IMG/VR virus record: IMGVR_UViG_3300044513_002891
Span: 1-46,932 of that record
Length of the DNA: 46,932 nucleotides
Strand: one strand, 5' to 3'
DNA from: a virus
Lineage: Duplodnaviria > Caudoviricetes
In this document: one piece after another, positions 1-46,932 of the stretch
Layout of the letters: the number at the start of each line of letters is the position of its first letter
Numbering within the stretch: position 1 is the stretch's first letter
Program-made: the position numbers and the translations under genes
The notes under the pieces: model-generated
Told to the model about the DNA's origin: nothing
The model's database searches: none
The model's input: the letters and a program-made list of their open reading frames with translations, nothing else

Positions 1-68
1 ACGAGGTACTGGAAGTACATCCTCCAAGACCGAAAGGTTTAGGTAGAGATCCAGACCTGTACGATTAA
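1..68 (+). CDS. 3' end of a hypothetical protein, truncated by the window edge (...EVLEVHPPRPKGLGRDPDLYD*)
   Basis: Open frame from position 3 to TAA at 66-68, three bases before the next ATG at 72. Confidence 0.55.
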   Translation, partial: EVLEVHPPRPKGLGRDPDLYD

Positions 69-71
69 TCT

Positions 72-266
72 ATGAATAAAAAAGAAGTAGTTGAATTAGA
101 GTCGGCGTTTCTAAAATTTATGGAACAAGCAGAAGAATTAGGATTTTACTTTACACGTGATAGTGAAATAACTGCCAAACATAATACAGGTACTGAGAAT
201 CAGATTAATACCGAAGTCAAACTCCGACCTAACGAATATCTAAAAGAACATAACAGTAAGTTTTAG
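72..266 (+). CDS. small hypothetical protein (64 aa)
   Basis: ORF track; closely follows the upstream ORF, codon usage like the rest of the window, hairpin just after the stop. Confidence 0.6.
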   Translation: MNKKEVVELESAFLKFMEQAEELGFYFTRDSEITAKHNTGTENQINTEVKLRPNEYLKEHNSKF

Positions 267-273
267 TATTAGT

Positions 274-300
274 AGATGTGCTAAAGCACATCTTGTTTTC
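274..300 (+). terminator. hairpin AGATGTGC-TAAA-GCACATCT followed by TGTTTT; possible intrinsic terminator or ssDNA hairpin
   Basis: Perfect 8-bp inverted repeat at 274-281/286-293 just after the stop at 266, with T-rich sequence downstream. Confidence 0.5.
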
Positions 301-343
301 GCTATCGCTCAAACACTATTTTTTTCTTTATTTGTTTAAGATT

Positions 344-358
344 AATTGCGAAGCAATT
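344..358 (+). other. AATTGC-GAA-GCAATT hairpin containing the GCGAAGC mini-hairpin core
   Basis: Perfect 6-bp stem with a GAA loop; d(GCGAAGC) is an established, unusually stable DNA mini-hairpin. Confidence 0.55.
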
Positions 359-359
359 T

Positions 360-712
360 AGCATCATGTAGATAGTTGAGCCACAATTCGCCCGTTGCCG
401 GACGAATTGAGTAATTTGGGCCATCATGTGAGTTAGCCTTCACCACATTGTTAAAGAAGATTACATATAATATGTACAGAGGCGGTAGATCGTCAACCCC
501 TTACTTCAGCATTCGCAGTATCCACGGACGGCAGTTGTTCCTTAACAGTGCAAAAACACTTGCCGCGTATGTTGTATCTTTTTCACAGAGCATACATCTT
601 TTATGCCTTTAGTTAGCATTATCCTTGTAACACACCAGTATCTGAATATGGTATCTCACATATCCTCAAGGTGAGTCGAGCATCCTCGACCAAACAGCGT
701 TACTATGTCTTG
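360..712 (-). ncRNA. candidate large structured non-coding RNA, family not recognised, directly downstream of the GIY-YIG gene
   Basis: No ORF in the track and visibly more GC-rich than its flanks. Stems at 384-409 (CAATTCGTCCG-GCAA-CGGGCGAATTG on the minus strand, GNRA loop), 675-690, 627-633/697-703, 529-533/561-565, 547-560 and 462-476. The non-Watson-Crick positions read as G-U only on the minus strand. Confidence 0.65.
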
Positions 713-713
713 C

Positions 714-1139
714 CTATTTTATTTTTTTCAACGCTTCTTTCAAGACTTTCGAACTTCCAACACGCACATTAATAATGCCGTTATAGTATTCATCAGTTTC
801 TAAGACACGTCTATCGAATTGTTCTTTGGCTTCAAGATAACTTAATACGCCTTTGCTTTCACAGTAATATAAAATTTCTCTCGTGAACTTTTCTGGGCCT
901 AATTTTTCTACATCTTCAAGTAAATGATCGGAACTACCCCAATAGTCTCTCCAATCAGATTCTACTTTGCTTCTGCGTTTGTTCTTTTTGCCTTTAAGTG
1001 GTGGGCGGGTTTTCTTGAATTTTGCGAGTTTTTTGCCTACATACTTACGATTGTTAGTTAAATTGGTTATGAGGTAGACAAAGCCTTCTATGCCTTCTGG
1101 GATTTCTGTTACTTCTTGTCCTTGATAAGTCCATTGCAT
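714..1139 (-). CDS. stand-alone GIY-YIG family endonuclease (141 aa)
   Basis: GFVYLITN...KYVGKK matches the GIY-YIG motif; also YWGSS, the catalytic-type Glu in YLEAKEQ and YYN. No C-terminal HTH or Zn DNA-binding domain is apparent. Confidence 0.8.
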   Translation of the reverse strand: MQWTYQGQEVTEIPEGIEGFVYLITNLTNNRKYVGKKLAKFKKTRPPLKGKKNKRRSKVESDWRDYWGSSDHLLEDVEKLGPEKFTREILYYCESKGVLSYLEAKEQFDRRVLETDEYYNGIINVRVGSSKVLKEALKKIK

Positions 1140-1144
1140 ATGGA

Positions 1145-1150
1145 TACTTA
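1145..1150 (-). promoter_or_regulatory. late promoter-like TAAGTA, 5 nt upstream of the GIY-YIG ATG
   Basis: Minus strand reads TAAGTA-TCCAT-ATG, the same geometry as TAAATA motifs elsewhere in the window. Confidence 0.5.
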
Positions 1151-1157
1151 CCCGAGC

Positions 1158-1364
1158 CTACTGTGCCTTGGTGTCTTTTTTGGCTTCGTAAATATTTTTT
1201 ACTTCGTCCATACGTATTTTAGCAAGTGTACGAATCTCTCTGAGCCATTTCCGAGTTTCTTGCATAGTGCGTACACCCTTATTGCGTTCAAAACGTTCGT
1301 TTGCTTTGAAATATTCTAAATACGCCTTAGTTAATTTGTCATGTGTGTCGTCTTGTATGCTCAT
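1158..1364 (-). CDS. small basic helical protein, possibly Hc1 (histone H1-like) family
   Basis: 68 aa, ATGA-coupled to gp46. ERFERNKGVRTMQETRKWLREIRTLAKIRMDEV resembles the Hc1-type pattern; the family call is tentative. Confidence 0.5.
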   Translation of the reverse strand: MSIQDDTHDKLTKAYLEYFKANERFERNKGVRTMQETRKWLREIRTLAKIRMDEVKNIYEAKKDTKAQ

Positions 1365-3130
1365 TCTACTATATCAATATCGTTTGCATAACTTGTAAAG
1401 CCGTTTTCTTTTACAACTCTTAGTACATTTTGGACACGACCTTGCAGTTCGTCTTTGTGCGAAATCAAATAAATGTTTTTCTTGCGTTCTCTACCCATTT
1501 TCTTAAGAATAGCCAAACTGTGTTCAACACCAGCAGTATCCATACCACTGTCAATCAACTCATCAACAAATAACAAGTTAACATTTTGATATAGGCTTTC
1601 CCATACATCGCGGAATGCAAAACTTAAACCTAAGATAAGTCTATTACGTTCACCTCTACTCAAATTATCAAAGTCTAAGTCTTGTCCTAACTGTGTAATC
1701 ATTACTGATAAATCGTTTTGGAACACAACAGTATGTGGCAATCCAATTTTATCTAAGTAATATGTTAGCCTATTGTTTAGATATGCAAGATTCTGTTCAA
1801 TAATCTTTTTACGAATGAACGAATCTTTATTTGTTAAAAGTTTATACAAGAAGTTTTGATGTTCTTGCATTGTTGTAAGTTCGTTTACTATATCCCAACT
1901 AACTTCTTGGATAGCAGTTTTTTCAAGTTCTTCAATTTGATCAACATATGGATCAGTTTCGGTTTCTCTCGCCTTCAGTGCTTGTTTTAGATTGTCAACA
2001 TTGTTTCGGTGATCATATGCTTCTTTGGCTGTTTCATAAAATGTGTTAGGCTTTCCGTCTAAGTCACCTATCTCAGCCAACTTACCTTGTACTTTTTCAA
2101 ACTTGGTATTAATCTCCATTAAGTATGTCATAGTTTCGCCATACTCTTCTTGAAGTTTAGTTTCAATCTCGTGTTTCTTTTCTTCGTGTAGGTCTTGACC
2201 ACAAGCATGACACTTGGCATCGTTAAGACCTTCTAAGTCTTTTGCAAGTCTACTAATTTGTTTGTCTGTTTGACTTAAAGCACTTTCAAGTGTTGCACGT
2301 TCTTTTTCAAGATTAGTTTTGTGCTTGTTGTTTTCTTCCCACTTAGACAGTAGTTCGTGATTAGCAAGTTCTTTTTCAATGTCTAAATGTTCTAATTCGT
2401 CAATACCAGTTTGTAAACGATCACAATCTTTAGCATTTTGTTGTCGCCATGCACCTGATTTAATTTTTAAACTTTCAATAGTTTCTGCAACCTTTGAGTT
2501 TGCAGTTTGAATAGCATTTATTTTTGCAGTTTCTTCTGTAATGCCATCTCGAACTTCCTTTTGTTTTACTTTTAGTTGTTCTGCTTTTTCAGAAAGTATA
2601 GTAATACCTAACAACTGTTCAATGATTGCACGTTGATCGTTGGGTTTTAAACTTAAAAATGGTTCTGTGTAAGTGTTTAGTGCAACAAGGTGCTTAAACA
2701 TTTCGTGACTCATTTGTAATAAGTCATCAATTTCTTTTTGTGTTTCTCTTGAGTCACCTTGTGACTCGTCTGTTATTTCTTTTTCTTCTTCATCAATAAA
2801 AAACTTTAGTACATTAGGACCACGGCCTCGTTCAACTCTATATTTTGTACCGTTTTTTTCAAAGTTAAGTGTAACCAACATACCTTTGCCGTTGGTTTTG
2901 TTAATTAAGTTGTTTTTTCTAATGTTAGTTAATGCTTGTCCGTATAATGCATAAGAAAGGGCATTAATGATAGTGGTCTTACCAGTTCCGTTTCGGGAGC
3001 CACTATCATCGCCTCCTTGATCAAGATTTTCACCTAATACAAGTGTTAGTTGTCTATTGCTGAAATCTACAGCCTGCGTTTGATTGCCAACGCTCATAAA
3101 GTTTTTTACAGTTAGGTCTTTGATCAGCAT
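1361..3130 (-). CDS. gp46: recombination exonuclease ATPase subunit (Rad50/SbcC-like, T4 gp46)
   Basis: VKNFMSVG N-terminus, Walker A NGTGKTT, coiled coil with CHAC zinc hook, LSRGE signature, Walker B LLFVDE, ISH H-loop. Confidence 0.95.
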   Translation of the reverse strand: MLIKDLTVKNFMSVGNQTQAVDFSNRQLTLVLGENLDQGGDDSGSRNGTGKTTIINALSYALYGQALTNIRKNNLINKTNGKGMLVTLNFEKNGTKYRVERGRGPNVLKFFIDEEEKEITDESQGDSRETQKEIDDLLQMSHEMFKHLVALNTYTEPFLSLKPNDQRAIIEQLLGITILSEKAEQLKVKQKEVRDGITEETAKINAIQTANSKVAETIESLKIKSGAWRQQNAKDCDRLQTGIDELEHLDIEKELANHELLSKWEENNKHKTNLEKERATLESALSQTDKQISRLAKDLEGLNDAKCHACGQDLHEEKKHEIETKLQEEYGETMTYLMEINTKFEKVQGKLAEIGDLDGKPNTFYETAKEAYDHRNNVDNLKQALKARETETDPYVDQIEELEKTAIQEVSWDIVNELTTMQEHQNFLYKLLTNKDSFIRKKIIEQNLAYLNNRLTYYLDKIGLPHTVVFQNDLSVMITQLGQDLDFDNLSRGERNRLILGLSFAFRDVWESLYQNVNLLFVDELIDSGMDTAGVEHSLAILKKMGRERKKNIYLISHKDELQGRVQNVLRVVKENGFTSYANDIDIVE

Positions 3131-3133
3131 ATC

Positions 3134-4138
3134 TTATAACTCATTATAAATGTTTAGTAGTGTTTGTTTGTTGTAATTTTCGCTTTCAATAGCATTAATT
3201 TCTTCTGCAACAATTTGATCAACACTTTCAAACTTTGTAATATCAATGTCTGTGTTGATTTGATCGTCTTGTAAACTTGGAATCAAAGTAATTTCACGAC
3301 AGTTGTGTTGACGTTGGAATTCTTCTTTGATAAAACTTGCCTCTTCGTAACTAATATTAATGTCAAGTGTTACTCTAAGATACATTTTATCTTTCATCAG
3401 TGTATCTTTTTGATCAATTAGTTGACTTAGTTTAACTGTGCGATACTTAGGACAGTTTTCCCAATCAAGGTATTGCGGTTCACCGCCGTGTTCGAGGATC
3501 ATCATACCTCTTTTGTCGTCCCAAGCATCTGCATAGTTGTGCGGAAATGCATTACCAATGTACGTTACATTTCCTTGTGTTTGCCTTTTGTGGAAGTGTC
3601 CACTAAAGACATAGTCTTGATGTACAAAATGTTTAGATTGAAGTTCGCCTGTGTCTGGCATTTGTACCATAGCATTCATATAAAAGTTTGGCAACTCAAA
3701 ATGTCCAAACATATATTTGCTTTTAATTTTAGGAATCTTTTTCCATTCTTCACCTACAAGCCAAGGCACCATTGTACTATCACCAATTGTTGTAATCTCG
3801 TCAACAACAGTGATACCTTTAATGTGCTTTGCAAACTCTACAGATTGAATGTCTCTTTTGTCTTTATAATATAAGTCGTGGTTACCAGGAAAGTAAAAGA
3901 ACTGTTCAAAAGACTTTCCAAGTTTTTCAAGACAACGGATTGAGTAATCCATTGTAACAATATTTAAACTGTTTCGATTATGATGCCAATCACCCATAAA
4001 GATGCCGGTTTCGCATCCGTTTTCTTTGGCTGTGTTTATATACCAATCAATAAATTCTTCACAGTCTTCGTTATGTGCTTTTGAATTAGATTTTAATCCA
4101 AAGTGAATGTCTGTGAATACTGCACATTTTTTAAACAA
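3134..4138 (-). CDS. gp47: recombination endonuclease subunit (Mre11/SbcD-like, T4 gp47); TTG start
   Basis: Metallophosphoesterase motifs DIHFG, GDWHH, GNHD and GHFH; adjacent to gp46; GAGG RBS upstream. Confidence 0.95.
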   Translation of the reverse strand: MFKKCAVFTDIHFGLKSNSKAHNEDCEEFIDWYINTAKENGCETGIFMGDWHHNRNSLNIVTMDYSIRCLEKLGKSFEQFFYFPGNHDLYYKDKRDIQSVEFAKHIKGITVVDEITTIGDSTMVPWLVGEEWKKIPKIKSKYMFGHFELPNFYMNAMVQMPDTGELQSKHFVHQDYVFSGHFHKRQTQGNVTYIGNAFPHNYADAWDDKRGMMILEHGGEPQYLDWENCPKYRTVKLSQLIDQKDTLMKDKMYLRVTLDINISYEEASFIKEEFQRQHNCREITLIPSLQDDQINTDIDITKFESVDQIVAEEINAIESENYNKQTLLNIYNEL

Positions 4139-4164
4139 ATTGTAATCCTCGAACTTTCCTATAA

Positions 4165-4193
4165 AGTGTACTTGAAAACTTGAACAAAGTCAA
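4165..4193 (-). promoter_or_regulatory. sigma70-type promoter TTGACT-N17-TACACT upstream of gp47
   Basis: -35 at 4188-4193, 17-nt spacer and -10 at 4165-4170, in the gp55-gp47 gap. Confidence 0.7.
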
Positions 4194-4197
4194 CAAG

Positions 4198-5031
4198 TTA
4201 TTCTCCGTTTTGTATTTTCTTTCTTTGATCTTCTACTTGTCGTTCCCATTCGCCTTGACTTTGACGTGTAAAACTTGGAGTCATATCATTCATTTCAAGA
4301 ATGTCATCTCTTATGTTTTGATTACGTTTTTCGATGTTAATAACTCTAACAAACGAATTGGTAACTGCCGCAGTATAGTAAGCAAATGGATTTTGTGATT
4401 TAGATTCGTCAAACTGTAGTCCAATCTGTGTAAGTTGTAAGATTGCTTGTCCACGCATTTCATCATTGTAAGTATATCCACGAACGTTTCCTCTTGTTGC
4501 ATAACGATCGCATAATTTCATCCACATCCGAGCAAGTTTTTCAGTAGCATTACCGGCACGTAAGTTAAACTGTCCGTTCTCCATACCACCTTCCCAATGA
4601 CTTTTACCAACACATATTAAGTTATCTTTATCATCAAACTTATAGTGTTGAAAGGGTGGGAAATTTAATTTAACTCTACCGTCTGCTATAGTTTTTGGGT
4701 TTTTCTTACGACCTTTTTCTTCAGGAATATGATCGTATGTCATAATCCTAAAAATTAGTTCGTCTTTTGTAATCTTTTTGTAGTCGATAGCACAGTCTGC
4801 TTGTTTTACTTTTTCGCCAGCGGCTTTACGTGTTTCGTAGTCTGCACTGCTTAATCTCTTTGCTTTGTTACGTTTTGCTTCTGCGATTGTTCTAACGTTA
4901 ATTTTGTCTACGCTTAGTAAAATAATATCATATTGATTGTATTCTTGGTCCACGAAACTGCAATAACTGTTTTTTGACTTGTGAATCTCTGCTAAAAGGT
5001 CCTTGTTGTTTAGATAGTTTACTCTTTTCAC
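4198..5031 (-). CDS. gp55: late-transcription sigma factor (T4 gp55-like); GTG start
   Basis: NYLNNKDLL N-terminus, YTYNDEM, FDESKSQNPFAYYTAAVTNSFVRVINIEKR; T4-like gp55-47-46 gene order; GGAG RBS. Confidence 0.9.
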   Translation of the reverse strand: MKRVNYLNNKDLLAEIHKSKNSYCSFVDQEYNQYDIILLSVDKINVRTIAEAKRNKAKRLSSADYETRKAAGEKVKQADCAIDYKKITKDELIFRIMTYDHIPEEKGRKKNPKTIADGRVKLNFPPFQHYKFDDKDNLICVGKSHWEGGMENGQFNLRAGNATEKLARMWMKLCDRYATRGNVRGYTYNDEMRGQAILQLTQIGLQFDESKSQNPFAYYTAAVTNSFVRVINIEKRNQNIRDDILEMNDMTPSFTRQSQGEWERQVEDQRKKIQNGE

Positions 5032-5055
5032 ACTTTTTCTCCATTTATAGTCCTT

Positions 5056-5084
5056 ATTATAATATACTCTGATAATTTTGTCAA
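5056..5084 (-). promoter_or_regulatory. perfect sigma70 consensus promoter TTGACA-N17-TATAAT for gp55
   Basis: Minus strand reads TTGACA AAATTATCAGAGTATAT TATAAT. Confidence 0.85.
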
Positions 5085-5090
5085 TAAATA
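5085..5090 (+). promoter_or_regulatory. T4-type late promoter (TAAATA) for the baseplate operon
   Basis: CAATAAATACTTGTA in the divergent gap, followed by an AAGGA RBS-like element and ATG at 5116. Confidence 0.7.
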
Positions 5091-5115
5091 CTTGTAGTAA
5101 GGATTACCAAATAAT

Positions 5116-5985
5116 ATGGCAGATAACTTTTTTGATTTTAATGAATTTAAGACACCAGTAACAAGTGGTGACATAATCGACGCAACCAAATCACTTGCGG
5201 CCCAAACTGTTGATATTTTAGAACAAGGCGGCAAAGGATTTATGAAAGCAATACGTTCGAGAACAATTCCAAATGACGGGGAACCCGCACAGGTTGAACT
5301 TGCAAGTGCTTCTTGGGCACAAGATCCTAATTCAAAAGATTGGAGAGTCAAGTTAAGTGTTCCTCCGATTAAAGCATTTACAGACAGTCCTTACATTAGA
5401 CGTTTGATTGATTCTACAGGAGGCTTGTGTTTTCCATACACGCCTACTATTATTATGAGTCATCAAGCAAGTTATAACGCAATTACACCAGTACATAGTA
5501 ATTACCCTTTCTTTGCGTATCAGAATTCAAGTGTGGACGCAATGACACTTACAGGACAGTTTATTGTTCAAAACAGTTTAGAAGGTGAATATTGGGTAGC
5601 AATGTTACATTACCTACGTTCAATTACAAAAATGTTTTATGGTGCAGGATCTAATACAGGTTCTCCTCCTCCAGTTGTAAAATTAAATGGTTATGGAGAT
5701 TATGTGTTCAAAGATGTTCCTGTAATTGTAACAAACTTTACTATTGATATGCCTACAGATGTTGACTATCTTGCTGTAGATCTTGATTTTGGTTTTAATG
5801 GCGATAACACTATTAACACTGTTACATCAAACACTGATAGAGCAAGAGTTGCTTATGTTCCAGTTGAAAGTCAAGTAACTGTAACACTACAACCGATCTA
5901 TTCAAGATCAGAAGTTGAACAGTTTAGTTTAGACAAGTTTGTCAACGGCGGATACATTGGATCCGGTAAGAGAGGATTTATTTAA
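5116..5985 (+). CDS. baseplate/tail-tube initiator-like protein (gp48/gp54 position)
   Basis: First gene of the baseplate operon. FPYTP...PPPVVKL...PVIVTNFTI pattern is typical of tube-initiator folds that precede gp53/LysM genes. Confidence 0.6.
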   Translation: MADNFFDFNEFKTPVTSGDIIDATKSLAAQTVDILEQGGKGFMKAIRSRTIPNDGEPAQVELASASWAQDPNSKDWRVKLSVPPIKAFTDSPYIRRLIDSTGGLCFPYTPTIIMSHQASYNAITPVHSNYPFFAYQNSSVDAMTLTGQFIVQNSLEGEYWVAMLHYLRSITKMFYGAGSNTGSPPPVVKLNGYGDYVFKDVPVIVTNFTIDMPTDVDYLAVDLDFGFNGDNTINTVTSNTDRARVAYVPVESQVTVTLQPIYSRSEVEQFSLDKFVNGGYIGSGKRGFI

Positions 5986-6284
5986 TGGCGGCATCAAATA
6001 ATTCTCCTTGGGGGAAAACAAGACTTGTAAAAAATGAATACTTAGGTATTCTTCAAATACGTCCTGTTCCTGAAGAAGGAGATGATGTATTGTATGAAAT
6101 TCAACCACAGTATCATCAAAGACCAGATTTATTAGCCTATGATATGTACGGCACTCCTAAACTATGGTGGGTGTTTGCACAAAGAAATATGGATTTACTA
6201 AAAGATCCAGTTTATGATTTTAGATCAGGTCTTTCGATTTACGTTCCAAAGGGCAGTAAATTAAGACAGTTGTTAGGAGAGTAG
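5985..6284 (+). CDS. gp53: baseplate wedge protein gp53-like (LysM-like)
   Basis: RPDLLAYDMYGTPKLWWVFAQRN motif; TAATG coupling to the upstream gene. Confidence 0.8.
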   Translation: MAASNNSPWGKTRLVKNEYLGILQIRPVPEEGDDVLYEIQPQYHQRPDLLAYDMYGTPKLWWVFAQRNMDLLKDPVYDFRSGLSIYVPKGSKLRQLLGE

Positions 6285-6285
6285 T

Positions 6286-8751
6286 ATGACTACCAAACCA
6301 ACAGCACCTCCAGGCAGAGAACTAAATGCACTAACTGCTACAGAAATTTCAAAACAGTTTGTTCAAGAGAACAAAGATTTACTAAATTCCATGGCGGCAG
6401 GTGAATCAGAAAACACTGGCACAGAGAAAATGCTTGACAGTGAAGATATTAATCCTAATGCTAACAAAACAGAAACAACAATGGAAGAAGATAATACTGC
6501 AACACAGAAAACATCTTCACCTGTTCCAGCAGTTAAGGTAACAATACCTCCACAAAAAATTGCATACACAGCAGATGGTAGAGTGCTATCATTACCTATA
6601 CCAAATCCATTAAGAAAATTTGCAAGTTACAATTACCGCATTGGGTTATATGCACTAAGCAATGATGAAATAAACAATCCTGACGAAACATATAGAATTA
6701 GACGTCCTGCTGTAGGAATATTACAGAGTGGAGGCGGACTTGGAAATTCTAAAGTTTTAACAGCATACGAATCAGATGGTAAAAAAATAGAATTTTATTG
6801 CAATAACTTAGAAGTTGAATCATTAATTTCTCCAAGTAGAAAAAAAGGAACAACTAATGCTGTTGGGTTTAGATTAGAAATTATGGAACCTTATAGTATG
6901 GGGTTATTTTTACAAACTCTACAATTAGGTGCATATCAAGCAGGACACGAAAACTATCTTGAATCTCCGTTTTTATTAGTTTTAGATTTTGTTGGTTTTG
7001 ACAATGACGGAAATCCTACAGAAGTTCCTGAATCAACAAAGATGTTGCCCTTTAAACTTGTAGGCAGTGACTTAGAAGTTACAGCAGGAGGAAGTTCTTA
7101 TGTCGTTGAAGGTGTTGCATACAACGAAGGAGCGTTAAAAGATGCTACACAAAGTATTCCTTGTGATGTTACCTTGGTTGGTAGAACAATTGAAGAATTA
7201 TTACAAAGTAGTCCAAAGAGTTTATCCACAGAACTAAACAAGTATTTTGGTAAAAAAGCATTAGATAAAACTATTACAACAGCAGATCAGTACTTTGTTG
7301 TGTTTCCAAAAGAACGTGCAACAAAAGGGTCATTATCTAACTCATCAAGTGATGGCGGTGCAGGTGCAACGACTCAAAAACAAACAGGCGGCAAGATAAG
7401 TGTTAGCAGTAATTCTGCAAAAAAGAGCAGTACCGCCGTTGCATCTCTACAAGAACTTTATGCTATGATTAAAGGTGGCGACCTACCAGAAGACTTTAAC
7501 TTATATACAAACGAAAATTTGACATTAGTTCAAACAACTTCTTTAGGACAAGATATTACAGACAAACAAACAGGTTCAAAGAATTCTAACCCAATTGGAA
7601 ATTCTAAAATGTTTAGGCTTGAAGAATTAGGTAGTACAAGTCAACCATTTGGTGATGCAGGATTTACCTATGACAAAGAAAAAAATGTTTGGTCACGTAG
7701 CAACGGGCAGTTACAGATTGTTCCAGGCCTTGGTGAAATTAAGTTTACCCAAGGAACAAGAATACAAGATATTATTGAAGAACTTATTATCCTAAGTGAC
7801 TATGGTAGAAGTATAGTTGATGCACCAGCAGACTCGTTAGGGTTTAAAGATTGGTTTAAAATTGACACACAGGTGTTTAATATTAGTGACAAAGAAACAG
7901 AAAAGAAAACCGGTCAACCTCCAAGAATTTATGTGTTTAGAATTTTACCTTACAAAGTACACGAAGCAAAATTTTTATCACCTGACAAAATACCATATGG
8001 TATTAGAGCATTAAAAGCACAGGTATGTAAAGAATACAATTATATCTACAGTGGCAAGAACGAAGATATTCTTAACTTTAATATTAACTTAGACAACAGT
8101 TTCTTTAAAAGCATTTCGCCAGGTGTATTACCTAAACAGAATATTGCTGATGCAACCAAAGAGGGAGAAAACCCACAAGAAAAAGTTGAGCAAACTCCAG
8201 CGGATAATGATCAAGTAATTTCTGGCAAAACTCAAGCAGTTATTGAAAACAATTCAAGAGCCGCAGGTGCTGTAAACGTTGATGATATGCGAGTTGAAAT
8301 TGCAAGACGTTTCAATGATGCCATTGTAAACTCCAACGTTGACTTAATTACTATTGAGATGGAAATTTGGGGAGATCCTTACTATATTGCTGATAGCGGT
8401 ATTGGTAACTACAACTCAGAAAATACAGAATTTATTAACATTGATGCTGACGGAAGCATAGATTACCAATATGGTGAAGTGGATATACAAATTAATTTTA
8501 GAACACCAGTTGATTACAAAGCCAACGGTATGATGGGATTTCCAGATGAAACTATTGCAGTAGATGCCTTTAGTGGATTATACCAAGTAACTATAGTAAA
8601 AAATTCTTTGTCAAACGGTGAATTTAAACAAACACTTGAATGTGTTAGAAGACCTAATCAGTATACCAAGAAAGCCACTGCACAGGCAGGCGAAAAAACA
8701 GCACAAGAAATTAAAGTTGACAGCGCCGGCAGGATACAAGGAGGAACATAA
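6286..8751 (+). CDS. baseplate hub protein (gp27 / Mu gp44-like)
   Basis: Lies between gp53 and gp5; C-terminal EIWGDP...FSGLYQVTIVKNSLSNGEFKQTL is typical of hub proteins. Confidence 0.65.
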   Translation: MTTKPTAPPGRELNALTATEISKQFVQENKDLLNSMAAGESENTGTEKMLDSEDINPNANKTETTMEEDNTATQKTSSPVPAVKVTIPPQKIAYTADGRVLSLPIPNPLRKFASYNYRIGLYALSNDEINNPDETYRIRRPAVGILQSGGGLGNSKVLTAYESDGKKIEFYCNNLEVESLISPSRKKGTTNAVGFRLEIMEPYSMGLFLQTLQLGAYQAGHENYLESPFLLVLDFVGFDNDGNPTEVPESTKMLPFKLVGSDLEVTAGGSSYVVEGVAYNEGALKDATQSIPCDVTLVGRTIEELLQSSPKSLSTELNKYFGKKALDKTITTADQYFVVFPKERATKGSLSNSSSDGGAGATTQKQTGGKISVSSNSAKKSSTAVASLQELYAMIKGGDLPEDFNLYTNENLTLVQTTSLGQDITDKQTGSKNSNPIGNSKMFRLEELGSTSQPFGDAGFTYDKEKNVWSRSNGQLQIVPGLGEIKFTQGTRIQDIIEELIILSDYGRSIVDAPADSLGFKDWFKIDTQVFNISDKETEKKTGQPPRIYVFRILPYKVHEAKFLSPDKIPYGIRALKAQVCKEYNYIYSGKNEDILNFNINLDNSFFKSISPGVLPKQNIADATKEGENPQEKVEQTPADNDQVISGKTQAVIENNSRAAGAVNVDDMRVEIARRFNDAIVNSNVDLITIEMEIWGDPYYIADSGIGNYNSENTEFINIDADGSIDYQYGEVDIQINFRTPVDYKANGMMGFPDETIAVDAFSGLYQVTIVKNSLSNGEFKQTLECVRRPNQYTKKATAQAGEKTAQEIKVDSAGRIQGGT

Positions 8752-8754
8752 TAG

Positions 8755-10287
8755 ATGGGACAAGATACACGTACCGCTGGCAGTGAAGTCCATCTTAGTT
8801 ATGGACCGTATATTGGTCGAGTTATTGGACACCTTGATCCTAATTATCAAGGGTCGCTTGAAGTACAACTATTAAAATTCAACACAAGTAACAACCAAGG
8901 ACAAGAAGGTCAGACATTTAAAGTTAGATATGGCGGTCCTTTTGCAGGACAAACACCTGCGTCAGCAGTTACTAAAAATGATGGATACAAATATTCGCAA
9001 CAAAGTTATGGTATGTGGATGACACCGCCAGATATTGGCACACAGGTTATTGTTGTGTTTATTGAAGGACAAGCAAACCTGGGTTTTTGGATCGGTTGTG
9101 TAAGTGACAACTACATTAACTTTTCAATGCCTGACAGAGTTGCAACAAGTTTCTATGCAGGAAGTCCTACAGGCCAAGGAGCAAAATTATCCGTTGGTAA
9201 CACAGGCAAAGCAGTTGTAGGTGAAATTAACAAAAAGAATCTCGCAGACAACAAAGGTAACGACCCAACAAAATATAAAAAACCTATCAATGAAGATTGG
9301 ATGGATATCCTTTGGGGCATGGGATTAGATTCAGACGGAACAAGAGGATTAAGTTCAGCAAGTGCAAGACGTGAAGTACCAAGTATGGTATTTGGTATTT
9401 CAACTCCAGGACCATATGACAAACGTCCAGGTTATGTTAAAGCCAAATACGGTTCCGCAGGAACACAAGCGGATATTCCGTTCGGCCGCCTCGGCGGAAC
9501 GCACTTTGTTATGGACGACGGTGATGACAAATTTTTACGTAAAGGTTCCGCGTCTACAACTGGAAAAGAATATGCAAGTGTAGGCAAAGGCGAAAAAGAT
9601 GGTTTGCCACAAATACCAGCCAATGAGTTAATGCGTATCAGAACAAGAACAGGACATCAAATACTGTTTCATAATTCAGAAGACTTAATACGTATAGATC
9701 ACGGCAGTGGTAACAGTTGGATTGAAATGAGTGCTAATGGCAAGATTGATATCTATGCAAAAGATTCTATTAGTATGCACACTGAAAACGATCTAAACAT
9801 TACTGCTGATAGAGACATTAATCTTCATGCAGGACGTAAAACAAATATATTAAGTGAAAGTGACATTCAAATTGAAACTGACACTAACATGACTACATTG
9901 GTTAAAGGTAATACCAAGTTAACTACTACCAAAGACTATGATGTTAACACAGGTGGACACAATTGGTTTACAGCAGGAGGTCCAACAGATATCTTAAGTG
10001 GAGGCAACCATACAGAGACCGCACCGAACATTCACATGAATGGGCCGCAGGCCGCTACCGCTGTCGCTGTAACTCCGTTAAGCACACACGTACTTCCTGG
10101 CTTAACCGCTACCGCGGTTGCTTCGCTTCACAAACGCTTACCACAGCACGAGCCGTGGGGACACCATGAAAACGTAGATCCAACAAATTACACTGCAATA
10201 ATGACAGATCGTGATAATGATGCACTACTGATCTCGTTACCAGATCTTGACACATTGCCAGATACATTTAAAAAGGACGGTGCGTAA
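8755..10287 (+). CDS. gp5: baseplate central spike gp5/VgrG-like, without a lysozyme domain
   Basis: N-terminal OB-fold pattern (DP..G...V; PPDIGTQVIVVFIEG...FWIG), RTRTGHQILF, and C-terminal beta-helix repeats. Confidence 0.85.
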   Translation: MGQDTRTAGSEVHLSYGPYIGRVIGHLDPNYQGSLEVQLLKFNTSNNQGQEGQTFKVRYGGPFAGQTPASAVTKNDGYKYSQQSYGMWMTPPDIGTQVIVVFIEGQANLGFWIGCVSDNYINFSMPDRVATSFYAGSPTGQGAKLSVGNTGKAVVGEINKKNLADNKGNDPTKYKKPINEDWMDILWGMGLDSDGTRGLSSASARREVPSMVFGISTPGPYDKRPGYVKAKYGSAGTQADIPFGRLGGTHFVMDDGDDKFLRKGSASTTGKEYASVGKGEKDGLPQIPANELMRIRTRTGHQILFHNSEDLIRIDHGSGNSWIEMSANGKIDIYAKDSISMHTENDLNITADRDINLHAGRKTNILSESDIQIETDTNMTTLVKGNTKLTTTKDYDVNTGGHNWFTAGGPTDILSGGNHTETAPNIHMNGPQAATAVAVTPLSTHVLPGLTATAVASLHKRLPQHEPWGHHENVDPTNYTAIMTDRDNDALLISLPDLDTLPDTFKKDGA

Positions 10288-10294
10288 TAGCACA

Positions 10295-10300
10295 TAAATA
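10295..10300 (+). promoter_or_regulatory. late promoter TAAATA, 5 nt before the gp25 ATG
   Basis: CATAAATA-TTGAT-ATG in an 18-bp intergenic gap. Confidence 0.7.
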
Positions 10301-10305
10301 TTGAT

Positions 10306-10752
10306 ATGAGTAGTTTAGAAAAAGACACAATACAGAATATTAAAGTTAAGGAATCTAACAAGCAAAAGCCTATTGTAAAACAACAGACTTACAGAGGTTT
10401 AAGCACAGTAAATCCTGACAATCTATCATATACTTTGTATGATATTGGGTTGATTAAACAAGACTTACTAAACCACTTCCATATACGTCAAGGAGAAAAA
10501 TTAGAAAACCCCGAATTTGGAACAATTATTTGGGACGTTTTATTTGAACCGTTAACTGAGAATCTAAAAGAAGCAATAGCAGACAACGTTACAACTATTA
10601 TTAACAGTGATCCAAGGATTAATGCTAATAGAGTCATTGTTGACCAGTATGAAAGTGGTATACAGATTGAGTGCGAACTACAATACCTACCATATAACAT
10701 CTCTGAGCAAATGAAGTTACAGTTTGATCAACGCAACGGCTTCTTAGATTAG
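10306..10752 (+). CDS. gp25: baseplate wedge subunit gp25
   Basis: IKQDLLNHFHIRQGEKLENPEFGTIIWDVLFEP...DPRI matches the GPW/gp25 pattern. Confidence 0.92.
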   Translation: MSSLEKDTIQNIKVKESNKQKPIVKQQTYRGLSTVNPDNLSYTLYDIGLIKQDLLNHFHIRQGEKLENPEFGTIIWDVLFEPLTENLKEAIADNVTTIINSDPRINANRVIVDQYESGIQIECELQYLPYNISEQMKLQFDQRNGFLD

Positions 10753-10782
10753 AGAATTAAGTACTCTGTTAACACAAACAAA

Positions 10783-10788
10783 TAAATA
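10783..10788 (+). promoter_or_regulatory. late promoter TAAATA upstream of gp6
   Basis: AATAAATACTTATA followed by an AAGGA RBS; a second TAAGTA lies at 10758-10763. Confidence 0.65.
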
Positions 10789-10809
10789 CTTATAATAAGG
10801 AAAGCATAA

Positions 10810-13800
10810 ATGTCAACAACAGATAGACAAAATAGATTACTACTTGCAGAAGACTGGAAGAAAGTATATCAAACATTTAAAAACGCAGACTTTAAGTCGT
10901 ATGACTTTGATAGTCTACGTCGTACAATGATTAACTATCTGCGTGAAAATTATCCAGAAGATTTCAACGATTATATTGAGTCCTCAGAGTATCTTGCACT
11001 TATTGATTTAATTGCATACTTAGGTCAAAACCTTGCTTTCCGAGTAGACCTAAATGCAAGAGAAAACTATTTAGAGTTAGCAGAACGTCGTGAGAGTATT
11101 TTACGTTTAGCGAGATTGCTTTCCTATAATCCTAAACGTAATCAAGCATCAAACGGTTTGCTAAAATTTGAAAGTGTAAGTACTTCTGAGGACATTTTCG
11201 ACAGTAACGGTGTTAACCTTGCTAATCAAACTATTGTTTGGAATGATCCAAGTAATCCTGATTGGGCAGAACAATTTAGAAAAGTTCTAAATGCAACACT
11301 TCCTGAAAATGCTATTGTTGGTCGACCTGTTAAAAAGTATGACATTAATGGTATTACAACAGAACAGTATCGTTACAATGCAACAAATACAAATCTACCA
11401 GTTTATAGTTTTAATAAAAACATTGGTGAAAAAAATCTTGTATTTGAAGTAACATCAGCAGGTATTACAAAAGACAAAATTTACGAAGAAGATCCGTTGC
11501 CAGGTAACAGTCTTGCATTTTTATATAGAGAAGATGGCAAAGGTGCTGGAAGTACAAACACTGGATATTTTTTACACTTTAGACAAGGTGTTTTAGACAA
11601 CGGTGTTTTCACAGTTAATAATCCTACAGCAAATCAAACAGTTGCAATTGATGCCACAAACATTAACAACTCAGATGTTTGGTTATACAAGTTAGATTCA
11701 AACGGTAACGAAGAAGCGTTATGGACCAAAGTAGATGCTGTCGAAGGTAACAACGTAATCTACAATAGTTTAAGTAAAAATCAAAGAGACATTTATACAG
11801 TTCTAACAAGAATTGAAGATAGAATTAGTTTATTATTTGCAGACGGTACATTTGGTAATTTGCCTAAAGGTAAATTTAGAGTTTACTACAGAAAATCAAT
11901 TGGTAAAAAGTTTTCTATTCAACCTGAAGAAATGTCAAACATTACTATTTCTGTTCCTTATGAAAGTAGAGCAGGAAGTAATGAAACATTGAATATTGTT
12001 GCATCATTAAAATATACAGTTGATAATGCAAGTGCTCCAGAAACAAATCAAAGCATTAAAGAAAATGCTCCGTCAACATTCTATACACAAAATAGAATGA
12101 TTACAGGTGAAGATTATCAAGTTGCTCCAAGAGCAATTAGCCAAGAAATTATTAAGAGTAAAAGTATTAACAGAACATCAAGCGGTATTAGCAGATACTT
12201 TGATTTAATTGACTCAACAGGAAAGTATTCAAGTACTAATATTTACGGTAACGATGGTGCAATTTACAAAGAAACGTTTGATAAGAAAATTAACTTTTCA
12301 TTTGTAACAAGAACAGATGTTGAAGGACGTATTGAAAATACAGTACAACCTATTTTACAAAATATATTAATTAGAAACTTTTATCTTAGCGAGTTTCCTA
12401 AAACTTCTGCAACTGACTTAAATGCTACATGGACACAAGTTGCAAGACAAACAAATAACTCCAGTGGTTATTTAAAAGACACTCTTGACATTACATTAAC
12501 TACAGGAGCATTTACTGGTAGTACATTAAGATATATCGAACCAGGTGCACTTGTAAAATTTATATCACCTGCAGGTCAACACTTTATGACTAACGACTTT
12601 AATAAGTTGATGGCTGGACCTGCTGATCATCCTGATTCAACAAATGTTCTTTGGACAAAAGTTGTTCAAGTAAACGGTGACGGTACAGAAAATTATGCCG
12701 ATGGTCAAGGACCTATTATCTTTAATGATGTGATCCCAACAGGTGCATTACTAAGTGAAATTAAACCTAAGTTTGCAACAGCACTTACAGCAGATGTAAT
12801 TTCGCAAATGATTGATCAAATTTTTGCTTATAAGACATTTGGTTTACGTTACAGTCTTACAGATAGACAATGGCGTGTGATTCTAAACAGTAACCTAAGT
12901 ATCGGAAATGCATTTAACACAGGTAGATCAGGCGATAGTTCAAATCAAAATTTAGATTCAAGTTGGATCTTATTATTTGAAACCGATGGCGAAAAATACA
13001 CTATTACATATAGAGGTGTACGTTACATTTTTGAAAGTGACAAAGAAGTAAGATTTTACTATGACGAAACTGATCAAATTTATGATAGCAGATCGGGTAA
13101 AATTATAACAGACAAAATTAACTTATTATCTATTAATAAGCAACCGGATAAAGTAGAGTCATTTACTTTAGACAATCCTTGGCAAATTACAAAAGAATAC
13201 AGAGATGAAGAAGGTTATGTTAACAGCAAGAAAGTTGAAATAAGTTTCTTTGATAGCGATGCTGACGGTGTAATTGATAACCCAGATGCATTTACAACTT
13301 TTGTTGCGCCTGAAACTAATTCATTGACAAAGTGGGTGTTTGCAAAAGAAGAAATTACAAACAATCAGTCAACTAACTTTAACTATGTTGTTGCTCAAGC
13401 CGAGGGCATTAGAGTTTACTCAACAGAAACAGCAACTGGTCCGTTATCTGTATTTGATAATGGTACAATATTTTATTTTGTAGACGTTGATGTTTTCAAA
13501 CAATATTCGTCAACTACAGGTCAATTAAGTTTGATAACAAATTATAAAGCATACAAAGGAAGAGATAAAATTAAATTCCAGTATGTTCACAGTGCAGATG
13601 AAAACAATAGATTAGATCCAAGCAGTACAAATATCATTGACACTTATCTATTAACATCAACATATGATAAACAGTTTAGAGAATATCTAAGTGGTGTTCG
13701 CGAACAAAAACCTTTGCCACCAAGTTCGGACAATTTGTTCCAATCATTTGGTGCAGACATTAACAAGATTAAAAGTATTAGTGATGAAGTAATTTATCAT

Positions 13801-14256
13801 CCTGTAAAATATAAAATCTTGTTTGGTAATAAAGCAGATGTAGATTTACAGGCTGTATTTAAAGTTGTTAAAAATACAGAACAAGTTACAAATGATAACG
13901 ATATTAAGTTACGTATTATTACAGCAATCAACCAGTTCTTTAGTTTAGAGTATTGGGACTTCGGTGATAAGTTTAGTTTTAGTGAATTGTCAACTTATAT
14001 TATGAATTCGTTAGCACCAGATATTAACACGATTGTGTTAGTACCTAAACAAACAGAAAAAGTGTTTGGAAGTTTATACGAAATTACAACCGAAAGTGAC
14101 GAGATCTTTATTTCAAGTGCAACAGTAGATGATGTAGAAATTATTGATAGCATTACAGCATCAAGACTAAAAGCAAGTGGTGCAATTACAACTACAGCAA
14201 CAACAGAGAGTTCAGGCATTACATCAAGTTCTAACACTGGAGGAAGTAATTACTAA
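10810..14256 (+). CDS. gp6: baseplate wedge protein gp6-like (1148 aa)
   Basis: DFDSLRRTMINYL, ENYLELAERRESILRLARLLSYNPKR, LFADGTFGNLP, QNRMITGEDY; follows gp25. Confidence 0.9.
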   Translation: MSTTDRQNRLLLAEDWKKVYQTFKNADFKSYDFDSLRRTMINYLRENYPEDFNDYIESSEYLALIDLIAYLGQNLAFRVDLNARENYLELAERRESILRLARLLSYNPKRNQASNGLLKFESVSTSEDIFDSNGVNLANQTIVWNDPSNPDWAEQFRKVLNATLPENAIVGRPVKKYDINGITTEQYRYNATNTNLPVYSFNKNIGEKNLVFEVTSAGITKDKIYEEDPLPGNSLAFLYREDGKGAGSTNTGYFLHFRQGVLDNGVFTVNNPTANQTVAIDATNINNSDVWLYKLDSNGNEEALWTKVDAVEGNNVIYNSLSKNQRDIYTVLTRIEDRISLLFADGTFGNLPKGKFRVYYRKSIGKKFSIQPEEMSNITISVPYESRAGSNETLNIVASLKYTVDNASAPETNQSIKENAPSTFYTQNRMITGEDYQVAPRAISQEIIKSKSINRTSSGISRYFDLIDSTGKYSSTNIYGNDGAIYKETFDKKINFSFVTRTDVEGRIENTVQPILQNILIRNFYLSEFPKTSATDLNATWTQVARQTNNSSGYLKDTLDITLTTGAFTGSTLRYIEPGALVKFISPAGQHFMTNDFNKLMAGPADHPDSTNVLWTKVVQVNGDGTENYADGQGPIIFNDVIPTGALLSEIKPKFATALTADVISQMIDQIFAYKTFGLRYSLTDRQWRVILNSNLSIGNAFNTGRSGDSSNQNLDSSWILLFETDGEKYTITYRGVRYIFESDKEVRFYYDETDQIYDSRSGKIITDKINLLSINKQPDKVESFTLDNPWQITKEYRDEEGYVNSKKVEISFFDSDADGVIDNPDAFTTFVAPETNSLTKWVFAKEEITNNQSTNFNYVVAQAEGIRVYSTETATGPLSVFDNGTIFYFVDVDVFKQYSSTTGQLSLITNYKAYKGRDKIKFQYVHSADENNRLDPSSTNIIDTYLLTSTYDKQFREYLSGVREQKPLPPSSDNLFQSFGADINKIKSISDEVIYHPVKYKILFGNKADVDLQAVFKVVKNTEQVTNDNDIKLRIITAINQFFSLEYWDFGDKFSFSELSTYIMNSLAPDINTIVLVPKQTEKVFGSLYEITTESDEIFISSATVDDVEIIDSITASRLKASGAITTTATTESSGITSSSNTGGSNY

Positions 14257-17200
14257 TGGCATATGATAACGATCAGAACGAGTTTCCGATTAATCCAGAT
14301 GGTGAAAACGAGAAAAGAACAAGTTTAAGCCATTTACCTCGTTATTTCAGAACTCCAGCAAACAAAAAGTTTTTATCAAGTACAATTGATCAACTTGTTC
14401 AACCCGGTGTGGTTGAAAAACTTAATGCCTATTACGGTAGACGAGATGCTAAAGCATTTACTGCCGACGACAATTATGTTGGTGATGTTACAAAACAAAG
14501 AGAAGATTATCAAGTAGAACCAGCAGTAGTTTTAAAAGATGATGTAGACAATGTTACATTCTATAAAGACTACAATGATTTTATTAACCAACTAAGATCT
14601 TTTGGAAATAACAATCCAGATCACAGCAAAATAAATGCACAAGAATATTATGCATGGAATCCCCATATTGATTGGGATAAGTTTGTTAACTTTAGAGAGT
14701 ATTATTGGTTACCTTCAGGACCTCAGGTATTACCTATCTATGGGCAATCAAAAGAAATAGTCTCAACATTTAAAGTATCATTAGAGGAGAACGCCGACAA
14801 TGTAGCATATAAATTTACGCCAACGGGTTTAACACAAAATCCTACTTTAAAACTATATAAAGGTCAAACTTACATATTTGAAATTGACACGCCTGGACAT
14901 CCGATCGCATTTGCAACTAATAGAGCCTTTACTCCAGGACAAGCAATTATTACTGAAACAGTAGAAGGGGTGTTGGCACCTGGTAAGTTTGAAGCAGAAA
15001 TTTATGACAGCGATGGATACGATACTGGCGAATACATAGTTGAACCAGTAGAAGGTGGTATCACAGGATTTACAGAAGGCGAAAACATATCAACATTGTT
15101 TACTGACGGAGTTGAGTCAGCAACAGTGTTTGTTGAGAAAGGAACATTAAAATTCACGGTGCCTTTAGATGCACCAGATAGACTATTCTACATTAGTAAA
15201 AATGATGTTAATACAAGTGGTGTAATTTTAATGTATAACATCTTAGAAAATACAGAAATAAATGTAGAAGAAGAAATCCTTCAGAAGAAAACATATACAA
15301 CAAGAACCGATGTTGATTTATCAAACGGTATGCTTGTTGAATTTTTAGGTGATGTAACTCCTGCAAAATACGGAGAAGGTACTTGGTACGTTGAAGGTGT
15401 TGGTGAAAGCATTCAACTTATTAAAAAAACAGACTTAGAAATCACTGGAGAATACAGTGCTAATTTGTTTGTTCCTTTTGATAGTGAAAACTTTGACAAA
15501 CTTCCTTTTGGTCAAGCACTTAACTATCCTAAAGATAAAGATTATATTACAATTAACCGTGCGGCAATTGATGGTAATCCGTGGTCAAGACATAACAGAT
15601 GGTTTCATAGAGACACTATTGAAAGTACTGCTAAAGCAAACGGCACACAACCAGATCTTGATCAAGCACAAAGAGCCAAAAGACCGATCATTGAATTTGA
15701 TGCAGGTCTAAGACTTTATAACTTTGGTTCAAAATTCAAAGCAAACGTTGACCTAATTGATGATAAAACTATTGACGTATTTTCAACTATTGAAGGTTCA
15801 ATAGGTTATAACATTGATGGTATTGATCTAATTGAAGGTCAGCGTATTTTGTTTACAGCAGATCCAGACATTCGCGTTAATGGTAGAATTTATAAAGTTT
15901 CTTTTATCAATCAACTCGGCACAAGACAACTTGCATTACGAGAAGAAACAGATACAGAGCCTGTAACTAATGAAACTGTATTAGTTCGCAACGGTATTGT
16001 AAACCAAGGTAAAGTATATTGGTATAATGGTACTAAATGGATTAAAGGACAGGATAAACTAAAAGCAAATCAAGCACCGTTGTTTGACTTATACGATGCA
16101 ACAAACAGTACTTTCCAAGACTATAGCAGTAATACTTTTAAAGGTACAAAGTTATTTTCATATAAAGTTGGAACAGGTACCAATGACAGTGAATTAGGAT
16201 TTCCTTTAAGTTATCGAAATATTGAAAACAGTGGTGACATTGTTTTTGACTTTAATTTATTAAATGACGAATTTACATATCAATCAGGCCAAGTAAATTA
16301 CACACAAAAAACTGATGTTGCTACACTAAGAAAGTATACAGATCTTAATGTGTATACTAACGTAAGCGGCTGGAAAAAAGCACCAACCGAAAGTAAACAA
16401 AAAGTTATTCGTGCATATGTTGTTTCAGGAAAGAAAAATAATTTTGCAGTTGATGTTTACAACAACAGCGGAGACCTTAATCAATTAGAAGTAAAAGTTT
16501 TTGTTAATAATGCAAGAAGAACTGATTGGGGAATCAATAGAGAAAACGGAACAGCATATATTACCTTTGATAAAGATTTAACTAACGGTGACAATGTTAT
16601 TTTACATTGTACAAGTGAAGCAGACAAAAACGATAACGGTCATTATGCATTTCCTATTAACTTAGGAAATAATCCGCTAAATGAAAATATTAAAGATTTT
16701 ACATACGGTGAAGTAGCAGACCATGTAACAACAATAATTGAAAATGTTACAGGGTTTTCAGGAACATATCCGGGAAGCAGTAACTTACGTAATTTAGGTC
16801 AACTATCAGAATATGGTACAAAATTTGTACAGCATTCTGGACCTGCTACATTAGCATCATATCATATTACAAATAAAAACTATAACATTGTAAAAGCGTT
16901 ACGTTTTGCAAGAAAAGAGTATGCAAAGTTTAAAAGATCATTCCTTGCTATTGCAAACGAACTTGGCATTGACGGCAGTTCGAGATATGTTGTTGATGAA
17001 GCAATTAAAAAATGGCAATCAGAAAAATCTAAGCAAACAGCATTTTATTGGTCAGATATGATCGGTAATGGCGCAAACAAAAAACGCAGTTTTACAGTTA
17101 CTGATATTGAAAACAAGTTTTATAGTTTAACAACACCATTTACACTAAACAGTATTTCTGCTATTGCAGTTTATGTTTACTTAAATGACACTCAGTTATT

Positions 17201-20200
17201 ACATAATAGAGATTATGTTTTTACTGCTGAAGGATTTATTAAACTTACAGATAACGTAACACTTGCTGTTGATGACACAATAGACATTTATGAATATGAC
17301 TCAACAGATGCTTCATATATTCCGCCAACACCTACAAAGTTAGGTTTATGGCCGTTACACATTCCAGCAATATATGTTGATGATTCTTATCAAACATCAC
17401 AAACAGTTATTAAAGGACACGACGGTAGTATTGTAAAAGCCTACGGTGACTATAGAGATAACTTGTTATTAGAATTAGAACTAAGAATTTACAACAATAT
17501 TAAAGTAAAATACGACACAAAAATATTTGATGTTGATTCTTTTATAGGTCACTATTCAAGAAATACCGGATTTGATACAGAAGATCTAAACGATATTATT
17601 ATCACTGATTTTGCTGACTGGTTATCAGTTGCAGGCGATCCTGATTATACTGATATTAGTTTTTATGATAGAACGAATTCCTTTACATGGAATTACAGTT
17701 ATATGACCGATCCAAACGGAAAACCTTTACCGGGTTTTTGGAGAGCAATTTATAACGATTATTTAGGAACAGATACTCCGCATACTACACCGTGGAAAAT
17801 TTTAGGTTATGTAGATAAACCAGAGTGGTGGGAAACTGTTTATGGTGCGGCACCTTATACAAAAGAAAATTTAATTTTGTGGGAAGATTTACAAGAAGGT
17901 AGAGTACGTCAACCTCTTAATCCAATTAGATATCGTCCAGAATATGCAAGACGTGACTTATTAAAATACACTCCAGTAAATTCAAGAGGTGAATTATTAA
18001 GTCCATATGAATCAGGATTTGCACAAGGGTTAATTGTACCAGAAACAAACAGACAGTTTGTGTTTGGCGACCAAGCGCCTACAGAAACAGCATGGCGTAG
18101 AGGAAGTGAGTATCCGTTTGCTTTCTTAACAGCATGGTTAATTCACCAACCTTCAAAAGTAATTGGCATAGGTTTTGATAGATCACGTATTATAAGAAAT
18201 ACAGCAGGCGAATTAATTTATACAGGAAGTAACAAACGTCTTAAAGTTAGCGATTTAATTTTTCCTAATACGTCAAGTAGTACTGTAAGAACGTCTACTG
18301 CTGGTTTAGTAAACTATGTTTTCAACTATATTAATGCAGATGTTACAAAACTAAATGTAAATTATAGTAATGAAGTTTCTAAGTTAAATGTACAACTTGG
18401 ATTTAAGATTGGCGGCTTTAGTACAAAAGATAAATTTAGATTAGTTTTAGATTCACGTACACCTAACAATAAAGGTAACGTGTTTATTCCTGAAGAAAAT
18501 TATGATTTATTCTTAAACACATCATCACCGATTGATACAGTATCTTACAGTGGTGTTATTATTGAAAAACGACCTGCAGGATATATTGTTAAAGGATATG
18601 ATAGAGCAAAACCATATTTTAGTTACTATAAGCATCTTGAACGTGCAAAAGATCCTGTTGTAAATATTGGTGGTGTAAGTGAATCATTCCTTGAATGGGT
18701 ACCTGGCGAAAGATACCAAGCAGGACAGATTGTACGTAACGGTCAAACGTTCTTTAGAGTACAACAGTCAGGAACGTTTGATACATTTATTCAAGATAAT
18801 TTTGTTAAGTTAGTAGAACTACCTATCGAAGGTGGTAGAACTATAATTCTAAGAAGAGAGTTTGAAACTGCAACATCAAAATTAAATTACGGAACACTGT
18901 TTACAACAGTACAGGGTGTTGTTGATTTCTTACTTGGCTATGGAAAGTTTTTAGAAAAACAAGGTTTTGTATTTGATAGATTTAATGGAACTATTGAAAC
19001 AGTTGAGAACTGGGAACTATCAGCAAGAGAGTTTACTTTCTGGACTACACAAAATTGGAATAATGGTGCGTTATTAACTTTATCTCCAAGTGCTATTAAC
19101 TTGAACTTTAAAAGAGAGTATGCAGTTGTAGACAACATCTTTGATAACTTTTATGATTACACATTATTAAAAGCAGACGGACAAAAATTACAAGAAGATT
19201 TTGCAAACACAATTAGAAGTAGTCAAAACGAGTTTGGTCTTACACTTAAAAACACAGCAGATGGAATTTACTTTGTTAAATTACCATTAGTTCAAAAAGA
19301 GCACGTTTGTTTAATTGATAATAAAACAGTCTTTAATGATACAATTTATAATCCAGCACCTGGTTATAGACAAGCAAGAATTAAAGTTCTTGGTTATCGT
19401 AGCACAGACTGGAACGGTGGTGTAAACATTCCAGGCTTTACACTTGATAGTGTTAATGTAGTTGATTGGAAAGAAAATACAGATTATCAAATCGCTGACG
19501 TTGTTTATTACAAAACACGTTACTATAGTGCAAAAACAAAAATACCTGGATCGACGGTGTTTAATGCAGACGAGTGGTATTTGTTAAATGAAAAACCAAG
19601 TAATGAACTAATACCAAACTTTGATTATAAAGCAAATCAGTTTGCAGACTTTTATGATTTAGATACTGACAACTTTGACAGTGAACAACAAAGAATGGCA
19701 CAGCATCTAATTGGTTATCAAAAGAGAACATACTTAGAAAATATTATTAATGATGATGTTTCACAGTATAAATTCTATCAAGGATTTATTCAAGACAAGG
19801 GTACAAAAAACTCTTTAGAAAAATTATTTGATGCATTATCAAACACAGAAAATTCAAGTTTAGAATTTTTTGAAGATTGGGCGTTTAAAGTAGGACAATA
19901 CGGTGCAAGTGAATCGTTTGACGAAGTTGAATATGAAATTGATGAATCTAAATTTAGACTTTCACCACAGCCGTTTCAATTAGTACAAAATATTGATCCT
20001 CAAGCAACAGACTTAGTTTATAGATATACTCCTGTTGATCTTTATAGCAAACCTGCCAAGTATGATCATAAACCTTTCCCAACAAAATATGTTGCTGAAG
20101 ATTCATCATACATTAAGACTGCAGGTTATGTTGCTGAAGAAGATATTAATTATAAAGTTACAAACTATGATGATATTTTAAATTTAGATCTTAACACAGT

Positions 20201-23200
20201 AGAAATAGGCCAGTATGTTTGGGTCGCTAAGAAAGGCCAAACTTGGGACGTATTACGTCAAACTGAAACTGATATGAAAGTATCAAGTATTATAAACAGT
20301 GACAGTTCTAAGTCTATTGAAATTAAAACTAAGAAAGCACCAGATACACAACCAGGTGACATCATTGGTGTGTTAGGTGTAGGTCCTAAACAGAACAGAT
20401 TTTATAAAGTTCTAAGAGTAAGTTTAGATGTAATTTATGCTCAAACAACTGGCGAAGTTGAAGATGCTCCTGAAGCAAGTGGTTTTATATTAAAACTTGT
20501 AAGTTCAAGAGTAGCAAACCTCACAGATGTTAATAGTAAAATTACAAGGGACAACTACTCAACACAGGAACGTGTTTGGGTTGACTATGATGAAAATAAT
20601 AGATGGACAGTTGTTGAAAATCAAAACACATATTCAATCGCACAACAAGTTTTTAATACAACAGTAGCAGGTGTTCAAGATACTGATGTAAGAGCATTTG
20701 GCACAAGCATTAGTTCAAATACAAATAACACTATTATTGCAGTAGGGTCACCGGCGCCTATTGGAGCAACAGAATTAAGAAATGGACAAACTAAACCAGT
20801 TCTTGGTAGAGTAGATGTACACTTTAGAGCAAGTGAAAATATTAATCTTATTTTATCACAGTCGTTTGATTGTCCTGAAAACTATTTTGATAATGTTGAA
20901 AACTTCGGTAAGTCAACAGCAGTTTCGTCAGATGGTAAATGGATATTTGTAGGTATTCCTTATGCTTCGAATGTAAAAACAAAATACAAAGGACCTTTTG
21001 TTTCTTCAGCATCATACCAGAAAGATGAAATTGTAGAGTATACTAATCAATATTGGAAAGCAAAGAATATTATTGAGCCAACTGATCCAAGTTTAGATTT
21101 TCCAAGTTTCAGTTCTCACTTAAGACATTTAATTAGCACATACGATGCTAATACTCAGCAGTATGATAATGTCTATTATATTCTAAGAGGTAACTTTACA
21201 TTCCAAGAAGAAACTACAGATCACGTTTTAATTAGAGCACCGAGACTTGCATATGTAGCAACAACTCCGGGTGATACTTTACAACTTTTCTGGAATGATA
21301 TTAATACAAGATACCCAAGTGGTGTACAACCATTTAATGGTAACCCAACAATAAACAAAACTTTCTTTGATGGTAATCATACTATTGCTGACAAAGTTGA
21401 TGATATTCTTTTAGTAGATAACACACAGGCTATACCAAGTGTGGGCGAAACAATTAGTAGTGCAACAGCAGTTGGTGTCGTTGCGTTTACTTATACAACA
21501 GGCGACAATAGAACTTTAATTTATGTTAAAGATGCAAATGGTGATTTCGAATCTACAGGTACACTGTTTGTAGGTGATATATCCGTTGGTGCATATGAAA
21601 GAGCAGTTGAACAAGATTACGATGCACTTGGCGGTTGGTGGAAGATTAACGTCGGATCAACATTCCAGTCTATTGCAACTATTGAAACTAAACCGTATCT
21701 TGTTATTCAAGATGTTATTCAACAAGGTGTTGTTAGAAATCCAAACTATTATCAAAACGTACTAAGAATTACTGACGATGCAACATCTCCAACTATAACT
21801 TCTTATATTGAGAGTTTAACATTTACTGGAGACTCCGGTGATGAGTTATCTGATAAGTGGGTATTTAGAGCACCAAGAACATTAGACACTGATTTAACTG
21901 TAGGTAGTACATTTAATTTCTTCTTTAATGAATACAGAAATGCAGACAATGTATTACAAGATCCAACAGCAATTGGTAGTAATATTACTCATGATTACCT
22001 AAACAATACGTTACATACTGTAAACGATATTTGGGACGGTTGGATTGATGTTAACTTAACAAACTTTGATGATAGAGGTTCTCCTACACCAGGCGATCCA
22101 GATTTCAACCCTAATTACGGTAATCCCTTTATTCCTGTTGTAGGGGATACAGTTCAAGACAATGATACATTAGCAACAGGTCAAGTTGTTTATCTTGAAA
22201 AAGTTTTTAACAGTTTAAGAGTATGGATTAAAAACAAAACAGGAACTTGGAAGTTAGGAAATGAAAACCAAGCAATATCAAGTTTAAGTATTGTTGGCGG
22301 CTCTCAAGGTGTTGGCGTAATTAGACTTGTAGGTACAACTCAAGATGTACATTTACAATCACAAACAGCAGGATACATTGTTGTTGTAGACAGAGGCGAA
22401 AATATTCCAAGAGGTACATCACGTACACTACAAGGATTTGAATATTGGATTTATAAATCTATTCTATTAGATGGTATTGCAAGATCTGCAAACCCACCAT
22501 CTAAAACAAATAATGACTGGACAAGAGTATACAATATTCCAGCAGGAATAAACGAAACATCAAGTGGATTAGCAAGACAAGGTGCTTATGCAATATACCA
22601 ACGAAATGCAAGTAACTTCTTTACACTTATAGGAATATATTCAAGTCCAGATGCACAACAAGACAGATATCTTGGAAGTGATATTAGAATTGTATCTCAT
22701 ACTAACGGTACATACTCTGCTTATATTTTAAGCAAAGGTAATGCAACATTTAATCAACCAGGTAGAATAAACATTCTAAACTATGATGTAAACAATGGTT
22801 GGAAACTTGGTGCTGATGAAAATTACAGAGGCGACTTTACAAGTACTGTTGCATATTTCCAAGACGAGTATGTTAAGTTTAATGACTCAGTTTACAAAGC
22901 AAAAACTAATTTAATTCCAGGAGGCTTTAGGGCATCCGATTGGGAAGAAGTTTCAACAGGTGTACAACTAACTGGATTCCTTCCTAATAATACAGGATTT
23001 ATTGTTGGAACTGACAGTGCTATTGAAACTGAAAACTTATACGAGTTTGGAACACAGTTTGATATTAGTTTCACTGGTAGCGTATTAGCAACTGTTGTTA
23101 AGTACGGCGATGCAGTTGACAGTTCAGTTGCAACAAGAAAATTAGTTATCTATAGAAAATCATTGTTAGGACATTATGTATTTGATCAAATGATTGACGC

Positions 23201-26200
23201 ACCTTATCCAAATATTAATTATGGTGATTCGGTTGCAGTTTCAACAGATGGCAAATTTATTGCAGTAGGTGCTCCTAATTATACAGACACATATTCAAAC
23301 CAAGGTACAGTGTTTATATACGAACAAATCAATGGTAGATTTGAACAGGTCCAACACTTAATAGGTCCTAAAGGATTACCTAATGAAAAGTTTGGTACAG
23401 TAATTAGATATGATAACGATAGAATTGTAGTTCACTCCGCGGGTGGTGACTTATTCAATAGAACAGAGTTTGATTCAGGTACAACAGTATTTGATAATGG
23501 AACAACAATCTTTAGTTCAACACTTGTTGATACAGGTGAAGTATTTGTATTTGAACTGTTAGGTAATAGATATGTTTACAGTGATAAATTAGAATACTCT
23601 AATGACAAAACATTATACTTTGGTAGAACACTATTAATTAAAAACAATCACATTTATGTTTCATTACCACAATTTAAGCGTGATGGCAAAAATGTTACAG
23701 GACAAATTTTAGATTATAGAGTTACGCCAAACACAAGACTATGGTCAAGAAAAAGAAATCAAAGACCTCTTGTTGATATTGAAAAGATTAAAGGTATTTC
23801 GATATATGATAAAGATACTAAAATCTTACAAGAGTATTTAGATTACATTGATCCTATTCAAGGAAAAATTGCAGGTCAAGCAGAGGTTGAACTTTCATTC
23901 AAAACTACATTTGATCCGTCAACATATAACAACGTAGATACAACCGATGTTAATAAAGACGAAACATCATTTACGTCAACAGACATGGTTGGTAAATTAT
24001 GGTGGGATACTGATGCTGTAAGATTTATTAATCCATATAGTAATACAGGAAATATTTTCAATGTTGGAAATACATTTAATACAGTATTCCCAGGAACAGA
24101 AATTGAAATTTACGAATGGGTTGAAACTAAATTAACACCAGAAGAATGGGACGCTCAAGCAGATACTGAAGCAGGACTTACTGAAGGTATTAGTGGTAAA
24201 TCGAAATACGGAATAAAGGCATATAGTACTAAGCGTGTTTATGATGAACCAGCACAGAAATTTACAACTTATTATTACTTCTGGGTACGCAACAAAAAAA
24301 CTGTTCCGAACTTACCAGGTAGATTAATTAGTGCGGCAGATGTACAAGAATTAATTAGAGAGCCGTCAGGACAAGGTTATAAGTTTATTAACTTCCTTAA
24401 TAACAATGAATGGACTGCACATAATTTAGAAAGTACAATACGTGGTAAAAATGGTGTATTGAAATTTGCTTATTGGAATATTGATAAAACAGATAATAAT
24501 ATTCATAATCAATATAAACTTATTACTGATGGCTTAGAAACAAGTAGACCTAAATCAGACCTTGAAAGAAAATGGTACGATAGTTTAATTGGTTATGATG
24601 AGCAAGGACGAGAAGTTCCTGATAGATTCTTAGGCGAAAAAGAACGTTATGGCATTCTAAACAATCCAAGACAAACTATTTTTGTTAACAGAATTGAAGC
24701 ATTAAAACAATTTGTTGAAAGAGTTAACAGCGTTTTAATTAAAAATGTTTTAATTGATGACTTTGATTTATCTGATTTAGATAGTAACGACCCAATTCCA
24801 ACATTGTCATCAAGAAGATACGATGTTCAAATAGATTCTGATTCTGAATTACAATTTGTTGCTGTAGGTAGAGTAGCAAAAGCAACAGCAAGTGCAACAA
24901 TTTCAGATGGTAAGATTATAAGAGTAGACATAACAAATCCTGGTAGAGGATACAAAACTGTTCCTACACTTAGAATTAATTCAAGCACAGGTTCCGATGC
25001 TGAAATAAGATTAGAAATTAATGCAATAGGATCTGTAACATCTGCAACAGTAATCAATAGTGGTAGAAACTATCAAACAAGTGATACAATTACTATTAGA
25101 AACTTTACAGTTTTAACAACAGTAGATAATAGTTATGCTAACAAGTGGTCATTATACGAATACGTAGGTGGTGCTGAACCTTGGAATAGAATTGCAAGTC
25201 AGCGTTATGATGTTAGACCATATTGGAATTACACAGACTGGTATGCAACAAATTACAATACACTAACTAAAATAGATTATGTAATTGACGAAACATATGA
25301 ACTTGAAGCCTTAGATGATACCTTTGGTGATATTATCAAGATCAAATCAGTTGGCTCAGGTGGCTGGTTACTATTACGTAAGATTGATGATCAACTAAAC
25401 GTTGATTACACTATAAACTATCAAACAATAGGTAGACAAAATGCTACAGTACAACTTAAATCATCAATATATGATTATGCAGATGACTTAGTTGGTTATG
25501 ACTCATTTGGTTATGATGATAGTGCATTTGATTTACAACCAATTGACGAATTAAGAATTGTTCTCAAAGCACTAAGAGATAAGATCTTTGTTGACAACTT
25601 AGCAGTTCATTATAATGAATTGTTCTTTGCACAGATGCGTTATGTATTATCTGAGCAAACTTTTGTTGACTGGATGTTTAAAACAAGTTTTGTTAAAGCA
25701 ACACACAACATTGGTAAGTTAAGAAAAGATATTACGTTTAATAATGACTTCTTAGAAAGTTATGAAAATTATGCTAATGAAGTTAAACCTTATAAAACAA
25801 AAATTAGAGAGTATTTAAGCACATACGAAGGTAGTGAAAACTCTCAAACTATGGTAACTGATTTTGATTTACCTCCAGCATATGATGAACAACAAGGTAG
25901 AATTGTTCCACAGAACGCTGTTGTTGTTAATGATGAATTAAGAGTAGCAAGTAACTTAATTAATTCTTATCCATACAAGCATTGGGCAGATAATGCAAGT
26001 TATGAGATTAAAGATATTACAATATTTGATGCAGGTGCAGGATATGAAAATGCACCAGGTGTTGAGTTTGTCGGCGGCGGCGGTAGCGGAGCAACAGCAA
26101 TAGCGTATGTTGGCGGCGGCAAGATTACAGAAATTAAAATTACTAATCCAGGTACTGGATACCTAAGTGCTCCAAAAATTGTACTAAATGGCAATGTTGC

Positions 26201-29174
26201 AGATGGTGGCAGAACAGCAAAAGTTACTGCTGTTATTGGAAACACTAATCTAAGAACAACACACTTTAGAGTTAAGTTTGACAGAGTTACAGGTACATTC
26301 TTTATTACTACACTTGAGGAAACTGAAACATTTGTAGGTTCAGGAAGTAGATATACATATAAACTTAAATGGCCTGTAGATGTAAGAACAGACAAGGTTA
26401 AAATTACTGTTGGCGGTGAAGAAGTATTGTCAAGCAGATATAAAATAGAAAATATTGAAGACAGTGCAGGCAGAACACATCAACGTTATATTGGTAAAGT
26501 AACATTTGATGTTCCACCAGCAAACAACAAATCAATTGTAATTGATTACCGTAAAGATATTTCACTACTAACTGCTCAAGATAGAATTAACTTATTCTAC
26601 AATCCTACAACAGGTATGATTGCTAATAACTTAGGTCAACTGTTAGATGGTATTGATTACGGTGGCGTACAAGTTAAGAGTTTCGACTTTGGCGGCGGCT
26701 CTGGTTGGAGTGCTGATGAATGGTTTACATCTGCGTATGACACATATGATAATACGTATGAAGATGAAGTATTCCGTATTAGTGACGACAGTACTAAAGT
26801 ATATGACTTTGCCAAGTCTTTAGAAACTGGTGTAGTTTATAACGTATATAAGAACGGTGTAAGAATTGATGATCCTAATTTTGATACACCAAATCAAACA
26901 AATCCAGATGCACTAATTACAAGTATTACAGGCGCAGGCCAAACAGGATTTATTTTAACAGATGATGGAACAGAAGTTGCATCTACAGTTATTAAATTTG
27001 ACGAAGAAAAAGTAGTAACAACATCGGGAGATGTAATTGTTGTTCGTAAAAATACTTCCGACGGATCATTTATTCCAGATCCAAGAGCATATGACACTAT
27101 TGTAACAGGTGGTGATCTTGCTTACTCAACAGCAACAGGATTAAATCCGGAAGATATCAATATCGACGGTGACGGATTTGTTACACCTACAACTTCAAAA
27201 GGACCCGAAGAACTTGTTCCAGGACAACTGCTTGATACATTAGATATAAAAGTATATGATAGAGTTGGTGAAGGTGCAAGTATTATAGAAAGTGTTTCTT
27301 ATGTTGCAGATGGAAACACATCGAAATTTAAGTTTAGCGGATTACCACAAGGTAAAGATGCAATCTTTGTTAAAGTTGATAACGTAATTGTTTACAACTA
27401 TACTGTTAACTATAAAGACAAAGAATTAACATTTAACTCAACCCCAACAAATAATTCACAAATTAATATTATTACAATGAGTGGAAATGGTCAAGGTATA
27501 CTTGACATGGATACATTCTTAGGTGACGGATCTACATTACAATTTGTTACACAGGTTGATTGGAAAGAAAATTTAGGAAGCCTTGTAACTGTAAATGGTG
27601 CAAAGGTAGATTATGTTTTAGAAACTACTGATAGTTCATATGATACTGCAAATAAAACAGTGATTAGTTTTGGTGCACCACCTGCAAGTGATGCTGTAAT
27701 TAACTTTGCGATTTATGCGAGTGACGCACAAACATTTAGTGAAATTATTACAGACAACTTAGTTGCAGATGGAAGTAGTGCAACATACAATTTAAGTTTA
27801 ACACCATTTAGTAGTTTGCCTTCAAGTCATAATATTATTGTTAAAGTAGGTGATAATATTCTTAACGCAGGTTACAATGAAAAATTCACAATTGACAACA
27901 GAGTAGAATATCAATTACGTAACTGGCAACAGCCAGGCGGTACGTTAGGTGCTGATGACATTCTTGTAGTACTAAATGGTAGAAAATTAACATATACATC
28001 AGACTTTATTTTCCGTCCTGCAAACTCAAGTGTTGAAATTTTTGAGAATGTTGCTCAACCTGGTGACAAACTTGACATATATGTTATAACAGATGGCGAG
28101 TATTCTGTATCTGGAAACACAATTACACTTAACACTGTTCCTGCAGAAGATACTCCTATTAAAGTTACACACTTTAGTAAACATGATATCCAAGAAATTA
28201 ATCGTAAGAATTATGATATTATAACAAGAACTACGTTAACTTTTGAAAGTGCTGGAGACATTGAATACAATCATTTACTTGCAGGTTTAATTAGATTAGA
28301 ACGTCCTACTATTGACGCAGAATATGTTTGGATTGTTATAAATGGAGAATTAAAAACTCCAAGTATTGATTATAAAGTTACTAATGATAGATTGTTTGTA
28401 AGAATGGCACAGCCACTAACAGCAAATGATGTAATTGAAGTTATACAGTTTGCTGAAAACGGTCCAACAGTTGCTAAGTTTGGTTACAGACAATTTAAAG
28501 ATATGTTAAACAGAACAGTGTACAAACGTTTAGGTGATGTAAACAACTATAGATTAGCACAAGACTTAAAAGTATTTGATACAGAAATATTAGTTAATGA
28601 TGCTTCGTCGATGTTTGTTCCTGATAAGTTTACAAATACACCAGGTGTGTTGTTTGTTAATGGTGAACGTATCGAATATATGGTTAAAGATGGTAATAGT
28701 TTACAGCAACTACGTCGAGGTACAATGGGTACTGGAGTTAAAGAGATACATAATATTGGAGATCAGTTGTTTGATCAAGGTTTCCAACAAACTGTTCCAT
28801 ATCAGGATCAGACATTAGTTAACACATATAACGGCGATGGTTCAACAACAGCATTTAACTTAGATTGGGAACCAAATAGTGTTAATGAATTTGAAGTATT
28901 TGTAGGTGGAAAACGCTTGAGAAAAACAGCAATACCAGTGTTTAACCCAACAGTTGCTCAGGATTCACCAGAAGGTGATGTAACAGCACCAGCAGAATTT
29001 AATATTAGTAACCCTAATATTTTAAACCTTACAGTAGCACCAGCAGATGGCGTTCGTGTTACAGTAATTAGAAAAATTGGTAAAATTTGGAATGAACCAG
29101 GAAAAACCTTAGGTAAGACACAAAATGCAATAGCACAGTTCTTAAGAGCAGAAGAGGTTGACTTACCTAAATAA
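14256..29174 (+). CDS. giant multidomain baseplate/virion protein in the gp7 position (4972 aa)
   Basis: Uninterrupted ORF, TAATG-coupled to gp6. Contains FG-GAP-like repeats, short W/F-x4-Y-x-x-(G/D)-x-V modules, GxGY repeats and GDGS-x-x-x-F repeats. Confidence 0.8.
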   Translation: MAYDNDQNEFPINPDGENEKRTSLSHLPRYFRTPANKKFLSSTIDQLVQPGVVEKLNAYYGRRDAKAFTADDNYVGDVTKQREDYQVEPAVVLKDDVDNVTFYKDYNDFINQLRSFGNNNPDHSKINAQEYYAWNPHIDWDKFVNFREYYWLPSGPQVLPIYGQSKEIVSTFKVSLEENADNVAYKFTPTGLTQNPTLKLYKGQTYIFEIDTPGHPIAFATNRAFTPGQAIITETVEGVLAPGKFEAEIYDSDGYDTGEYIVEPVEGGITGFTEGENISTLFTDGVESATVFVEKGTLKFTVPLDAPDRLFYISKNDVNTSGVILMYNILENTEINVEEEILQKKTYTTRTDVDLSNGMLVEFLGDVTPAKYGEGTWYVEGVGESIQLIKKTDLEITGEYSANLFVPFDSENFDKLPFGQALNYPKDKDYITINRAAIDGNPWSRHNRWFHRDTIESTAKANGTQPDLDQAQRAKRPIIEFDAGLRLYNFGSKFKANVDLIDDKTIDVFSTIEGSIGYNIDGIDLIEGQRILFTADPDIRVNGRIYKVSFINQLGTRQLALREETDTEPVTNETVLVRNGIVNQGKVYWYNGTKWIKGQDKLKANQAPLFDLYDATNSTFQDYSSNTFKGTKLFSYKVGTGTNDSELGFPLSYRNIENSGDIVFDFNLLNDEFTYQSGQVNYTQKTDVATLRKYTDLNVYTNVSGWKKAPTESKQKVIRAYVVSGKKNNFAVDVYNNSGDLNQLEVKVFVNNARRTDWGINRENGTAYITFDKDLTNGDNVILHCTSEADKNDNGHYAFPINLGNNPLNENIKDFTYGEVADHVTTIIENVTGFSGTYPGSSNLRNLGQLSEYGTKFVQHSGPATLASYHITNKNYNIVKALRFARKEYAKFKRSFLAIANELGIDGSSRYVVDEAIKKWQSEKSKQTAFYWSDMIGNGANKKRSFTVTDIENKFYSLTTPFTLNSISAIAVYVYLNDTQLLHNRDYVFTAEGFIKLTDNVTLAVDDTIDIYEYDSTDASYIPPTPTKLGLWPLHIPAIYVDDSYQTSQTVIKGHDGSIVKAYGDYRDNLLLELELRIYNNIKVKYDTKIFDVDSFIGHYSRNTGFDTEDLNDIIITDFADWLSVAGDPDYTDISFYDRTNSFTWNYSYMTDPNGKPLPGFWRAIYNDYLGTDTPHTTPWKILGYVDKPEWWETVYGAAPYTKENLILWEDLQEGRVRQPLNPIRYRPEYARRDLLKYTPVNSRGELLSPYESGFAQGLIVPETNRQFVFGDQAPTETAWRRGSEYPFAFLTAWLIHQPSKVIGIGFDRSRIIRNTAGELIYTGSNKRLKVSDLIFPNTSSSTVRTSTAGLVNYVFNYINADVTKLNVNYSNEVSKLNVQLGFKIGGFSTKDKFRLVLDSRTPNNKGNVFIPEENYDLFLNTSSPIDTVSYSGVIIEKRPAGYIVKGYDRAKPYFSYYKHLERAKDPVVNIGGVSESFLEWVPGERYQAGQIVRNGQTFFRVQQSGTFDTFIQDNFVKLVELPIEGGRTIILRREFETATSKLNYGTLFTTVQGVVDFLLGYGKFLEKQGFVFDRFNGTIETVENWELSAREFTFWTTQNWNNGALLTLSPSAINLNFKREYAVVDNIFDNFYDYTLLKADGQKLQEDFANTIRSSQNEFGLTLKNTADGIYFVKLPLVQKEHVCLIDNKTVFNDTIYNPAPGYRQARIKVLGYRSTDWNGGVNIPGFTLDSVNVVDWKENTDYQIADVVYYKTRYYSAKTKIPGSTVFNADEWYLLNEKPSNELIPNFDYKANQFADFYDLDTDNFDSEQQRMAQHLIGYQKRTYLENIINDDVSQYKFYQGFIQDKGTKNSLEKLFDALSNTENSSLEFFEDWAFKVGQYGASESFDEVEYEIDESKFRLSPQPFQLVQNIDPQATDLVYRYTPVDLYSKPAKYDHKPFPTKYVAEDSSYIKTAGYVAEEDINYKVTNYDDILNLDLNTVEIGQYVWVAKKGQTWDVLRQTETDMKVSSIINSDSSKSIEIKTKKAPDTQPGDIIGVLGVGPKQNRFYKVLRVSLDVIYAQTTGEVEDAPEASGFILKLVSSRVANLTDVNSKITRDNYSTQERVWVDYDENNRWTVVENQNTYSIAQQVFNTTVAGVQDTDVRAFGTSISSNTNNTIIAVGSPAPIGATELRNGQTKPVLGRVDVHFRASENINLILSQSFDCPENYFDNVENFGKSTAVSSDGKWIFVGIPYASNVKTKYKGPFVSSASYQKDEIVEYTNQYWKAKNIIEPTDPSLDFPSFSSHLRHLISTYDANTQQYDNVYYILRGNFTFQEETTDHVLIRAPRLAYVATTPGDTLQLFWNDINTRYPSGVQPFNGNPTINKTFFDGNHTIADKVDDILLVDNTQAIPSVGETISSATAVGVVAFTYTTGDNRTLIYVKDANGDFESTGTLFVGDISVGAYERAVEQDYDALGGWWKINVGSTFQSIATIETKPYLVIQDVIQQGVVRNPNYYQNVLRITDDATSPTITSYIESLTFTGDSGDELSDKWVFRAPRTLDTDLTVGSTFNFFFNEYRNADNVLQDPTAIGSNITHDYLNNTLHTVNDIWDGWIDVNLTNFDDRGSPTPGDPDFNPNYGNPFIPVVGDTVQDNDTLATGQVVYLEKVFNSLRVWIKNKTGTWKLGNENQAISSLSIVGGSQGVGVIRLVGTTQDVHLQSQTAGYIVVVDRGENIPRGTSRTLQGFEYWIYKSILLDGIARSANPPSKTNNDWTRVYNIPAGINETSSGLARQGAYAIYQRNASNFFTLIGIYSSPDAQQDRYLGSDIRIVSHTNGTYSAYILSKGNATFNQPGRINILNYDVNNGWKLGADENYRGDFTSTVAYFQDEYVKFNDSVYKAKTNLIPGGFRASDWEEVSTGVQLTGFLPNNTGFIVGTDSAIETENLYEFGTQFDISFTGSVLATVVKYGDAVDSSVATRKLVIYRKSLLGHYVFDQMIDAPYPNINYGDSVAVSTDGKFIAVGAPNYTDTYSNQGTVFIYEQINGRFEQVQHLIGPKGLPNEKFGTVIRYDNDRIVVHSAGGDLFNRTEFDSGTTVFDNGTTIFSSTLVDTGEVFVFELLGNRYVYSDKLEYSNDKTLYFGRTLLIKNNHIYVSLPQFKRDGKNVTGQILDYRVTPNTRLWSRKRNQRPLVDIEKIKGISIYDKDTKILQEYLDYIDPIQGKIAGQAEVELSFKTTFDPSTYNNVDTTDVNKDETSFTSTDMVGKLWWDTDAVRFINPYSNTGNIFNVGNTFNTVFPGTEIEIYEWVETKLTPEEWDAQADTEAGLTEGISGKSKYGIKAYSTKRVYDEPAQKFTTYYYFWVRNKKTVPNLPGRLISAADVQELIREPSGQGYKFINFLNNNEWTAHNLESTIRGKNGVLKFAYWNIDKTDNNIHNQYKLITDGLETSRPKSDLERKWYDSLIGYDEQGREVPDRFLGEKERYGILNNPRQTIFVNRIEALKQFVERVNSVLIKNVLIDDFDLSDLDSNDPIPTLSSRRYDVQIDSDSELQFVAVGRVAKATASATISDGKIIRVDITNPGRGYKTVPTLRINSSTGSDAEIRLEINAIGSVTSATVINSGRNYQTSDTITIRNFTVLTTVDNSYANKWSLYEYVGGAEPWNRIASQRYDVRPYWNYTDWYATNYNTLTKIDYVIDETYELEALDDTFGDIIKIKSVGSGGWLLLRKIDDQLNVDYTINYQTIGRQNATVQLKSSIYDYADDLVGYDSFGYDDSAFDLQPIDELRIVLKALRDKIFVDNLAVHYNELFFAQMRYVLSEQTFVDWMFKTSFVKATHNIGKLRKDITFNNDFLESYENYANEVKPYKTKIREYLSTYEGSENSQTMVTDFDLPPAYDEQQGRIVPQNAVVVNDELRVASNLINSYPYKHWADNASYEIKDITIFDAGAGYENAPGVEFVGGGGSGATAIAYVGGGKITEIKITNPGTGYLSAPKIVLNGNVADGGRTAKVTAVIGNTNLRTTHFRVKFDRVTGTFFITTLEETETFVGSGSRYTYKLKWPVDVRTDKVKITVGGEEVLSSRYKIENIEDSAGRTHQRYIGKVTFDVPPANNKSIVIDYRKDISLLTAQDRINLFYNPTTGMIANNLGQLLDGIDYGGVQVKSFDFGGGSGWSADEWFTSAYDTYDNTYEDEVFRISDDSTKVYDFAKSLETGVVYNVYKNGVRIDDPNFDTPNQTNPDALITSITGAGQTGFILTDDGTEVASTVIKFDEEKVVTTSGDVIVVRKNTSDGSFIPDPRAYDTIVTGGDLAYSTATGLNPEDINIDGDGFVTPTTSKGPEELVPGQLLDTLDIKVYDRVGEGASIIESVSYVADGNTSKFKFSGLPQGKDAIFVKVDNVIVYNYTVNYKDKELTFNSTPTNNSQINIITMSGNGQGILDMDTFLGDGSTLQFVTQVDWKENLGSLVTVNGAKVDYVLETTDSSYDTANKTVISFGAPPASDAVINFAIYASDAQTFSEIITDNLVADGSSATYNLSLTPFSSLPSSHNIIVKVGDNILNAGYNEKFTIDNRVEYQLRNWQQPGGTLGADDILVVLNGRKLTYTSDFIFRPANSSVEIFENVAQPGDKLDIYVITDGEYSVSGNTITLNTVPAEDTPIKVTHFSKHDIQEINRKNYDIITRTTLTFESAGDIEYNHLLAGLIRLERPTIDAEYVWIVINGELKTPSIDYKVTNDRLFVRMAQPLTANDVIEVIQFAENGPTVAKFGYRQFKDMLNRTVYKRLGDVNNYRLAQDLKVFDTEILVNDASSMFVPDKFTNTPGVLFVNGERIEYMVKDGNSLQQLRRGTMGTGVKEIHNIGDQLFDQGFQQTVPYQDQTLVNTYNGDGSTTAFNLDWEPNSVNEFEVFVGGKRLRKTAIPVFNPTVAQDSPEGDVTAPAEFNISNPNILNLTVAPADGVRVTVIRKIGKIWNEPGKTLGKTQNAIAQFLRAEEVDLPK

Positions 29175-29177
29175 ATA
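29168..29177 (+). promoter_or_regulatory. late promoter (overlapping TAAATAAATA)
   Basis: Overlaps the stop of the giant gene; followed by an AGGA RBS and ATG at 29195. Confidence 0.6.
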
Positions 29178-29194
29178 CAATGTAGGATAAAAAA

Positions 29195-29809
29195 ATGACA
29201 GACAACTTATTAGACAAAAACGGAGTATTAGTGCAAGGGCATATTAAGATATTTGACCCTGAAACTAAGGAAGTATTAATTGATAAACGCAATGCTATTC
29301 ACTATGAGAATATGAGTATAGCATTGGCTGAATCTTTGGCAAACGCAGGACAGGGTTTTGTGTACGAAATGGCGTTTGGGAACGGTGGTACAAGTGTTGA
29401 TCCTACAGGCATTATTACATACCTAACTCCTAACTCAACAGGTACAAATGCAAGTTTATACAATCAGACTTATAAGAAGATTGTAGATGACCAGTCTGTT
29501 AACAACGTTGATCCAAATAGAAACAAAATAGAAACAAGACACGTTACAGGTACAAACTACACAGATATCATTGTACAGTGTTTACTTGATTACGGTGAAC
29601 CAAGTGGGCAAGAAGCAAATGATACAGCAACAAGCACAGAAAGTCAATATGTGTTTGATGAATTAGGACTTGTAAGTTATTCACCAACAGGAACAGGTAG
29701 ATTATTAACACACGTAATTTTCCACCCAGTTCAAAAGAGTTTAAATAGATTAATTCAAATTGACTATACAGTTAGAGTACAATCATTAACCGGTTTTAAC
29801 GAGGGGTAA
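29195..29809 (+). CDS. baseplate-associated structural protein (gp8 position)
   Basis: Lies between the giant wedge gene and the fibre genes; beta-rich, with MAFGNGG and DELGL motifs; has a late promoter. Confidence 0.6.
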   Translation: MTDNLLDKNGVLVQGHIKIFDPETKEVLIDKRNAIHYENMSIALAESLANAGQGFVYEMAFGNGGTSVDPTGIITYLTPNSTGTNASLYNQTYKKIVDDQSVNNVDPNRNKIETRHVTGTNYTDIIVQCLLDYGEPSGQEANDTATSTESQYVFDELGLVSYSPTGTGRLLTHVIFHPVQKSLNRLIQIDYTVRVQSLTGFNEG

Positions 29810-29813
29810 TTAG

Positions 29814-31895
29814 ATGGCTTATACAATTAATTACACTGACATTACAAACAAAGGCAGTATTGTTGTAGAAGATAATACCGTTGATACTACAACAAGTTTA
29901 AGTATCCCGGGAAGATTTACTACTGACTACGGTTCACTTATTGGTCAAAACTTTTTACAACTATTAGAAAATTTTGCAAACAATAACGCTCCTGCAAGAC
30001 CGATTGAAGGACAGTTATGGTATGATACTTCAATAGGTGTTAATCTACTTAAACTTTACGATGGTACAAACTGGATTGAAGCAGGAGGTCTAAAGCGAGG
30101 CGAGTCAGCACCAGATGTTGCAAACTCAGTTGCAGGTGACCTTTGGGCAGATACAGACAACCAACAGTTATATTTGTTTACTGGTTCTGGTTGGATTCTT
30201 GTAGGTCCAGAGTTTAGTGATGGATTAGCGGCAGGTGTTAGGCCTACTACACTAACAGGTACTGACAACATTAACTATACTGCACTTCAAGTAGAAATTG
30301 GCGGCAAGGTTCTTGCAATTTACGCAACCAGTGCCTTTACACCGAAGTCAACAATTACAGGATTCACATCATTAAAGCCAGGCTTTAATATGAGTACTGC
30401 TAACATTACAGGAGCAGGTGTTCCTAAGTATTATGGTGTTGCAGAAAAAGCAGAAAACTTAATTGTTCCAGGTGAAACAGAACCGGTCGCGGCGGCAAAC
30501 TTTTTAAGAGGTGACAAAGCCTCTGTATCAAATCAACAATTAACAATTAGAAATAACTCAGGTGTTTCAATTGGTAGTGACGCAACTCTTCAAATTGGTA
30601 TTGAAGGACAGAATGCAATTATTTCAAATAATACTTCTGGTGCAAACATTGATTTAAGAATTAACAATTCAGGTAACTTACAACCTGTATTAAGAATTGA
30701 TTCAACACAAAAAGTTGGTATTAACAATTTATCTCCACAAGAAGCATTAGATGTAACAGGTAATGTAATTGTTTCAAATAACTTGGTTATTAACGGAATT
30801 GCAGAAGCAGTAAATGTTGGAACAGGATCTATTACTACTAAGGGCGGCATTGGTATTGCTAAAAGTGCAAGGGTCGGTAATAACTTAGAAGTAAACGGTG
30901 CTACAACAGTTGGCGGAAATATTTTACCAGATACAACAAATGCAATTAACATTGGTTCAACTGAATTAAAATTTGCAGAAATTAATGCAAACACAGTAAG
31001 AGCAAACTTAGTAGGTAACGTAACAGGTACAGTTACAGGACGTTCAGGTAGTTCAGATAAACTTGCAAGTAGAACTACATTTAGAATTACAGGTGACGTA
31101 ACAGCACCAGATGTAATTTATGACGGTCAATATACTGCACCAGGAGAAACTACACTTGTTAAACAGTTTGATATTAGTGTTAACAGTACATTTATTACAA
31201 ACAAACAATCAGTGCCAAGTTCAAGATTTGATGACGAAATCTTACTAAACAGAGTTAACGATGAAAATGGTAGTGGAACAGGTATTAAGAAAATTTCAAG
31301 AAACAACTTATTCGCGGCATTACCAGTTAATCCAGTTGGAATTATAACACCATATGCGGGTGCATTTACTACTGCAAAACTACAAGAACTTGAATTAGCA
31401 GGTTGGTTACCATGTGATGGTAGAGAAGTTTTTATTGTTGACTGGTCAGACTTGCATGATGTTGTTGGTAACAGATACAAAGCAAATCCAACTATTGGTA
31501 AATTTGCATTACCAGATCTAAGAGGTAGATTTCCATTAGGTATGGATAACATGGCAACAACAGCCGGCGCGGCAAACAGAGTTACAAATGAAAACGCTGA
31601 CGTACTTGGAGGTACTGCTGGTGTTGATAAGAAAAAAATTGAAGTTACAAACTTACCAGAACACGAACACAATTTAAAAGGACCAAGTGGTACACAATAT
31701 TATGCAACACGAGATGTTCAAGGAACACCAGTTGATGATGATGCTACAGTAACAGACGCTCCGACAGGAACAAATGCAGGACAGAAATTTCCGTTCTCGG
31801 GCGGTGTTGTTAGTGGCACACAAGTAGGACAGGATTTCAACGTAATGAATCCATACTTGGCTGTTAATTATATAATTTACGCGGGGGCAAACTAA
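29814..31895 (+). CDS. tail fibre / baseplate pin with C-terminal tail-collar domain (gp10/gp12-like)
   Basis: PVGIITPYAG...GWLPCDG...FALPDLRGRFPLG collar motif, NLPEHEH, and a terminal NPYLAVNYIIY. Confidence 0.8.
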   Translation: MAYTINYTDITNKGSIVVEDNTVDTTTSLSIPGRFTTDYGSLIGQNFLQLLENFANNNAPARPIEGQLWYDTSIGVNLLKLYDGTNWIEAGGLKRGESAPDVANSVAGDLWADTDNQQLYLFTGSGWILVGPEFSDGLAAGVRPTTLTGTDNINYTALQVEIGGKVLAIYATSAFTPKSTITGFTSLKPGFNMSTANITGAGVPKYYGVAEKAENLIVPGETEPVAAANFLRGDKASVSNQQLTIRNNSGVSIGSDATLQIGIEGQNAIISNNTSGANIDLRINNSGNLQPVLRIDSTQKVGINNLSPQEALDVTGNVIVSNNLVINGIAEAVNVGTGSITTKGGIGIAKSARVGNNLEVNGATTVGGNILPDTTNAINIGSTELKFAEINANTVRANLVGNVTGTVTGRSGSSDKLASRTTFRITGDVTAPDVIYDGQYTAPGETTLVKQFDISVNSTFITNKQSVPSSRFDDEILLNRVNDENGSGTGIKKISRNNLFAALPVNPVGIITPYAGAFTTAKLQELELAGWLPCDGREVFIVDWSDLHDVVGNRYKANPTIGKFALPDLRGRFPLGMDNMATTAGAANRVTNENADVLGGTAGVDKKKIEVTNLPEHEHNLKGPSGTQYYATRDVQGTPVDDDATVTDAPTGTNAGQKFPFSGGVVSGTQVGQDFNVMNPYLAVNYIIYAGAN

Positions 31896-33991
31896 TGGCA
31901 TATCAGATTAACAAAACTAACGGAGATTTGTTAGTAGAATTAGTTGACGGACAACTTAATACACAAACAACTGACATTTCACTGATTGGTAGAAATTATT
32001 CTGGCTTTGGTGAAAGCATCAACGAAAACTTCGTTAAGATGTTGGAAAACTTCACCAACACACAAGCACCTGCAAATCCGCTAACTGGACAACTATGGTA
32101 TGACAGTAGCGAAGCAAGATTAAAAATATGGAACGGTAGTACATTTAAAAGTGCTGGCGGTCCAATTGTAAGTCCAACACAGCCTCAATTAGTCGCAGGC
32201 GATCTTTGGATTGATAACCAAAATAACAAATTATATTTTTATGACGGAACTGACTTAGTACTTGTTGGTCCAGATTATGCATCATCAGAAGGAGTATCAG
32301 GATTTTCAACTGAAACAGTTCTTGATACAACACAGACTAACAGAACACTTGTTAATTTAAATGTTGGTGGCGAAACTGAAGCAGTTATATCTAACATTAG
32401 ATTTACTCCAGATCCAAGTAATCCTGTAACTGGTATTACTGGTGCTGTAGAAAAAGGTATTAATATTATTGATGATGATTTTAAATTCCACGGAACAGCA
32501 ACATCGGCAGATACAATTATTAATGCACAAGGCGTTAAGAAAAATGCATCACAGTTTTTACCTACAGATGCTAATGGCGTAACCAACGGCACACTTACTA
32601 CAATTAACAATGGTGGTATTACTGTAGGTCCAGAAGATAACTTTGTTATTAAGATTAATGCAAACCATACAGAACTTGATAACCAAGTACGTGATAGAAA
32701 CTTAGAAATTAAAGTAAGAAAATCATCAGGACCAACTTCGGCAATCAAAATTAATACAGCAAATTCACGTGTTGGTATTTTTGAAGCAAGTCCACAATAC
32801 ACATTAGATGTAGGTGGGGACGTAAGAGTACAAGGTAATATGACTATTGCTGGTACTACTTTCCAAACAGATGTTGAAGAAGTAAAAATTGCAGATAAAA
32901 ATATGCAACTTGGCTTTTCAGATCCTGCTCAACCAGATGCTGATATTAATGGAGGCGGATTAACACTGGTTTCCAGCGATGGCGATAAAACTTTTAATTG
33001 GTTGTCAGTAACTAATGCTTGGACAGCCAATGTTTGGTATGATTCAACACAAGGTTATAAACTTAATGGTAACACAGTATTAAGTGGTACGGCTTTAAAT
33101 TATATTACAAGTGCTCCAGACTTACAAACAGTTGGAGTATTAACTGGTCTTAATGTTGACAATGTAAGTATTGATGCACAAAAAGTTTCAAGCACAGTTG
33201 GTAACTTACAACTTGAAAGTACTTCAGGTGTTATTGAAGTACAAAGTTCAAATAGAATTACAGGTATAGGTGCACCAGTTAATCTTTCAGATGCGGCAAC
33301 CAAAGAATATGTTGATAATGCTATTGATGCAGAAGGTGTTGTACTTGCATTAAACATTACAGGATTGGGTTACGATCCAATTCAAAACGGTGGCGCGGCA
33401 TTTGCAACTAAAATTACAACACTATTAGAAGAAATTGTTCCAGCGGTAAACAAAGCCAATGGTACTATTGCTAAAATTCATGCTACTGATCAAACAGGCG
33501 CAAGTGCTACATTTGCCGCGGCAGACTTAAACACAGCACTTAAAGAAAGTACAGTATCAGTTGATAAAACTGTTACAGTAGCAACAAGAACAATTACAGG
33601 TGTTACAACAGGTGTAACAACTATTTTACAATTAGATGCTGTGCATGGATATGATGCAGGACGTAACGTTATCATTGCAGGCGCAACATATAATACAGGA
33701 ACACCATGGACTAACTTAAATGGAACATGGAATATTGATAGAATTGTAAGTTCAACAGAAATCGAAGTGTCAGCAAATACAAGTGCCGACGCTGGTGTAA
33801 CTTATGATACTTCAAGCGGTACTACGCAGAGGGTAACAGAAACAGGGCAGGAAAACGAAGATGTGTTAAAAGACGTTGAATTTACAGATGTAAATGGTTC
33901 TGTAACACTTACAGTTAACAGATATGTCCTTACTTGTACTGTAGCGGGTAATGCATGGACTTATACGAATGGAACAACTTCCGCCGTATAG
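31895..33991 (+). CDS. tail fibre protein (paralogous N-terminus)
   Basis: Shares the MAYxIN...ENF...GQLWYD N-terminus with its neighbours; DAATKEYVD fibre motif; G/T/N-rich. Confidence 0.75.
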   Translation: MAYQINKTNGDLLVELVDGQLNTQTTDISLIGRNYSGFGESINENFVKMLENFTNTQAPANPLTGQLWYDSSEARLKIWNGSTFKSAGGPIVSPTQPQLVAGDLWIDNQNNKLYFYDGTDLVLVGPDYASSEGVSGFSTETVLDTTQTNRTLVNLNVGGETEAVISNIRFTPDPSNPVTGITGAVEKGINIIDDDFKFHGTATSADTIINAQGVKKNASQFLPTDANGVTNGTLTTINNGGITVGPEDNFVIKINANHTELDNQVRDRNLEIKVRKSSGPTSAIKINTANSRVGIFEASPQYTLDVGGDVRVQGNMTIAGTTFQTDVEEVKIADKNMQLGFSDPAQPDADINGGGLTLVSSDGDKTFNWLSVTNAWTANVWYDSTQGYKLNGNTVLSGTALNYITSAPDLQTVGVLTGLNVDNVSIDAQKVSSTVGNLQLESTSGVIEVQSSNRITGIGAPVNLSDAATKEYVDNAIDAEGVVLALNITGLGYDPIQNGGAAFATKITTLLEEIVPAVNKANGTIAKIHATDQTGASATFAAADLNTALKESTVSVDKTVTVATRTITGVTTGVTTILQLDAVHGYDAGRNVIIAGATYNTGTPWTNLNGTWNIDRIVSSTEIEVSANTSADAGVTYDTSSGTTQRVTETGQENEDVLKDVEFTDVNGSVTLTVNRYVLTCTVAGNAWTYTNGTTSAV

Positions 33992-33993
33992 CA

Positions 33994-33999
33994 TAAATA
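33994..33999 (+). promoter_or_regulatory. late promoter TAAATA
   Basis: GCATAAATACATACA followed by an AAGGGG RBS before ATG at 34024. Confidence 0.65.
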
Positions 34000-34023
34000 C
34001 ATACAATAAAGGGGTTATTAACT

Positions 34024-35502
34024 ATGGCATATATTATTAACAAAACCGACGGGACGCAGATTGCAGTAGTTGAAGACGGTACTATCGATCAAACTACCGA
34101 TCTAAAACTTGTTGGTAAAAACTATGCTGGATACGGTGAGATTCAGAACGAAAACTTCGTTCATTTGCTTGAAAACTTTTCAAGTGCAAATTCTCCATCC
34201 AGAGCAATTCGAGGTCAAATTTGGTTTGACAGCGGAACAAGCAAATTAAAATTTTACGACGGTACAAAATTTAGAACAACTGGCGGAGCAGAAGTAAGTT
34301 CTTCACAACCATCAGGCTTAACTGAAGGTGACTTTTGGTGGGATAATGCAAACAATCAATTGTATGCAAACACCGGAGCAGGTTTTATCTTAATTGGTCC
34401 ACAATCACAAGGTAACACAGTTACTTCGTTTGTAACAGACACAATTAGAGATATTGCTAACGTTCAAAGAACAGTTATTAAAGGTACTGTAAATGATGAA
34501 GTAGTTGTTGTACTTTCAGCGGCAGACTTTACGATTGACTCATCCGACCCCGACAATGCCATAACAGGATTTGATGTCATTCACCAAGGTATGACCTTAA
34601 AGAATACAACTAACGCACAACAAGGTGTTACATCCACTGCACACAGATGGTGGGGAACTGCTACTAACTCAGAGAAGTTAGGTGGTAGAGATGCAAGTGA
34701 ATACGTTGTAAGTATTCCAGGCCAAGAATCAACATTCACAGAAATTGTTAGATTTAGTGACGCAGGTTATACGTTAGGTGCTTCAAACGACTTATCAGTT
34801 AGAATTGAAAATGACAATCAAGTAGTTATTGACAATACAGTTGGTACAGTTATTAGATTTAAAGTTGATAATGCTCAAGCACAATCAACAGAACCTATGC
34901 AAATTAAAGCAGAAGGTATTTTACCTGGTGCTAATAATACATATGACATGGGTACATCTGCTAACAAGTGGAAAGAAATTCATGCTACATTGTTTAATGG
35001 TACAGCAACAGCGGCAAACGCATTAGTTGTTGGATCAAACAATAGAACAGCAAGTACTTCAGCAACAAACGATACTGTTGCAGTTAGAGATAGTACAGGT
35101 AACTTAAATGCTAACTTGTTTAACGGTACTGCTACAACAGCACGTTACGCTGACTTGGCAGAGAAATATACAACAGATGATCAGTATCCAACAGGTACAG
35201 TAATGGCTGTTAGCACAGATGACAGTTCAGAAACAACTTGGTGCGACATTGATGCAACACCAATTGGTGTTATTTCTGCAAAACCTGCTTACTTAATGAA
35301 TGCAGATGCAGAAGGACAAGCGATTGCACTTAAAGGTCGTGTTCCTCTCAGAGTTATAGGTCCTGTTGCTAAAGGTGATAAATTATATGTAGGTGCTAAC
35401 GGTACTGCTCAAAAAGCCAACGAAGGCGAGTTAGTAGGTATTGCACTTGAGTCTAATGATAGACACGAAGAAAAATTAGTAGAAGTAGTATTAAAAGTAT
35501 AA
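34024..35502 (+). CDS. tail fibre protein with a C-terminal chaperone/peptidase-G2-like domain
   Basis: Same paralogous N-terminus; C-terminal YADLAEKY...GVIS..PAYLMN...IALKGRVP pattern. Confidence 0.7.
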   Translation: MAYIINKTDGTQIAVVEDGTIDQTTDLKLVGKNYAGYGEIQNENFVHLLENFSSANSPSRAIRGQIWFDSGTSKLKFYDGTKFRTTGGAEVSSSQPSGLTEGDFWWDNANNQLYANTGAGFILIGPQSQGNTVTSFVTDTIRDIANVQRTVIKGTVNDEVVVVLSAADFTIDSSDPDNAITGFDVIHQGMTLKNTTNAQQGVTSTAHRWWGTATNSEKLGGRDASEYVVSIPGQESTFTEIVRFSDAGYTLGASNDLSVRIENDNQVVIDNTVGTVIRFKVDNAQAQSTEPMQIKAEGILPGANNTYDMGTSANKWKEIHATLFNGTATAANALVVGSNNRTASTSATNDTVAVRDSTGNLNANLFNGTATTARYADLAEKYTTDDQYPTGTVMAVSTDDSSETTWCDIDATPIGVISAKPAYLMNADAEGQAIALKGRVPLRVIGPVAKGDKLYVGANGTAQKANEGELVGIALESNDRHEEKLVEVVLKV

Positions 35503-35515
35503 AAGGAAGAAGTAA

Positions 35516-36448
35516 ATGGCAATAGTAACCGCGGCAAGGTATAACGCACTTCAAGCAAAAGTTGCAAACGTTCTTGGAAACGGCAGTGGTCAGTTCGGAT
35601 ACGGACAGACTTTAGCAAGTTCGCAAGTAGCGGCAGAAACAGTGATTGATTCGCAACATATGTCAGATCTTTATACTGACATTATTAATACCAGAGTTCA
35701 TCAAGTAGGAAGTGTTCCACAATCTCTTGCTTCAGTATCTGCAGGAAATGTAATTGAAGAAGACGGTGCCGACACAGGTACTTTAAGAGGTGTTGTACAA
35801 TACGAAACCATGGCAGATACTATTGAAACAAACAAAGACTTAATTTATACTGCGGATACTTCACAAAGTACAATTACTGCCGCTAAGGCAACATCAACAA
35901 GAACTACAGCATGGGCAGGAGTTGTTGATCACGTTGTTACAGTTACTTTTGCAAGTGCTGATGCACGTAGACACTTCTTTAATGCTGGCGGCGAAATTAG
36001 ATTTACAGCAGACTTAGATCCAGCGGCTTCAAACGGTAAGAACAACGACTGGAACAACTTATTATCAGCAATGGGTACAGCAAAATTTAAATCAAATGGT
36101 TGTGCTTCAGACGGTTCTGCACCAGGAACTGATTTTGGTATTGGTAACTTTGATTTAACAGCAACATATCAAACAGTATTCCAAAAAGACGGTACTGGTG
36201 TTTATGCAGAAAACGACTATAACATTGCCGCTAAAGAAAATAGCACTTCAGTTATTGAATTTAGAATTCAATTTAGAGATGATGACTTAGGTGACGACAC
36301 CAACGATGCAAACAACGATGGTGCTATTAATCCAATTGATGAAGATGTAACAGGTACTTTGGACAGTATTGTTGGAGAAAGATTACCAACAGGTACACGA
36401 GTAGCATTAACATCACCAACTTTTGCAACCACAAACAACTTAGCATAA
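35516..36448 (+). CDS. virion structural protein (fibre-associated)
   Basis: A/T/G/D-rich; GYGQT and ARRHFFNAGGEIRF motifs; AAGGA RBS; in the tail module. Confidence 0.65.
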   Translation: MAIVTAARYNALQAKVANVLGNGSGQFGYGQTLASSQVAAETVIDSQHMSDLYTDIINTRVHQVGSVPQSLASVSAGNVIEEDGADTGTLRGVVQYETMADTIETNKDLIYTADTSQSTITAAKATSTRTTAWAGVVDHVVTVTFASADARRHFFNAGGEIRFTADLDPAASNGKNNDWNNLLSAMGTAKFKSNGCASDGSAPGTDFGIGNFDLTATYQTVFQKDGTGVYAENDYNIAAKENSTSVIEFRIQFRDDDLGDDTNDANNDGAINPIDEDVTGTLDSIVGERLPTGTRVALTSPTFATTNNLA

Positions 36449-36460
36449 TAAAACACATAG

Positions 36461-36466
36461 TAAATA
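36461..36466 (+). promoter_or_regulatory. late promoter TAAATA heading the glycosyltransferase operon
   Basis: GTAAATA-CTTTACT-ATG with no Shine-Dalgarno sequence in between. Confidence 0.6.
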
Positions 36467-36473
36467 CTTTACT

Positions 36474-36815
36474 ATGGACGAGAAACTTCAAAAAGCCTTA
36501 GAGTTTGGCAATTATAGTGCCACGCTTGAAAATCAAAAACGTATGTTGCAAGAAAAGTTTGTAACAGATACGATCTATTTCCATAAAGGCGGCCAATTTA
36601 CAATTAACAAAGAACTATTGAATTATGTTTATATGTTAATGTCTACAGATCAAGAAACAACAGTGTTAATTGACGACAATAACATTCCTGTTGAAGTTAA
36701 TGTAAATGAATTTTATTCAAATATTGCTGACAAATATTTTACAGCATCAAATGAATATCATGCAGAGTACACTAAGTTACAGAAAAGTAGATCAGTAGAC
36801 GGTTTAGTAGAATGA
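36474..36815 (+). CDS. hypothetical protein (113 aa), possibly a fibre assembly chaperone
   Basis: ORF track; ATGA-coupled to the next gene. The function is inferred from position only. Confidence 0.6.
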   Translation: MDEKLQKALEFGNYSATLENQKRMLQEKFVTDTIYFHKGGQFTINKELLNYVYMLMSTDQETTVLIDDNNIPVEVNVNEFYSNIADKYFTASNEYHAEYTKLQKSRSVDGLVE

Positions 36816-37630
36816 CATCAGGTGTTTTATTATTTGCACACAACAATGAACAAATAGATTATGTGGCACAGGCTTGTTTTTTAGCAAAACGTATCACAAA
36901 ATATCTAAATCTTCCCACAACTCTTGTAACAGACGATCAACGTAGAGTTGAAGAATACTATGACTATAAAGTATTTGACAATATCATAGTTTCAGACATA
37001 CAAAATAAAAATAAAAAAACATATCATGACGGTTCGTTGTCTAAGAAGATATTAGATTTTAAAAACTTTAATAGAAGTGACGCATATAATATTTCACCAT
37101 ACGAGAAAACACTTGTTATGGATACTGATTACATTATTAGTAACAATTTATTAGCAAACTGTTTTGAAAGTTCTAACAAATTAATGATGTATAGTAACAG
37201 TATGGACATATCAGGGTGGCGTGATGAAACAGAATTTAAGTTTATAAGTGAAACCAGTATTAAATTTTACTGGGCAACTTGTGTATATTTTGTAAAAGAC
37301 CCTGCTAACTTATTATTTTTTAATTTAATAAAACATATACAAAGAAATTATCAGCACTACAGGAACTTATATCAGATAACAAGTACAGTTTTTAGAAATG
37401 ATTATGCTTTCAGCATAGCGGCTCATATTACAGGTCATGTAAAAGAACTTCCTGGTAAAATGATTTACAGTACTCATAAGGATATTTTACAAAAGATAGA
37501 CGAATCTGCAATTAAACTACTTGTTGAAAAGCAAGATAGAGTAGGAGAATATACTTTATTAAAATCAAACGGAATAAATCTACACGTTATGAATAAGTTT
37601 AGTTTGAATAGGGAAGTTACCCATGCCTAA
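36812..37630 (+). CDS. GT-A fold glycosyltransferase-like protein (GT8-like)
   Basis: SPYEKTLVMDTDY DxD motif, N-terminal GVLLFA strand, RNDYAFSIA, late H in LHVMNK. Confidence 0.7.
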   Translation: MTSGVLLFAHNNEQIDYVAQACFLAKRITKYLNLPTTLVTDDQRRVEEYYDYKVFDNIIVSDIQNKNKKTYHDGSLSKKILDFKNFNRSDAYNISPYEKTLVMDTDYIISNNLLANCFESSNKLMMYSNSMDISGWRDETEFKFISETSIKFYWATCVYFVKDPANLLFFNLIKHIQRNYQHYRNLYQITSTVFRNDYAFSIAAHITGHVKELPGKMIYSTHKDILQKIDESAIKLLVEKQDRVGEYTLLKSNGINLHVMNKFSLNREVTHA

Positions 37631-38456
37631 CTTTACATTTCTTGCACAGAATAATGACCAAGATAATTACATACGTCAAGCAGAATTATTAGCAATGAGT
37701 ATTAGACATACTAATCCTAACAGTAAAATTTGTCTAATAACTAATGAAGACATTGAATGGATTAAAGAAGGCCTATTCGACGATATTGTGCCTATTCCAT
37801 GGGAAGATAAAGCAGACGAACACAGATGGAAAGTACAAAATAGATGGAAAATTTATCATGCTTGTCCATATGATGAGACTTTTGTATTAGATACTGATAT
37901 GTTAGTACTGCATGATTTAACACATTGGTGGAATCTAATGCAAAACTATGATGTATTTTACACAACTAATGTAACAGATTACAAACAAAGTAAACTCAAT
38001 GTAACATATTATAGGAAAATGTTTGAAGCAAATAACTTACCAAACATTTATGTTGCATTACACTATTTTAAAAAGTCAGACTTTGCAAAACAGTTTTATA
38101 CTTGTTTAGAAGAAGTAATGAAAAATTGGGAATACTATTATGAAAAGTATGCACCTAAGAAAATGCAAAAGTTTTTAAGTGTTGATGTATGTACAGCAAT
38201 AGCAATTAGAGTATTAGGGGTTGAAGATAAAGTTACAAACGCAGTTACACAGTTTCCTACATTTGTACATATGAAACCTTATGCACAACCTTGGAAAACA
38301 CAGACTAAAAAATGGCAAGACAGAATAAGTTGTTTTATTAATGACGATAAGCAGATGCGTGTTGGCGGCCATTTACAAAATACAGTATTTCATTATACTG
38401 AAAAAGACTTTACGGAGAAATATTATGAAAGATTCAATAATACAGTTTCCGGTTAG
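37623..38456 (+). CDS. GT-A fold glycosyltransferase-like protein (GT8-like), paralog of the upstream gene
   Basis: CPYDETFVLDTDM DxD motif, LAMSIR..NP...ICLIT, FVHMKP, FHY. Confidence 0.72.
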   Translation: MPNFTFLAQNNDQDNYIRQAELLAMSIRHTNPNSKICLITNEDIEWIKEGLFDDIVPIPWEDKADEHRWKVQNRWKIYHACPYDETFVLDTDMLVLHDLTHWWNLMQNYDVFYTTNVTDYKQSKLNVTYYRKMFEANNLPNIYVALHYFKKSDFAKQFYTCLEEVMKNWEYYYEKYAPKKMQKFLSVDVCTAIAIRVLGVEDKVTNAVTQFPTFVHMKPYAQPWKTQTKKWQDRISCFINDDKQMRVGGHLQNTVFHYTEKDFTEKYYERFNNTVSG

Positions 38457-39018
38457 GCCTGTAATGATTAAAGATTCTGTGTCTACATATGTAGAGTTTA
38501 ATCCTAAGACAGGAGATATCGAAACTATAACATCTTATCCAACGTCAAAAGATTATATTGAAGTAGATTTTTCAAAAGTAGAAAAGTTAGCCAACGGTGG
38601 AGAAAAGTTTAAGCACTATCAAGTAATTTTTAGTCCAACTTCCTTAATGTATGAGTTGGTAAATGTATACGAAAAATCACATTTTGAATATAATGTAAAC
38701 AACAGTTTGTATAAAATACAAAATAATCCAAATGCAGATATTATAATTTGTAAATCTTACAAAGATTCACAATGGAAACTCAAATTTGGAAAACTATTTG
38801 CAAAGACTATAAAAACAAATAACGTAACATTACAAACAGTAAAACATTTCAGTGTTGTTAAAAAGAATGACCCGTTTGTGTTATATAGGACATTACAATT
38901 TAACTTAGCATCAGATAATTTAGTCTTGCAATTTGACGAAAATGATGCTATAATGGACTTTGATTTATATACAAATAAGATGTTTAACAGTTACGGAGTA
39001 GAAATTGAACAAGATTAA
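38425..39018 (+). CDS. hypothetical protein
   Basis: The ORF track starts at 38341, but ATG 38425 has a GGAG RBS at 38414-38417 and a smaller overlap with the upstream gene. Confidence 0.65.
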   Translation: MKDSIIQFPVRPVMIKDSVSTYVEFNPKTGDIETITSYPTSKDYIEVDFSKVEKLANGGEKFKHYQVIFSPTSLMYELVNVYEKSHFEYNVNNSLYKIQNNPNADIIICKSYKDSQWKLKFGKLFAKTIKTNNVTLQTVKHFSVVKKNDPFVLYRTLQFNLASDNLVLQFDENDAIMDFDLYTNKMFNSYGVEIEQD

Positions 39019-39892
39019 GATACAAGACGTTGATATTATCTTTTTAAGTTATGACGAGCCTAACTGTGAAGAAAATTGGGCAGACTTACAACGCAAAATC
39101 CCTTGGGCAAAACGTGTACACGGTGTAGAAGGATCAGATGCCGCACATAAAGCCTGTGCAGATTTATCTGAAACAAAACACTTTGTAACTGTAGACGGTG
39201 ACACTATTGTTGATTCTAAGTTTATGCAAGTTGAGTTAGATTTAGACAAGTTGGGTGTAGATGATGACTACCAGTTTAGTTGGTGTGGTAAAATTGATGT
39301 TAACGGACTTATGTACGGTAACGGAAGTTTAAAGATGTGGACAAAGGATTTTGTTAAAAATATGAAAACACATGAAAACACTGACGGATCAGATGAAACA
39401 AGTATTGAGTTTTGTTACTTTGACAATTATTATCAACTAAATGAAAACTATAGCAACAGTATTATTACAGCAACTCCGCACCAAGCATGGAGAGCAGGAT
39501 TCCGTGAGGGTGTTAAGATGAGTTTAGATAGAGGAAAGCCAACAGAAGATATTAATTCATTATGGTGGCAAAATAGGCATAGACTTTTTATCTGGCAAAT
39601 GGTAGGTTGTGATGTTCCTAATGGTATCTGGGCAGTGTATGGTGCACGACTTGGAACATATATGAATATGTGTACTAACTGGGATCATACTCAAACAAGA
39701 GATTTTACATACCTTAACGAATTATGGAAAGAACACGAAAGTATAGATGTTGCTGAATCGTGTAAAGAGTTGGGTAAAAAATTAATCAATGAATTAGAAC
39801 TGCCTATTGCAGTTGTTCCTTTTGACAAACTACAAAGTGAATTTTTTAAAACTGTTTATCTTAACAGTGACAGAGTTATTAGACGTAAATGA
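39005..39892 (+). CDS. GT-A fold glycosyltransferase-like protein (GT2-like); TTG start
   Basis: DIIFLSYDEP N-terminus, FVTVDGD DxD motif, AWRAGFREGVKM; GGAG RBS. Confidence 0.68.
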   Translation: MNKIKIQDVDIIFLSYDEPNCEENWADLQRKIPWAKRVHGVEGSDAAHKACADLSETKHFVTVDGDTIVDSKFMQVELDLDKLGVDDDYQFSWCGKIDVNGLMYGNGSLKMWTKDFVKNMKTHENTDGSDETSIEFCYFDNYYQLNENYSNSIITATPHQAWRAGFREGVKMSLDRGKPTEDINSLWWQNRHRLFIWQMVGCDVPNGIWAVYGARLGTYMNMCTNWDHTQTRDFTYLNELWKEHESIDVAESCKELGKKLINELELPIAVVPFDKLQSEFFKTVYLNSDRVIRRK

Positions 39893-41256
39893 GTGAAGTA
39901 GATCAAATTAAAAAAATAATGCCAGAGATTGATAAAATCTCTCCTACATTCTGTTTGGCTAAATGGCATCATGTAACAATATACCTACAAACTGGAGAAA
40001 CACACAGTTGCTATCACCCTGCACCTCATAAAATTCCTCTTGAAGGATTAATTGAAAATCCAAGTCAGTTACACAATACTCCGCAAAAGAAAGAAGAACG
40101 TAAACAAATGCTCGCCGGCGAAAAGCCAAGTGGATGTCAATACTGTTGGAATATTGAATGTATGGGCAAAGACTATATTAGTGATAGACATATTAAAACA
40201 ACAAGTATATATAAGCCAGAACGTATTGAAGAAATTAAAAACAATCCTTGGGATTACAATATAAATCCTGAATATATTGAAGTAAACTTTTCAAATGAAT
40301 GTAACTTTAAGTGCGGTTATTGTCATCCTAAGTTTAGTACAAGTTATTACAATGAAATTAAAAAACACGGTCCTTATAAAGACAGTACTGCACATCGTAA
40401 TGATATTGATTGGTTTGAATTATATGAAGAAAATAAAAATCCTTATGTAGATGCATGGTGGAAATGGTGGCCTGAAGTTTCCAAGACTCTTAATATTTTA
40501 CGAGTTACAGGGGGTGAACCGTTGATGCATAAAAGCACATGGCGGTTGTTTGACGAATTAGAAAAAAATCCTAAACCGCATATTCAAATTGAACTTAATA
40601 GTAACATGGGTGTTAAAGAAGCACTTGTTAAAAAACTTGTAGAAAGAATAAAAACTCTAAAAGACAATGGGTGTATTCGAAGTTTTAAGTTATACACAAG
40701 TATAGATACTTGGGGACCAAGAGCAAGTTATACTCGCAGAGGATTAGACATTGGACTATGGGAACGTAATCTTGATTACTACTTAAAAAACTTAGGATAT
40801 CCTGTAACATTCATGTGTACATTTAACTTGTTTGCTGTTACAAGTTTTGACAAGTTGTTAAGAAAAATTTTGGAATGGCGCACAAAGTATAATAAGAATA
40901 ATAAAACACAATGGCAAAACATTAGGTTTGATACTCCTTATCTAAAAGAACCAATTCAATTTGATATGAACATCTTACCTAAGTTAGAGTTTATGCCTTA
41001 TATGGAAAAGCATCTTAAGTTTATTGCAGAAAATGTTGACGATGCTGATAGAACAAAATTTAGTTTATTAGAATACGAACGGTTTCGTAGAGTTGTAGAT
41101 TATATGCGTACAACAGAATATGATGAAAAGAAATTACAAAACGGACATAAAAATTTTTATACTTGGTTTACAGAGTATGATAACAGAAGCGGAACAACAC
41201 TTATAGAAGTATTTCCTGAATTAGAAAATTTCTATTATAATTGTTCTAAAGTATAA
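39889..41256 (+). CDS. radical SAM enzyme with an N-terminal twitch/SPASM-like Cys domain
   Basis: CNFKCGYC (CX3CX2C) and VTGGEP; N-terminal FCLAKW...SCYH...GCQYCW. Confidence 0.88.
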   Translation: MSEVDQIKKIMPEIDKISPTFCLAKWHHVTIYLQTGETHSCYHPAPHKIPLEGLIENPSQLHNTPQKKEERKQMLAGEKPSGCQYCWNIECMGKDYISDRHIKTTSIYKPERIEEIKNNPWDYNINPEYIEVNFSNECNFKCGYCHPKFSTSYYNEIKKHGPYKDSTAHRNDIDWFELYEENKNPYVDAWWKWWPEVSKTLNILRVTGGEPLMHKSTWRLFDELEKNPKPHIQIELNSNMGVKEALVKKLVERIKTLKDNGCIRSFKLYTSIDTWGPRASYTRRGLDIGLWERNLDYYLKNLGYPVTFMCTFNLFAVTSFDKLLRKILEWRTKYNKNNKTQWQNIRFDTPYLKEPIQFDMNILPKLEFMPYMEKHLKFIAENVDDADRTKFSLLEYERFRRVVDYMRTTEYDEKKLQNGHKNFYTWFTEYDNRSGTTLIEVFPELENFYYNCSKV

Positions 41257-42271
41257 CTTTATTATTGTAAATTTTAAAAGCAAGTGTTTGGTTATGTGTT
41301 AAGATTTCGTCCATTTCATTTAGCATTTCCTTACAATCATCAATACTTAACATCTTAATACTGTCTAACAAATAGCGTATTTTGTTCATACGTTTTGTAT
41401 GGTCCTCTTCAGTATCATAACTTTCGTCCCATGTAAATGTTTTAAATCCTAATTTGCGTATGTACTCTAATGTGTAAGGTGGTGCAACACATATGAAGGG
41501 GCGTTTGTGTATCATTGCATTTACAGTTTTTTCGCTGAAGTTTCCTGTAGGTTGATAAAAACGTGTTTCGTTTGCAACTACACAGAAACTTTTTTCGTAG
41601 TATTTAGATAAAGATCCTGGACCATTTACTTCGCCCTCAGGCCATTTTTTATTTGTAGGGTTTATACTTTTTAATTGTGTATCAATACTTAATGGTGGAT
41701 CTGTAAAGGCCCAACTATAATAACCTGGAGTGTCTTGTAAGTGTTCTATAATTAAACGTCGGTGTAAACTGTAACGCCAGTTAGGACAAATAAAATGTTT
41801 ATCAATATTATTTTTAATAGTAATACTTCCACCATTAAACTGATTACGTAAAAATATATCAAAACATTTTAGTTTAAAAGGATATGCTGTAATATACTTT
41901 TCTACATTATAATCACAAGTATATACTGTAACATCTGCATTTAGGTTTTTTATAAAATCTTCAATGCTATCCAATTCATCTGCACGTAGTTTTTCGCCAC
42001 CTTTGAATTCACTAAAAAATTGTCTGTTATGTGATTTACCTTCTTCGTATAAACTTAATGGTTCGTACAAATAGATGTCTAATGTTTTTAATTTTTTTAA
42101 AAGTTTAGGTGTAATAGGAAACTTACTAAAATCTATTTTATTTGTTCCTGTAAAAATAATATAAGGATTTTCGGGTTCCCATTGCCTAAACAATTCAAAA
42201 AACATTTTACCTGTTTTAGTACGAACTGCCTTGATTGGGAGATTGCCCCAGAAAATGTCTTGTACAAACAT
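41246..42271 (-). CDS. putative GT-B glycosyltransferase-like protein
   Basis: C-terminal SFCVVANET...FSEKTVNAM...PFI...LGFKTF; paralog of 45013-45963; resembles the GT10-type ExS...(T/S)EK motif. Confidence 0.5.
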   Translation of the reverse strand: MFVQDIFWGNLPIKAVRTKTGKMFFELFRQWEPENPYIIFTGTNKIDFSKFPITPKLLKKLKTLDIYLYEPLSLYEEGKSHNRQFFSEFKGGEKLRADELDSIEDFIKNLNADVTVYTCDYNVEKYITAYPFKLKCFDIFLRNQFNGGSITIKNNIDKHFICPNWRYSLHRRLIIEHLQDTPGYYSWAFTDPPLSIDTQLKSINPTNKKWPEGEVNGPGSLSKYYEKSFCVVANETRFYQPTGNFSEKTVNAMIHKRPFICVAPPYTLEYIRKLGFKTFTWDESYDTEEDHTKRMNKIRYLLDSIKMLSIDDCKEMLNEMDEILTHNQTLAFKIYNNKVIL

Positions 42272-42777
42272 TAGTAATATGTACCTGTAATCTGTAAAGT
42301 GTATCTTGATTCTACGCCAATATTACTTGCGGCGTGTGGAGCATCAGCGTCCCATAAAACATATTCTCCTGCTTTATAGTTTACAACACCAACTTGTTCA
42401 ACTTCAAAGTAATGTCCTGGCTTCCAATCTTCTAAGAATACAATAGCACGTCTTACATCTTGTCTTTCTTTTTTAAAAACTTTACAGTATGTGTTAAAGT
42501 GATCAACATGGGTAGGCATAATATCTAACGTATCCATTCTATAAAAAACAAATCCAGGATTACGTAAATTTAGTAATGATGCAATTTTTTCTACCCACTC
42601 AGGCATTGGGTTTCTACTGTCATACATTTTACCTGTTGTAGTAGTATGTGTATAACCTTGATCACGCCAAGTGTCTGCTTCTTCACCTGTGATAGGTTGT
42701 CGTACATATTGAAAATTTTTGTATTCATCATCCCACATCTTAGGGATAAAACCTCTATAAAACATCTCGTTCCACAT
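42271..42777 (-). CDS. 2OG-Fe(II) dioxygenase-like protein
   Basis: HVD...H facial triad (PTHVD; PHAASN) and a terminal RYTLQITG 2OG-binding strand. Confidence 0.7.
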   Translation of the reverse strand: MWNEMFYRGFIPKMWDDEYKNFQYVRQPITGEEADTWRDQGYTHTTTTGKMYDSRNPMPEWVEKIASLLNLRNPGFVFYRMDTLDIMPTHVDHFNTYCKVFKKERQDVRRAIVFLEDWKPGHYFEVEQVGVVNYKAGEYVLWDADAPHAASNIGVESRYTLQITGTYY

Positions 42778-43723
42778 CCAAAGTTACGCAGTGAAATCCA
42801 CCGCCAAGTGTTCGTTGATGTCGCATTGGTAACATAGCACATTCTATTCCGTGGTGTTCGAGAAGATGTCGTAGATCTTCTTGATGTTCTTCTAATGCAA
42901 CTAACTTAGTATTTACACTAAACAAGTTCATGTTAATCCATGTACTTGCATTGCACCACTTAGGATAGTGTCCGATATCAACAGGCTCAGGACACCATAT
43001 AATATCCCAACTTCTAAAAGGTTCCGGTAAATCATCTCTTGTTTTTATTCTACTTGGATTAGCAAGTAATAAACCTTCACGTAAAAACGCAACAGTACTA
43101 TCAATGTGCATATAACTATATACATCTTGTAATAAATGCACTTTTGCTGTATCGCCTAATGCTTCTTGCAACAATACTGAACCTAATTTATTTCCGCTAT
43201 TACTTACAAGATATAAAACGTGTTCATTAGCACGAATAATATTAGCGGCATCAAATGCAGGTTCAAACTCGTTTAGTGCAAGTATGTTTTTGTTTCCAAT
43301 GCAGTCAGTGTTATATAATGCACTTTCATGGTAACAACGTATTTCTTTAGGATTGTTTAAATGTTTTTCAAATGCTCGCCATTCGCCTTTTCTTGCACGA
43401 ATAGGCATAGGTGTTGCAAGTGTTAAATCCCCGTGTACAAATACCGAGTCTCGAGGACAGTAATTATAATATTCACAATTAGTCCAATCTGGACGTACAA
43501 CTTCGACTGATTCTCCTTTTAAAAAATCTACAAAGATTTCTAAGTCTTCATTTGCTTCGTCAATAACTTGTTGTGGATAAGGACCTTTAATTATTTCTGT
43601 TTCGTCAGTTTTATCTGCAAAGTTTACACAACGTAAACTAATATCAATATCGTTTGGAATTTGAGCATTATCTGCAATACCAACAATTACTTTTTTTAAT
43701 TGACCCCATTCATTTTTAGACAT
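42755..43723 (-). CDS. amidinotransferase (glycine / inosamine-phosphate amidinotransferase family, StrB1-like)
   Basis: NEWGQLKKVIVG, CPRD, FDAA, MHID and a terminal LGGGFHCVTLD with the catalytic Cys. Confidence 0.88.
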   Translation of the reverse strand: MSKNEWGQLKKVIVGIADNAQIPNDIDISLRCVNFADKTDETEIIKGPYPQQVIDEANEDLEIFVDFLKGESVEVVRPDWTNCEYYNYCPRDSVFVHGDLTLATPMPIRARKGEWRAFEKHLNNPKEIRCYHESALYNTDCIGNKNILALNEFEPAFDAANIIRANEHVLYLVSNSGNKLGSVLLQEALGDTAKVHLLQDVYSYMHIDSTVAFLREGLLLANPSRIKTRDDLPEPFRSWDIIWCPEPVDIGHYPKWCNASTWINMNLFSVNTKLVALEEHQEDLRHLLEHHGIECAMLPMRHQRTLGGGFHCVTLDVERDVL

Positions 43724-44396
43724 ACGATACTCTTCCAGGCCAGTGCTCTAAAATTAAATCTTCTAATTGAAGGTTATCCATACGAGCGTTTTCACCTTTA
43801 ATTTGTTGAATAATTTTTTCCATTTTATTACACCAGTCTTTGGTTGTTTGTTTTAGATTATATCCAAGGTACGGATAAATTGTATTTTCTACATAACGCA
43901 TATGTTCTAATACACTTGGGTGCGAGTCAGTAACATAAATGTTTTTTGTTTCAGGAAATACATTTTGAGATCCAGGTAAAGTATTGTCTACTTTATCTTT
44001 ATGTCCTTGGAATAGATCAACATTAAAAGATTTCAAATATGCTGTTGTTTGTAGTATTGCTGTTTTGTTTCTAATGTTGTCATTTTCTTCACTCCAATGA
44101 TTACTTAGATATTCGTCGTTGTAATAAGCACTGTTTAAAATATTGCCTTCAGTAATCCATTTGCCTTCTTTAAAAAGATCTACTCTTTGCCAACTACTCC
44201 ATAAAATACAAACAAGATCGTTTTGATTAAAATTATGTTTTTCATTTGCTTCAACAGTACGACAAGCAATACCTTGATTGCCCATTCCGGCTTTTGCATA
44301 GTTATGATTTTCGCAATCTAAGTCTCTTGCAATTATATCACTCCATGTTGGCCAGATATATTCTGTATAAGAACAACCAAATGTAAAAAGCCTCAT
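43716..44396 (-). CDS. SGNH/GDSL-like hydrolase or acyltransferase
   Basis: FGCSYT block I, NYAKAGMGN block II, DSHP block V. Confidence 0.65.
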   Translation of the reverse strand: MRLFTFGCSYTEYIWPTWSDIIARDLDCENHNYAKAGMGNQGIACRTVEANEKHNFNQNDLVCILWSSWQRVDLFKEGKWITEGNILNSAYYNDEYLSNHWSEENDNIRNKTAILQTTAYLKSFNVDLFQGHKDKVDNTLPGSQNVFPETKNIYVTDSHPSVLEHMRYVENTIYPYLGYNLKQTTKDWCNKMEKIIQQIKGENARMDNLQLEDLILEHWPGRVSYV

Positions 44397-44977
44397 TTAA
44401 ATATCTCCATAGCAGGCAAGTAAGGATAGTCTTCGCTGGTCCATAGTTTATCTGCTGTAGCAGTTTTTAATTTTTCTAAACCAAGTTGTGCAGTTTCAGG
44501 AGTCATGTAATAATGATATCCTATATTTTTTATATTTTGTTCTGCCCAAGGTTTATCATCAGTTCTACCATCATATGACATCTGTTTAAGAATATTATAA
44601 TCTTGTTCAGTTGGACATAGTATTGCTCCGCCTCTTCCAAGACTTAGCATTTTTTTGTGTTGGAAACTTAGACACATTAGTTGTCCTCTAATGTAACTGT
44701 CTTTAGCAAAATTTACAGCACCATCGATGATTCTTGTACCGCCGATAAAATAGTATCCTACCCAATCTGCATTAACAAAACTCCAATTTAAGTTTAGTTT
44801 CATTAGTGTAAATGGAATACTGATGTAGGTTTTTGTAGGAATAGATAATTTGTTTTGAGGATTATCGTAACGTAAACAAAGTTCAATAGCGTGAGTACAA
44901 CTATCTGTCGCAACAGCATAAGGTGCACCGTAATATTTTGCTATTTCTTTTTCGAATTCTTTGACTGTTTCAAACAT
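44393..44977 (-). CDS. short DegT/DnrJ/EryC1/StrS-family PLP aminotransferase
   Basis: FEKEIAKYYGAPYAVATDSCTHAIEL, SFQHKKMLSLGRGGAI (PLP Lys region), GYHYYM. Confidence 0.8.
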   Translation of the reverse strand: MFETVKEFEKEIAKYYGAPYAVATDSCTHAIELCLRYDNPQNKLSIPTKTYISIPFTLMKLNLNWSFVNADWVGYYFIGGTRIIDGAVNFAKDSYIRGQLMCLSFQHKKMLSLGRGGAILCPTEQDYNILKQMSYDGRTDDKPWAEQNIKNIGYHYYMTPETAQLGLEKLKTATADKLWTSEDYPYLPAMEIFK

Positions 44978-44982
44978 ACAAC

Positions 44983-44990
44983 TATTTATA
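44983..44990 (-). promoter_or_regulatory. exact T4 late consensus TATAAATA, 5 nt before the DegT ATG
   Basis: Minus strand reads TATAAATA-GTTGT-ATG. Confidence 0.75.
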
Positions 44991-45001
44991 TACGCAGTTA
45001 A

Positions 45002-45007
45002 TAAGTA
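45002..45007 (+). promoter_or_regulatory. late promoter-like TAAGTA, divergent from the previous one
   Basis: TAAGTA-TATAT-GTG. Confidence 0.5.
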
Positions 45008-45012
45008 TATAT

Positions 45013-45963
45013 GTGAGTGAAAGTATGAATCTAATATTATGGCATCGATCTTGGAGTCTTGAAAATTTACTAAAGACTGTCCAAAATAATTCTAATACAT
45101 TAATACGAGTCTTGGGTGCTGAGGAATATGCTATAATGGGTTATGATAATCCTGATAATGAAAATATTCTTAGAAAAATCAAAAAAGAAATTACTATTAG
45201 TTCTAATACTGTTGAGTTTGTTTGTGGCGGATTTCCTACAAGCAACTCTTTTTATCCAGGGTCTAATGTAACATATTGGACAACTTTTTGGCCTACAAAA
45301 ACATTTTACGAATTAAGTAAATGGGGTCACGTTGCAAATAATAATAATTTTACAAAAGCATATGTAAATTTAAACAACAAGCCTTGGGATTTTCGTTGCG
45401 AAATGCTTGAGGCATTGTCTCAAAGAAACCTAATATCAAAAGGAGCAATTAGTTGGAATGAATGTAATATTGATTATGACTTTAAACATTGGAAACAAGA
45501 ACGTTTGATTATTGATCCTGAGTATGCTAAGTCAACAGAACAATACGGATCTTTTCCTCCTGCGTTTCTTGAAAGTTTTATGAGTCTTGTAAGTGAGTCT
45601 ACAATGGATACTATATTTCCAACAGAAAAGACTTATACACCGATCTATTTTAAAAAACCTTTTATAGTTTGGAGTGTTCCTAATTTTCATAAAGCATTAC
45701 AAGAATTAGGTTTTGAATTATATGATGAACTGTTTGACTATAGTTTTGATTCAATTCAAGATAGTAAAAAAAGATTAAATGCTATTTTAGATCAAGTTGA
45801 AAGTGTTGTTGATAAAGATTATCAAAACTTATATAATTTGGTTGCAGAAAAAGCAGAAAGAAACTATAATATATTAAAAAATATTAGGTTTGATAAAAGT
45901 CGCGTTCCAAAATCTATGTTAGAACACGGTGGATATGAACAATTAGTTAAGGACATGAAATGA
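45013..45963 (+). CDS. putative GT-B glycosyltransferase-like protein (start GTG 45013 or ATG 45025)
   Basis: SFMSLVSES...FPTEKT...KPFI...LGFELYDELFDYSFD; paralog of 41246-42271. Confidence 0.5.
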   Translation: MSESMNLILWHRSWSLENLLKTVQNNSNTLIRVLGAEEYAIMGYDNPDNENILRKIKKEITISSNTVEFVCGGFPTSNSFYPGSNVTYWTTFWPTKTFYELSKWGHVANNNNFTKAYVNLNNKPWDFRCEMLEALSQRNLISKGAISWNECNIDYDFKHWKQERLIIDPEYAKSTEQYGSFPPAFLESFMSLVSESTMDTIFPTEKTYTPIYFKKPFIVWSVPNFHKALQELGFELYDELFDYSFDSIQDSKKRLNAILDQVESVVDKDYQNLYNLVAEKAERNYNILKNIRFDKSRVPKSMLEHGGYEQLVKDMK

Positions 45964-46932
45964 GTACAATAGGATTTATTGGTGTAGGAAAATTAGGTGA
46001 GCCATGTGCTACAGAGATAGTAAAGAAAGGTCATACAGTAAAAGGTTATGACATTTCATCTTTTGATAGTAACAACATAACTGTTGCAGAAACAATTAAA
46101 GATTGTGTTCAAGATACCGACATTGTATTTGTTGCTGTTCCAACACCGCATCATCCAGACTATGACGGCAGACGTCCTACAAGTCATTTAGAACCTAAAG
46201 ACTTTGATTACTCTATTGTAATTGATGTATTAAAAGAAGCAAACAAACATATGAACAAAAAACAGTTGCTTGTTTTAATATCAACAGTATTACCTGGAAC
46301 AACACGTAGAGAATTTGTGCCACTTGTAACTAATACACGTTTTGTTTATAATCCTTATCTAATTGCAATGGGAACTGTTGGTTGGGATATGGTCAATCCT
46401 GAAATGATTATGATTGGCACTGACGACGGTAGCGAAACGGGTGATGCAAAACAGTTGCGTGATTTTTATAATACAATAATGGAAAACGACCCACGTTACG
46501 TTATAGGAACATATGACGAGTGTGAATGTATTAAAGTTTTTTACAACACGTTTATTAGTACAAAACTAAGTCTTGTTAATATGATGCAAGACGTTGCTCA
46601 GAAGCAAGGTAATATTAATGTTGATGTAGTAACAGATGCTCTGTCAAAGTCAACAATGCGAATTATGAGTGATCGTTATATGACAGCAGGTATGGGAGAT
46701 GGCGGAAGTTGCCACCCAAGAGATAATATTGCATTGCGTTATATGGCAAAAGAATTAAACTTGGAATACGATATATTTGATAGTATTATGACAGCAAGAG
46801 AAGTTCAAGCAAAAAATCTTGCAAAGTTTGTTATAGAGACAAAACAAAAATATGGTGGAAGTATTATATTAAATGGTATTTCGTATAAGCCTGGTGTAGG
46901 ATATGTTGATGGCAGTTATGCACTACTTGTTG
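45960..46932 (+). CDS. ugd: UDP-glucose/GDP-mannose dehydrogenase family protein, truncated at the window end (absent from the ORF track)
   Basis: ATGA overlap at 45960; MSTIGFIGVGKLG Rossmann motif, FVAVPTP, STVLPGTT, KVFYNTF, GMGDGGSCHPRD catalytic Cys motif. Confidence 0.9.
   Translation, partial: MSTIGFIGVGKLGEPCATEIVKKGHTVKGYDISSFDSNNITVAETIKDCVQDTDIVFVAVPTPHHPDYDGRRPTSHLEPKDFDYSIVIDVLKEANKHMNKKQLLVLISTVLPGTTRREFVPLVTNTRFVYNPYLIAMGTVGWDMVNPEMIMIGTDDGSETGDAKQLRDFYNTIMENDPRYVIGTYDECECIKVFYNTFISTKLSLVNMMQDVAQKQGNINVDVVTDALSKSTMRIMSDRYMTAGMGDGGSCHPRDNIALRYMAKELNLEYDIFDSIMTAREVQAKNLAKFVIETKQKYGGSIILNGISYKPGVGYVDGSYALLV

Follow-up and report, generated by a model that had tools for sequence, protein, structure and literature searches.

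Compact nucleases encoded beside a structured RNA are known from IscB and TnpB with their omegaRNA/HEARO partners, and the pair described here, a small nuclease gene next to a conserved structured RNA, resembles them. From our analysis, however, the protein is GIY-YIG by Pfam and by fold, not RuvC/HNH, and does not co-evolve with the RNA; order and co-transcription are not fixed, and no guide or target was found in the four own contigs, all of them fragments. A small nuclease beside a structured RNA does not, taken alone, point to RNA guiding.

Several systems resemble the element itself. As excerpted in PMC5043065, ColE1 RNA II has a host-type promoter, a long folded ncRNA, no need of an initiator, a link to RNase H and a downstream strand used for loading, of which the element shares the folded RNA and may share the rest; nevertheless, no sequence or Rfam similarity was found between the two, and the element has twin boxes and pseudoknots and resides in phages. 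The T4 origins oriF and oriG share with it the T4-like phage background, a (here candidate) promoter with AT-rich DNA downstream and, putatively, early priming by a transcript, but the available part of PMC4412123 describes them as a promoter plus an unwinding element, without a conserved ornate RNA. At the G4, St-1 and alpha3 origins and at RSF1010 ssiA, the portion of PMC13037366 at hand reports mini-hairpins of the kind GCGNAGC/GCGNNAGC, with GCGAAAGC, GCGTTAGC and GNA forms, and the same loops occur in hairpin H2 of 8 and 5 of 114 elements [Table 1]; those sites are, in that portion, primase sites of ssDNA phages or plasmids without an upstream folded RNA. Finally, the Rfam motif Polynucleobacter-1 (RF01718; Weinberg et al. 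2010, PMC2864571, in part) was matched at 62-115 bits as the 5' domain of four relatives (L048, L023, L225, L184) with the same core, boxes and hairpins, whereas the window's own 5' domain is another fold without an Rfam match. Core, boxes and hairpins all lie outside the 141-nt model, and the rows available from the source give no function.

Extent and fold of the element

The window, i.e., the whole stretch of 46,932 nucleotides analysed here, is a fragment of a T4-like phage. It encodes proteins like gp47 and gp46 and a late sigma factor, besides structural genes, among which lies a 4,972-aa ORF (14256-29174, plus strand). Related contigs of 185-236 kb were rated 51-66% complete, which is indicative of a clade genome of ~350 kb. 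The gap at 267-713 is, as initially annotated, the largest non-coding stretch of the window (447 bp vs 84 bp for the next gap), and the assignment of its structure to the nuclease strand agrees with the better folding of the minus strand (z -1.93 vs -0.60 for plus). Conservation runs from the nuclease stop codon to ~274, giving an element of ~440 nt on the minus strand (716 to 274); the initial annotation rightly placed a structured RNA here, but its ~350 nt stopped short, at 360 instead of 274.

Table 1. Features of the element and its surroundings in the window.
Feature	Position	Strand	Remarks
Hairpin H3	274..293		C-TTTA-G; C-GNA-G in many relatives; 6/8 pairs compensatory
Mini-hairpin H2	295..314	-	GC-GATA-GC with tandem GA pairs
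A/T-rich tract	315..343		from sequence
Mini-hairpin H1	344..358		GCGAAGC on plus strand
Box 2	362..373	-	ATCT + ACATGAT, heptamer 369-363
Inter-box hairpin	384..409	-	GCAA loop; sense-strand specific
Box 1	422..432	-	CTC + ACATGAT, heptamer 429-423
Double-pseudoknot core	449..565	-	P7 565-529; PK2 547-542/454-449; PK1 525-520/490-485; P8 507-504/459-456; P9 501-496/483-478; P10 475-463
Hairpins P5 and P6	567..619	-	P5 619-603; P6 595-567, 3/4 pairs compensatory; conserved A-rich loops
5' multibranch RNA domain	627..703	-	P1 703-699/631-627; P2 691-674; P3 673-670/636-633; P4 665-644
Seg-type GIY-YIG nuclease gene	714..1139	-	141 aa, catalytic domain only
Sigma70-like promoter	716..743	-	TTGAAA-16-TAAAAT, inside nuclease 3' end; candidate own promoter of the RNA
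Late-promoter-like box	1145..1150	-	TAAGTA, 5 nt before ATG
68-aa ORF and gp46-like ATPase	1158..3130	-	context upstream of nuclease gene
gp47-like nuclease	3134-4138		context

We took the best 80 homologous loci of an estimated ~3,800 stretches; 72 had at least 250 nt downstream and, together with the window, yielded 65 distinct downstream sequences, 56 of them linked by BLAST. The covarying structure expected downstream of the nuclease gene was found: in 16 same-class homologs, 58 pairs were 99.7% paired and 31 of them had changed on both sides, which none of 500 shuffles reached, while slid controls of the alignment were 36-42% paired, a comparison that flatters the result because the structure was drawn from the same 16 sequences. 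In helices such as P3 and PK1, three or four kinds of pair occur. Every helix listed in the initial annotation is present, two of them as non-conserved alternatives. CUCAC/GUGAG gives way to the conserved pairing of 673-670 with 636-633 (4/4 pairs compensatory), so that the closing helix shortens to 5 bp, and the AGUGU-UUUU-GCACU hairpin does not belong to the conserved fold, in which its loop takes part in a pseudoknot. Two pseudoknots, the twin boxes and three 3' mini-hairpins had been missed.

The element thus recognised has three parts, namely an RNA-like folded domain, the twin boxes, and GNA/GNNA mini-hairpins. The 5' multibranch domain, with compensatory changes in P1-P3, is exchangeable between lineages and takes at least four folds, one of which is Polynucleobacter-1, and the pseudoknotted core is of at least two types among relatives. 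PK1 is 100% paired in the 16 homologs, with 4/6 pairs compensatory; over the 63 distinct cores that could be anchored (another 4 could not) it forms 5.3 of 6 pairs vs 3.8 with swapped partners (maximum 4.2), and the best PK2 helix averages 8.2 vs 6.5 bp, a weaker contrast than that of PK1. No Rfam family matched anywhere in the window at gathering or E-value level, the gathering threshold of RF01718 (37 bits) included, and for the element this covers GOLLD, ROOL, RNase P, tmRNA and introns; ARAGORN found no tRNA or tmRNA. A group I intron with a GIY-YIG ORF was considered and rejected, there being no split gene and no Rfam match. Element profiles were searched by nhmmer, which misses divergent classes, several of them recognised only by eye. 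More large structured RNA classes occupy the same slot in L396, L400, L402, L437, L445, L468, L490 and L492; they have no Rfam match, and some share only the 3' mini-hairpins.

Twin boxes, mini-hairpins and transcripts

The loci used to compare the boxes were found by protein and not by box pattern. There were 136 core matches, 23 of them without a box anchor, and the remaining 113 gave 85 distinct elements. Positions 1-6 are equal between box 1 and box 2 in all 85, and 13 of the 17 heptamer types have an identical partner vs 0.8 after shuffling, an identity that is somewhat inflated by the choice of the best anchor in the box search. The boxes are identical within one element and different between lineages. 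Differences at position 8 run G>A in 24 cases vs A>G in 3, which is the direction tolerated by an rG-dT wobble. EBS-like internal pairing of the boxes was rejected, since a complement lies inside the RNA in 1 of 84 elements vs 5.8 expected.

The hairpins on the two sides of box 2 differ in kind. In the inter-box hairpin, G-U pairs far outnumber A-C (114 vs 5) and GNRA loops close 25 of 106 hairpins, whereas the hairpins beyond box 2 have no G-U bias (41 vs 64 A-C). C-GNA-G triloops make up 114 of 234 of the latter in 114 elements, divided equally between sense and antisense (57 each), and cUUCGg loops are absent from the hairpins downstream of box 2. The loops of H2 are GNYA in 46 and GNRA in 39 among 114 elements, i.e., GNNA and not GNRA. 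From sequence, the strand-symmetric mini-hairpins beyond box 2 look like DNA-level structures. H2 occurs once per contig in three of four contigs and is absent from the fourth, and origin-type mini-hairpins number 2, 2, 3 and 2 per contig, with 1, 2, 1 and 2 of these at the element. The element itself is single copy, with one per contig in the 236, 200 and 185 kb fragments of relatives. A 64-aa ORF (72-266, plus strand), present in only 2 of 78 related loci, converges on the element, and the terminator-like hairpin that a terminator scan assigns to this ORF is H3.

Conceivably, the element could instead encode a trans-acting large ncRNA, a GOLLD/ROOL-like scaffold or ribozyme whose boxes would be tandem sites for protein binding in the RNA and whose 3' hairpins would be terminators or insulators. 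The double pseudoknot, the modular 5' domains, the RNA-like inter-box hairpin, the terminator-like H3 on the plus strand and the independence of the element from the nuclease (see below) would all suit such an RNA. We nevertheless regard it as unlikely, because GNA/GNNA loops are equally frequent on both strands and cUUCGg is lacking, these genomes do not employ the mini-hairpins elsewhere, and Rfam searches brought up neither GOLLD nor ROOL, nor RNase P, tmRNA or introns.

RNA coverage was drawn from contigs of 8 of the 24 listed RNA runs, and such contigs give no strand. They cover the nuclease gene and the folded domain. Co-transcription of the two, as initially proposed, agrees with one contig that spans 426-1148, but a contig over two features is no proof of one transcript. 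Own-strain contigs end at 426, 427, 421, 432 and 418, i.e., at box 1, in five of the eight runs, all five from 2017 freshwater and maybe from one campaign; the boxes lie outside the contigs of runs X6 and X8, and run X7 has contigs of relatives that extend to 379 and ~340, which indicates that the RNA may also continue past box 1. An RNA 3' end at box 1 is accordingly a weak hint. The stretch 115-285 is free of RNA contigs, an absence that carries no weight, and the contig start at 1148 shared by three runs may be a graph branch.

The sigma70-like promoter [Table 1] matches the consensus at 10 of 12 positions and is one of 7 such sites where 3.9 were expected. By consensus matches only, a comparable pair lies near the stop codon in 11 of 78 tandem relatives vs 0 of 78 at mid-gene. 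Of 24 distinct loci of the divergent class, 22 have a -10-like TATA box ahead of the RNA, and a -35 is often present as well. The late-promoter-like motif ascribed to the nuclease gene holds up among relatives: of 71 full-length genes, 62 have TAAGTA at a distance of 4-8 nt from the start codon and one more has TAAATA; the structural genes of the window carry TAAATA.

The nuclease gene as a neighbour of the element

The protein is, as first described, a catalytic-only GIY-YIG nuclease, a single domain of 141 aa without the C-terminal DNA-binding domain of Seg-type homing endonucleases. It matches PF19835 (121 bits, E 3e-35) and phrog_447, shows the Seg-type fold with the catalytic motifs FVY, YVG, Glu and Asn, and has a 47%-identical homolog annotated as cd10444. 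In the AlphaFold2 model (pLDDT 84) the basic insert (residues 40-60) is predicted as a beta-hairpin, and the best fold match is the I-TevI catalytic domain (Z 6.6, rmsd 2.9, 77 aligned). Searches of PDB by sequence gave no match, Foldseek with the model gave nothing under E 0.001, and PADLOC returned weak homing-endonuclease matches only; Slx1, T4 endo II and Ssn do not appear in the structure-match list, an absence that does not exclude them. The family is widely labelled 'NAD synthetase' (phrog_447, GenBank records), apparently a mis-annotation.

We then compared the positions of gene and element. A class-specific 20-mer search found 95 loci, and in all 77 with enough flank the gene lies directly upstream. 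With the wider twin-box pattern, 120 loci were recovered; 80 have long flanks, and 70 extend at least 800 nt upstream. In these 70 the gene is directly upstream in 54, separated by a longer spacer or an inserted gene in 8, downstream in 1 and missing in 7. In four of the seven, a PD-(D/E)XK nuclease fills the slot (two confirmed as PF24608), and among PD-(D/E)XK loci the element core stands directly behind the gene in 15 of 28. From a distant GIY-YIG query, 80 loci were obtained. Gene and element stand in tandem in 18 of them and diverge in 32, as direct neighbours in 27 and far apart in 5; the element lies upstream in 10, flanks are short in 9, and 11 are without a profile match, of which those that were read show other element classes by eye. 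Gene and element are adjacent in four arrangements, also in a small phage without gp46/47. Conversely, phage Melnitz encodes a 75%-identical protein after nrdB, followed by a 148-nt gap, and has no element match genome-wide; four annotated distant homologs have downstream gaps of at most 111 nt, and cyanophage homologs have no downstream gap. The two are thus persistent neighbours, but the element is independent of the protein's identity, its orientation and its transcript. The GIY-YIG gene is a frequent neighbour of the element and no obligate partner.

The trees point in the same direction. With 92 rows (FastTree, labels assigned by pattern), the nuclease tree requires 9/15/20 changes in core, 5' domain and box labels and the gp46 tree 6/15/18, vs 27-59 in shuffles, which is indicative that the RNA fold tracks the nuclease no better than it tracks gp46. 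Five relatives (L043, L044, L050, L058, L059) with gp47 91%, gp46 81-83% and nuclease 75-77% identical to the window carry another RNA class, which is a recent module swap. In L405-L443, L066, L067, L071 and L074, the gene, or gene and element separately, are inverted in place and still adjacent. Unrelated genes of 230-360 aa are inserted just upstream of the element in L188, L207, L215, L239, L244 and L251, and the site looks like an insertion hotspot.

The guide-type ribonucleoprotein of the initial annotation, in which nuclease and RNA associate and the RNA serves as guide, scaffold or regulator, e.g., as inhibitor, could be argued from the frequent adjacency, the single contig over both and the basic insert. 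We consider it very improbable: in 27 of the 80 loci the element is divergent from the gene, with a candidate promoter of its own, a nuclease of another fold displaces the protein, very different RNA folds stand behind proteins 75-85% identical, Melnitz has a homolog but no element match, and cyanophage homologs have no downstream gap. The variable parts of the element are hairpins, and the search for a guide-like segment found no target better than E 0.1 in the four own contigs, all fragments.

A different link would have the nuclease act on the element as DNA, by Ssn-like hairpin cutting or by nicking that spreads the cassette, hence the adjacency. Ssn enzymes are, in the excerpt of PMC11893778, small single-domain GIY-YIG nucleases that cut near flanking ssDNA repeats beside hairpin DNA, and the adjacency here persists in tandem, divergent and reversed order, in 54 of 70 twin-box loci and in 31-kb phages lacking gp46/47. 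Ssn is, however, cd10448 with many repeat copies in that excerpt, unlike our single-copy element and Seg-type protein; the same box types stand behind GIY-YIG and PD-(D/E)XK nucleases, and box type tracks the nuclease tree no better than gp46 (20 vs 18 changes). This link is improbable in our estimation.

We read the nuclease as a probable branched-DNA nuclease, late and stand-alone, of the gp46/47 recombination block, as suggested by its position in that block and by its exchange for a PD-(D/E)XK protein that faintly matches Hjc (E 0.008). It likely acts on replication or recombination intermediates, possibly at the putative origin of the element. In L215, L218, L225, L250 and L467-L494, a PF24608 PD-(D/E)XK gene replaces the GIY-YIG gene after gp46, possibly a non-orthologous displacement of a resolvase. 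PF24608 was found in none of 5 GIY-YIG contigs and PF19835 in none of 10 contigs (8 with the PD-(D/E)XK gene, one short); as those contigs are 5-66% complete, mutual exclusion of the two nucleases was not counted as evidence.

The element as a putative replication origin

The replication primer that the initial annotation had held in reserve fits best among the readings, and we tentatively propose that the element is an RNA-primed replication origin of ColE1/T4 type, with a probability of just under one half (about 0.48). The promoter would make a folded RNA of ~290-350 nt that would remain paired with its own DNA at the twin boxes, as an R-loop, and prime synthesis; box 1, copied into RNA, may pair with the box 2 template strand, or one protein may bind both boxes. 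On the displaced strand the conserved mini-hairpins would form, and these would load primase or primosome. We infer this role of the boxes from their match to each other, the lack of a complement within the RNA and the G>A bias at position 8. The single copy, the -10-like promoter in divergent relatives while the nuclease has a late box, and mini-hairpins of DNA type as at G4-type origins further point to an origin, and the own-strain RNA contigs that end at box 1 add a weak hint.

Two neighbourhoods are also consistent with an origin. An RNase HI gene (PF00075, 152 bits) is present in 11 related loci, directly upstream of the element where read (L468), and in one clade (L468:3636-4052 and L469-L478) it lies between the PD-(D/E)XK nuclease and the element; these neighbours are 87-100% identical, i.e., one evolutionary event. 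Secondly, two complete phages of 31 kb (rated 100%; G016 with L497 and L498, G017 with L499 and L500) carry the element and the GIY-YIG gene, and 40 of their ORFs (32 of G016 and 8 non-structural of G017) gave no polymerase, primase, helicase, initiator or integrase family, although many ORFs are without annotation and small unknowns could be initiators. Their annotated genes, including head, tail and methylase genes, are all on one strand, and they carry TAAATA late-type boxes with no match to a sigma factor. These phages are candidate satellites; L387-L401 are listed with them as small-phage loci with element and nuclease.

Against an origin, the inter-box hairpin is RNA-like, a box of 6-7 bp offers little length to re-anneal, the RNase H neighbour goes back to a single event, H3 is explicable as a terminator, and only 11 of 78 tandem loci have a sigma70-like pair near the stop codon. 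The RNA of the element is also more ornate than T4 origin transcripts are known to be. A GC-skew switch ~4.5 kb from the element follows gene direction, so that the skew is confounded and no evidence for an origin. A packaging or concatemer-resolution site with a regulatory transcript would likewise be single copy, with direct repeats and a late nuclease beside it, common to jumbo and small phages. Such a site leaves the conserved double-pseudoknot RNA unexplained, and in G016 the element is ~5 kb from the terminase gene; we consider it very improbable.

The element is real, conserved and mostly undescribed. Although ~2,200 stored viral stretches are estimated to carry the twin-box pattern, the element matched none of the annotated phage records, searches of the literature found it nowhere described in full, and matching terms are absent from the main text of a 2026 language-model survey. 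Rfam contains a single 5' variant. Fremin 2023 (PMC10690425, in part) lists 63-67-nt candidates beside Seg-type genes (DNAVirus_227, DNAVirus_6326), which may be catalogued fragments of the element. In cellular genomes, 53 pattern matches included 8 with a real core score, all in contigs of bacterial MAGs (L303, L312, L321, L342, L343, L349, L352, L353); five of these lie near nuclease and gp46, which is indicative that the MAG hits are probably mis-binned phage and the rest chance.

A wider extension, which we regard as unlikely, is a portable class of origins with a double-pseudoknot RNA and a box code, carried by satellites that hijack jumbo phages, with the nuclease processing the origin. 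If it were true, the 3' box would re-pair with its twin DNA box to set the primer, the box would be a compatibility code, and the 31-kb satellites would hijack the replication and late-transcription machinery of jumbo phages. In essence, if the element is an origin, it would show how a large clade of uncultured jumbo phages starts replication, give a function to the orphan Polynucleobacter-1 motif, and provide a short clonable unit to test.
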